A stretch of 64,000 bases of DNA, taken from NCBI GenBank assembly GCA_965113315.1, contig OZ220363.1; one strand, written 5' to 3'. Positions 1 to 64,000 of the stretch are shown in pieces. How positions within the stretch are numbered: position 1 is the stretch's first letter; every line of letters begins with the position of its first letter. This stretch comes from Podarcis vaucheri. Its lineage: Eukaryota. Position numbers and translations under genes: made by a program. The notes beneath the pieces were generated by a model that had not been told where the DNA came from, did not search any database, and worked only from the letters and a program-made list of their open reading frames with translations.

Positions 1-1504
1 AAACCCCTACTGTGCCTTGGTGACAAGATACTGCTGGCAGTGTTCCCACTTGTGGCAGACAGCTAGTGGTGGGCTAGGAGCGGGACAGGATGCCATGCTG
101 AACTGTTTCCTGGAAAAGGGCTGTTGCGCCAGCCTAAAGCTAGTGCATAAAAACTGAAAACCTCCCTTGCGTTCTTGTCCTGGCTGCTGAAGCCAGCAGG
201 GCTGCAGAAGCAGTAGGGGATCCACTTACTGCACCTTGCAGGCCCCTTTTAGGATTACAGTGCTTGGCTAAATGTATACTTAGCTGGGAGCATGTCCCAA
301 TTGAACTCAACGGGGCTTACCTCTGGAGTAGAAATGTATAGGACAACACTGTAAAATAAGAACAAGAACATTTAAGGCAACATTACCTTCTGCAGAAAAT
401 AAAATAAAAGATTCACAGCCTAGTTTACAACAATGTTTCAAAATGTTATGAAGTTTCCTTGAGTGCATCTGGTGCAAGGATTATTTCTCTTCTTTTATCT
501 GATCTTCTATTATGGGAACTTCTCTCTCTCTCTCTCTCCCCCCCCCCCCCAATTTTTAACATTAATCTGAGAGTTGATGGATTTTATCACCTAAACCCCA
601 AATATACATTGGGGCAATATGTTCATTAAGTCAACCAAAAACTCTCAAAATAAGAAGCAAGCTTTCAAGTTGCCCCAAACTTTTTTTCAGACCTGATGGT
701 GAACAAAGTAGGGGGAGGGATTTGGCTGACCTTGAAACTATGGAGTCTGCATTTAGTCACAGACTTGAAGTAGAATGTGAGAGAAGGTAGCAGACATTAT
801 TAATGAAATTATATTATTATTATTATTAATTATTCTAGTTATTTCACTTTAGCAAATATCTGGACATTTTGATTTTTTTATCAGAATATAAACAAAACAA
901 TATTAAAGAAGTTTCTGATATTTAACATAACATGCACACACTCTCTGTGTACATAAATTGAACATATGACAGACAGAAAAACAAGGGGGAGGTGTGACTT
1001 ACAGTAATATGCTTACACAGAATTAAACAAGACCACTAAAAAGGGATCACAGGGGCTATGCATGTGCCAGGTCCTGATCCAGAAGGGACTCCAGAGTCTT
1101 AGCTTTCTTTCCTTTTTTAAAAAAGTAAGTCACCAGACATTTCTGAAGAAAGTTAGAGCATGAAATGCAGAGGCACTTTGAAGGCTTCTCTGCCATTGCT
1201 AAGGATGCTTAATCACTTAATCACTGTTGCTAGGCTATCAGAAGAAGAAATGCAGACCACTCCCACCTGGGTATCAGTGGGATTGCCCTTTCAGAGGAGC
1301 AGAAAAAGCAGGAGTGGATCATTGTTGCTGACGCTGGATAGAGAAGGATGTTAGGGTGTGTTTGTTTAAACAGTTTCCTTGGTGTCCAAATTATTTCATT
1401 CTCTGCCCAAGTGTGCTGCCTTTACATAATAAAACAACTGGGTGGTTTCCATATGTTCTACTAAAAACTCTTGACATAAATTAGGCTTTCTTCCTGTCAA
1501 GAAA

Positions 1505-1545
1505 GGAAGGAAGGAAGGAAGGAAGGAAGGAAGGAAGGAAGGAAG
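1505..1545. repeat. (GGAA)n microsatellite
   Basis: Directly visible tandem repeat. Confidence 0.95.
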
Positions 1546-2289
1546 GGCAATTGCAACCCCTGTTCTCGGTTTTCTATGTCCCCCACCCAGCCGTTACTGG
1601 TCTGCTTGCCATCACTGGGCTGTTATTTACCAGTACTGTATACAGTAACCAGAAGAAAAAATATATAATGAATCAGCAAGCACCTTACGGCTGCAGGTAG
1701 ACTGTACTTTACCACAAGAATGCTTTTCTGTTTATATGAGCTTTGCTGAGAGTTCTGAAAGTGCACATATTTGTTGCATATTGTGGATTTTACTCCCAGG
1801 AGATTATATCTGTGTGTACTGTTTTCCCTCTTTTATGTTCACAACTAGGTAGGCTGAGAGTTGGTAGTTCAGCCATCAAAGTTGTGAATCTGCACATACT
1901 CAAGAATATTTTTTGCTTGTTGATTATTTCTCAGGTTTGGCTTGCACTCTCTCTCTCTCTCTCTCTCTCTGTCTGTCTTTGTAAATATCAAGACTATGAA
2001 ATGTTGCAGCTAAAACAAGGGGGCTGCTGTGACTGATATTATATATTTGCATCTTTGTTTTCTACTCAGGAGCTCAAGGTTGTGCACACTATCCTCCCTG
2101 CCCCCACTTTTAGGATTAGCATTAGGATCCACCCTATTTCTGTAACTGTAATTTGTTTTTAACCTGTTTTTAACAAGGAATTTTATATTATTGTAACCTG
2201 ACAAGGGACGTTATGGTAAAGGGTGAAGAAGAAATCAAACAAGTCTAACATCCCTGTGAGGTATGTATGTATGCATGTATGCATGTATA

Positions 2290-2375
2290 CATACCCCGCC
2301 CACCTGGCTAGGTTTCCCCAGCCACTCTGGGCAGCCCCCAACAAAGTAATAATAATAATAATAATAATAATAATG
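2290..2375 (-). mobile_element. L2-family 3' terminal fragment with adjacent (TAA)n
   Basis: Reverse complement of the GGCTGGGGAAACCCAGCCAGAT-type 3' end also seen at 38930-39060. Confidence 0.6.
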
Positions 2376-3257
2376 TGATAAAACATAAACAGCACTTATT
2401 GAGAGTAGATTATGGGGTGGGGCGGCAATCCACATACAATGTACCAGACCTAGGAAATCCTGTTTGCATCCCTGGAGTTAAGTCCACTGGGTTAAATTGG
2501 ACTTATTTTTATGTAAAACTCTGCAAAGAATTGCAATCAGAGATTTAATCTGGATAGTAATGAAGAAACACATAATTTCTATCTGAAGTAAATTTCTAAG
2601 ATTTGGCTGTTATTTTTTTCTCTTGGAGTTACTGCTCTTGCAAGCAAGCATGCACAACTAAAGCACACACAGCTATAGGTGAAACACAAAATACCTTGAT
2701 TTTTAACAGCTAATTAGGGAGATGGGTTTGGAAATCTATTTAAGTCCTCCCTCCTGCAGTGTACTAGACACGCAAATTTCACATTTATGCATTAATAGCA
2801 TTCTGTGACTCATAAAGACCACATGCCACATGTTACAAACATTCTTGTTTGTTACCATCAACATTCTCATACTTACGTAAATAAAAGGGAGACATTTAAA
2901 GAGGGAAATAAATAAGGATAAATACTGGTATGAATATTGAATGACCATTGTTGATTCAGATCAATGGTGTGCTCAGCTTTAAGTGACAGTGAATCTTAAT
3001 ATTTTCTAATCAACGGGAGGATGCATTTTCCATGAATGCAAAAAGCAGATCAGATTACTAGCCAATATTCTCCCTGATCCTATGCTAGATCTAGCATTCA
3101 TTTAGCAGGAAGCTACTCTATTTGCACATCCTGTATCTTCTCCCTAATAGGGGAGGGATACAAAAAATAAGCACACCCTCTACTGACAATTTATTTATTA
3201 CAATTGGGAAAGCAGATATGCTTCTATTGCTCTGTTCACAGATCTGTGGTGTATAGC

Positions 3258-3441
3258 CAGTGCTTTCGTTCTAAAAAAATAAATAAAAATGTTCAGTGGT
3301 GCTCGCACTTTGACTCAACCATATCACCATTTTATAGTTGAAATCGGGAAAAATAAATACAGTAAATGAACAAAAGTACAAAGATTCACAAAATGTTTAG
3401 GGGTATGTGTACCCCTGCGTCCCTCCAGAAAAAAAGCACTG
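3258..3441. mobile_element. hAT-like MITE
   Basis: Ends CAGTGCTTTC.../...AAAAAGCACTG form imperfect TIRs; no clear TSD. Confidence 0.55.
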
Positions 3442-4266
3442 GAGAAGGCTGTGCATTTTTGTATATTTTTTTCCCTGAAGAGTATAGATATAAACACTAG
3501 CCATTAACCTTAGTCTTAAGGTTAAATCAGTAACATTTTTCATCTGTCAAATTGTGTTGCTTCAAGAAATAGCCTTCCTTCTTTAAAATAGCAAAACAAA
3601 ATTATGAATGCCAATTGCCTACTTTTAATCCTTAAGATTCATCCTTTATGAACACGAAAATATGTATTTTACAGATACAGTTGGGTTAATCAAAGAGACC
3701 TCTCTGCACAGTCCTGTTCTTTTTAAGCATATGAAAGCAAAGATCAATTTTGGAAAGTTTGAAATAAATGGTCAATCTTGAACTAATACGGGTCACCATG
3801 CAGATTTAGTACCTTCATCTAAAATAAATGACATATTCCTCTCAATTTCCCATTCCTAATGCCATTGCATATCCCAGTTTAGCACCCACCTATCTAATCA
3901 AGTTATGCAGTTACTTTTATTGAGATCAGAGTACCTCTGTGCTAATAAGCTAAAGGAGAGTAAATGCATTATATGTATATTTGGAAGTAATCTAATACTG
4001 TCTTTGGGGAGGAAATCCTTCTTAAGTTGACTGCAAAACATAGTCAGACTTTGCAAAAGAAAAGAAAAGAAAAAAGAGGTTAGTTTATGCATTTTACTTA
4101 CTTTGGTAATCTACACATTAATTTTTAATGCAATTGTACAAGCTGTTGCATTTCAGACTTGCGAGGGGGGGGGGAATCTATAGCCATGACTGGGTGACAT
4201 GGTGCATTAATTCAATGTCCTTCACTCCCAGGACCTTTTTAGTTCAGCTTGAAGAAAATAACTTTG

Positions 4267-4920
4267 GACTTCCGGGGTTGACGCGATCTGGGAATGGCGG
4301 ATTCCCTCCGAGCTCCGGAGGGAATCGGCTCAGCAGGGGACGGGTCTTTGCCGTGCCGGCGACACGGGGACCCTTAAAACCGCAGGCGCGGTGCCTGCGG
4401 ACTGAAGACTCGGCGGGTGCCTTAAGCGCCCCCCCTGATTCGCGAAGAGCCTTTTTAAAGGCTGCGGAGGGGATACGGGGGGTGGCGTGGCACTGAGAGT
4501 CCATCGCTACCTCTGCTGAGCGAAGCCGCGAGCCATGACCGGAGAGCGCTGACTTCCTTCCTTGAAATTCGGCTGAAAAAACAACCCGTGAGTAATTTGG
4601 ACTTGGCTTTTAAGAAATTTATCCACTGAATTTGAGACGATCGGGGGATGTGCTAAAAGGAAGTCCGCACCCCCCCACCTTGCAGACGATCTAGAGCAAC
4701 GAAAAAAGAACTAAGCTGGAGTGCCCACCCTGTAAAGGGTGAGTTTTAAAAAAAAAAGACAGTAACTTCCAAGATTTGGAAATTTTGAGCAGGAGAGAGG
4801 AGTGTTGGATGTTTTGTGTTCTGTTGTAAACAACCCCCCCTCCCGGGCCCGGGAGCGTCCTGCTTTGGAGCTGGTTTAAGAAGTGCAGAGTTTGACAGCT
4901 GTCAAAGCTGTCAAACGGAC
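4267..4920 (+). promoter_or_regulatory. CpG-island-like internal promoter/5'UTR of the retroposon
   Basis: High GC and CpG against a CpG-poor background. ETS-like ACTTCCGG at the start, YY1-like AATGGCGG at 4293-4300. Confidence 0.6.
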
Positions 4921-5084
4921 TGTTAATAGTGGAAAATTGCTACCTAAGTTACCTCTGGATTAAAAAGAGTTACAATTGATCTAAAATTGTTGGAAATAAA
5001 GAAACAATAACAAGACAAAGGACTGTTGGGGAAAAGAATACTAAGTAACCAGATTCCCTCTAGAGGGAATTCTGTGGAATTACA

Positions 5085-5681
5085 ATGGCTGTGGATGGAA
5101 AGATACTGGGAGAAATCGAAAGGATGTTCTATTTGGTTGGAATCTTACAAGAGCAGACTACGGCTATGAGTGAACAATTGATGACCTTGACTTCTGAAAC
5201 AAGTAGTTCTGCTGAATGTAACGAGGACCTCAATGAGAAAGAATCCACAGCTGAACCAGAAATGATAATAAAAGAAGAGGAGAAGACAAAACAAGAAAGA
5301 GAAGAAGTGATGTGGGAAAATACAGAGCAGAAGCTGACGCCTGTGGAATACAAACAAGGAGATTATTGGAGCAAATCTACTATAAATCCACGAAAGATGC
5401 AGAAGACGAAAGTGGAGGTCCTGGGAGTCTATGAAATTAAGGAATTTAAAATAAAGAAATATAATCGGGGCCTCCACATAGACTCTGACTTTGATTACCT
5501 TCAAGATTCATGCCTTGTGGAAACTCTTCAGCAGCTGTTTGCAAATATGGGAAGAGACTTTGGATTGATGGTGAAAGAACTCTTTCGAGATGTGACGACT
5601 GGCATAAAGGATTACCAACAAGACCGGCGGAGAGGGACTGAAAGAGACTGGAGGGCCTCGGACGTGAGGAACCCGGGCTAG
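5085..5681 (+). CDS. 198-aa ORF inside the retroposon; N-terminal heptad/coiled-coil pattern and acidic linker; function unknown
   Basis: Longest ORF in the window, good Kozak context (ACAATGG), purine-rich L1-like composition, lies wholly within the TSD-bounded element. Confidence 0.65.
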   Translation: MAVDGKILGEIERMFYLVGILQEQTTAMSEQLMTLTSETSSSAECNEDLNEKESTAEPEMIIKEEEKTKQEREEVMWENTEQKLTPVEYKQGDYWSKSTINPRKMQKTKVEVLGVYEIKEFKIKKYNRGLHIDSDFDYLQDSCLVETLQQLFANMGRDFGLMVKELFRDVTTGIKDYQQDRRRGTERDWRASDVRNPG

Positions 5682-7054
5682 GAACTGTTATTTTGGACAT
5701 GCTTTGGGAAGGGACGCAAACCGGGGATGGGAGGGAGGGAAAAATTAAGTTCTAACAACACTCATGATTATGGGATTTGGTTAAAAAGATCATTATTCAA
5801 GACAAAATGGGAAATCGTTGGAAGGGAATTGAGGTCCAACTTAGAAAAAAATAATTTTGTTTGTTTTTATAAAAGGACTAATATTAAGACAGGGAAATGC
5901 CAATTTGCTGACATAAATTTGGAAATGGGGATGCAAGGGAGGGGGTAGGGGGAAGTCAATGACCAGGGTTAGGAAATAACATTTTCGGGAAAGTATATAT
6001 GTTTGTTGTTGTTTTCTTATTTTCTTTTTTGTTTATGTGTTTATTTGTTTTTTGTGTCTTTGTTTTTGTCTATATAAAATGTGAAAACCCAATAAAAATT
6101 TTATAAAAAAAAAAAAAAAAAAAAAGAAAATAACTTTGATCTGAATGCCGTGGAGGGAAAGAAAGCTACATATGAAATGAGTTTTGCTGGGTTTAGTGTT
6201 GTTTCTTATATACAAGACAACATATGACGATAAACTGCTTTAGCATGCTACTGACGTGGCCGAGGATTAACAGCAGACTACTCTTAGCAGCAGTTGCAGT
6301 CTTACATATACATACACACAGAATTCCCAAACTACTGTCTCTTTTTCCATTGTCACACAGAAGTTGCACATAACATATCCCTTAAGAGTTTAGTCAGGAA
6401 AGAGGTAGCTTCTGATACTTGCTTCTGCTCATAGGAGCGTCAGTGGTCTCACACTTTCTTTGGTTTTGTACAAAAATGAAACACAATTTTCTTGATCATA
6501 AAATTGGTGTACCAGAGTTAGAAAATAAGTACATAATCTTGCAAATAAATGACTGGCTGGGACAACCCAGTCAGATGGGTGGCATAACAATAATAACAAC
6601 AACAATATGTGCTATTTACATCAAACATTCAGTGTTGCACCAACTAATCTGATGACAGGCCACAAACCTAATTTATGTAAGGGCAAAACACAGGCTAAAA
6701 ATGGATTGATTCCCTTGACGTGGCTGTTTGCAAAGCCTGTCTCCTTTTCTTCTTGCAATGTATCCTCTTTCTACCGCAGAGAAACATGATTAGTGGCAAA
6801 ACGATAACTAAACAAACTGAAACATTGGAACACCAGGGTAAGATTAACATTTTCTCTGCTTACACCTCTGAGTTATGTAGTCCATCAACAAGCTTCCTTC
6901 CTTGCTCATCCAATTAAAGGTCTTGAAACAAAATATTTAAAAATGTGAAATAGCTCATTATTTGAATGCTGATGCATTAGGGCAAGTGTTGTGGCATTTT
7001 ATTTATTTATTTCAACTGGAATGTTACTGTTTTGAGTTTTGAAATCTATAAAAT

Positions 7055-7430
7055 GGCTGATTTTGCATATCACAGCAAACCATGGTTTATTATGATGGGA
7101 AGCCACAGTGAGCCTCAAATTTGTGTTGCCCCCTTCTCTCAGTGTGGAAGCTTTTACTTCTGTTTCAGATTAACTATATTTAGTTCAAACTTGGTAGAGA
7201 CTGTTTTTAATCTTATGAAATCACTTGTTCCAACAAATTATTTAAGACTAATAACATGGTTCTGATAAAGCACAGTAATGCTAAACTGTGGTTAATCAAA
7301 AATAGAAATGAAAGCTTCTGATCACCTCACAACTGTACTGGACAATAAGTAGGCAGGGGGAGTATATATGGCACAAGGCGACTTGTTTGCATCACAATAA
7401 ACCCTGGCTTATTTTGACATCCAAATGCAC
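7055..7430. repeat. Old palindromic MITE-like dispersed repeat (AAACCATGGTTT family)
   Basis: Self-complementary layout; related copies at ~10260-10538, ~29710-29810, ~36455-36790 and ~38575-38710. Confidence 0.55.
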
Positions 7431-10400
7431 ATAGCCATTATGCTAGTAAAATAATAAAAAAGTGAAAATGGTTAACTCTAGTCAACTGTTCCTCCAACAA
7501 CCCTATTTTTAAAAGGGAGCCACTGATAGTCTGTATAGGTTATTCATAATGCCCTTAAAAACTAACTTCTCCTGTGTGTTCCCTGTCCCCCAATTAATAG
7601 AAGCAAATTACACTTCACAGCAGGAGCTTTCTCTGGAGGAAGGCACAGAGTGAGTGACCGACTAAAATCTGGACTATCTCTTTGAAGGGGTGGGAAATTA
7701 AGACACTTGTAAGGTTTAAAGAACCCAGCTCTACTTCAGAGAAAACTACATTTGTTTTCCAAAACTTAGCATTCATTTTTCCTTCCTCCCATTTTAGTAG
7801 CTCCAATATTCTCAAACCAAACGACAGAGATAATCAATGAATAATCATATCCAGAACTGTATATACTATGCTGATTGTATTAAAGCAAATCACTATCATA
7901 GTTTTGCTTATACGAATGATACACAATGATAAAACTGTCTAAATACGTTCTGCAAATTATAGCATTCAAGGTCGGCCAATTGCACTCTCAAAACTAGCAG
8001 ATAAATAAATGCTAGTTGATCTGTCTATGAATGACCATTAAGCAATGTGAGCAAGCATTTCTAGCATTCTGCTATCTGATTTAATAACTTGCAGAAGTCA
8101 TTATTAATAAAGGAGTATACATTTGACTTGCAAATACCATTTAATAAAATAGATAATCAAACCAAATTATTGCATTAACTTTGATATTTTTAACAAAGAA
8201 AAATGGCTTGAAAATTGATTTTCAATATAATAAACACATGAAGGGTTGCTTTGCTAATAGTGATACCTTCCTATTCACATTATTCTCTTCCCATGGGCAT
8301 TATTTTCCTCTCATGGCAGGTAAGCATTATCTAAGTAAGGTTAGCCAATAAAAATTGCTTTAAGCGTGTGTTAAACAGGACATGATGATGTTTATTATAT
8401 AGTGCTATATGGCCTTTTAAGCCGTGAGTTGTAACATTTGATGCAGTAATAGTTGGTCTTTCATGCACTTACTATCTATACTGCAGCAAATTCAACTACA
8501 TTATACTCTCATTACTGTTTGCAATAGTCTTTTAATCTTTTTATCATGCTTTTCTCCCCAGTTTTACACAAAACAGTAGTATAAAAAGCATCCACAGATC
8601 TCAGACATCATAAAAACAAGGGCTTCTATTCACTTCACATAGATTCATTAAAATCTTGCCACAGCAGCTAAACAGCAGCAGTGACAGCTAATCACTTAAG
8701 GACTTATACATTAACCAATCTCTCCCCCCCCCAACCCCGCCTCCCCACCCTATTTTCGGTAATAATGTTCAAGGCATGATTTAATAGAGAGACAGTCATT
8801 AAATACAGTTAACACATTTTACACCCAAGTTAAGCTTAGAAGTGAATGAATATTCACTTAAACATTATAATCAGCTTGGGCATTTTAAAATAATTTGCAA
8901 GAATGCTGGTTTTAAAAGTTGAATGCTTCCAATTGCCTTGGTAATCAGAAAACCTCAATAGCTGGATAAAAGATTTGCAGCCAAAACAATTGAGATGTGG
9001 AGTATGCTAATTAGAGGAATACATAAATTTTACAAATCATTTTAAGAGCAAAGAGCTATTATTTCATTTAGACCTTTACTTTGAAATAAAAGATGCAGAA
9101 GAATGCTTTTAGGAACCTTATACACAAACAAGCATGTGTATGGAGGAGACATTGCAGATTTCAAGCAAACAGCATTATATACATGTTTCTGTCCCTCTTG
9201 TTTCCAGTGTCAGTTGGACAGCTTCTTAGACAATTTTCTATTCATTACTGAACTGTGGAAAAGAAACACAGAGGTAGCATTTTCTTTTTAAACCATGTAA
9301 TGTCTTATAGCCAGATTCCAAAGCCTCAAGGAAAAGAGGTTTTTTTCTCTCTGCCTGCTAGACAAGCTGTCGTAATTGAAATGAAGTCTAATCAGACTCA
9401 TTACTGTTTTCAGCAATTTGCACCACCAAAGATGCTTATTAGGTAACAGTGTTTAATAAACCGCTCTTTAGAAAACTACCAGTAATGAGCTCTTAACAGC
9501 CAATCTTTAGCAGGAATGTAATGTGAAAAGTGTTCCTAGCACTGAATAGATTTTCACATTTAGTAGTGTCATAATTAAGCTCGAGGAATTGGTGGCTGCA
9601 ATGTTAGATTTACTGCAAGATAATCTACAATCTCTGCCCACCCCGCAAGTATATTTGAGAACACAATCTTTATATTTAAGCAAAATTACAGTTAATGTTT
9701 CCCCTGCAATTTTTAGAAGTATGTCAAGCTTTCCTAGAGCATGATAAACAGCATTCACTCAAAGGATTAAGGGTTGGGGGGAGAATGAGAAAAGGCATTC
9801 AGAAGGCAAGTTTGAGACATTCAGGTTTCACACATGTATTTCTTAATATTTATTTACATTTAAACCAGCTGTGCATACCCCTGTTACATGCTGAAAAGAA
9901 AACCCAGAAATACAAATAATTAAGAAATAGTCATGCCATTGCACTGAATGAATAAAACTTAAAATTTACTTAAAATTTTAATTAACTGAGCAATACCTCA
10001 AGTGCTATCAACCTCTAGCGGTTATTAAGCACCTAATAGCCACACTTGTAATACTTCAAAAGTAACATGCCAGCATATATTATTCATAAAAATATAGCTA
10101 TTAGTGAGATGGAGGGTTTTTAATCACCAGAAACGCCATGCAGACACAATGCTAAGCCCATAGGAGAAAAAAAAGCTTAAAAAGAGAGAGAATGACTGTG
10201 TTTGGCTAATTAGAAACAAGAGAAGGGATCCCAAACAAGATCCAGTACTTTCATTTATCTGTTTGGATGCAATGCTAACCCATAGTTTTGTATTATTAAA
10301 ATGACCCTAAGTGAACTTTGATCCCCTTTCCTCTCACAGAGCAATGAGAAGTTTGGAAGCTTTCACTTCTGTTTTTGATTAACCATAGATTGCTGCACTG

Positions 10401-10538
10401 TCCAAACCTAACAAACTGTGGTTAATCTAAAGTGGAAGTTTCTGATCATACCGTAGGAGCAGAGGGGAAGGGAAGGGAAATATGTGAGCCCAAGGCTTGC
10501 TGTGGCTTATCCCCATAGCCCTAAAACATGGTTTAGCA

Positions 10539-10837
10539 TAGGGTTGCCATACATCCAGGAAATTCCCGACATGTCCTCATTTGGGGGGCCAACAGGCCCA
10601 TCCGGGGGGATTTTCACATTTTAAAGGAAATCTCTGGGATTCGGGAGTATTTATTCAATTGTTTTTTTCGGGGGGGGCTTGGGCATGAGTGCAGGCAGCC
10701 CAGGCGCTCTGCAGGTCGTGGCCACTGCCAGCCCGAGCCAGGGAAAGAGAAGTGTGGGCGCAGCCACTGCCACCTGTGTGCCTTTTTCCCCGGCTCGGGC
10801 TGTCTGCCTTTTTGCTTTTCAAAATGTGGAAAGCATA
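10539..10837. mobile_element. Non-autonomous hAT element (TAGGGTTGCCA-type TIR)
   Basis: Left TIR TAGGGTTGCCA, degenerate right TIR, 8-bp TSD GTTTAGCA/GTTTAACA. Left end shared with ~39273-39730. Confidence 0.8.
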
Positions 10838-10859
10838 GTTTAACATTATGGAGAAATTC

Positions 10860-11300
10860 TCCTGGACCCTCATTAGACCAATTTGTTCTTGGCAAAGTAT
10901 GTTTATGCTGGTGGATAATAATGTGGAAACACAGAATAGACTGATTCTAGAATCTTTTAAGATCACCGTTTGGAGAGCAGGTTCTCATAAAGATGTAGAT
11001 ATTTTGTTTCCTTAAAATAGAAAGAATATGCTTGAGAGAGCTTTGGAGCTGGATTCTGTTTTATAAAGAGGACTATATATAAATATTGGAATCACTGGAA
11101 TGAAGAAGACTACAATAGACTTTTAAATTCCCTTGAAACAGAACTCCATAATACGATGTTAAGGAGAATTCCACTTCTGAGCAATTCTTGGAACACTTTT
11201 TGAAAATTCATCTTAGTCTCTAAATTTGAGTAATCCTAAATTTATTGGCGCCAATAAACTTCCATATCTGTTTACAGCTTTCAGAATCAATATGACTATG
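10860..11300 (-). mobile_element. Highly degraded LINE RT fragment (possibly RTE-X-like)
   Basis: Translation ...DSRISLFCVS...INILCQEQIGLMR resembles the RT motifs RPISLL...EQxGFR; boundaries uncertain. Confidence 0.35.
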
Positions 11301-11950
11301 AGAACTGAAGCGGCTAGAATAATGCCAGTTCTGTCTGATTTTTCGCAGTACATATGATTTTCACCTAAGAAGCTGCAAAATCAGAAACCCTACTCCCATG
11401 TATGGGTTTGTATAACTATCAAATCAAACTTTCTTCCAGCTTCTTAAATCTGGACTGAATTTATACACAAACCCAAAAAAGATTTCTTATCAAATTGTTG
11501 CATAATCTCAATTACCACAAGGCTCACTTCTTAAGATTCATTTTGCAGACAACCATTCAAACATTCTGCAGTGGCTTTGGAGGGCATAACCTTGCACTTT
11601 TTAATGTGTGAAAGTGTTGAGCTGTACATCATGTATGAATGATAGCCTAAACATCTAAATTGCAATACAAATGGTTTATATAAAGGATTTATCCAAAATA
11701 AAACAGATGCTTTCCGGTATCAATTGCTTATTGATAACAAAACCACTCAAATTGTAGTTCATTTGAATTGCAAGGCTGCAATCCTACACTCAGTTACCTG
11801 AGAGTAAGACCCATTGACCCATTTATCGGCTGCCTTTCCTCCTTGGCTAAAAGGTGGTGACTGGCCCAAAGTCACCAAGTGAACAGGTCACTTAACTGAT
11901 GAATGGAGGAAAGTCCCAGTGTACCAGTACCTGTGTTGATTTTTAAAATA

Positions 11951-12169
11951 TAGTGGTACCTCGGGTTAAGTACTTAATTCGTTCAGGAGGTCTGTACTTA
12001 ACCTGAAACTGTTCTTAACCTGAAGCATCACTTTAGCTAAAGGGGCCTCCTGCTGCTGCCGCGCTGCCAAAGCACGATGTTCTTAACCTGAAGCAATATT
12101 TCTGGGTTAGCGGAGTCTGTAACCTGAAGTTTATGTAACCTGAAGCGTATGTAACCCGAGGTACCACTG
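11951..12169. mobile_element. Tc1/mariner (Tigger-like) MITE
   Basis: TIRs (C/T)AGTGGTACCTCGGGTTA, TA TSD; same family as 30530-30771 and 61555-61780. Confidence 0.9.
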
Positions 12170-12604
12170 TACATGTGATCTTTTCAAAATAAAAGTTATT
12201 GTAGGGTTCAAGATTCTTCATTTTGGCTCTTCTCAAAGATCACCATAATATGCCTCCTCAAGTGGACCAAATATTGCCTATTGGTGAGAACTCACCCATG
12301 TTTCTGACATGGAAGCATTATGAGAGGAAAAGAAATCAGAATCTGTGAAATGGCTTATAATTTCAAAGAGAGGAGTATGAAGTATGAAAAACATATCACT
12401 ATAAAATACTGAGAATTGCTCCACTGAGTTCCTGCATCAAACACCACAAGCAATATGAATACACATGTTGTTTTCTGTTTTTATATATTGTCATGTTTGT
12501 TCATATCATCAAAATATTTTTGTGAGGCCTAATTGCACACAATACAAATCATGTTCAAGGCTTTCAGTAACTACTAGCCCTGATCACTATGTTCTGCTTC
12601 CACT

Positions 12605-12740
12605 GTCAGAGGCACTATGCCTCTGAATGCCAATTGACTGGAATCACAGATGATTACTCCTGTAAGCAGCTGGTTGGCCCCTGAGAGAACAGGATGCTAG
12701 ACTAGATGGCCCATGGACCTGATCCAGCTGGCTTTTCATT
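12605..12740 (+). mobile_element. Old SINE/CR1-tail fragment
   Basis: CAGGATGCTAGACTAGATGG...CTGATCCAGC type 3' end; related remnants at ~47100-47430. Confidence 0.5.
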
Positions 12741-13105
12741 TGTCATTTGTTATATAGTCATCTGTGTATCTTCCTCTTAAAAAGGTAAAGGACCCCTGGC
12801 AGTTAAATTTCCCTCAATGATATCATTACACGTGAAAATCTGGCTAGACATCCTATTCAATGCAACACAATCTCTGACTGAATAGGACCACCAATATGAC
12901 TAGTACAAGAAAGCAGAAACAGGCAAAGACCAAAAATGGTGCTGAAGTAGCAGCAAGCAGGGAAAGCAATAGGATCAAACAGCTAAATATTTCTATTTTG
13001 GGGAAATATTTCTACCCCACTAAAATTGCTGTTTTTAAGACGAAACCTGGCTCAGTCCTAGTTCTAACTAGCAGATGGGGGAGGGATATGCTAAATGTGA
13101 TGCAG

Positions 13106-13192
13106 TTGCTGTTGGCATCTATTTGTGCCTCAGGAAACAACGGAGTGCGTCTCCAGGAGTGAAGTCAAACCTCTGGAGTATCACAATGTCTG
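13106..13192 (-). mobile_element. RTE-clade LINE 3' end fragment
   Basis: Minus strand ends ...TTTGACTTCAC...GATGCCAACAGCAAC, resembling squamate RTE 3' termini as I recall them. Confidence 0.5.
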
Positions 13193-13550
13193 GTATGTAA
13201 GTCATAACTGCCTTCCCTGCCCCCCCACAGCTATTTTGTGTCTGGTACCCCCAGCACCCTCAAAATTCGAAATGTTTCTACTGGTCCAGAAAGGCTGGTG
13301 ATCCCTGCATTAGAATGATCAAAAGGAACCTGCAACTTAACTGTTGCAGTGTTAGGTGCTTCTCTTTAGTGTTCTAGCCAGTCATGTTTTCATTGAGGAT
13401 ATTCCATTCCATTTCCTTTCCTCACCTTGATTTTCTGACTTCCTCCTGACTCACAGCATTCTGTGGCCACTAAACATGCACCATCATGTTTTTTGAGGGG
13501 AGTTCCCATACATATTTGTGTGTGTGTGTGTGTGTAATGAAAGAAAGATA

Positions 13551-13858
13551 CAGTGGTGCCTCGCAAGACGAAAAGAATCCGTTCTGTGATTCTCTTCGTC
13601 TAGCGGTTTTTTTGTCTTGCGAAGCAAGCCCATTGACGGATTAGCGCTATTAGCGGCTTATCGGATCAGGTGATAAGCGGATTAGCGGCTTAGAAAAAGG
13701 GGGGGAGGAAAAAAAACCCACAGGAACTCGCAAGACATTTTCGTCTTGTGAAGCAAGCCCATAGGAGATTCGTTTTGCGAAGCACCTCCAAAACGGAAAA
13801 CTCTTTCGTTTAGCGAGTTTTCCGTCTTGCGAGGCATTCGTCTTGCGGGGCACCACCT
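13551..13858. mobile_element. Tc1/mariner (Tigger-like) MITE, CAGTGGTGCCTCGCAAGACG family
   Basis: TIRs with TA flanks; opposite-orientation sister copy at 39286-39642. Confidence 0.9.
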
Positions 13859-16800
13859 TAGGCTTCTTAGTTATCTGCTATAAATCAGTGAAATATTTTC
13901 AATACAAAGGTAAAAAATTATTATCAAACATGATAATAAATGCTTAGTTTGCTTTTAGGTGCTATAGAAATATGTCAATACTAAGAAAGTGAACAAATGC
14001 AATTTCTTGAACAAACTTTAGCCAATTAAAATTCATTACACCTTCAAATAAACCTCATCCAGAAAAACTATGAATGTGTATATTACTGTGGTAGATTCAG
14101 GCTGAAAGAATTTTATTTATAATACATTTCTTTGCTAAGCGAAGATGAAACCAGAGAAAGGTACAAAGCTGGGCTTTCCATGATACGAACCCTACCATCC
14201 AATTCACTAAAGGAATTGGAGTAGGCCATGGGATTCCCTCAAACAGCATCACATAATCTACCAGATGCAGCTGTCCTCTATATCTGTATTATAGGATCTT
14301 TTTTCCTTTCTTTCTATTTGTATCACCTTGATTGCCCTCTATCTCAAAGTTGCACCAAAGCAGAGAAAGCGAGATTGGAGAGAAAAGAAAAAAGGAACTA
14401 CTACAAAATTGAATGGAAAAGAAGCAGTGGGTGGGGAGTGGGGGAGAAGGACACAAGCAAGAATAAATTTCTGTTTTATATATAATATATAAAATACACA
14501 AGGATTACAGTATCTAACTCATAACACACATTCCTACACACGCACTCACACATACACATATATATTCATTCGGAGTCAGAGTGTGTTGTACACTTACATC
14601 AAAGTTCTGTAATTCCAAGCATAAGTTGTAGGAGGAACTTTGTGGAACTTGGGAAATCAAAGACCAAGAAGGCGTTATATTTAATGTATGGCATTTTATT
14701 CATTTGCATTTTGCAGGGTTTTACCTGAATTGATTTAGAGCAGAGTGAATTAGCTGGAATCTATGTAGGCACCCAGTATCTATTTTCCAACAAATACTGT
14801 AAGCATTTTGGAAGTCTCTTGTCTACAGAATTTAATGCAAAGAGTAACAAGCATGAACCTATCTGAGTTCATATATCTAGATGTGAATTTACAGTCCGTT
14901 GTACTTCAGCTGATCATCCTAGCTTTAAATTAAAGAGTGGTGCTACTCTCTGCCTCTAATTTCACCAAGTGCATATGAGTTTTCTTCAGAATATTAAATT
15001 TTTGTTAAGAGTGACTGCTGCCAGGCTAACCATCACTCATTATGCCTTGGGAAAAGCTGCTTATTTGCCTCCTCCCTCCTTTTTTTACTTAGGAAGGCTC
15101 ATTATACTTTAAATTTAGAACAGCTTCTGTAAGTGACAATTTATCCCAAAACCACTTTTAAAAAGGTACATGATTTTTTTGCATCTCTATATGTGTGCAT
15201 TCCTTGCTTATTGAAGGGGATGAATTCTAAAATTCAAAATTTGCATCATGCAAATCCTATGAATTTATTATTAAGTTGTCTTCTGACAGTTCTGCCATTG
15301 GAATTATTATTCTCTAACATTTATAAAGTTGTTGATTGTGTATAAACGAAAGTCCTAACGAAGCAGTTATTTGCAGATAGGATTAAAACACAAAGCTAGC
15401 CTTGAATGAACAGAAAGGTACGTGATATAACAAATGGTTGGAGGGTATGGGCTGATATTTAAAGAGGTAAGGTTGTACAAAGGTACCTTTGATGGGCTAT
15501 TTTATGTTGAGGATAACCAGCTATGACATTTCTTTTAAAAGGTCTGGATTGCTAAAGAGGGAATGCCCTAAATTCATGGATGAGAACTACTGCTGAGCAT
15601 GAATGCTTCTTTAATATTTTGACTATTTTTGAGGGAAAGACATTCATGCTAGAAATGTTTTTTCACTAAATCTCCATTGAATGCTGAGCACTTCCAAGAT
15701 CATTTACAAAGCATACTCTTCTTAAAATGATTAAACTGCCTTTCGCCATGCTTTCAGTGATATAAGGCTCAGCAAGGCTCTAGTGCCCCACAAGCTAAGA
15801 ATTTTAAATGACAAATAAGAGAACAGCATCAGCTCCGGGTAATTACAAACTATGACTTCACCTAACCTTACAAGGTTGGCTGTTATTGGGCACCCTCTTT
15901 CCTAGTGAAAGTCCAATTATACATTCCCTTTGAACTTTACAGACCTATCTAGCCTTGGTTTCCAATATGCTATCAAGTTGAGGCCAGAGTTATAAATCCA
16001 TTTCCTATCAATCATTTTATTTTACGGAGACTGATCTGTCTGACCTCATATTGTATCTTGAGTGCTCAAATTAGGGAAGCCATTTCTCCCAAAGTAGAGA
16101 GCTGCCCATTTTGTGTATATGTGCTAATTCTTTTAAATAGATGTAAATGAGGCTGGCATGACAATTCCTAGTACTTTGTTTAGGAAGGAGACAAAAACAA
16201 CTAGGAATTTGATCCAGAATTTGCAGCTTGAGTATACACTATGGATTTATATCATGTTTGGTCTCTAGGGCTTAGATTAGTTGACACTGATATTTTACAA
16301 TGTGTAATTTTTAAAGAAGCAAATAAACATTCCATAAATAGTCCTCTTCATAAGTTTTTGAACTCTTCCCAGGCAGCAGATGCAATGGGCTAGTAGCTGA
16401 AAGGATCAGCTGGTTCCTAGCAGGCATTACTTTTCTGGCTTCTATATGAGTACAGGCTGTCCTTTTTTTCTACAAACCTCCCCCCAACCTCTCCTCTCTT
16501 TGTATCAGGATAGCAGCAGTTTTCTTCTGCTCCTTAAATAAACTTGCAGCTCAGTCACACATACAAGAAAAATGGAAGCAATGTTCACTGTGTTTTGGAC
16601 TAGGGTATCAAGGTGCACTCCTAAGCTTTCTTGTTTGACAATAAATTGTGTTAAAATAAGTGGGATTCAATTCTCAATGAGTGTGGTGTTAGCATCAGGA
16701 GGTATCTTAATTTTAGTCAGAGTTCAGTGTCATCATAAAGGTTTGGGCTGAATGTATGTGCTGGTCTCTAAAGTAGAAGTACAACCTTTGTGCTAACAAA

Positions 16801-18676
16801 CTGATGCTTTCTTGTTCACATTCTTTAAGCCTTTCTTACAAAAGACACCATTGACAATTTTCAAACTTCCCAAAACAGATTTGCCTAGATAGTCTCCTGT
16901 AACAAAGGAAATCAAATTGAAATAAAGAATCGTTCTCAGTGTTGACTGCAGGCATTTCAGATTTAATGGCAGCCCACGTCTTCTCAGTGCCTCTCACAGA
17001 GAAGAGATAATGCATGTGAAGAGAGGCAAAATTGCAGGTTTAGTCATGTCAAAACTTGATATATGCCAAAATAGAGATCTGAGATGTCAGCAATAGCAAA
17101 ATAAGTGACAAGTGTTAAACTACCCAACAGAAGTAAATTCTGTAATTATTTACCTCTGTAGCTATATCAATGTGTGCTAATCTGTTGTGCACACCCATAG
17201 TTAAAGCATGCCAGACACCAAAATAAAATCTCTTTGCTCTCTCTCTATATCCAGGGATATGTTAATAGTGACTTGTCATTCATCGAGATCTGACTTTTGT
17301 CAAGGGGGAAAAAAAAGAGTAATAAAACTGAGGTGCCACAATACTGCATTGCAAGTAAACACAGCACCAGCAGAGAGGGCATTGGCTCAATATGCTGGGA
17401 GCTCCAATACACCATCATCTGCAAATGGACAACTTTAATTCGATTCCTGGCACTGTTGGCCATGCTGAGAACTCTCTCTCTTCCCAATAGGGGTTTGCTC
17501 TTTTAAGCATTGCTCCCTGAAGGGAAGGAAAAACCAGAGAAAGGATTTCCAATGACCCAGCACAGATGAATGGATGTGTCAATGGTGAATATTGGTTAAG
17601 CTTTGAAATAGGGAATCCTGCAGTGGTCTTTCAGCTTCATTCCCCCACTAGTGACTGCCACTGTGGACTTCAAATGTTGTAGGAGCCTTTAGGGGACAGG
17701 CCATAAATGAAAAACATCAATAAAATTGTTTCATTAAAAAAGAAGAAAGAAATAATAATAAGGGCATTTTTCTGACTCCATACTTTTGAACATTTTTCTG
17801 GAAAATTTAATAAGAGATGTTCATCTTAAGAATAGTCTAGGTATTCTTACAATTTACAGGAAATACAGTGGTTCTTACCTAGACTGTCTGCATTAAATTG
17901 CTTCATTAGTAATTAGTGTATTCTACTTTTTTTGTAGCCTGGATGTAATTCTAGTCATGCAGTTGCCTGGTCACATTCTCTGCCAATATCTTATTAATTT
18001 CTCTTTTTATTAGCCTCTGAGAAATACACAAAATAAAGTAAGCAGTAGCGATTTTCATTTTTCCAGACTACATCATCTTGCAATTGGTTTAAGCACACAA
18101 AATATACTTCCTTTTCAGCATGCTTTATGGTTTGCTTTCCTCCAGTTATCAATCAATCACTCAGTGGCATGATATAATTTCCTAATCATACTAATATTCA
18201 TGCTTTTATCACTATTAAACCCAGAGCACATGCAATTCAATGACAGAAGTCTAATTATTTAAATATGGTGTAGTACAGCATTTCTCTTAAGGCCATTTAT
18301 TTTATGAGTTTTCATCCCTTTTTAAAAATTTATTCTGCAAAGTGAAATAAATAAACAAATATTATCATAACCCTCCAAGTAAATAGTGCTTGCTCTTTCA
18401 ATTTCCAGTAATGACAGCATTTTGTATATTTTCATACAAATTGTTCCCCCAATTGTTAATGAGAAGAATTCTATTAAATAAGTAGTCAGAACCTAAACTG
18501 GCATTTTATTTGTAAATAAACTAAGGTAAAATCCTGTGCTTCCTGGAGTCTTTATGTGATATAGAACTAAGAGTTTGCTAAGCACTAAGAGGATCACCTG
18601 CATTTCTTCTTTCCACACTTTCATTATAATGTGTGTAGTGAGTTCTGTGTATCTCATTTGTTATTATACTTATGCA

Positions 18677-19056
18677 AGAGAGCGGGTGGCACTGTGGTCT
18701 AAACCACTGAGCCTCTTGGGTTTGCTGATCTGAAGGGCAGCGGTTCGAATCCCCACAATGGGGTGAGCTCCTGTTGCTCTGTCCCAGCTCCTGCCAACCT
18801 AGCAGTTTGAAAGCATACCAGTGCAAGTAGATAAACAGGTACCGCTGTGGCAGAAAGGTAAATGACATTTCCGTGTGGTCTGGCTTCTGCCACGGTTTTC
18901 CGTTGCGCCAGAAGCGGTTTAGTCATACTGGCCACATGACCTGGAAAGCTGTCTGTGGACAAACGCTGGCTCCCTTGGCCTGAAAGCGAGATGAGCACCG
19001 CACCCCATAGTCGCCTTTGACTGGACTTAACTGTCCTGGGGTCCTTTACCTTTGCC
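18677..19056 (+). mobile_element. Sauria SINE (Squam1), full length
   Basis: tRNA-like A/B boxes, CTGCCAACCTAGCAG core, ACCTTT tail, 13-bp TSD TTATACTTATGCA (18664-18676, 19057-19069). Confidence 0.95.
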
Positions 19057-19148
19057 TTATACTTATGCATTTTAGATCATAATGAGTGTTCTAATAGCTT
19101 TCATGGACTTGCTAAAATACTTATGTGAGATCCCAAAGATCTGTAAAT

Positions 19149-19400
19149 GCCAGTGTGGTGTAGTGGTTAAGAGCGGTAGTCACGTAATCTGGGAAACCGG
19201 GTTCGCGTCTCCGCTCCTCCACATGCAGCTGCTGGGTGACCTTGGGCCAGTCACACTTCTGTGAAGTCTCTCAGCCCCACTCACCTCACAGAGTGTTTGT
19301 TGTGGGGGAGGAAGGGAAAGGAGATTGTTAGCCGCTTTGAGACTCCTGAAGGGGAGTGAAAGGCGGGATATCAAATCCAAACTCTTCTTCTTCTTCTTCT
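19149..19400 (+). mobile_element. Squam3-type (Ther1/MIR-derived) SINE
   Basis: GCCAGTGTGGTGTAGTGGTT head, GTGACCTTGGGC core, (CTT)n tail. Confidence 0.9.
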
Positions 19401-20199
19401 AATATATAACTACACCATGCAGTGGCAAAGATGGCAAGAAGTACTATTTGTTTGGTGTTCAATCAATTTGTGCCACTGTTAAGATGCTATTTCTCAATCC
19501 TCTATGCTGTTGTGCCTGCATTATATTTATGGAATATAAAAATCTTTATAATTTCCCAGAAAAAAATAAAGTTTACTATACCAAATAATGAGCTGCATAA
19601 AACAATTTTAAAATCAAACAATTAAACATATATTTGTAAATATTTAGAAATGGTAAAGATCTTATTGTCTAGGCCTGAGCCATACTAAATTCTAGCTCAA
19701 CAAAACTTTATACCAATATAAAGTTACTTTGCTGGCATACACCAATTTTCTGTTCTTTTAAGGGTTGGTGCTATAAGAATATCAAAATACTGATGCACTT
19801 AAATGCATAACTGCACCTGCTGAGCTCCCCTGCTTCTTTGAGAATAAGAAAGGGAACATGCATGGAAGGGGTAGGGGTTAGATTATGCTAATCTGCAAAA
19901 TGGATCTCCTTGGAGCAGAGATCACATAGTGGTTCACAGGGCTAAAGTGAACTAGTAAAGGGAGACCTTATTTAAGAAATACTAGGCAATCAGGCCAAGA
20001 TCCAATTAAGCAGTTTTGGTAAGCCCAAGAGTTTGGGCATGCCCTGTGACATTTTAATTCCCCGCCCTTTAACAGAAGACTTCAATTCCATATCACAAAC
20101 TGAAGTCCATTTCAATCTAGCTTCAAGCCTTATTTCAGCACCAGGACAATCAGGCACCCTGACTGATAACCTTTATCTCAGAAGGGTATGCAACCCTCT

Positions 20200-21050
20200 T
20201 ATTTTTCCTTTATCTCTCTGCATCTTTTGATACCATGGGGTCCTTTTGGAGCGGTTCTGGAGGTCTGGAGCACCATGTTATAACGAGAGCCAGTGTGGTG
20301 TAGTGGTTAAGAGCGGTAGTCACGTAATCTGGGTAACCGGGTTCGCGTCTCCGCTCCTCCACATGCAGCTGCTGGGTGACCTTGGGCCAGTCACACTTCT
20401 GTGAAGTCTCTCAGCCCCACTCACCTCACAGAGTGTTTGTTGTGGGCGAGGAAGGGAAAGGAGAATGTTAGCCGCTTTGAGACTCCTGAAGGGGAGTGAA
20501 AGGCGGGATATCAAATCCAAAACTCTTCTTCTCTTCTTCTTCTTTTGTGATCAATATCAGAAAGCAGCACTGGATGACTTCTGCTCAGCCGCCTGACTGT
20601 GGGGTACTGTGGGGTCCTTTAAGGTTCCATTCTTCCTCTGATGCTATTTAATGTATATATAAAACCACTGGAATATGTCAACCAGGTATATGGAGCATAG
20701 GGTCATCAGTATGTAGATGACACCCAAGTTCTTCTTTCCATTCCATATGAATTGGGAGAGACTTTGCCCAGAAGCTGGTCCAACAACTAGAGGCAGTAAT
20801 GGACTGGATAAGAGTCAGTAAATGGAAACTAAAGCCTGGTATGATGGAGGCACTGATGATCATAAGATAAGAGGCACAGATTGTGGCTTCTGGGTCCAGG
20901 AGTTGACCTGTTGGGGATTGTCTTGAACTTGCAAACATGAAGTAGCAGCCTGGGGATGCTCCTTGAGTAAACATTGTAATTTGAGGCTCAGGTAATGAGA
21001 AGTGCCTATTTCCAGCTTCAACTGGTTCATCTGCTACAGCCATCCTTGCT
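20200..21050 (+). mobile_element. Degraded L2 LINE RT region, interrupted by a SINE
   Basis: Decayed codons for LDLSAAFDT, GSILxPMLFNxYxKPL and HQYxDDTQ motifs. Confidence 0.8.
20289..20543 (+). mobile_element. Squam3-type SINE inserted in an L2 fragment
   Basis: Only 3 substitutions versus 19149-19400 outside the tail. Confidence 0.9.
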
Positions 21051-21902
21051 GTTTCTTACTGTTTCCAAACTATAATGCAAGTAAGCTGTGGGGCATCTTT
21101 TTGATGTATTGTCCCTGGATTTCTGGGTGCCAAAGTGGTGCCACAGTATCCAGAGATCCTAGTAGTGCAGTTCTTTAGTTCAAGATCATGAGTTTCCTTC
21201 CTTTTTGAACATCATGCAATGCACTAAAGAAATGTTAATTTTCAGTACATACACATTATTGTTTTGCAAGTTATTATTAGAAGAAGCTCCATGGGTAACC
21301 ACCAGCACTTAGGTGAAGTGTTATTACTCACAGAAAATATATGAAGTGTTGCAGAGCCTCAATATTTTTAGAACACAAAGATACCGGTACATTATCAGGT
21401 CTGACTGATTATCCTCTAACAATACCCAAACAACATAAAACCCTTAGGGTGCACTGGTGTCAACAGAACCCAAACTGCAATCTTAGAGGAAGATCCTTCA
21501 ATGCTGAATTAACATTTATAAATGTAATATGCAGGTTTCTTGATATTAATTGAAGCAAGTCATGCATTGGAATGGTCATGGACACATTTTAAAAAGGACA
21601 GTCTGTCCTTTAAAAAGGAGAGACTGTTAATACTATTTATTGAGAACAATAAACAGAAATTATCTGAGCCAGAAGACATGTACTTGAGCTAGCAAATATT
21701 TATTTTTATTTATGTGTTTATCTATAACATGATTTCAGTTGAATATCTTAAAAATAACCTGCAATATCTTAAATGACAACATATACACTTGTTAAATGCA
21801 TTATTCAACTGAGCTGTAGTGCAATCCCAATGACTGACTTTGAAATCTTATTTCAGTGAACACAATTCCAATAAAATTCATGGTTCTAAAATAGTAACAT
21901 AA

Positions 21903-21970
21903 GGCTGCATTTACCTAGGAGTAAATCCCATTAAATGCAATTTCTGAGTAGACATATATAGGATTGCACA
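21903..21970. repeat. Short palindromic MITE-like repeat (GCAATCCT...AGTAAG..CCATTGA...AGGATTGC family)
   Basis: Related degenerate copies at ~265-350, ~2450-2535, ~11775-11820 and ~38738-38810. Confidence 0.5.
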
Positions 21971-23901
21971 GGATACAACTGCTGCTTAGACACAGATATA
22001 AAATTTCTAGAAATTTTGAAAGCATGGAATAATTTGTTTCTGACAAAAATTCAATTTGGGGAGAATCAGTTTCTGAGGCATACCTACCATGAAGGAACAA
22101 TGCCACCTAAAAACAGTGTCTCCCAATTCCAGAGATACTGTGGCAGAAGGAAATGAAAGCCACCAAGTGGTCCAGGAAAATCAATAGGACTTTTCTCCCC
22201 TGCCCATTGCCCAGCACAGGTAATCTACCCTAGCAACTAAGGCTAATTAGTCACAAAACAGAATTGGAATTTCATGGGAAAGGAGATAACCAGTGGCTGA
22301 AGAACTAAAGAGCAGCTAACCAAATCTTACCTCAAAAAGTGATGTACTCACTAATTTAAAAGATAAACTCTTTCATAGGCGGAGTTATTCAAATTTCCAG
22401 AAATTTCCATTGAAAATATTGAAAAGGAAAGGTCTCAGAATTAAAAAAAAAATGGGGGAAAAGAGAATTCCCTCCTCTCCACCCCCAGGCCACCACATCT
22501 CTACTCTGTCATCAAATCAGCAGGTGACTTTAGACCATGCGCACACTCTACAAAGAACAGGAAAGCCAAGCACCTCAGACAAATATATAAATGAGAATAA
22601 TTAAATAAATCATTACCTTGAAACACACACTATAAAAATCAAATCATGGAGATTTCAAGTAGGCAAAAATAGTTACTGCATTGTTTTTTTCATCCTACAC
22701 CAGAAACCATTCAGTGGACATCTCTGTCCATGCATACTTGCATACCTCTCCACTTCTCCATATTGCACATAGTTTATAAAGCTCAAATCAGGAGCTCCTC
22801 CATTTATTTCAATGCAGCAGAATCTGCCTGATCCTGTAAAGCCCCTTCCTGAAAACAGGGCCCAAAAGATCCCATTCAAACAAACACTGAAATCCCAAGA
22901 CTGAGTGTTGTTGTTGTTGTTTTATAATAATTCCACAATTAGGCACTCAAGTAGAGTTGAGAACTCTTTTTAGAATTATTGCCAAGGCTAGGCTTCTTTC
23001 AGGGCCTAAGCTTAACTACCAAACAAAACAGCATAAAGGAAAATGAAACTACAGTAACAGCTCTGCCCCAAAGGGCCATCTCAAAATTGCTAAATAGTTA
23101 AGAGAACCTCCCCCAATACCAACATATGTGTATCAGAATATAAAATGATGTATGTACTTTGAGAGAGTGGAGAAGGAAAACAGAGATACCCAGAATCTGC
23201 CTTAAATCTCAAAGAGCATAGGAATGCCATGTGGGTGGGTGCGTGGGTGAGCACCAGCCTAACAGCCTTTTGGTGCCATTCCTTTGCTGTGTGCTACCTT
23301 TAAAAAGAAATGCATTCACATGGCAGGAAAGGTGATTTGCTGTGCTTTGGATAGATACAGGGGCTAAAAGGTTCTTCTCCCACAGTTCCTTTCTGCAGAG
23401 TGAATAATTCAGGAAAATTCAAATGAGATGGCTTCCATTTGTCTCCTACTTCCTCTTCAGACTGCTTGACAGCCACTGCTTAAGTGTCACAAACCCTCAG
23501 TCATTAGCTATAACAGTGCACAGATGGAACAATATTTGCTCTGTCATTGGCATTCAATTAGGATGATGCCAGCTCTAAACATTAAGCCAGTTAAACTATG
23601 CTTTAGGCAAAGCACAGCCCATAATTTGAGCTTGTAAATTATCACTTGGAATCCTGATTTATCTGGGGTTTGATGTAAGGTACATATTATGTTTGTATAT
23701 ATAATTACATATATAAAAAAGAACTGCAGTCAAGTTTTTGGTTTTTCTACCAATAAAAGTAACACTGTGCTGCCTTTACCATCATGTAGGTATAGTCCAA
23801 ATTCAAATAACAAGCTAGAAACTACATATCAACAATTTTATTTGCAAAAGTAAAGAAAGAGACCTGCCCACATATATGCCTCTGACTGGCAGTAAGGACT
23901 A

Positions 23902-24070
23902 CCGTATTTTTCCATCTATAAGACACCCCCATGTATAAGACACCCCTATTTGGGGGGACTCCAATTCAAGAAAAAAATTGTGTATTTTATTATCCGTGTA
24001 TAAGACGTCTCCAAATTTTTGACATTATTTTTAAGGGAAAAATCCTAGTCTTATACACAGAAAAATATGG
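23902..24070. mobile_element. Tc2/pogo-type MITE (CCGTATTTTT TIR)
   Basis: TA|CCGTATTTTTCC ... AAAAATATGG|TA. Confidence 0.85.
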
Positions 24071-24300
24071 TAATTCCTCAAGTGGCAATGAGTGATTTTA
24101 TTCACATTACTACAAAATATGTAGGTTAAATTTCTATACTACCCTTCATTTGAGGATCACAGGACAGTTTACAATATACAAACACAAAAATACATACCAT
24201 AATAATAAACAAATCAATACCCCCTCCCCACAATTTCTCGGTTATACATTCTAAGCCTAGCACCTATCTTGGAACCATTCCTAAAAGCACAGGCCTAGAA

Positions 24301-24853
24301 CAAGGATGGGGAACTTTTTTGGCTCCACAGGCCAGATCCTTATCAGCCAGTGCTCACCTGTCGAAATCCCTTTCCCCCTGATTTTAAATTAGAAGCGGGG
24401 ACGGGGGAGACTTTGTGAATCTCCTTGCCCCTTTATGATTACAGTGAGATCAGAGATGTGAAAGGAAAGGCAGGAGACTCACCCAGGCTTTTGCAAGCCT
24501 CCTTTCTCTTCCCTTTTAACTACCCAATCTCAGGGATTTAAAGGGGAAGAGGGAGGAGGCTCTATGAGTCTCCTGCCCTACCCAATCTCCTGTCCCCTCC
24601 TTCTGTCCCTATCTCAATCTGAACTCACTCTGATCTTTAAACTCTGCTCATCAGCTGAATGAAAATTAAATCCTTCTGCCTAGGGCTGCACAATCCTGTT
24701 CCATCCTGAGAACAGGGTGGCACAGGCAACAGAGCTTTACACTCATTGGCTGATGGGCAGGTGGGCGTAGTTTGGAGAAAACATTATGGTGGGTCAACTT
24801 GGATCCCCTGGCACGCCAAGACTGGATCATGGACCAAAGGTTCCCCACCCCTG
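24301..24853. mobile_element. hAT-Charlie-like non-autonomous element
   Basis: TIRs CAAGGATGGGGAAC / GTTCCCCACCCCTG; degenerate 8-bp TSD GCCTAGAA/GCTTAAAG. Confidence 0.7.
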
Positions 24854-24903
24854 GCTTAAAGCATGATCAGTTCAAACTTTTCTAAAGAAACATTTTTGCC
24901 TTT

Positions 24904-24922
24904 TGACCACTAGGTGGCAACC
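24904..24922 (+). promoter_or_regulatory. Candidate CTCF site
   Basis: TGACCACTAGGTGGCAACC matches the CCASYAGRKGGC core. Confidence 0.5.
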
Positions 24923-26286
24923 ACATAAACATATCTTACAGTTACCACTAGCAGTACCTTTGTGCACACATGGGAAGCCTGAATTCTCCTTTTCACAAAG
25001 CCTCATCATTTGGTGAAATGAATGATAGATTAGAAGCATCTCAAACTACGGAAAATCCAACATTCATTTCTTTAATTAGAAGCCAAATCATCTCTGGATT
25101 GTAAGCAGGTCTACTGGTCACCAATTTAGCTTCATTTGTTAAAACTATTAATATTCAAATATGTATTCATGCCACAGCAAGGAATACACACAATAAGCAT
25201 TTAGGACTTGAGTTCATAGATAAGCACCAAACTTCATTGATGAACACTAACAGACTCCACCCTGAAAATTGTTTAATGCATCAGACCTGGAGCAAGTTAA
25301 TGAAACTTTTATCACCTGAAGGAATGAACAGTCTGAGAAGCTGTTGGTCTCCAGTACTCCTGTCCATCTATTTTCCCCACTTATGTGGGCAATAGGCCCA
25401 AGAGAAGGTTGTGGTTTGGGAAATACTGTTCTTTCTCTCCCTCCTTTGAGTCCTGCTAAGCACTGTTGCAGAAAGCGGCTAACATTTATTTTTGTACAAC
25501 CAGGAGCATTTCTTCTAAACAACAGTTTTCTTACAGTCTGCAAGTATATGAGAAATCATGATCTGCCTTCACACTAGGTTTGAGTAGGTTGTCAGAATAG
25601 TGCTGCCAACTGACCCACTGTGGCCTTCCTAGGGGAACTGAGCAGCTGCTTGGCTCTGGTGGGAGCCATTTAATGATTTCCCACAATGCAATGCCCTTGA
25701 GCAACTGATGGAGTGCTGCTACACTGTACACATGCATCACTACTTTTCAATACTTGTTATCAAATTAACCATATAATCATCTCCCACATGGAACCAGTGT
25801 TTCACACACAATTTTATTGTCATACTTCTGTACCACTTTTCATCACACTGTGAGCAAAAGTGGTTCCAACATCACTTCAGATTTGTAAAACAGTTAAAAG
25901 TGCAACAATAATTTCAGAACAGAAACAAGAAGGAGCTCCAAAGTAAAAACAGTTCAAAAACCCAGAGCAACTTGCATCAATACGCAGGACCCCGATTATT
26001 CAGGGCTTTATACCAACACCATGAATATAGCCCGGTAACATGCATGTAGGTTAGGTCCCTCATCCATAATCGAATCATGGGATCATGGGACATTCATGAG
26101 GGCAAAGTGACATGGCTACCTAGGGGGATAGGGACAGATAGAGAATGGTCCAACAGAGGGGATAGCTTTGAAATACCGTATGTGCCACGTCTTCTCGATT
26201 CTTGAATGCCATATCTTGTTTGGTTTATTGAATTTAATTTATTAATAAAATATTATGTTTATATCACTCACCCATGATATATCAAA

Positions 26287-26322
<36 letters not shown>

Positions 26323-26329
26323 CACACAT

Positions 26330-27130
26330 ACATTTTTCCTTAAAAGAATACAAAACAATCACGTCTGGTTCATCTTGGGGGGAAAACAACAACTACTGAA
26401 TAGGTCTGTCAATATCAAAAGTCTTCCAAAGATATTAGCACCAAAGATGCCTGCCAAATCTTCTGGAAGGGAATTCCACCACATTGGCCTAACAACACTA
26501 AGTGCTCAACTTCAAACTGAAGACAGCTGAGCTTCTAAGATGCAGGAGACAACTAGGAGCACTCATTTGGATGATCTGAATAATTGAGCTGGGATATATA
26601 CACTCAGGCAGTCCTTAAGATATTTAGCACTGTTGTTCCAGGCACTGTATATATAAGAAACGTGAACCTGGCTCAGTAGCATATGTGCATATGTTTTAGC
26701 AGAGGTATCACATGCTGCTGGCCATCTGTACCCATCTAGCCATTGCATTCATCGCTAGCTGAATCTTCCAGACCAGGCCCAAGGGCAGCTGCACGTACAG
26801 CACACTGCAGTAATCTAGTCTTAAAGTTACCGATGTGTTAATAACAGCAGCCAGACTATTCTCATTCAGATACAACATAGCTAGTGTACCAAACAAAGGT
26901 GGTAAAAGGCATTCTACAGAATGGGCTTGAAATGACAAAGATGTATCCAGGTGTACCTCCATGCTATGCACCTGCTCATTCAAGGTGAGAACAACTCTGT
27001 CCAGAAGTGGCAACTGGCCTATCTTCTAGATATGGAAACAACCTACCCACAGAGTCTCCATCTTCCCAATGTTCAAACCCAATTTACTGGCCATCATCCA
27101 GTCCACCACTGCATTCAGAGCCAATGAGAG
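26330..27130 (-). mobile_element. Degraded L2 LINE (C-terminal ORF2 + 3' end)
   Basis: Translations VVDWMMASKLGLN and TLRLDYCSVLYVQLPLGLVWKIQL match the L2 motifs WMxxNKLKLN and SRLDYCNALY. Confidence 0.85.
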
Positions 27131-29166
27131 AGGGAGACAACTACCTCTAGTTCTGTCCCCATCCTCTCTGCTGAGTTCTACAAGGACAACACCAAGGAGG
27201 AGGAAGCTGACAGGAAGTCCATCCTCTGGACTGGATGTAAGAAAGAAGGCAGGCAGGTTGAAGGGTGGGGCAGAATGAGTTTGGTGGGGCAGTGCAATAT
27301 TTGCCCTTATAGACCAGCCTTCACTGCACTGGGGCAAAAACAGTGCCCTGCTGAACCTCATAGCACAAGTGTCGTATGGCCAAAGAGGACTCTCCCAATA
27401 CTACTCTGTTGATTCAACCATACAGCTAGGAACAAAATCATTGTAATACAGTGTGTCTAGCACCCATCCTGAATGGTCAGTCCAGTGACTAGAAAAGTAA
27501 GAATAGAAGGGTTGTACTCCCCCATCCCACTTTCAATTTTAAAGACCATTCATTAGGATGACCAGGACTGCTTCAGTCCTGAAATCAGGCCTTATCCCAT
27601 GTTAAAATTGCTAAGAAACTATCAGGATGTCCTGGTCTTCCCTTCTTCCATATTTGTATGAGCCCAGCTATGATGGTATGAGCTCCTAAAGCATGTACTG
27701 TATGTGGTAGCTGCGGGCAAATATTAACCGGTCTAAAATATTTATCACCCCCACCACATATATTACAGGTGCATGACAGGGATGTATGAGGATTTTTAGA
27801 ATAGTTGTAATATTTTTATTTATTTTTAATATTAGGTTTATATGCTGCCCTTCACCCGCAGATCTCAGGGCAGTTAACAAAATAATAAAAGGTTGTTTTT
27901 GAAATTGTTAAAATACCATTGAGTTGCATCTTACACGCATGTAACTTGCGCAACTGCAGTTTTTCCTGCTTGGTGGCTGGTCAGCTGACATCGCACAAAT
28001 TACCGTAAATGCATGCATTGCAGACAGCTTAAAAGCTCTTTCCGTGGCAGGATAACCCAGTGCAGAAAGAGGTTTTAAGCTCTCAGGCTTGCTTACTGGG
28101 CTCCAGAAGGCTCTTGTGAAATCTCGGATGGCCCCATGAGATATTGTAGGTGGTAAGGCCCATTTGGCATGCTGGCTTCACAAAGGTAAGGGTGCTCATG
28201 TGGAGGAAGTTCCAGGGTTGTTTTGACTATACATGGTTTTGGATTTACACACAATCCCCAGAACACAACCCCAACCAAAGCTGCAAGTTGATTGTATTTA
28301 GTTTACTTTATATTAAGTGTAATTTTAATTAAAAAGTGTAATTTTAATGTTCTATCCAGTTTATGCACATAGGTACTCTTCCATCCTTATTAGAAGCCAT
28401 ACTTCTTTATTTCTCTTTGAGTTGCAACATACAAATAAGAACTGGATAAAATATATAATAAATTATCAAGTGTAGCATTTTTGTTACTTTTACCTAAATT
28501 CTGGCTTGCTGTCATATGTGTGTGTGTGTGACTAATCTATTAAAATCACATTATGCCTGATAAGAAAGCAGTAAGCCACTCTGATTGCTGAGTGACAGAC
28601 TTAAGAACAGTCTCAACACATTCTTTATGGCATTCAGCCAATCTCTCTAGGAACACAATGACCCCAACTTTATTCATAAATCTTAGTTTGAAAAATACTC
28701 TATTCCCTAAAGCAATTCTCAGCACTCCTTTAAAAGCTTTGGTGGGGCGGGGAGAGATCAGATTAGAGTTAAACAGGTTATGCAGATGTTATGAGAATGT
28801 AACTTCTAAAAATAACTTCATAGATCAATTTAAGTAAACTTCAAATAGAAATCTCACCTTCTGCACAGCACACCACTTGTGTGTTATATAATTCTGCTCT
28901 CAAATTATCAGATTGATATAGTAACTGTGAAAGAAAGCCTTAGACACAAAAGGACGCTTGTGCTTTAAATTGATTTCTGTCTTGAAAGTTTTATGCCAAT
29001 ACATTATGTACAGTATCTGATGGAGCTATTATGCTTGACATTGTTTTTTTAGAATGCCTCCAGGTGGACAAGAAGAGAATAAATCCTTTTAATATATATG
29101 CTCACCAAATGCATTCATAAAAGCTATATTGGGGAGGAAGATTTTGGTATTATCTCCTAACTCTTA

Positions 29167-29532
29167 GGGACGCGGGTGGCGCTGCGGGCTAAAGCCTCAG
29201 CGCCTAGGGCTTGCCGATCGAAACGTCGGCGGTTCGAATCCCCGCGGCGGGGTGCGCTCCCGCTGCTCGGTCCCAGCGCCTGCCCACCTAGCAGTTCGAA
29301 AGCACCCCCGGGGGCAAGTAGATAAATAGGTACCGCTTACCAGCGGGAAGGTAAACGGCGTTTCCGTGTGCGGCTCTGGCTCGCCAGAGCAGCGATGTCA
29401 CGCTGGCCACGTGACCCGGAAGTGTCTCCGGACAGCGCTGGCCCCCGGCCTCTTGAGTGAGATGGGCGCACAAACCCCAGAGTCTGTCAAGACTGGCCCG
29501 TTCGGGCAGGGGTACCTTTACCTTTACCTTTA
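29167..29532 (+). mobile_element. Sauria SINE, very young CpG-rich subfamily
   Basis: GGGACGCGGGTGGCGCTG head, (ACCTTT)n tail, 11-bp TSD CCTAACTCTTA (29156-29166, 29533-29543). Confidence 0.95.
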
Positions 29533-30529
29533 CCTAACTCTTATTGCAATTTTCTATAGGAAAAAATAAAGTACAACTTAGACATATTTGATGAAAGAAC
29601 ATACAAAATAAAAATAAATAAATACCAGGTACATTGGGCTGGATCCAAACCTAGACCCAATCCATGCAGTGTGTCTCCTCTTATTCTGTAGTTGCCACAT
29701 TATCTGAGACCAAGGCATGGTTTGGCTTAGTGTTATGTTTGAACCAACCAGTTTCATCCGACCACAAACCATTATTGACAAAAAGCAATAAGGATTGTGT
29801 CACATTTTTGTCTGATGTGCATAAAAAACAAGTTGCAGAACTTTGAAATGTCAATGAAAGAATGAAACTTCAAATATATAAATCTGAGGCCCCCTTTGCG
29901 TTTAAGGACCTGGGACTAATAGCCCTCCTGAACACTCCTCTCCCATACGGCCCGCCTATCTATATCCCATACTCCTTCCACTGCCATGAAGCTGACCCTC
30001 ACTGACACACAGCTACTGAAAGCCAAACATAATCACAGAAATAGCACTTAGGTAATGCCTAAGAGAAAGTGCCATAAACTAACAGCTGTGACATATAATC
30101 AATGGCGCTCCTGGTAAAACAATATTCAGAATAACCTTGCTTATTTAAAACAACATCCAATATGTACACAGAATGTTCTAACCAAGCCATTTAAAAAATG
30201 ATCACAGGTATCCAAAGAAGGTGGGTGAATTCTTATGTACTTCAAAGAGAGTTTCATGCTTTTACTTCAAATGATTAGTCTTGAAAGCAATGTAACTGCA
30301 ATATATATTAATCCACTAGAGTACACATTGAACACATTGCTTCCAAGCACCACTGACTAAGTGTCTCAACAGAATTGCTTCCATGTTATAACAGTAAACC
30401 GCTCTGTATATTTAAAGGGAATGAAAGTTACTCCTTTGCTGAAATAACATTTGCAATAGGAAACAGAACTATACGGGACTAAACAAATATCCAAACTGGT
30501 TTGTTGGTACAGATCAGTGCAGGTGAATA

Positions 30530-30771
30530 CAGTGGTACCCCGGATTACATATGCTTCAGGTTACATACGCTTCAGGTTACAGATTCTGCTAACCCAGAAA
30601 TATTACCTCAGGTTAAGAACTTTGCTTCAGGATGAGAACAGAAATAGTGTTCCGGCGGCGCAGCGGCAGGAGGACGCCCCATTAGCTAAAGTGGTGCTTC
30701 AGGTTAAGTACAGTTTCAGGTTTAGAACAGACCTCCGGAACGAATTAAGTACTTAACCCGAGGTACCACTG
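30530..30771. mobile_element. Tigger-like MITE
   Basis: CAGTGGTACC TIRs and TA TSD; reverse orientation to 11951-12169. Confidence 0.9.
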
Positions 30772-31520
30772 TACTTGCAAAACATTCACTTGTTGAAGCA
30801 CTTTGAGATGCATTTGTTCACAATCAGAGTCCAAAACAGAGACATTCTTAAGCTTTGCAGGGATAGAGCAAGGGTTCACATCTTGAACAAAGGACTTGTT
30901 CTGTTTGTAATTCTCATATGGGTATTGAGATATTTGCATTTTCCACAACAGATTCTCTCCCCGCAACTAGCATGTGTCAAATTTGAGTGAATGTATACTT
31001 AAAGAAATACAGTAGCTCAAAGGCTATCCAATATTGAGCTAAAGTAACTACTAACACATACCAAAATTGTTAACAGATGTTGCAAGCATTTACTATCTCC
31101 CTCAGTTTGACATACAGGGAACGCCGTGTTTGCACTCTGGTTGCGCTCTGGGTCAGTTTGTGAGTCAGTGGCCATGCATAAGCCTGTTCCACTCCTGCTC
31201 TGCCCCCTTCCAGAGCCAAAAGCAGCGCACATGTTGGCATGCACAAAATGGTTGCCACCTGTATGTTTGCCAGTAGGAACTCTGAAAATATTGCTGCTCT
31301 GCCACCTAAATCTAGAAAATTGATGGACACCCACCAACCTTTGAAAAGGAAGGTAGGTACGGCTGCTATAGCTACTTGGCCAGATATGCTTCAGGGTTGA
31401 ATAGAAGGCTCCCCACAATGCTTGGTGTTCATTTAAGAAAGCACTAAGGGAAAACTGTTTTCAATTAATAGAGTCCTTTCTACAGATCAGTTACATTTGA
31501 TGCAAGACACTATTGTTATA

Positions 31521-32183
31521 GGCAGTATGAGGTATGCGGAGAAGAGCGGTGGGAAATGATAGTGGAGAAGAAAAAAGGGTGATAGTAAACTGTCATTCTT
31601 TTACATAATGTGCAAGGTTTTTATGTCAGCATCATGTGGCTGGGTTCTTCATTTGTTTGTTTTCATCGGCAGTGAAAGAGATTGGGGAGCCCAGGGCATG
31701 GTTGGTTGCATTTGGTTGAGTGCAGTGAGTTTTGTTTGTGTGTGAGAGGAAATTATTTGGGGGGGGGGGTTGTTGTTGGGTCAAATTAGCCATATTGATT
31801 TGTATGCTGTTGGGGTGGGGGTTATGTTGTCTTGTTGAACTGTGTATGTAATAAAGGGGAGCCACATTGGGGTGAAGGCATCCTCTTTTGTTTGTCCCCG
31901 TGCTAATTTCAGTTTGTTGGTTAGCTTTCCTAGATGGGCTGTTTCCCATGCAGTTTGGTACCATGTTCACTCCTGACAGGTCCCTCCAGTGTCTAGTTAT
32001 GACACTCCTAGCTGCTGAGAGTAGGTGTCTCATTTGTGCTTTGTTAAAAAAGTGTGCGCTGTTGTCTTGGAAAATATTTAATAGGGCCAGTTCTGGAGTT
32101 GCTTTTCATATCTGTTTCGTTATTTTGCAGATTTCTTGTGGGACTGATGTCCAAAAGTGTTTGATTTGGGGGATGCTGGTGTG
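31521..32183 (-). mobile_element. L1-clade LINE fragment (ORF2 C-terminus + part of 3'UTR), frameshifted
   Basis: Translation HLLSAARSVITRHWRDL resembles vertebrate L1 ORF2 C-termini; possible TTGTTATA flanking duplication; no poly(A). Confidence 0.75.
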
Positions 32184-33585
32184 TTGTTATAAAATTCAAT
32201 GAGAGACAGTCTATTCCCCTCCACCCCCGTTGTATAATAATTCTTTGTCATACTGTGTCTATGTAAAGAAAGGCACTTTTCTCAGTGTGATCCTTAATGC
32301 TGTGTTAATGATCAAAATGGTTGACTCTGTCCTATAAGGACACTGACAATTACTGTCATCATACCTTGTGTGCAGCAGTTCAAGTTGTTTAAAACTTTGA
32401 TAATGACTACTTTACTGCATTTAAATGAAGGTCATTTATCCTTCCATTCCTTACTTATATAGTGCCTCTCCAAGCAACTTGCCTCAAGGCCCTTTTCAAA
32501 GAACGCTAATCAGTACACAAAATTATATTGGAGAAAACAACCTTGTCACAAATGCCATAGTACTAATACATAGTAAAAGCTAAATAAAAAAATAGTAGCT
32601 TTCCTCTCTATATTTAAAAATGTCAAACATTTCAAGTAGATAGGAATGCAGGAGATGAGAAGAGATTTCACAGTACGTATTAGGAGAAAAACTGTTAGGC
32701 GATCAGAACATTCACATGGCCAATAAAAGAAAATTGGAGACATTTGAAAAAGCACAACATTTGATGGGCAAAGCAGTGCCAAAAAATGTCATAATTGCAA
32801 ACTGTTTCTGGACTTTACATCCTATCAGCCTGACCAGCCAACTGGGAAGTCTAGCCATATGATAATAAAAAACATCTGTGACTATTTTAAGGTTTGATTG
32901 TGACAGCAATGCCATCAACGTGACAGCATTACTTACTGAAAACTGGAACCACTTCATTCAGCTTGCCAGTCCAAAAGGGTAAGAAGCATTTCTTACCACG
33001 AATAAGGGTAATGCCTTATCAGTACACACATACAACCATCCCAGACTAGCTCAGACAAATGAATTTACTTCCACTACCAGTCTGTGAAGACTTCACAAAA
33101 GATGCCTGATAATGTCACTCCTATTGTGTGAGGGTTTGCTGGCTACTTACCAGTAGCCATGCTATTGGCTGCAAATGAAATAAATGTCCCTGCTCCTACA
33201 AAAGGGGAGGGGGAAGCAATCAGGTGCTATCTCCTGGTGGTTTAGAGGAACATAGATAGTACATGATAAATAGGTTTGAAAACAGCTTTCTCCCACAAAT
33301 CAGACTCTTACGGCAGTGCCAAAAGTACATTCTTACAATGTTTTGATTACAAATTCCTTAATCTGATAGAGGCAACAGCTCCACCTTTCTTCTATCTTAA
33401 TGATTATTGGATCTCCCAGAGAAGCAAAACACCATCAAGCACTGAATTATCTGAAGATGATATCAAAAGTGAGGATTAAGAGGGTGCAGAAGATCTTCCT
33501 TGAGATCAGAGGGTTGAATCTGGTGAGCGTGTGAGTTCTTTGCAGGGCAATGATGGCTCATTCCTGTTTATTAACCATATGATTA

Positions 33586-33635
<50 letters not shown>
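33586..33635. repeat. (ATT)n microsatellite
   Basis: Directly visible. Confidence 0.95.
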
Positions 33636-33636
<1 letters not shown>

Positions 33637-33659
33637 GTGTAGCTAATTTAGTTTAATCA

Positions 33660-33830
33660 TTTGGAGAATGGAGCTGTGAGTACAGAAATCCTTGTCTGAA
33701 TTAAGCACTCAGGGTGAAGTTTAAGATGTTAGCCTCAGTTTCTATTTGCAATATGGCATTTATAATACTGGACTCCCTTACAGTGTTGTTGTGGTTGCAG
33801 AGACCGTTTATGTGAAACCCACATTAATCA
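33660..33830 (+). mobile_element. Ancient MIR/CORE-SINE remnant
   Basis: GCCTCAGTTTC...ATAATACT...CAGTGTTGTTGTG resembles the CORE domain. Confidence 0.5.
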
Positions 33831-33949
33831 TTTCCATTGGCCAATTTGTAAAAGCATTCAGTTTACATCTGGAACAGGCAACAAAGTTCAGCTACTTAAC
33901 ATAAGAGAATTAATATGAGCTGCAAGAAACTCTATGATTCCCTGAATTA

Positions 33950-34907
33950 CCGTATTTTTCGCTCTATAACACGCACCTGACCATAACACGCACATCGTTT
34001 TTAGAGGAGAAAAACAAGGGAAAAAATATTCTGAATGAAACAGTGGACGTATCATTTTTGTGCTTCATGCTGTGGCCACAGACATGTGATCTGATGGTGA
34101 ATTTGGGGTGACCCAATGCAAAAATCCTGAGAATCCCTGTGGATCCATGCTTTGTAACCACGTTTTTGCACCATTGCAGCCCCAGGCAACAGTGGGTGCG
34201 TGATTTTTTTGGGGGGGGCAGGCTGTAGCCATGGACATGCTATGTGCTCTGATGGTGAATTTGGGGTGACCCAATGCAAAGATCCTGTGGATCCATGTGG
34301 ATCCATGCTTTGTAACCACATTTTAAGTGGGGAGGGAAGGAAAAACACAGAAGGCTAAGAATGCAGGAGAAGGGCTATAACGTGAGGAAAGGAAGGCAAA
34401 AGTTTCCCCCCACCCACCCACCCACACAAGCCAGCCAGCGTGTGCTCTCTCTCTCTCTCTCTCTCCCTCTTTAAATGGAAGAAAGCATATTTGAATGCTG
34501 TGTGTCTCCAAAAACAAAAAGCAGGAAGTCAAATCAGAATTTTAAGCCGAACCTGTAATCTCTCTTCCCTTCACAAACATTGTTCCCTCCGGAGCAGGGA
34601 GAGGATAGAAGGACGGACGCTCTGCTTTCCCCTCTACTTGCCTGGAGGGGAGGGGCTTCCCCTGCTCTTTGTTCCGTTTGAGCAAACACAGCAACGAAAC
34701 AGAGAGGGCGGGCAGTAAGACCCTGAGGCAGAATGCAGGAAAGCAGCAGCTTCCTGTCTCACGGAGCTCCCTTCTCCCTGAAGCGCGGTTTGATTTTTGC
34801 CTCATTTTTCGGCTCCAGGGACCACACATTCGCTCCATAACACGCACAGACATTTCCCCTTCCTTTTTAGGAGAAAAAATCTGCGTGTTATAGAGCGAAA
34901 AATACGG
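33950..34907. mobile_element. Tc2/pogo-type non-autonomous DNA transposon (~960 bp)
   Basis: Perfect 26-bp TIR CCGTATTTTTCGCTCTATAACACGCA, TA TSD, internal ~80-bp direct duplication (~34090-34165, ~34248-34325). Confidence 0.95.
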
Positions 34908-37371
34908 TACATTTGTCAAGCGAGGTACTTATCATCCCTTAAGTTTGCATTTAATGTGCCTAGATGCAAGCTAGGGGTTAAATTGAGTTAAAAGATTGTG
35001 ATAAAGAGGCATAAAGCTGAGAACTCTATTCATTCAATCATTGTGTATTTATTAATTTAAGATTCTTCCACACTAACAATTTGTATATTGCTTAATCACA
35101 GCCATCTTTAAATGGTGTACGGAAAACACAATGCAGTAAGACTAAGAATGAGTTAAAATTATCTACACACACACATACCCCTACCTTGCAGTTGTGGCTT
35201 TCCTCATGACTAAAGCCATGTGCTGTGTGCATTTCCACACAGAGTTAGTGAGCTGAGGCTATCTTTTGATAACACTAAGTAACATGTGAACTCATTTTTG
35301 CCACTGGTACATAAGATGAAATTACAGAATGTGGGGAACAGGAAATACAAGCATCTTATTCCTAGATGCTTTGAAAACAAGATCTGTACACAACAGCCCA
35401 GATGTCTGCCTGCCATCACCTTTACCCCTGAAGCATAGGAAGTCCAAGAATTACAGGTCAATTTGCCACTTGGGAGGGGAAAACTACCAGCTAACTCCAC
35501 TGTCACCAATGAGCAAATACAGACTGTTCTACCACCACAACCTGCCTCCCAGTTTGCCAACTACGTAACATTTAATATTCTTAGGTTGCCAAAATATATC
35601 AAACTTCAAGTTCCAATTTGAGAAGCTTTATTACTATTAGGTATATGGAGGCATATGGAGTGAGAAAGGAAACAGGAAACATAAAAGGAAAAATAACAAC
35701 ACAGTTTTTTCTTACTCTCTAAACAGCCAGCACTAGACAATCATTTTAAACAGCAATAAACCAATGGAGGGTATTGGCAGGTGGGGAGGATTCTCCCATC
35801 AGGTATGATGATGTCTGTCTGGAACGTGGTGTTTCCAGCATACAGAGAGAGGGAGATAGGCCACTGGCACCTTTCAACTGAAGTAAAAGGTGAGAACTAG
35901 AATTGATTCCTAATCTATGCCTGTTACACAAAAATTAGTAATTCTAGCTTGTGTGCATGGAGAATGTTTGAAATTTGACAGGTAAGTTGCTATGTAATGG
36001 AACCTAGGTTTATTTTTTAAAAAACAGGCATTTCCCCAAAATATTGTTATCACAAGATAACTATGCTGAACTTTCATTGCATAAGCAATCCCTATAAGGA
36101 AGATTAGTTCTTACCCTACAATTTTACATAGTGCACCTAAAAGCAAAACCTAAAATTGCAATAGTAACCAGCCGTACTGTGCATCAGAATGTTAAAACAA
36201 ACGGGAGGTCACCATTCTCCAAATAAAGAAGGGGAAAGCAATGCTAAAACAGAAAGGCAAAGTATAAGAAGGGCAATACAAACAAAAGGGAAAGTCAGAG
36301 ATAGCAAGAATAAGGATAGAGCAGCAAAGGAAAATAAGACTGATATGGCACATCTATTGCATTTTCTGTTTCAATTGTTGGAATCAGAATAACATATCAG
36401 GCAGTAATGCAGCTAAAACTCAATAAAGGTAAAAATGTAGTAGCTTTATTCAGATGCATTTCTTAATCATGGCTTAGCATTACTGTACAAGAGCAAGTCT
36501 TAATGAGCTTCAAGCTTGTGTGCTCCTCTCTCTTCCGCCTGCATGGCTGCAAGCAGACGACCAGAAATTTCCATATCAATTTTAGATGAGCCAGTTTAAC
36601 ATGATGTCTGAACAGGGTTCAGTTTAACCAACTGTGGTTAATTGAAACAAGCCAGCTTCATAAGCTATGGCTTAAAATTGTCCAGGTTTGGATCACAAAG
36701 AGAAAAGTTGGGTGCATGAGCTCAGGGCTTGTCATTGTAGCAGTGGTGTTTATGGTCAAAGGCTCACTATGGCATGTTCTCGATACACTAAACTGTATCA
36801 AGAAGTACTTTTAAAGAAAGTTACTCCAGCCAAAGTTACAGGATTCCACAGCATCAAACCAGGCATGTTGTAGCAAATCATGTGCATTTGCTCCAAGATA
36901 CTTCTTACATCAGTTTGTCTTTGTTCCTGCATGTAGACTCATCTAATGCAGGTGTACTTTTCATACCACCAGTGAACAAGTTTCTTAGGTATGAATTAGT
37001 TCTATATAACTTTCTAGTAGATGGAGAAACAATGTATTGGGTTTTTTTTGACAAGGAATAATGTAGAATTAAGGATACAGCCTTGACTTTAACTGAAAAA
37101 CTATATCCCATCATTCTTTAACTACCTTATCAAATGAACATTCAACATGGCAAAACAGTAGAATTCCCCCACCTTTTAAATCATTCTTATGGGCAGAACT
37201 GAAATTATTCTAACACATTTTGATTACCAAACCAGGGGGTGGTCATTCAGTTTAAGAAGTGGTACAAGGGTGTGATCTGCTGAATGTGGTGCAAGACTAT
37301 AATTAGTTTGATACTGTATACTACCTACCCTGTAATAATCATTCTTAAGCTATGCAAGTAGCAAGGTGCTT

Positions 37372-37497
37372 CATAGATTCAGAGTTGGAAGGGACCCCAA
37401 GGATCATCTGGTCCAACCCCCTGCAATGAAGGAATCTCAACACATGGTTCCCCATCCAATCTGAAACCACATCACACCCTGCTTAGCTTTGCAGATG
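37372..37497 (-). mobile_element. 5S rRNA-like segment joined to a CR1 3' tail (SINE3-like)
   Basis: Minus strand AAGCTAAGCAGGGT-N6-TGGTT-N5-TTGGATGGG has 5S spacing, followed by a CCCTTCCAACTCT...CTATG CR1 tail. Confidence 0.7.
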
Positions 37498-38329
37498 TAC
37501 TAGTAGTTTTATTCTGCACCACTAGTTCATGTTGATGAAAGGGGGAAATTAACAACAACAACAACAAAGCCTAACAACTGTGCAATGGAAGTGGCCGTTC
37601 TTCCAGCTACAGATTCAAGCACCTTTCATGGTTTCCCCATAAGCAGTGGGAAATTTTTTTGCCCAAAGTTTTCTTCACAGTGCACTTGTCACTTCCCATA
37701 TCTTCGGCTAGCCATAATGGGCAAGAGGAAGAGAAAAAGATTAGCAGTGTGCCTGGCAGTAACGCAATTATTCAACCCAGGATTAAAATCATTGGGGCTC
37801 AAGAGTAACTGAGATTGTAGAAGAAGGGGTATGGTATGGCACCTAGACCAATAAGCAAGTGCACTAGGGGATACATTTGATTATTTGCAAACTTATGCAT
37901 ATAAAGTCTGGAAAGCACTGGGAACCCATGTTCTAAATATAAAAGGAATGATCAAATACAAGGTGTTTCATATGCTCTGCCACTGAAGAACAGAATAAGA
38001 AGTTCGAGAAACTATTAATGGCAACACAGTAAAGCCACTGGGGGAAATAAGCAATAAATCAGTTAAGCACAAAACCTGAAAGAACAAAGAGGTGCTCAAG
38101 GCTATCAAGCACCTGATAGAGAGGCTGCTTTCTGCAGATATCAAGCAAAATCAAGCACCAAAACACTGAGTTGGCAAAAAGAAGCATAATTCATTATAGG
38201 CCCTTCTGGGTTTTGTGTTGTGTGTGTGTGTGTGTGCTAGGGAATGGCTGGCCTACAGCCAATCTGGAATTTTGTGAAATTTATTATATTGTATTTCTTG
38301 CATTTATAGCCCACCTTTATCTCCAAAGA

Positions 38330-38397
38330 GCTGAGTGGGGGTTTGAATGCTGGTCTCCTAGGGTTCAGCACTCTAACCACTACACAACACTGGCTGA
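38330..38397 (-). mobile_element. Old Squam3/MIR-like SINE head
   Basis: Reverse complement reads AGCCAGTGTTGTGTAGTGGTTAGAGTG...GCATTCAAACCCC. Confidence 0.6.
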
Positions 38398-38919
38398 TTG
38401 TGTGTATGCACAGGTGTGAGAACAGTCATAGAACAACCATCCTGTTGTATTTTAATTTGCAAATTATAAAGCAACCGGGAAAGCCATCTCTATAGATTAT
38501 TTTCACCCTTTAAATATTAGTCAAATTTCTAAATCTGTCGGAAATAAAATTCACTAGCCACATGACATTGTAAGCCATAGCTAATGGTTTACCGTGCAAG
38601 AGGTCTTAGTGCCCGCTCACATAGGGGAGAAACATCCCATTATCCTTGGTTTAGCATTGCATTTGAATTGGGGATTATAGTTTGTTTAGTTCCAAACAAC
38701 CCATTATGGTAAGCTGTCACATAAATTACTCAAGATACAATCCAATTATGCACACTTACATGACACACAGTGGGCCATACTTCTAGGTAAACATGCACAG
38801 GAATATGCTGTCAGTTGATCAACTAACTGATTCATATTTTGGTCAATAACCTTTATGCAAGTCTCTGTGGAACACCCTCTCTTCAGATGTCAAGGAAATA
38901 AACAACTATCTGACTTTTA

Positions 38920-52396: not shown

Positions 52397-53981
52397 AGGA
52401 GACAGGAGGTAGAAATCTCTATAAAGACTGCATTATGAGGCACATATTTTAAAGATGACTTTGGATTACTGTTCTCATTCGATAGCCTGAGACATATGGC
52501 CTGGCATTAAAACATTGCTTCATTCTCCTGGCAATTAATTTTTTGGCTGGGAGCTAGCATAGCATAGTGCCAACAAGATCTTGCGTAAATAGGATTTTCC
52601 AGTACTCTGTAAACCTGTTATGAGGGATCAGTGACACTTCATAAAAACTACTTCAGTTGCAAGATTGGTTGCAAGACTGAAACACACACTAAGTAAACAA
52701 AAAATCCAATAGCTCTTCTCCAGTACATGCTCAAGAACACTTAGCCTCTCAGAACTCTGGGGAGCCTGTCTGCCAAGCCATCCATGGAGAGGCTAAAGCA
52801 GCTGCTCTACTCTGAACTTGGATATGGTCTTCACTTTTTCTCTCTTTCTAGAGATTCAAGCATTGGCCCCTTGTGCTTTGTCCTCTTCTATAACAGGGAG
52901 CACCCACAATGGGGCATGTTGCAAATATGGCCCTCTAGGATACAACAGAGTTGTACACAGCTAGGTACTTTTGATGGACAGCAAATCTTGGCATCAGCAA
53001 AGCCTACTGGATTCACTTCGGTGCACTGCAATAATTTTATAATGATCTAAATATAAATATGATCCCCTTTACATTTCTGCTGTCACACTGAATCGTGTCA
53101 AATATTTAAAAAGTGATGCAGAACTACACTGCTGTTTTCACCATTTATTTTAAAAACAAACAATAGAAATGGTTATTGTTAGCAGCAGGGCTAGAGCCAA
53201 TCCCAATGTTCTTGTAGCCTGCCTTTCAGTTACAATTCTGCATTGTGAAAATTTGTCAGATGGTTTGTATTTCCCTTTTAGAACCATATTTTTCCCTTTC
53301 AGTGCTCTCATTAAATTATTAGCTTCCTTAGGTTTAGATTTATGTTCAGAGAGTCAAATTATCTTCCTTTTTAAAAAGCCTCCCTGAGCCGCTTTCCCAG
53401 CTTAGTTCAGCTGCAGAAAACTACAGCACTCCAAATTTTTACTTTCTTCATAAACCACACCTGTTATATTTGATATTGCTTTCAAATGAACAAAAACTGT
53501 TAATTCCGTATCTATGCAGAGTAAGGCAGAATTTAGATGGTTAAGCAAAAACTTCTCAATTTGTTTAACAGTTGCCTGTTATACAATCGGATTTGAATTG
53601 TTCCACACTAGTTTATTAGATACATAAACGTAAATGTACACAAATCTCAAGAACATGCAGCAACAACTAATATACATCATCCACTAATATACATAATCCT
53701 TTCAGACATTCTGGTCCTTATCTGAAATCAGCTTATCTGGAATATAAATGCAAATTCTGCCATTAAAGGAAACTATGGAGGGGGCAGTCTAACTGTCCTC
53801 CCCACCCTGTGTCTCAGGCCACATTTGATCATGCCTCAGGAATGCCTAGATCTCTGACTGACTCACAATTTCTACAATTGTGCAAGGCTTTTATTATTAT
53901 TTCAGCAGTTCTGCACACAAACTGCTTTGCTTAAAACAAATGTAAGAGATTTAATTATATTTCTATAGTTATGAGACATAG

Positions 53982-54165
53982 TATTATTATTATTTAAATT
54001 CATATACCACCCTTCATCTGAAGATCTCAGGGTTTCACAGCATAAAGTACAAGATAAAAACACAAAATACATACTAAAAGAAAAGAAAACAATAACATCC
54101 CCAAACACATTTAAAAGGATATATAGGATGTGAATAAGCCAAAAGCCTGGTTGAAGAGGAAAATA
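53982..54165 (-). mobile_element. L2 3' end
   Basis: Reverse-complement similarity to ~42775-42960; further remnants at ~24125-24220, ~27810-27885 and ~45240-45530. Confidence 0.75.
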
Positions 54166-54256
54166 TAAAAAGATGCACAAACCCAGTTATAAAACTGCCC
54201 AGTTTGAACAGACAGCTATAGAGATTCAAATATTTTGACTGATGAAACTTGCATTC

Positions 54257-55088
54257 TTACTGCATACTGGTGCAATAAGATATATAAAATTTGCATGCCA
54301 TGTCATGCCAGCTGGGAAGATAATGCATCCAATCATGAGACCATGGGCAAATTCACACAACTTCACACAAGAACAGGCAACATTGATAAGATAGTTTTCC
54401 CAGGCTGCCCCAAAGCCAAGCACACACACACACACACAAACCCCCCACCATTTCTGGTAAGAGACATCACGGTCTCTCTAGCCGTTGGCTGAGCTGCTGT
54501 GATGTCAGCCAAATCAGCTGATCCAGTAATTGTCATTGAATGCTCATGAACATTAAATTTTAAATGAATAAATTTGCAGCATAAAGAGCATTAGGACAGC
54601 TGGAGCTGTAAGCTGCTGGAGGGAAACGCTGCAGAGAATGTGTTATGAGCCCACCAATAAGTAATGGCACGGCAAACGAAAAAGATGCCCAAATTATTTT
54701 TTTTTTTGGGGGGGGAGTCCCTGCTTTTAATATATTGTTATTTCTAGTCTTGCAATTTGAAAATGTTATTTCTAGAGGATCTCAGCAGTAGCCGTGGTCT
54801 TTAAATCAAGAGGATGCGCCACACAAGCTGTACTTGAGTACCTATTAGAAGATACTGAGGAGGGACAACTTCTCAAGGGTTGAATATATTGGCTCAGTAT
54901 GATACAATAGCAGAGTTTACAGTCTTTTCTTTAAAATGCTGTAATTGGCTTCTCAAAGGTACTGGAAAAGTCGTAATAGAAAAGGTCAATGGCAATATAT
55001 ATTTGTACAATAGTGAGATGCATTATCTTCCCAGCTGGCATGACATGGCATGTAATTTTACACACCATGCTGCACCAGCATGTGGTAA
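54257..55088. repeat. Long-range inverted repeat (~73-bp arms, 36-bp perfect core)
   Basis: 54294-54329 is the exact reverse complement of 55017-55052. Confidence 0.95.
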
Positions 55089-55593
55089 CTAAGAGAGACA
55101 CTGATCTCTGCTTGCTAAAATCCCAAGAACAATTGCATGCCATCATTGTAAATGACCTGTGGATGCACAGCAGTTTACATTCACATAGGTTTGCTAATCT
55201 TTCTAACAGTATATGCAAACAAAAAGACTAATGGCGCTACAGAAGTCTGGAGACAGAAAATGGCATTCTGTTTATATAGAAGTTTACTTTTCTTGCTGTT
55301 TCCCTCAGTTCAGACACATGGTTCTGGCGTGTAACTAAATGCCCATGTATTTCCATGAATTCACACTGTCTTGCTTCTTCTTGTTTTATTAATCTGGACC
55401 TGTGCATATTAAACTTCCTGAGTCATATACTCACAGCAGAAAAACAAAACAAAACAAAACAAAAGCTACATACATGATCATATATTTTCTGTATAAGAGA
55501 AGAACATTGTAAGAATTTGTAACTATGATGGAGTCCTGTGAAATCAAGCACAAGATATTCTAGGACAGAAAAGGCACTGGTAAAAATGGCGCA

Positions 55594-55750
55594 AGGGCCA
55601 TGCCTCAGTTGTAGAGCATACACCTTCCTTGTGAAAGGTCCCAAGTTCAAACCTTGGGACTGCATGTTTAAAACATTGGGTAGCTAGTGATGAGAATGAC
55701 CTGATGAACCCTAGATTCTGGAAAGCCACTGCCCATCACAGAAACAGCAA
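55594..55750 (+). mobile_element. Old tRNA-derived SINE
   Basis: A box CTCAGTTGTAGAGCA and B box GTTCAAACC; related copies at ~58728-58910 (+) and ~40436-40545 (-). Confidence 0.6.
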
Positions 55751-57262
55751 ATTGGGTATAAAGAAAATGAGATTAAGCTAGAGATAATGGTGCAAACTGC
55801 CATGCCTGATCCAACAGTTTTAAAAATAAGATTAGGCTACAGATTGTTCTAGACTTGGATCTGATCCAAAATGTATCAAGAATTTTGAGCATCCCACACC
55901 TGACAAAGAGCATAGGCCCCTAATCTTAGACCATTGCCCTTTGACCCTTCTTCACATGTATTTGAAAGGAAGGGGCAGTTGGAAGGGCTTCATACTTGGC
56001 AAAAGAAAGGTTTTACATCTCAGATCTTGCTATAGATATACAATATATGTAGGAATACTAGGAAGCAAGGGATTTGAAGTTAATAATAATAATAATAATA
56101 GGAGGTAACAAACAGTTATTTACCAATGCTGAGAAAAGGCCCAAACTCATGTGACTATTTACATGGTAAAGGTTTGTTGGTTCACATGTTTACCTAGCCA
56201 AATGTACTTTTCACTATCATCTTCTGGGGCTCACATATCTGCTAAAATATGCCACATCTCATAGCTTCTCATAGCTCTACCAAAACTAAAGTATCCTAAG
56301 AGATGATAAATTTCACATTGTCTTGCCTACTGAAGGCTTTCTTGGTGTATATTTTTTTCTTAATTCATTCCAGATCCCTTGTAAATTGTAAAACTGTCAT
56401 TACATTCTGGTGAATTTGCCCCCCCCCCATTTAATAATTATAATATCACTTCCATCTAATCCTGGAGAAACACCACATATTAATGAAGTACTATAGTGAA
56501 GATGGTCTGTTGCGGCTATCAGAGCCCTTCAGTCTAGTGGAGCCTTTTAGCAATAGAACAGAAGTTCATAGTTTGCCTCATCCATTTGGCCTTGTAGAGC
56601 TCATCTGTGGTATTTCAGCTTCTCAGGTTCCTACACACGTAGGTTAGAGGAAATGTTGCTGATGATCAGCAAAACAGTGAAAGTGCCTATACATAAAATG
56701 TTAAGGTAGAGTAATTTCTCATCGCCATAGTAAGTGAAAACATTTTCAAACTGACAGTGTCCTTTTAAAAAACAGGCTGCACAAGGATTTTGCCCAAGAC
56801 TGTGAAAAATTGGTTTTCAAACCATGATAGTTATTTTAATGCTTTAGTGTGCTTTGGTAAGTACTGCATAATCTGTCTCTAAACAATAATAATATGTTAA
56901 ACAGTAACCATGTAAAAAGTAAAAAAAAAGGTGACTTAAAATATATCTTCCAGTCTCTCTGAAGCAAAGCAAATTTTAAATAACTTGACATCCACATTCA
57001 GTGTTAATACCCCCATAAAACACAAGCCAGTACCACCCCAGGTGTGTGAGTGGCACCAGAGAGGAAATTTTGTTCACTGTCTAAACACACCTGTTCCTTG
57101 ACTAATATTTTGTGGTTTCAAAAAAAAACCCAAAAGCAACAGTATTAGATGAGAGACTTTTTTTTTTAATGTGGCTTATTTTGAGAATCCCCCTTTTTGC
57201 AAAAATCTTCCCCTGCTGCCACCACTTTGGCATCAGAAGCACATATGAAGGTAGGATGTACT

Positions 57263-57466
57263 GGGGTTGTATCCAATGAAGTGATTCGATTCATGCAAGG
57301 GCTTACTCAATGGAACTTCTCCGCCTCTCCTCTCCCTGTATCACCCAAACTGCTCTGGAGGTTTGGAGAAAACCCCAGAACATGGAGTGAAGGACAGGGA
57401 GAAGCAGCTCCGTTATGCTAGTAGAAGACCTTGCGCAAACAGGACAACTTTGTTGGGTACAACCCC
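57263..57466. mobile_element. Palindromic MITE (possibly Harbinger-like)
   Basis: TIRs GGGGTTGTATCCAA / TTGGGTACAACCCC; internally self-complementary. Confidence 0.7.
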
Positions 57467-57549
57467 CTATACTTTCATTTGGATGCAAACAGAAGCAAAG
57501 ACAATTGCAAAATTCATAAAGAACAGTTTTATTTCTCTAACATTTTGTT

Positions 57550-57655
57550 TTAAAATCTGTATTAGGGCAATACCTTTACTAGGCCAACCAAAATGTCACA
57601 AAATAGTGTGGAAGCTTTCGAATTCCCTGGAACTCTTCATCAGGGTAGGTGGTAA
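57550..57655 (-). mobile_element. Penelope-like terminal remnant with hammerhead-core-like motif
   Basis: Minus strand CTGATGA-A-GAGTTC-CAGG-GAATTC-GAAAGCTT; more decayed relative at ~59703-59800 (+). Confidence 0.55.
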
Positions 57656-60600
57656 ACAAAGCACAGGGCAGGAGACTGGCTGCGGGTGAAGCCATTGAGT
57701 CTGTGTCTAGTCAAAGCCTTAAGATAGAATTTGAGCAAACACTCAAATGAGGCATTTTCATTTGTTTTCTGTAGTAGCACAGTAGTACATTAAACTTCTT
57801 CATACCATGCACATTCTGATATTCTGGACAATTTTCACTCATACTTCGAACCACCAAAATGTTTTAGTAAATGTCCTAGTAGAATTTTACATTGTATTTT
57901 TAATTTCTATTCCGCCCCCCCCCCAATAAAAAAGTCACCAAATGGCTACAGCTATTCTAAAGGAAAGGTTATTAAAATCCCTCGTGATATCTGAAAGCAA
58001 CAGGTTTTATATTTCACTAAAACTCTCTTCAATAATGCTTTAATTGCTACAATGCCGGAATTCACAGGCATCATGTACCGAATCCTTTAACATTTACTTA
58101 ACAGGATGTCGAGCACCCTGACCTCAACGGGAGCTCTCAGATCTAAAATGTGTTTGTCAGAACATATTAAAATTGCAATGTAGACAGGGCATTTAGTATT
58201 TAACATAATGCTAGTCAAGATGGACTTTAGCATTCACAATATCACACACTGAGTGCAATTAATCCGAGGTGCAGCAGGGATAGGAACTATTACCACCCCT
58301 TCAGCATGTCTTCACAGTCACTATTACAGAATATGCACAAGCTGTTCCCACCTCCCCCTAAAAAAACAAGACCAAGATGGTGGAAAAATCCACTGCTTTT
58401 TAGCCACACAAGACTGATCAAAGATTGTTACACTGTAAATTATAAAATGTAGATTCACACATACAATGTTATATTGCAGTAACTTCCAAAGTAAATTATG
58501 TTCATTACTTAATTTCTTTACCAGCCTTAAATTTCCAATCCAGGTGGGATGGGGTTAACAAAACAATGTTATACCCCAGCAAAAAAGAAGAAGCACCAGC
58601 TCACTCTCCACTTGCATCATTCCTGGAACTTCCTACAGCACTGTACTACATTTTCTCTGCTTTGGAAATGCAATGCCGCCCTTGGCTCTTTTTGCAGGAA
58701 GGGCAGGATCAATAATAAATAAACGTGGAACGGCCATAGATCACTAGTGAAGTGCATATTTTGCATACAGAAGTTCCCATGTTCAATCTTTGGCATCTGG
58801 TAGGCCGGGGGAGACATGCAACTCTGGAGTGCTTCCAACAGACAGCATAGACCACACTGAGTTAAATGGATCTAACTCACTATAAAGCAGTTTCCCATGT
58901 TACTAACATGGGTCTCTGGCTGAGATTTCTGTTTTGCTCACATCTACTGGCTATATAGAAAGGCATTTCATTTCCATGGAGCATTAAGAGTGATTTTCCT
59001 CTGTCTATTATAGTATCATTACTCTGATCACCACCTCACCATAGAGGGGAAATCCTGTTGACTTTATTTTCCCAAGATCAAACTCATCAATTTCCCCTAT
59101 TTCCGCTCAAGTTGATGGAGTGGTGAAATTAACTGAGCCTTACCAAAATGGCCATGTCAATTTCAGGAAACTTTTAAAAGTATGTCAGATGGTGGGGCTG
59201 TGCAAAGAGGGGAGTGGTTTTCTTATGAATATTTCAAACTTTTAAAATCAAAGCAGCAAACAGCAACACAAAGAAAATAAAAGAAAAGCTGGCAGTATGA
59301 CACAGCAGGATTTCTTGCACATGCATTGCAGTTATTTCCTGTAGTAAATAACAACTTGCATGTGAAAAAACAGATATCACAGATTTATCACTCAATACTG
59401 AGCTTTCATTTGACCCAGCAGCAACTGAAATGTCCTCAACGGATAAAGTTCACATATTTATTTCAGAATGATCAAATAGAATGATCATGACTGCATAAAC
59501 AAGTTTTAAATTTATTTTTATTTTATTTTGTTTTCTTATTCACCAACAGCCAGTGCAAAATGGCAAGGAGGCTTAGAAGAGTGAATATCACATTACAACC
59601 ACTAGTACACAGCCTTGCACAGCCTTGGGGAATGAATTTGCTTTTAATTTGTAGAGGCATGCTCTAAGGGTTGTTTAAGTATTATCAATGTTTAACATTC
59701 ATCCTGAAGAGCAGCTCTGGAAAACTCAAAAGCTTGCTGGCTTGTAACTGTTTAATGGGTCCCAATAAAGGTGTTACCTTTCTATAGATTTTGGATTTTA
59801 TCTAAACTTTTTGCATGATAAAAGTAGATGCCTTTCTGGCAATTATATTTATATTTTGTCACACTATTTATTTATGACCCCCACCAGATGAAAATAATCA
59901 TTTCCCCTTTAACCTAATAACACCAACCCAAATTCCTCCCAAGGCCCCAAAAATTCCATGTTCTAAACATTAATTCCTAACCCAATGTACTGTCTTGCCT
60001 CTCAGATAGAAAACGCAGACCTCAAATTCCCCATATTATTTCTCTATCTCTCACAAGGGAGGTACACCCACCCACACCCTCAACATATACACACAGGTCA
60101 TGACATTTCCCCAGTTCACATTATATTATTTCACATCCCACTACTCCACACTGACAATCTTTCCACATCAAAGGACCAAACATATAAAATGCAGACTGTG
60201 TTCTAGAAGCCTATAATATGCATAGAAGTTCTACATAAATGAGCACAATCCAGCCAAAGTTAACAGTGATTGCAATGGGAGAGATATAAGTATGTACCTC
60301 TTTCGCTGCCCCATAACCCGCTCTGTAAGAGATAGATTTCTTCCAGAGTTGCTGAAAGGACAAGAGCACTGGTCAAATTTACAGAAAAAATGACTTCCTA
60401 TTTGCAAATAACAATGACAAGATCATTCAAAAACTGGCAGTGTTCACAGTAGCTTTGGCCTAAGCTAAACAAATGTATATAGATCCCCATGTCTTTTATC
60501 TGCAGTACTGTACAGGCAATTTTTAGTATTTGTGCGGGTCAATGAACTCGTGAAAGAATTTCATGATGTTTATTTCAGTCATGTTTTCACGTTCTTTCCA

Positions 60601-61554
60601 ACCATATCCTTCATTTAATTCCTGAAGTTGGTTTTATGTTTTTGTAAAAAATTACCTGGGTGCAAATTTGTCTTGCGTGTTTACCAATACCCTGCTCAAA
60701 AACCCCACAACTTTATAACACATTGCATAATATTTGCAACAGCTCATAATAGGGCAAATAAATATTTATTCTTCACTTTTCCACTGAAATCAGTGAAACA
60801 AAGTGTTTAGCTGTGGCTGGATATGCTCAATACATATACTGTAATTATTTGTATAAAATATTAGCACTGTACAACTGGAAAACCAAACAGCATATAAGAG
60901 ACAACACTATAAACATAATATTTTGGGCTGCTTTGACTGGAAGATATAAGTAAAAAAGCCAAAATGTTTTTTTTGGGGGGGGGATTACCTTGCAAATATC
61001 CAGAGCTAAAAAGGAATAAAAAATGTTACCAGCCAATTCATAACTAGTATCCTAAACTAACTCATGAACTTTTAGGTTAATCATTTTTATGCATCTAAAG
61101 CCAGAATCCAACTTTCTGCAGAAGGCCTACCCTCCTCCATGCCAGAAGAAACCTGCAAACAGGGTTTTTAAATAGTGCAGTATGAAGGAGAAAAAAGTTC
61201 AGTGAAGCAGCAGCGTCATGACACTCAGAATATGGTGAAAACAGCTTCCAAGAAGTCTACTATCTAATGGCCTTTGATGTTTACTGTACACTTGCAGCTT
61301 CATTACAACACTTAGCAAGCATCTGCCAAGTTGGTAGGACTGAAAGGAAAGAGATAAAAACCCACCTTTGCCTCAAAATGGGGGCAGGGGAGATCAGATA
61401 TGCCCATTCTTTTGTCAGAAAGACAAAAGTTGTTGACAAGGACAAAAGGAGATCTAGAAGCATAGCTATAATTAAAACTATTACTGATCCCCAGGGGAAA
61501 AAATCCTGGCAAATCCAAAAGCAAATGGAGGCATGACAAATATATACACACATA

Positions 61555-61780
61555 AAGTGGTACCTCTGGTTATGAACTTAATTCATTCTGGAGGTCCGTT
61601 CTTAACCTGAAACCGTTCTTAACCTGAAGCACCACTTTAGCTAATGGGGCCTCCCACCGCTACCGCGCCACCACCGCACGATTTCTCTTCTTATCCTGAG
61701 GTAAAGTTCTTAACCCGAGGTACTACTTCTGGGTTAGCGGAGTCTGTATCCCGAAGTGTTTGTAACCTGAGGTACCACTG
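61555..61780. mobile_element. Tigger-like MITE
   Basis: AGTGGTACCTC TIRs and TA TSD; same family as 11951-12169. Confidence 0.9.
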
Positions 61781-64000
61781 TACATACAAATGTGTGCATG
61801 TGCACACACATTGGTAAAATGTTTTAGACAAATGTGAAACCTCACTTCCATATTTGCTTGCTGTCATCTAGTGTGTAACACAACATAAAGAGTAACCAGA
61901 AGATTTACAATCCAAAGATGAAGATTTTACTTTGCCATGGTGAATTCACTTCATAAAACAGAGAGAGAACACTTCAGTAGAAAATGTTGGCAGACCTCTT
62001 GGGAGTAACAGGGCACATTAATTTATATGACATGCTGCCCTGTTTCTCTTATAGAGGCCCATAGGAGGAGTTTGCTACCCTGAGCTTTTACTTAGGTCCC
62101 TAATGAAAATAAAAATGTTTTCAGCCCGTTAGTTGGGCACTTTAAACTATCATGCATGCCTTTCTTTGTACGTCCACCTCCCACCCCTACAATTTTTTAA
62201 AAAAACAAATATTACCTCTAAGTATATATGACTAATACGATTCAAAATTTATAAGATGCAATTGAAACAGCACAAGTGACACACACTTCAGTGTGCTGTT
62301 ATTGGGTGCAATGGACACCCTAAAGCACACAAAAGCCAAGAATCACACTGCTGCTATTGCAACCTTTTGTACAAGCAATATTATGACGTGTTAGTGTATT
62401 TTTCAATGCAAAAAGTGAATGTTTAATGGGAACAAAACCCCTTAAGTCCCTACTGGTCTTTTCATGGATTTGTTTGCTTTTGCTGTGTGTGCTTTTCTGC
62501 AGCCCCAACAAACTGCTGCTATATGGCCGTTTTTAGGGGTTCTCCCTAGCTAGCCAAATCAGCAGTCACTCAGGGCAAACAAAAGCATGTCTTCACTGTC
62601 CTTACTCTGAAGGGGTGGGTGAGAAAGGAGAAACTATAATGTGGATCAGAGAGCCAAAGGAAAGGAGAGACTATGATTTGTATCAGAGATCCTGTGAGCA
62701 GAACTCTGTCCATGGGCTGCGCCTACTTGCAGAAAGGATATTTTCAGATCCCCCTTCACTGCCCAAAAAAATCTCAAGAGCTGTCTGACCCCCTTCACCA
62801 TGGCGGGGCAGGGGCAAGCAAGATTGTAGAGTCCAACTCCACCTTTCTGTGGTTTCACAATTAGAGTTAAGTAACATGAGAGGGAAGTCAGGATCAGGGT
62901 TGTAGCCTGGGTAGGCTAAAAACAGCATTTATGCAGTGCACTCTTTGTTAGATGAGATTATGTAATCCATAATGATTTAAAGCTCTAATGTCCTCCAGGC
63001 ACTGCCACCTACCCCATGTGTGGCCCCTGAAATGGTCAGTTCTGTATCTGGCTGTTAGTCAATTGAAAGAAAGGAGTTGTTAACATTTAATCACCACAGA
63101 ATCAGATAGCTTAAAACAAGGTAAAAAAAATGTCATTTTGGCAAAACAGTCAAGGCAGCAAAAAAGCATGAATTGTGCCAGGAAAGGCCAATTGTCAAAA
63201 AAATTGGCTAAATGTCCTTCTGTTTCAGACAATAGCTTATAAAGAAATTAAGAGTCAGTTAAACTAATTCACTTTAGAGGAGCTTGCCATCATAAGGCTG
63301 ACAGAATTCCAGTAGTTCAATAGTGAGACACAGAAACTGTCAATGGTCCCTCAAGCAATTAATTTTCTCCCAGCTCTTCAGAACTGCATTTCAAGAAGTA
63401 TTTGCAGGATCCGACCTAACCTTACCAGGAAATGCCCAAACAAAACAGTGCTGCCACATCCTAAGCCTTATCAGAAAGTTGAAAGTAGTGACCCACTAAG
63501 AGAGAAAACACTAAGCAATATTTTAATTACGGTACGTGCTTCATAATAACTACTAAAAAAAACAACATTAAACTCAAACTAATCACACTTGTTACCTAAC
63601 TCAGATTTAGACTTCTGTAGGTGCAGAGTGAAATATTTAGTTCATTATCTATATACAATGCATACTAGAAATAGCTGCTTACATAAAACAAAAGTATAGG
63701 GTCCAATTCTTACATGCAAACAGTGACATGGAGGCTGTTCAAAACTCACAAGTGTATATAGTCTGCCAGGTGGGTCAAACAAAAATAAGACGATACGGGA
63801 AACTGATATACATATTTAAACAAACAAAGTCCTCAACTCATGGTTTGTAGCCTGACCTGAAGTGGGTTGCAAATGGAATTTAGGGATGGGGTGCTGGTCA
63901 TGGGCACAAACAATCAATATGGTAGTAGTAGAATGTGTGTAGAATAAAAGCTCCCCCCCACTTGAAAATAGCTTCCAGACAGTCTTGAAGAAGCTGGCCT

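Follow-up and report, generated by a model that had tools for sequence, protein, structure and literature searches.

At the locus considered here, two identical 15-mers enclose a segment with one long open reading frame (ORF), which raises the question of what this segment is and how it came to be inserted. The 15-mers, at 4252–4266 and 6124–6138 on the plus strand, match perfectly by letter comparison and are among the very few that recur at a distance of 0.5–7 kb in the window (the whole 64-kb stretch of DNA that was analyzed), with simple and known repeats excluded. Their length falls within the ~7–20 bp expected for an insertion by L1-type target-primed reverse transcription (TPRT), and the element between them spans 4267–6123, or 1,857 bp, in agreement with the perfect 15-bp target-site duplication (TSD) and the total of ~1.86 kb given in the original prediction. 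In a read set from another sample with the same species label (X4), one contig (record 25; 1,212 nt) runs through 3475–4266 and then directly into 6139–6561, which is the exact empty site, with one TSD copy kept and nothing else altered. Because of this contig the insertion can be called polymorphic, so that the presence/absence check proposed for this locus came out positive, and the insertion is very recent and still missing in another individual. The inferred nick in the bottom strand, TTCTT/CA, is T-rich and differs from the canonical TTTT/AA; the bottom strand around it reads ...TTATTTTCTT/CAAG, with the nick position ambiguous by 2 nt. The precise 15-bp duplication, the pure A tail, and the exact empty allele are the marks of TPRT.

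The 5′ end of the element (4267–4560, plus strand) resembles a CpG island and is a putative internal Pol II promoter. Its GC content is 65% and its CpG observed/expected ratio 0.98; the ratio is 0.43–0.56 over the remainder of the element and 0.23 in either flank and across the window, so the 5′ end is as CpG-rich and un-decayed as had been noted before. The high-copy signal also begins at 4267, as seen both in depth bins of the read contigs and in a contig (record 3) that ends at 4266. A YY1-like core, ATGGCG, lies on the plus strand at 4294–4299 (+28 from the 5′ end), which may be comparable to the YY1 box that human L1 carries close to its start. The 818-nt leader (4267–5084, plus strand) contains 4 upstream ATGs where dinucleotide shuffles give 10.1 ± 2.4 (6 of 1,000 shuffles are as low), and its open upstream reading frames are all 27 codons or shorter. 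The antisense strand of the leader is likewise poor in ATG, and for this reason we place little weight on the depletion. GTGAGT-like sites at 4588 and 4742 were considered as splice donors and rejected, as the joints in X17 are not of the GT..AG type and resemble subfamily indels.

Downstream of the ORF, the sense (plus) strand of the 3′ UTR (5682–6104) is rich in G (24% G versus 9% C; GC skew 0.35–0.53). A motif scan finds three plus-strand G-quadruplex motifs in the 64 kb, two of which lie in this 3′ UTR (5723–5739 and 5927–5952); in human L1, such motifs are nearly confined to the plus strand of the 3′ UTR (PMC4407331). An AATAAA polyadenylation signal matches at 6091–6096 on the same strand and is followed by a pure poly(A) tail of 19 A (6105–6123), which continues into the first two letters of the TSD as an unbroken run of 21 A (6105–6125), the AATAAA plus A21 of the original prediction. 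Searches of the element found no match in Rfam at E up to 1 and no tRNA with ARAGORN, while the only repeats that TRF reported were small T-rich ones and the tail, with no VNTR.

The ORF itself (5085–5681, plus strand; 198 aa) starts at an ATG in good context, with A at −3 and G at +4. As had been claimed, it is single and intact; it is the only ORF longer than 133 aa in the window and the only one above 122 aa within the element, and when the element is shuffled under a Markov model, 31 of 5,000 shuffles yield an ORF this long. Its product combines an N-terminal coiled-coil helix (residues 4–41), an acidic and variable middle, and a basic, conserved C-terminus, and is acidic overall (pI 4.9), with basic character only in the last 38 residues. 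Pfam returned no meaningful match for this ORF or for the element's other ORF pieces, where no reverse transcriptase, endonuclease, or Transposase_22 was found, in line with the lack of endonuclease and reverse transcriptase coding stated earlier.

Public read sets show the element to be one of a great many. The summed contig depth over 4299–6104 is ~1 × 10⁵ in X1, against 74.5 in the flank and with 11,120 contigs aligned; on the element it is ~6 × 10⁴ in X4 (flank 11.8) and ~3 × 10⁴ in X3 (flank ~96). Thousands of contigs match the element in four runs under three organism labels, at identities from >99% to <90%, and flank contigs break off at the element's ends. Relative to single-copy sequence, the family to which the element belongs is present in hundreds- to thousands-fold excess. 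The majority letters at 5419, 5466, and 5650 give V112A, R128W, and W189L, each the residue of the protein relatives described below, and the majority letter at 5681 changes TAG to TAA. The 64-kb window holds no second copy of the element and no L1 ORF among its 10 longest other ORFs, and no run on record as RNA contains the element.

Protein searches returned ~20 full-length relatives of the 198-aa protein at 27–72% identity, including P0001–P0005 (full length, 48–70%) and P0012–P0019 (33–46%), of which P0017 is a hypothetical protein of Podarcis lilfordi. Further searches, for which the family profile and the distant member P0019 served as queries, contributed P0023 alone and no named protein, and an exhaustive HMMER search among 1.84 billion representatives recovered only ~200-aa relatives, with no longer or annotated host protein and no detectable homology to L1 ORF1p. 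In the alignment, the relatives have a common Met start, a common stop, and indels that are all in-frame, and most of the conservation falls in the coiled-coil and a C-terminal motif. As judged from this comparison of proteins, drawn from a database that holds only intact ORFs and is therefore biased towards open frames, a ~200-aa product with the same start and stop is kept intact in relatives down to 27% identity. No Pfam family, L1 ORF1p included, recurs across 18 family members, and neither an RRM nor a CTD is found by Pfam in the 198-aa protein or in these 18. When metagenomes were scanned with the family profile, 19 patterns matched and none was a relative, and the ESM Atlas gave no usable match for the 198-aa protein.

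The AlphaFold model of the 198-aa protein has a mean pLDDT of 44, with the helix at residues 4–41 modelled at moderate confidence (pLDDT 60–77) and residues 40–186 at low confidence. Predicted as a homotrimer, residues 1–60 score 0.36 versus 0.02 for the best control and pass the test for self-association; among proteins of solved structure, 21 of 30 that are pairs of one chain reach its mark, as against none of 23 that are single chains. The modelled chains run parallel with in-register heptad contacts, at least 91% of contacts agree between runs, and the partner pLDDT is at least 66. The N-terminal helix is thus predicted to self-associate in parallel register. A profile search of the PDB returned a coiled-coil spike match and a weak match to the N-terminus of neuroguidin (E = 0.2).

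A TSD and a poly(A) tail, taken by themselves, are also compatible with a single event at this locus, be it a processed pseudogene or an internally deleted L1. We give such an origin next to no credence, as it is refuted by a depth that, in four read sets, exceeds that of the flanks by a factor of hundreds to thousands, together with the contig breaks at the element's ends and the many diverged protein relatives. The element is too far from single-copy (~1 × 10⁵ versus 74.5 in X1) to be a processed pseudogene or retrocopy, and no parent protein was found in the protein searches; the ~20 diverged full-length relatives, along with majority letters that encode the relatives' residues, speak against a one-off internal deletion. 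On both counts the original prediction holds, as does its proposal of a coding, non-autonomous family, given the depth in X1, the protein relatives, and the absence of reverse transcriptase and endonuclease. A host gene could instead have founded the family through its mRNA, as a retrogene turned retroposon without descent from L1, in which case the ORF would be the remnant of a host protein, and the CpG-rich 5′ end would have come from the 5′ exon of a gene with a CpG island. The family profile does match residues 1–42 of human neuroguidin, Met1 to Met1 and without gaps, and similarity to L1 ORF1p was not found. However, the E value of 0.2 is not significant, the match covers the amphipathic helix only, with nothing past residue 42, and neither the 198-aa protein nor the family members match Sas10/Utp3 in Pfam. 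As the search of 1.84 billion representatives turned up no longer or annotated host protein, and as the G-quadruplex-rich 3′ UTR and the YY1-like core are L1-like traits, we regard a host-gene founder as distinctly improbable.

Somewhat less improbable, though still unlikely, is that the ORF has no function as a protein and stays open through the youth of the family, or that the RNA sequence or translation as such is what matters; the element would then in effect be a long non-coding, SINE-like parasite of L1. Such a reading would fit a protein that is largely predicted to be disordered and has no known domain, and the differences among copies show no excess at third codon positions (7 first, 12 second, and 12 third in the ORF rows listed). 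Differences among dead copies are, however, expected to be neutral, so that this count is no test of selection on the active lineage. Relatives at 27–50% identity keep the Met, the stop, and only in-frame indels, whereas neutral decay over such a distance would break a 600-nt frame, and the focus of conservation on the coiled-coil and the C-terminal motif likewise speaks against this reading.

We conclude that the element is probably a very recent, full-length insertion from a poly(A)-type retroposon family that is non-autonomous, reaches high copy numbers in lacertid lizards, and would depend on L1 for its spread. It resembles mammalian HAL1 in being a ~2 kb non-autonomous poly(A) retroposon that consists of a leader, one ORF, and a 3′ UTR, without ORF2, and in belonging to a multi-copy, long-lived family. 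HAL1 elements are described as non-autonomous derivatives of L1, of repeated origin, in which ORF1p is the only protein encoded (PMC5753468). In contrast to HAL1, the host is a lizard and not a mammal, and the protein has no Transposase_22, RRM, or CTD, a pI of 4.9, and only an N-terminal coiled coil. The homology to L1 ORF1p that defines HAL1 was found neither by Pfam in the 18 members nor by HMMER, and because the ORF is not recognizable as L1 ORF1p, a strict HAL1 label would be wrong and was rejected. With L1 ORF1p the protein does share an N-terminal heptad helix with predicted parallel self-association and the place of first ORF after a long CpG-rich leader, but it has no detectable sequence homology and no RNA-binding domains, and it is acidic where ORF1p is basic. 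The usual L1 ORF1p is also about twice its length. There may be very remote homology to L1 ORF1p that is limited to the coiled coil.

The element also has features in common with SVA, L1-mobilized composites, and processed pseudogenes, namely a putative Pol II-type transcript, AATAAA, poly(A), a 15-bp TSD, and presumably the use of L1 ORF2p in trans. It differs from this group in having a conserved ORF, no VNTR, SINE, or Rfam-recognized RNA module, and a copy number far above that of a retrocopy. An SVA-like composite or a SINE was rejected, as Rfam, ARAGORN, and TRF detect no small-RNA head (tRNA, 7SL, 5S) and no VNTR. A search of the literature yielded no description of such a lizard family.

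Because the element lacks a reverse transcriptase and yet is abundant, spread by borrowing the L1 machinery is most likely, to judge from its architecture alone. Transcription by Pol II would start from a putative internal promoter in the CpG-rich 5′ end and end with polyadenylation at the element's own AATAAA, and an autonomous L1 would then supply, in trans, the ORF2 protein that copies the RNA into new sites. Like L1 ORF1p, the element's protein may self-associate through a coiled coil at its N-terminus, and it may help to package its own RNA or give it access to the L1 machinery. The CpG-rich leader, single ORF, G-quadruplex-rich 3′ UTR, and poly(A), all of them architectural traits, suggest that, as in mammalian HAL1, the ancestor was an L1 whose ORF2 was lost, with the remaining ORF diverged beyond recognition or replaced. 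More tentatively, and with much less confidence than in the family assignment, the protein could represent a new type of retroposon protein, unrelated to the RRM/CTD kind of ORF1p and kept for very long, given relatives down to 27% identity, which would make the element an active, polymorphic, protein-coding parasite of L1. A short, acidic coiled-coil protein with a basic tail might let an element without reverse transcriptase compete for the L1 ribonucleoprotein or dock onto it, for example by using its coiled coil to co-assemble with L1 ORF1p.

L1 parasites that are non-autonomous yet retain a protein of their own are known chiefly from mammals, in the form of the extinct HAL1, and therefore, to our knowledge, the contribution of such a parasite's own protein has never been put to the test. 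Should Repbase or Dfam already list the family, the value of the present finding would be reduced to annotation. A comparable family in lizards appears to be active now: its copy at this locus is intact, shows no decay, and is polymorphic, its abundance is very high, and its ORF is no standard ORF1p. It would offer a natural system in which to ask what minimal protein is required to hijack L1 in trans, and whether a coiled coil without an RNA-binding domain is enough, as well as a ready source of insertion polymorphisms for the population genetics of lacertids.

The element (4267–6123, 1,857 bp) is enclosed by two identical copies of a 15-mer, at 4252–4266 and 6124–6138, as expected from the perfect target-site duplication (TSD) of the original prediction. 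Near its 3' end lies a plus-strand AATAAA signal (6091–6096), separated by eight bases from an unbroken plus-strand A run (6105–6125), the predicted A21, whose last two A are common to the TSD. The first 294 bp are 65% G+C with a CpG observed/expected ratio of 0.98, and the ratio is 0.43–0.56 over the remainder, compared with 0.23 in each 1-kb flank and in the whole window. The insert has thus so far been spared the CpG decay of its surroundings, in agreement with the CpG-rich, un-decayed 5' end that had been described. The single intact ORF also stands: at 5085–5681 on the plus strand and 198 aa, it is the longest on either strand of the 64-kb window (runner-up, 133 aa), and when the element was shuffled 5,000 times at matched composition, an ORF of such length appeared in 31 cases. 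Coding for reverse transcriptase (RT) or endonuclease (EN) is absent, as predicted, since the element's other ORF pieces returned no Pfam match on either strand. We also considered an SVA-like composite or a SINE, and rejected both, as the element has no Rfam match, no tRNA-like head that we could find, and no tandem array beyond small T-rich repeats and the A tail.

No second copy of the element is present in the 64-kb window. Other repeats there include a 252-nt direct repeat (19149–19400 and 20289–20540, 1,140 nt apart, 96% identity) and a SINE-like repeat whose copies, 83–90% identical, lie in either orientation (11940–12174, 30528–30782, 40558–40619 and 61552–61785). Copy number was approached by aligning assembled contigs of four public sequencing runs (X1, X3, X4 and X17) to 3267–7123, with 80% likeness as the minimum. 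Each of the unique flanks is covered by one contig, at a depth of 74.5 in X1 and 11.8 in X4, whereas summed contig depth in every bin of 4299–6104 is about 1e5 (X1), 6e4 (X4) and 3e4 (X3), values that are not copy numbers and are read as orders of magnitude only. At that resolution the family exceeds the single-copy level by a factor of hundreds to thousands, which bears out its predicted multi-copy nature and rules out a retrocopy. Contigs aligned over the interval number 11,120 (X1), 8,598 (X4) and 3,199 (X3), counts that take in two high-copy flank repeats besides the element, and their identity to this copy runs from >99% down to <90%. The high-copy signal is bounded by the ends of the element, with X1 record 3 (a record being one contig) stopping at 4266 and record 7 restarting at 6139. 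As the 5' part is not under-represented, most family copies are probably full length. The short flank stretches 3267–3524 and 6492–6620 belong to other very high-copy repeats, whose summed depth in X1 reaches 8e5, with many different continuations at 3434–3442 and 6554 and no tRNA head found. X17, which bears a third organism label, yields element fragments of lower identity, and 5–12% of the element's words occur in runs from organisms C, D and E, indicating that related species carry diverged relatives.

The insertion is polymorphic. Record 25 of X4, a separate sample whose species label matches that of X1, is a 1,212-nt contig whose letters 1–789 align to 3475–4266 and letters 790–1212 to 6139–6561. 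It represents the precise empty site, in which the 15-mer occurs once, and thereby the presence/absence polymorphism that the original prediction had proposed looking for, and its junction shows that the insert came by duplication-generating insertion and is absent from the X4 individual. The X1 flank contigs break off precisely at 4266 and resume precisely 15 letters ahead of 6139; they lack the 30-nt run into the insert. The X1 sample may carry a filled allele alongside an empty one, since a de Bruijn graph would break in this way where the two coexist. The empty site, pure tail, perfect duplication and retained CpGs together indicate that the insertion is very young.

The 818-nt leader (4267–5084) contains four upstream ATGs against about ten expected, each opening an ORF of at most 27 codons; this scarcity is weak evidence, as the antisense strand is ATG-poor too. 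A motif scan places a YY1-like core, ATGGCG, at +28 from the 5' end. Of the three plus-strand G-quadruplex motifs found in 64 kb, two fall within the 423-nt 3' UTR (5682–6104), whose sense strand is G-rich; a minus-strand motif lies in the leader at 4834–4850, where the sense strand is a C-rich run. With its CpG-rich leader, one ORF, G-quadruplex-bearing 3' UTR, signal and tail, the element has the plan of an L1 minus ORF2. Two splice-donor-like GTGAGT hexamers occur in the leader (4588–4593 and 4742–4747), with an A10 run (4748–4757) directly after the second. X17 contigs omit 4469–4643, 4561–4643 or 4675–4834; the skipped segments lack GT..AG ends, which suggests indel variants between subfamilies rather than introns.

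The 198-aa ORF has no Pfam match, yet it belongs to a protein family. Among 5.8 billion proteins, a word-seeded search found five full-length relatives (188–201 aa, 48–70% identity), and exhaustive HMMER over 1.84 billion representatives added seven, down to 33% identity, of which five are full-length (201–215 aa) and two shorter (P0012, 176 aa, and P0017, a 129-aa fragment annotated in Podarcis lilfordi as a hypothetical protein). Nothing longer came up in the HMMER search, neither L1 ORF1p nor L1 ORF2p. Except for P0017, all relatives come from Logan contigs of 0.9–1.9 kb, a length close to the element's own, and two protein clusters each comprise several near-identical variants on separate contigs. 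All 18 aligned sequences share the initiator Met and a terminal ...ASD-x-R-x-PG before the stop, and in two the protein is extended upstream by 12 residues. Conservation is high over residues 1–45 and the final ~35; the middle is acidic and variable, and its indels are all in frame. Relative to this copy, most contigs of the family carry 5419 T>C (V112A), 5466 C>T (R128W) and 5650 G>T (W189L), and 5681 G>A converts its TAG to the TAA of nearly all other copies. The majority letters at 5419, 5466 and 5650 encode the residues of the protein relatives, which identifies the abundant DNA family with the protein family. Judged from these alignments, the frame has remained open over a distance at which a neutral frame of 600 nt would have been destroyed, a reading qualified by a database of called proteins only. 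Just ahead of the stop, P0017 departs from the frame of the family (compared with 5650–5770), and its tail matches the start of the element's 3' UTR piecewise in two frames, first G-rich tract included; the first part of the 3' UTR thus seems conserved between species.

The product is acidic (pI 4.9), with a Glu-rich middle and a basic stretch of 38 residues at its end (pI 9.7). Given the family alignment, AlphaFold2 models just one helix with confidence, at residues 4–41 (pLDDT 60–77), and residues 40–186 fall below 50. A homotrimer model of residues 1–60 scores 0.36 against 0.02 for the best control, with at least 91% contact agreement between runs and partner pLDDT of at least 66. The mark for this score is reached by 21 of 30 solved one-chain pairs and none of 23 solved single chains, although it was calibrated on two copies of mostly microbial proteins and is applied here to three copies of a lizard protein. 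Predicted contacts follow a 3–4 spacing (residues 7, 11, 14, 18, 21, 25, 28, 32, 35 and 39) and are in register (21 to 21, 18 to 18), and the modeling supports a putative N-terminal parallel coiled coil. In a family-profile search of solved structures, residues 1–42 (5085–5210) align ungapped from Met1 to human neuroguidin 1–42, at a non-significant E = 0.2. This could be a chance likeness of amphipathic helices or a trace of host-gene origin.

Among known elements, mammalian HAL1 comes closest; it derives from L1, is non-autonomous, arose several times and encodes ORF1p only (PMC5753468). The lizard element works like HAL1 in outline; however, HAL1 is defined by an ORF homologous to ORF1p, and the ORF here is not recognizably an ORF1p. 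A literature search, which did not cover Repbase and Dfam, found no published description of the family. The observations behind the original prediction are confirmed and its reading as a young coding retroposon is supported, with L1 mobilization and an own promoter as its putative parts.

The element is thus a member of a high-copy family with a conserved ORF and no RT or EN, inserted with a target duplication and an A tail. Because the family goes on making full-length copies, a promoter would need to travel with it, and transcription would start at an internal Pol II promoter; none of the read sets containing the element is recorded as RNA, and the family may instead be driven by one master locus whose promoter lies outside the element. 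Reverse transcription would be supplied in trans by L1 ORF2p. A poly(A) tail with a 15-bp duplication is typical of L1 among vertebrate LINEs, and the inferred nick, TTCTT/CA, is T-rich, though not canonical. The coiled-coil protein may help to package the element's RNA or to dock onto the L1 particle.

What the first reader, a model, noticed from the sequence alone, without database searches (positions are those of the whole stretch)
5085..5681. Orphan coiled-coil protein in place of canonical ORF1p
Seen: a 3-4 hydrophobic repeat in residues 7-35 (I7, I11, M14, V18, L21, T25, M28, L32, L35), then an E/K-rich linker and a hydrophobic C-terminal region. I cannot see the RxxNLRIxGIPE motif that opens the L1 ORF1p RRM. 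Established: L1 ORF1p trimerises through its coiled coil. Inference: the protein could co-assemble with L1 ORF1p to steer its own RNA into L1 RNPs, could inhibit L1, or could be a novel fold.
Basis: partly seen in the sequence, partly recalled or inferred. Interest (0 to 1): 0.7.

Follow-up and report, generated by a model that had tools for sequence, protein, structure and literature searches.

The report
Lizard jumping gene's gutted ORF1 protein
A short, very young jumping gene of a lacertid lizard carries a cut-down descendant of the LINE-1 ORF1 protein that has lost most of its RNA-binding core yet is kept open by selection, and it likely uses this stub to latch onto the full LINE-1 machinery that it needs for copying.

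Summary
The ORF is real but it is not an orphan. It lies in a 1,857-nt non-autonomous element (4267-6123) with an L1-like 5'UTR, poly(A) and a 15-bp target-site duplication; 19 of the 40 best genomic copies are identical over the ORF. The genome holds older lineages of the element, down to about 20-30% protein identity. A profile of these lineages matches lacertid L1 ORF1p at E 9e-12 and the window protein at 3e-24. The match is colinear: internal Met, coiled coil, a decayed NLRIRAVPELE motif, a ~40-codon RRM deletion, CTD remnants. The window's branch lost that motif in a further 22-codon deletion. The frame is under purifying selection (omega 0.57, against 0.18 for L1 ORF1 and 0.78-1.48 in other frames). 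Constraint concentrates in the N-terminal helix and a C-terminal peptide that ends in Pro-Gly-stop. This is a HAL1-type element with a gutted ORF1p. Co-assembly with L1 ORF1p is the likeliest function but has only weak model support (0.49, best control 0.02). No novel fold is seen.

The parts
4252..4266 (+). Left target-site duplication (15 bp)
   Evidence: Identical direct repeat with 6124-6138
4267..6123 (+). Whole non-autonomous HAL1-like element, 1,857 nt, no ORF2
   Evidence: Same ends in sister copies, each with its own TSD: TSD of 15-25 bp found in 28 of the first 30 loci; depth step at both ends in DNA-like runs
4267..5084 (+). 5'UTR, likely internal Pol II promoter; first ~450 nt homologous to the 5'UTR of A/G-rich lacertid L1
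   Evidence: nhmmer E 1e-28 to 1e-41 to L107/L119-type L1; E 1e-59 to 1e-80 for most P0029-type L1 copies. Promoter function inferred
5056..5067 (+). Palindrome CCCTCTAGAGGG about 20-30 nt before the ATG, with a look-alike in L1 5'UTRs
   Evidence: Seen in the subfamilies printed and in both L1 families; match weak (E 0.003-0.9); role untested
5085..5681 (+). ORF, 198 aa: internally deleted L1 ORF1p derivative, net charge -10
5085..5219 (+). Residues 1-45: N-terminal helix, from the internal Met that opens the ORF1p coiled coil; omega 0.44; L17 and G19 invariant in 29 of 29 cluster representatives
   Evidence: pLDDT 83-95 for residues 11-40
5220..5354 (+). Residues 46-90: acidic E/K-rich linker, decayed second half of the coiled coil
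5355..5573 (+). Residues 91-163: remnants of RRM start and CTD. A 22-codon deletion near residue 97 removed the decayed NL-x5-PELE motif that older lineages keep; low-confidence structure. Omega 0.67 for residues 46-163
5574..5681 (+). Residues 164-198 and stop: conserved basic tail from the last CTD helix and tail of ORF1p, ending D-V/I-R-x-P-G-stop; omega 0.46
   Evidence: D, R, P and G at -6, -4, -2, -1 invariant in 29 of 29 representatives while the stop codon varies (TGA 15, TAA 12, TAG 2)
5682..6104 (+). 3'UTR; last ~180 nt homologous to the L1 3' end; AATAAA at 6091-6096
   Evidence: nhmmer E 9e-7 to 5e-3; E about 1e-23 with the older-lineage profile
6105..6123 (+). Poly(A) tail
   Evidence: Sequence
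6124..6138 (+). Right target-site duplication

Best explanation
This is a non-autonomous 'half-L1' (HAL1-type) retrotransposon of a lacertid lizard whose single ORF is an L1 ORF1p with most of the RRM and part of the CTD deleted, kept open by purifying selection, and whose protein likely helps its own RNA by docking its N-terminal helix onto the coiled coil of ORF1p from active L1. Shown: architecture, descent from ORF1p, in-frame deletions, selection on both ends of the protein. Inferred: Pol II transcription from the L1-derived 5'UTR; translation; mobilisation in trans by ORF2p of the A/G-rich L1 clade (TSD, poly(A), shared 3' end). Predicted, untested: the nascent stub co-assembles with L1 ORF1p trimers while still near its own mRNA, and so draws full ORF1p and ORF2p onto that RNA. 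Confidence in the identity is about 0.93; in this mechanism, given the identity, about 0.5.
For: Element anatomy. UTR homology to L1. Protein descent: a profile of 35 older-lineage plus 14 third-lineage copies hits L1 ORF1p at E 8.7e-12 among 3,474 sequences, the window protein at 2.8e-24, and reversed ORF1p at no better than 4.5. Profile position 1 falls on the internal Met of ORF1p. DNA profile hits on ORF1 DNA are colinear (E 2e-5). Selection: omega 0.573 against a fixed 1, 2 x delta lnL = 76; other frames 0.78-1.48; about 37 stops expected on internal branches if neutral; up to 10 in-frame gap runs between the window and old lineages. Selection acts along the mobile lineage, which implies a benefit in cis (inference). 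The RNA-binding middle is deleted and the protein is acidic, so the N-terminal helix is the main conserved surface left. Complex model, 2 x L112 ORF1p 55-170 plus window 1-55: median score 0.49, best of 3 controls 0.02, runs agree in at least 89% of contacts, partner pLDDT at least 69. This is weak support. The mark was reached by 51 of 78 solved and 2 of 108 mismatched pairs, but at 0.60 or under by only 5 of the 78 and by all 4 passing mismatches of 180. On eukaryotes it was reached by 39 of 65 solved and 2 of 126 unrelated pairs. Precedents: truncated human ORF1p acts on L1 in trans through its N-terminus and coiled coil (PMC5605252 abstract); L1TD1 binds ORF1p (PMC11925450 abstract); Pol II transcripts need ORF1p for trans-mobilisation (PMC2666806 abstract); multimerisation is proposed for HAL1, HeT-A and Ag-Sponge (PMC5786205 passage).
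Against: The window protein itself shows no significant direct match to ORF1p (E 56; young-clade profile best E 0.5; hhalign 30.8%), so descent rests on transitive homology. Single motif blocks were not significant alone (p 0.06-0.5), and the first profile tests against the more distant L1 family were weak. The heptad signal of the window protein is within chance (42/200). The complex score lies in the range where passes are more often wrong than right. It may only reflect kinship with ORF1p coiled coils, and the tool did not use my alignments. In human cells truncated ORF1p suppresses rather than helps L1 (PMC5605252 abstract). Omega 0.57 is three times that of L1 ORF1 (0.18). Fourfold sites in the tail are also conserved (mean heterozygosity 0.15 over 7 sites, against 0.40 over 3 in the middle), so part of the tail constraint may be on the RNA. 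Copies were found by protein similarity and kept only if the frame was open, which favours intact frames. No evidence of translation was obtained.
Confidence: 0.5

Rival explanations
1. Same identity, but what is selected is translation and the way it ends. The conserved tail ending in Pro-Gly-stop would slow termination (or its RNA would form a signal), keeping the mRNA ribosome-bound and stable, where it can catch L1 proteins. The free protein would matter little.
For: The stop position is fixed right after PG in 29 of 29 cluster representatives while the stop codon varies - but my ORF finder required this end motif. The last ~25 residues, about the length held in the exit tunnel (recalled), are the best-kept part, with synonymous variation at D-6, R-4, L-10 and E-13. 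The middle of the protein tolerates large in-frame deletions. RNAalifold gives a 5-bp stem closing just before the stop.
Against: The N-terminal helix is as constrained as the tail (omega 0.44 against 0.46), which translation alone does not explain. The 2A motif is not met. Single-sequence folding z-scores are -1.4 to +0.1 in 12 of 12 tested. Much of the tail is inherited from the ORF1p C-terminal helix.
Confidence: 0.22
2. Same identity, but the protein works by itself, as a homo-oligomer that binds its own RNA through the basic tail and replaces ORF1p in cis, as assumed for classical HAL1; only ORF2p comes from L1.
For: Long-term ORF maintenance in guinea-pig HAL1 was read this way (PMC3627910 passage). 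A helix at the N-terminus and an R-rich tail are both conserved.
Against: About 40 codons of the RRM are deleted, and the window branch lost 22 more. No folded domain is predicted (pTM 0.21-0.23). Net charge is -10, against +2 for L1 ORF1p. A homotrimer was not modelled.
Confidence: 0.15
3. The protein is a dominant-negative L1 inhibitor, kept because it poisons or diverts L1 RNPs, to the benefit of the host or of the element as a competitor.
For: Truncated ORF1p with an intact coiled coil suppresses human L1 in trans (PMC5605252 abstract). Weak model support for binding.
Against: Selection is seen along successive mobile lineages, not at a fixed host locus. The element needs L1 to spread, and many L1 copies with intact ORF1 frames coexist with it. 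Inhibition could be a side effect of the best explanation.
Confidence: 0.07
4. The ORF is a decaying, functionless remnant that is open by chance or by my ascertainment.
For: Omega is high (0.57; 0.83 among the most distant pairs). Copies were selected for open frames.
Against: The likelihood-ratio test against omega 1 is strongly significant in all three regions (2 x delta lnL 47, 19 and 30). Other frames carry 3-12 stops per sequence on average. Searches that read through stops still returned mostly stop-free copies (147 of 150; 129 of 150).
Confidence: 0.04

Closest known systems
HAL1 (half-L1) elements of mammals (Bao and Jurka 2010; seen only through passages of PMC5753468, PMC3627910, PMC5786205)
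   Same: Non-autonomous L1 derivative with 5'UTR, ORF1-derived ORF only, L1 3' end, poly(A) and TSD; coding capacity kept over long periods.
   Different: The host is a lacertid lizard. The ORF1p has lost its N-terminal extension, about 40 codons of the RRM, parts of the CTD and, in the window branch, the RRM-opening motif, and it has a tail ending in DVRxPG-stop. Whether mammalian HAL1 proteins are similarly deleted I could not check (paper not held).
ORF1p of the A/G-rich lacertid L1 (P0029-type, L211-L235; like lizard clade 1 of PMC5381506: long 5'UTR, little or no spacer)
   Same: Colinear homology from the internal Met through coiled coil, RRM start and CTD end (E 9e-12 via older lineages); shared 5'UTR and 3' end.
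   Different: 198 against about 360 aa; acidic; omega 0.57 against 0.18; no folded RRM or CTD predicted.
HeT-A (Jockey clade) and Ag-Sponge (CR1 clade), ORF1-only LINEs
   Same: Encode only the ORF1 product; proposed to multimerise with the protein of the autonomous partner (PMC5786205 passage).
   Different: Other LINE clades and hosts; not compared by sequence here.
L1TD1 and truncated human ORF1p
   Same: ORF1p derivatives that act on L1 ORF1p in trans (abstracts of PMC11925450 and PMC5605252).
   Different: L1TD1 is a fixed host gene, and the truncated forms are defective copies. Here the stub rides on a spreading element and is selected along its lineage.
2A/StopGo peptides of non-LTR elements (PMC3708506 passages)
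   Same: C-terminal D-V-x-N-P-G look in the window branch.
   Different: The GD(V/I)ExNPG-P motif is not met: one residue shorter, no E, a stop in place of the last P, and N is not conserved.

Membership tests
HAL1-type (ORF1-only non-autonomous L1) | 5' and 3' ends derived from L1 | tested here: met
HAL1-type (ORF1-only non-autonomous L1) | Single ORF derived from L1 ORF1 | tested here: met
   Through older lineages, E 8.7e-12; not direct for the window protein
HAL1-type (ORF1-only non-autonomous L1) | No ORF2 (endonuclease, reverse transcriptase) | tested here: met
   1,857-nt element with one long sense ORF inside it; tblastn with an L1 ORF2p found nothing inside it
HAL1-type (ORF1-only non-autonomous L1) | Amplifies as a unit with poly(A) and variable TSD | tested here: met
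   TSD in 28 of the first 30 loci, and in part of the older loci
HAL1-type (ORF1-only non-autonomous L1) | Mobilised in trans by L1 ORF2p | not testable with these tools
   Inferred from TSD, poly(A) and the shared 3' end
Canonical L1 ORF1p | N-terminal coiled coil with heptads | tested here: inconclusive
   Helix predicted; heptad contrast reached by 42 of 200 shuffles
Canonical L1 ORF1p | Complete RRM with the NLRIxG/AIPE opening motif | tested here: not met
   Motif absent in the window protein and decayed in older lineages; about 40 codons deleted
Canonical L1 ORF1p | Complete CTD | tested here: not met
   Only remnants align
Canonical L1 ORF1p | Pfam Transposase_22 hit | tested here: inconclusive
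   0 of 65 family members hit, but 0 of 5 genuine lacertid ORF1p hit either
Canonical L1 ORF1p | Trimerisation, RNA binding and chaperone activity | not testable with these tools
   Only a heterocomplex model was run
2A/StopGo peptide | GD(V/I)ExNPG-P motif | tested here: not met
   Motif as given in PMC3708506; position -3 is N in 12, S in 11, L in 4 and D in 2 of 29
Novel fold | A confidently predicted globular domain without known relatives | tested here: not met
   Mean pLDDT 48-51, pTM 0.21-0.23, only one confident helix

The most novel reading that the evidence does not exclude
The gutted ORF1p has become a two-part hijacking adaptor. A newly fixed tail ending in DVRxPG-stop stalls the ribosome at termination and so ties the nascent chain to its own mRNA, while the exposed N-terminal helix enters L1 ORF1p trimers. 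That would be a protein-encoded way to break L1 cis-preference, parallel to the SRP9/14-ribosome route proposed for Alu (recalled).
Probability: 0.13. Interest if true: 0.82.

Novelty: new variant of a known kind. Interest (0 to 1): 0.52.

Why it matters
How non-autonomous Pol II elements get round the cis-preference of L1 proteins is open, and the role of the HAL1 protein has been argued mainly from ORF conservation. This family is a natural deletion series of ORF1p, from older lineages with a recognisable RRM start to the window branch without it. It shows which parts stay under selection once the RNA-binding core is gone: the first helix and the last 25 residues. The youngest copies are identical to each other, and L1 copies with intact ORF1 and ORF2 frames exist in the same genome, so a direct trans-mobilisation test can be built from natural copies. 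It also extends HAL1-type elements to lacertid lizards, as far as my searches reach.

Tried and rejected
Pfam on the window protein: two weak hits only. Genome search with PF02994: nothing, and the control rang nowhere, so uninformative. ESM Atlas: no usable hit, recognition 2100, which shows neither novelty nor absence. Search for longer homologues with alignment A2: none among 7,991 scored candidates, weak evidence. The A/C-rich L1 family (L101-L106) is not the parent: no profile hits, only short 3'-end blastn matches. The idea that the ORF start arose de novo from L1 5'UTR sequence, or that the bases just upstream are an ORF1 N-terminal remnant: pairwise DNA tests were mixed or null. It was dropped once the closer L1 family aligned the start with the internal Met; a fusion to the true ORF1 start is not fully excluded. 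RNA evidence: no RNA holder listed. Runs X1-X4 are only guessed to be RNA, come from one sample and hold diverged relatives as contigs, so they say nothing on expression. No conserved RNA structure at the ORF end beyond a 5-bp stem. Fold search was not run because both models are low-confidence. Branch-specific dN/dS (internal against terminal branches) was not obtained, so omega mixes master-lineage change with decay after insertion. The lacertid ORF1p profile against PDB gave generic coiled coils, with trimeric autotransporter fragments first. Earlier scan notes: two unrelated LINE findings, none by sequence.

Full report
OBSERVATION. The ORF 5085-5681 encodes 198 aa. The heptad pattern alone is within chance: 42 of 200 shuffles reach it, against 0 of 200 for L1 ORF1p. 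The C-terminal region is charged, not hydrophobic. AlphaFold with 15 and with 65 sequences gave one confident helix (about residues 3-40) and no folded domain (pTM 0.21 and 0.23).

THE ELEMENT. The ORF lies in a 1,857-nt insertion (4267-6123) with AATAAA, a 19-nt poly(A) and a 15-bp TSD. A DNA search of the own genome gave 1,222 first-look candidates, of which 40 were scored; 19 of the 40 have the top score of an identical ORF. Candidate counts are not copy numbers. Of the first 30 loci, 29 have an open frame and 28 a TSD of 15-25 bp by my finder (one was missed by the pattern, one has an insertion in its 5'UTR). In protein searches that read through stops, 147 of 150 and 129 of 150 (counted by eye) scored copies had none. 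Named relatives of the neighbouring L1 ORF1p are from Podarcis, so the host is taken to be a lacertid.

A DEEP FAMILY. Outside the genome, unnamed Logan proteins match over the full length at 71 down to 25% identity. Using them as queries revealed older lineages in the own genome with the same layout, and a third lineage found by chance in a flank. From the fetched loci 136 open ORFs were extracted. After dropping identical copies and 9 segmental-duplicate sisters, 107 remained, forming 29 clusters at 7% distance, 16 of them with two or more copies. Loci with internal stops or without the end motif were left out of these counts.

PARENT L1. Two L1 clades with intact ORF2 frames were recovered. 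The A/C-rich clade shows no profile homology to the element. The A/G-rich clade shares the first ~450 nt and the last ~180 nt. Within it, the P0029-type family is closer (5'UTR E 1e-59 to 1e-80 for most copies; 3' end E about 1e-23 with the older-lineage profile), but most of its fetched copies are decayed, so the present driver is not identified.

DESCENT FROM ORF1p. Direct tests with the window protein or its young clade fail, and first tests of the older lineages against the more distant L1 family were weak. Against the closer family the older-lineage profile scores E 6e-5 and the third lineage 2e-5. The two together score 8.7e-12 among 3,474 sequences; reversed ORF1p scores no better than 4.5, the other L1 clade no better than 1.7, and the window protein 2.8e-24. 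The alignment starts at the internal Met that opens the coiled coil. It runs through the coiled coil to the RRM-opening motif (copy L139 NLMWKAWPELE against L1 copy L231 NLRIRAVPELE), skips about 40 codons of the RRM in frame, and picks up CTD remnants and the last helix with ELRA. The DNA profile gives the same order (E 2e-5). The older and third lineages share the RRM deletion and the tail, which suggests one origin (inference). Pfam Transposase_22 cannot arbitrate, since 0 of 5 genuine lacertid ORF1p hit it.

SELECTION. A codon model on the 29 cluster medoids (161 of 272 columns kept) gives omega 0.573 against a fixed 1 (2 x delta lnL 76); by region 0.44, 0.67 and 0.46. Pairwise estimates are 0.53-0.60 up to 25% distance and 0.83 beyond, where up to 250 pairs per bin were used. 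The five other frames give 0.78-1.48 and carry stops. ORF1 of 20 autonomous L1 copies gives 0.18. About 37 stops would be expected on internal branches under neutrality. Limits: open frames were required, terminal branches include neutral decay, and the middle aligns poorly across clades. In the tail, D, R, P and G are invariant in 29 of 29, with synonymous variation and a varying stop codon, but fourfold sites are also conserved, so an RNA-level constraint may overlap.

MECHANISM. Selection along a mobile lineage implies a benefit to the RNA that encodes the protein (inference). Pol II transcripts need ORF1p to be mobilised in trans (PMC2666806, abstract). This protein has lost the RNA-binding core and is acidic, so I judge recruitment of full ORF1p through the conserved helix likelier than independent chaperone work. 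A model of two L112 ORF1p coiled coils with residues 1-55 scored 0.49 against a best control of 0.02, with at least 89% contact agreement and partner pLDDT of at least 69. The tool rates this as weak. The mark was reached by 51 of 78 solved and 2 of 108 mismatched pairs, but at 0.60 or under by 5 of the 78 and by all 4 passing mismatches of 180. A relative of ORF1p may pass by likeness, and my alignments were not used. PMC5381506 (passages) doubts that lizard ORF1p is trimeric; its coiled coil did match trimeric adhesin fragments best in PDB. The rivals are selection on translation or termination, a self-sufficient homo-oligomer, and L1 inhibition. The tail resembles a 2A peptide but fails the motif.

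WHAT IS KNOWN. HAL1 elements encode only ORF1p and arose several times in mammals (PMC5753468, passages); guinea-pig HAL1 kept its ORF for 29-44 Myr (PMC3627910, passage); multimerisation with the partner's protein is proposed (PMC5786205, passage). Also seen: passages of PMC8535693, PMC4859970 and PMC3708506; abstracts and outlines of PMC5605252 and PMC11925450. Bao and Jurka 2010 is not held, so my knowledge of it is second-hand or recalled. Seven searches (listings only, apart from the papers named) showed no description of a lacertid or reptile HAL1. Repbase, Dfam, subscription journals and supplements were not seen and may hold it. The names RRM, CTD and HAL1-type, and the Alu ribosome model, are from recall or from those passages.

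VERDICT. A real, selected protein: a new variant of a known kind (a HAL1-type element with a gutted ORF1p), not an orphan and not a new fold. Interest 0.52.

Noticed in passing
window 4266 and 6124-6139; runs X5, X6: Flanking contigs of one sample stop exactly at the end of the left TSD and start at the start of the right TSD. This fits a filled/empty bubble (a polymorphic insertion), but no contig across an empty site was listed, and the sample may be the window's own source.
   Followed up: partly
window 5056-5067: Palindrome before the ATG with a look-alike in L1 5'UTRs; resembles a CTCF core motif from recall, untested.
   Followed up: partly
G000 contig C41: Strongly enriched in ORF1-bearing L1 copies and in segmental duplicates of single insertions; might be a W-like chromosome, untested.
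   Followed up: no
L101-L106, between ORF1 and ORF2: The A/C-rich L1 family has an extra 137-aa ORF in the spacer, open in 6 of 6 copies fetched.
   Followed up: no
L114-L116 and one search list: Many L1 3' fragments share an open frame of exactly 250 aa at the ORF2 end; possibly another short non-autonomous derivative.
   Followed up: no
window about 31787-32171, minus strand: Decayed 3' fragment of ORF2 of the A/C-rich L1 clade; used only as a seed.
   Followed up: partly
P0025, P0028-P0031, P0032-P0035, L211-L235: ORF1p of several lacertid L1 families ends in a conserved LGA(V/T)GG motif after a variable linker; the element's protein lacks it.
   Followed up: no
window 5481-5500 region and L061-L087: A 6-nt repeat inside the ORF expands and contracts in frame, giving DF/DS runs of varying length among subfamilies.
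   Followed up: no

What the first reader, a model, noticed from the sequence alone, without database searches (positions are those of the whole stretch)
54257..55088. Long-range inverted repeat with a perfect 36-bp core bracketing a TE-free, conserved-looking block
Seen: arms at 54257-54329 and 55017-55088. The inner 36 bp (GATGCATTATCTTCCCAGCTGGCATGACATGGCATG) are exactly complementary, while the outer ~37 bp carry about 10 substitutions, nearly all transitions, plus one indel. The core holds several GCATG motifs (TGCATG at 54292). The ~690-bp spacer includes a complex TAAT/CAGCTG-rich block (54480-54700). Established: (U)GCAUG is the RBFOX motif, and long intronic duplexes can act as RNA bridges or ADAR substrates. 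Inference: the uneven divergence suggests selection on pairing or arm-to-arm conversion. The alternative is an ancient TA-flanked DNA transposon with long TIRs.
Basis: partly seen in the sequence, partly recalled or inferred. Interest (0 to 1): 0.7.

Follow-up and report, generated by a model that had tools for sequence, protein, structure and literature searches.

The report
Overwritten inverted copy in fidgetin intron
Inside the large intron of a lizard's fidgetin gene, a 73-base stretch sits 687 bases from a reversed copy of itself, and the inner 36 bases match perfectly, likely because one copy overwrote the other during DNA copying rather than because the RNA needs to pair.

Summary
The inverted repeat is real: arms 54257-54329 and 55017-55088, an inner 36 bp that match perfectly, and 9 transitions, 1 transversion and 1 indel in the outer 37 bp. 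No other copy was found in this 1.6-Gb genome. It lies mid-way in the 118-kb intron of fidgetin (FIGN), 52 and 65 kb from the splice sites. Contig break points in four organisms about 1% diverged imply the same 36-bp core, with variants segregating inside the left core in two. The spacer diverges like the flanks, and the 'conserved-looking' block is not conserved at this depth. Best reading (0.55): an old local inverted copy, possibly a dead transposon's ends, whose inner half was later recopied arm to arm by template switching or gene conversion. A selected RNA duplex (0.2) is not excluded: no distant orthologue could be reached and editing stayed untested. Interest is low.

The parts
54257..54329 (.). 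left arm of the inverted repeat (73 bp)
54294..54329 (.). perfect 36-bp core, left copy; variants inferred at 54304 (run X18) and 54312 (run X16)
   Evidence: contig ends table 8 (inference)
54257..54293 (.). diverged outer part of the left arm; carries the A/T base at 7 of 9 transition sites
   Evidence: K2P distance to the right arm 0.39
54330..55016 (.). 687-bp spacer, single copy, with (CA)n and T/G runs; diverges like the flanks among relatives (1.1-1.3%)
55017..55052 (.). perfect 36-bp core, right copy
55017..55088 (.). right arm of the inverted repeat (72 bp); no difference listed for runs X4 and X12
1..64000 (-). host: large intron (118,097 bp) of fidgetin (FIGN), between the ATG-bearing micro-exon (L022:2893-2917) and the long coding exon (L056, from 8795 down)
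53980..54161 (.). high-copy repeat fragment 95 bp outside the left arm; not part of the inverted repeat

Best explanation
This is an old, single-locus inverted copy of 73 bases inside the FIGN intron, whose inner 36 bases were likely recopied from one arm onto the other in a later DNA-level event (template switch or short gene conversion), so the perfect core is likely a copying scar and not a selected RNA stem. Shown: the repeat, its host gene and strand, the absence of detectable further copies, the step from 28% mismatch to none, and the abrupt loss of similarity inside the core. Inferred: (1) the first copy is old (outer arms 0.35-0.39 substitutions per site apart) and came from a local inverted duplication or a dead transposon's ends; (2) a strand copying one arm from outside inward paired with the other arm and copied it for 36 or more bases before returning, which explains why the perfect part is the inner part and ends sharply; (3) this happened before the sampled organisms split but, if neutral, less than about 0.04 substitutions per site ago; (4) the FIGN pre-mRNA would fold the arms into a stem of about 70 bp, as a by-product that could be edited.
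For: Perfect run P = 0.0009 under uniform decay. A neutral core as old as the outer arms would stay perfect with P about 1e-6 to 5e-6, but with 0.65 at the depth of the species split. No similarity in the inner flanks (score 16 against 16.5 +/- 3 in shuffles) or outer flanks (14 against 15.8 +/- 2.8). All 36 pairs are Watson-Crick, with no G-U, as copying gives. Contig ends at 54323/54300/55046/55023 imply the same core limits in X4 and X12, and the right-hand ends recur in X16 and X18; extra ends at 54311/54313 and 54305/54334 imply segregating variants inside the left core (inference). Spacer divergence 1.07-1.34% against flanks 0.72-1.64% in 4 of 4 runs. No strand preference of the mismatches (P = 0.18); whole-region folding is -274.2 on the minus and -272.6 kcal/mol on the plus strand. 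Conversion of near-perfect into perfect inverted repeats by template switching is described in PMC5453318, PMC7954356 and PMC8604942 (passages read).
Against: The cited template-switch work concerns templates tens to hundreds of bases away; 687 bp is at the long end. The arms show 0 variable sites in X4 and X12 against 1.7 expected (P = 0.18), and 54723-55425 shows 2 against 8.4 (scan P = 0.07), so mild constraint around the right arm is possible. The outer arms alone pair better on the transcribed strand (-35.6 against -24.8 kcal/mol). FIGN is a known cluster of conserved non-coding elements (PMC1896008, passages), which raises the prior for function. The donor arm and the ancestral state were not determined.
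Confidence: 0.55

Rival explanations
1. Selected long-range RNA duplex: the arms pair in the FIGN pre-mRNA (an ADAR substrate or a structure that affects processing of the 118-kb intron), and purifying selection keeps the inner 36 pairs while the outer part drifts.
For: Strong predicted stem on the transcribed strand (z = -8.3 against 20 shuffles; arm duplex -107.7 kcal/mol). The middle of the outer arm stays paired through 5 G-U pairs on that strand. The core is shared by related organisms. Low variation around the right arm, scan P = 0.07. Conserved complementary intronic regions below -30 kcal/mol are enriched in A-to-I sites in human (10.1101/2020.05.05.076927, passages).
Against: No compensatory change was seen. 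4 of 9 transitions give A-C on the transcribed strand, and the strand test gives P = 0.18. Variants appear to segregate inside the left core in 2 of 4 runs (inferred). Sharing at 1% divergence is expected under neutrality (P 0.42-0.65). The nearest exons found are 52 and 65 kb away, with no strong exon or AG|GT site in the loop. No Rfam family at gathering score.
Confidence: 0.2
2. Relic of an ancient non-autonomous Tc1/mariner-type DNA transposon of about 830 bp with 70-bp terminal repeats and a TA target. This explains the origin of the arms; the perfect core still needs later arm-to-arm copying.
For: TA at 54258-54259 and 55086-55087. The adjacent TG (left) and CA (right) mismatch fits decay of one CpG in each arm (inference). 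TA-flanked elements with terminal inverted repeats are common nearby, e.g. 33948-34909.
Against: No second copy. Four BLAST searches of the own genome returned only this locus, and 0 of 22 other pattern hits (12 + 4 + 6) extended beyond the pattern. One such scan would catch a family of about 16 copies at 75% identity or 42 at 70%. Relatives' contigs laid at 80% show near single-copy depth. TA makes up 7% of dinucleotides and is self-complementary. Dfam and Repbase were not searchable.
Confidence: 0.2
3. Scar or hinge of a micro-inversion: the spacer has flipped, once or repeatedly, through exchange between the arms, and each exchange homogenised the inner arm.
For: Inter-strand template switches can homogenise arms and invert the spacer (PMC8604942, PMC5453318, passages; PMC8755829, abstract). 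Most contigs break at the core, so the spacer's orientation is unresolved in most runs.
Against: The one contig that crosses the left core (X18, 54234-54334) continues 5 bases into the spacer in the reference orientation. None of the 15 joints shown changes strand (17 not shown).
Confidence: 0.1
4. Two chance insertions of a high-copy repeat in opposite orientation.
For: Most of the other 6 local inverted repeats in the 512 kb examined involve multi-copy sequence.
Against: No further copy of the arm was found in the genome, and depth in relatives is near single-copy.
Confidence: 0.02

Closest known systems
Quasi-palindrome correction / template-switch homogenisation of inverted-repeat arms (PMC5453318, PMC7954356, PMC8604942; passages read)
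   Same: A near-perfect inverted repeat with a perfect sub-tract and a sharp edge; inter-strand switches can copy inward from a pre-existing arm.
   Different: The spacer is 687 bp, longer than the tens to hundreds of bases those papers analyse. No pre-event ancestor was available here.
Pairs of conserved complementary regions (PCCRs) in vertebrate introns (10.1101/2020.05.05.076927; passages read)
   Same: Intronic, long-range, very stable predicted duplex in a developmental gene surrounded by conserved non-coding elements.
   Different: Deep conservation and compensatory change, which define PCCRs, were not shown. Sharing is known only at about 1% divergence.
RBFOX RNA bridge (ENAH exon 12; described in 10.1101/2020.05.05.076927, passages read)
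   Same: Long-range intronic duplex with GCATG motifs in or near it.
   Different: No regulated exon next to either arm, and no TGCATG on the transcribed strand.
Non-autonomous Tc1/mariner elements and ancient low-copy repeats (Eulor, UCON; PMC5753468, passages read)
   Same: Terminal inverted arms bounded by TA, size about 830 bp.
   Different: No second copy found. Terminal repeats would start perfect throughout and decay evenly, whereas here only the inner half is perfect.

Membership tests
Template-switch / conversion-homogenised inverted repeat | Perfect tract longer than uniform decay allows, within a diverged repeat | tested here: met
   P = 0.0009
Template-switch / conversion-homogenised inverted repeat | An outgroup shows the pre-event state, with several differences erased at once | not testable with these tools
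   No vertebrate outgroup held; the runs found are about 1% diverged
PCCR / selected long-range RNA duplex | Both arms in one intron and able to pair on the transcribed strand | tested here: met
PCCR / selected long-range RNA duplex | Both arms conserved beyond neutral expectation | tested here: inconclusive
   0 variable sites against 1.7 expected, P = 0.18; core variants inferred in 2 of 4 runs
PCCR / selected long-range RNA duplex | Compensatory substitutions | tested here: inconclusive
   None among the 40 rows shown for four close runs (51 rows not shown); too little divergence for power
ADAR substrate | A-to-I edits in the arms | tested here: inconclusive
   No read covered the arms
RBFOX RNA bridge | UGCAUG on the transcribed strand beside an arm | tested here: not met
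   TGCATG only on +; the minus strand has GCATG at 54298, 54308 and 55070 only
RBFOX RNA bridge | Regulated exon next to the other arm | tested here: not met
   Exons found are 51.8 and 65.5 kb away; only isolated splice-like sites in the loop by a rough matrix; an unannotated exon is not excluded
Tc1/mariner non-autonomous element | TA dinucleotide at both ends | tested here: met
   weak, as TA is common and self-complementary
Tc1/mariner non-autonomous element | Dispersed copies in the genome | tested here: not met
   a very old low-copy family could be missed
Tc1/mariner non-autonomous element | Empty site with a single TA in an outgroup | not testable with these tools
   No outgroup genome held
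Eulor / UCON ancient repeats | Match to a Repbase or Dfam consensus and conservation across amniotes | not testable with these tools
   Neither library is held
Fidgetin (host gene) | Full-length identity to named fidgetins, with the N-terminus formed by splicing across this intron | tested here: met
   92% identity over 100% of the query to P0001, named fidgetin; the micro-exon and long exon join in frame to give P0001's first residues

The most novel reading that the evidence does not exclude
An unreported long-range RNA stem in the 118-kb FIGN intron, born from a local inverted copy and then kept under selection in lizards or more widely, which is edited by ADAR or shapes processing of this intron, with arm-to-arm DNA copying helping to keep it perfect.
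Probability: 0.15. Interest if true: 0.55.

Novelty: new member of a known kind. Interest (0 to 1): 0.24.

Why it matters
On the best reading it is a tidy example of arm homogenisation across a spacer of about 0.7 kb in a vertebrate intron. It is also a caution: a perfect complementary core shared by close species is not by itself evidence of a selected RNA structure. If deep conservation or editing were found, it would be a new structured element in a developmental gene known for its conserved non-coding DNA, testable with compensatory mutants.

Tried and rejected
RNA evidence. No RNA holder was listed among the indexed runs. Three raw RNA runs, of which 6-12% was read, gave 1, 2 and 2 reads on 54170-55570 and none on the arms; one contig of a run guessed to be RNA (X20, organism F, depth 2.8) covered 54671-54856. 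None of this counts for or against expression or editing. Distant orthologues: two exact 20-base scans of metagenome contigs found 0 matches, which says little, as vertebrate DNA is rare there. Rfam: nothing at gathering score near the repeat; one sub-threshold mir-3910 match outside it (24 against 95 bits) was rejected. Print: six 18-base words from the arms and spacer occur in 0 papers; listings for FIGN/fidgetin with intron, conserved-element, editing, splicing or circular-RNA terms showed no title on this element; the .doc supplements of PMC1896008 could not be read and its .xls was not opened, so FIGN element coordinates there are unseen. Coding exon in the window: none recognisable by rough exon scans. 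Recursive splice site in the loop: the AG|GT sites at 55156 and 54841 rank 22nd and 73rd of 235 in the window; rejected. Third partial copy at 55128-55143: matched by 3.7-6.2% of 4,628 background stretches; not counted. Earlier scan notes held nothing near this place or like this sequence.

Full report
1. Observation. The arms lie at 54257-54329 and 55017-55088, 687 bp apart. Of 73 aligned columns, the inner 36 (54294-54329 / 55017-55052) match exactly. The outer 37 hold 9 transitions, 1 transversion and 1 indel. Similarity stops sharply at both ends: inner flanks score 16 against 16.5 +/- 3 in shuffles, and outer flanks 14 against 15.8 +/- 2.8. With 11 differences placed at random, a run of 36 or more occurs with P = 0.0009, though the finding was chosen for this. 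The outer arms are 0.35 (JC) to 0.39 (K2P) substitutions per site apart. The transition excess is not significant (P = 0.15).

2. Copy number. The window is G000:C1:111228001-111292000 in a 1.61-Gb genome. BLAST with the whole element, one arm, the spacer block and the right-hand region returned only this locus (the tool warns that counts are lower bounds). Three pattern scans gave 12, 4 and 6 hits besides the arms; 0 of these 22 resembled the arm outside the pattern. One 20-base, 2-mismatch scan would catch a family of about 16 copies at 75% identity, 42 at 70% and 124 at 65%, so only a very old, low-copy family can hide. Among 7 local inverted repeats in 512,320 bp, this is the only one with both arms unique in the 464 kb compared.

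3. Host gene. I fetched 200 kb on each side. L056 carries a long minus-strand ORF that is 92% identical over its whole length to P0001, named fidgetin. L022 carries the ATG micro-exon beside a CpG island. The donor and acceptor join in frame to give the first residues of P0001. The whole window therefore lies in a 118,097-bp FIGN intron read from the minus strand, with the repeat 51.8 kb from the donor and 65.5 kb from the acceptor. FIGN is one of the genes surrounded by fish-to-human conserved non-coding elements (PMC1896008 and PMC4302572, passages).

4. Consequences for the RNA reading. The single TGCATG (54292) is on the + strand. The transcribed strand has GCATG at 54298, 54308 and 55070, and GCATG occurs at 1.4 per kb on that strand anyway. 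The arms would pair on either strand: -274.2 kcal/mol, z = -8.3 on minus; -272.6, z = -11.5 on plus. On the transcribed strand 5 of the 9 transitions give G-U and 4 give A-C. The outer arms alone pair better there (-35.6 against -24.8), but 18% of the 512 ways to assign the mismatches do as well for the whole duplex. A rough splice-site matrix from recall finds no convincing exon or recursive site in the loop. No Rfam family reaches its gathering score.

5. Related organisms. Of 24 runs listed, 18 hold half or more of the words, from five coded organisms. I laid 4 of them, one each of organisms B, C, D and E. Contigs end or begin at 54323, 54300, 55046 and 55023 in X4 and X12, and at 55046 and 55023 in X16 and X18. 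These are the ends expected if a 31-letter assembly graph meets an exact repeat with the limits 54294-54329 and 55017-55052, so the same perfect core is inferred in all four. Extra ends at 54311/54313 (X16) and 54305/54334 (X18) imply variants inside the left core on one haplotype; their letters were not shown, and such bubbles are probably visible only near the repeat. Spacer divergence is 1.07-1.34% and flank divergence 0.72-1.64%. For site counts I used the 30 listed sites of X4 and X12 in 2,510 bp, leaving out the repeat at 53979-54169 and the rows of X16 and X18, whose lists were cut. The arms have 0 sites against 1.7 expected (P = 0.18). The stretch 54723-55425 has 2 against 8.4 (scan P = 0.07). 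So the block is not conserved at this depth, the arms are uninformative, and the zone around the right arm may be mildly constrained.

6. Mechanism. Under neutrality, 72 core positions stay matched with P = 0.65 at 0.006 substitutions per site, 0.056 at 0.04, and about 1e-6 at the age of the outer arms. So either the core was recopied between the species split and about 0.04 substitutions per site ago, or selection has held all 36 pairs without one wobble for the life of the repeat. I favour copying (inference, 0.55). A strand that copies one arm from outside inward, pairs with the other arm and copies it before returning leaves a diverged outer part, a perfect inner part and a sharp inner edge, which is the pattern seen. 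Template switching that perfects inverted repeats and can invert spacers is described in PMC5453318, PMC7954356 and PMC8604942 (passages), PMC8755829 (abstract) and PMC8794818 (search listing only), mostly over shorter distances. The first origin may be a local inverted duplication or a dead TA-flanked transposon (0.2): the ends carry TA and a CpG-decay-like mismatch, but no family was found. The left arm has the A/T base at 7 of 9 transitions, which would fit the right arm being closer to the ancestor (weak inference). A selected duplex (0.2) has for it the stability, the G-U-paired middle segment, the gene's context and the quiet zone at the right arm. Against it stand the lack of covariation, of a nearby exon and of a strand preference, and the inferred core variants. 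A flipping spacer (0.1) is unresolved, as most contigs break at the core; one haplotype of X18 crosses it in the reference orientation.

7. Comparison and novelty. It works like a homogenised quasi-palindrome with a long spacer. It does not meet the features of an RBFOX bridge, and it does not meet the dispersed-copy test of a transposon family. PCCR and ADAR membership remain untested (criteria from 10.1101/2020.05.05.076927, passages; Eulor/UCON from PMC5753468, passages). Eight paper searches showed no description of this element, within a library that lacks most subscription journals. Verdict: a real, single-locus feature of a known kind; interest 0.24; the novel case of a selected, edited stem has probability 0.15.

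Noticed in passing
window 54723-55425: Low variation among relatives around the right arm (2 sites against 8.4 expected; scan P = 0.07).
   Followed up: partly
window 55128-55143: A 16-base near-copy of the left arm's core edge, 40 bp outside the right arm; it could pair locally with the right arm. Background frequency 3.7-6.2%.
   Followed up: yes
L051:857-7310: Young-looking Gypsy-type LTR retrotransposon with a 388-aa gag-like and a 1268-aa pol-like open frame between near-identical LTRs (family name from recall).
   Followed up: no
L042:3048-8470: A 1,696-bp inverted repeat at 99.8% identity with a 2,031-bp spacer and internal inverted structure: a very recent element or duplication.
   Followed up: no
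window 33948-34909: Element of about 960 bp with perfect 28-bp terminal inverted repeats that begin with TA; a relative lies at L047:4940-5409.
   Followed up: no
window 19149-19400 and 20289-20540: 253-bp direct duplication at 98% identity; a similar stretch appears in L022 near 8500-8700.
   Followed up: no
window 47523-47580 (-): tRNA-like match, probably the head of a short interspersed repeat.
   Followed up: no
L053-L021 (around the FIGN intron): Repeat coverage falls to 0-14% across the FIGN region, against 11-47% further left, as expected for a regulatory domain.
   Followed up: no
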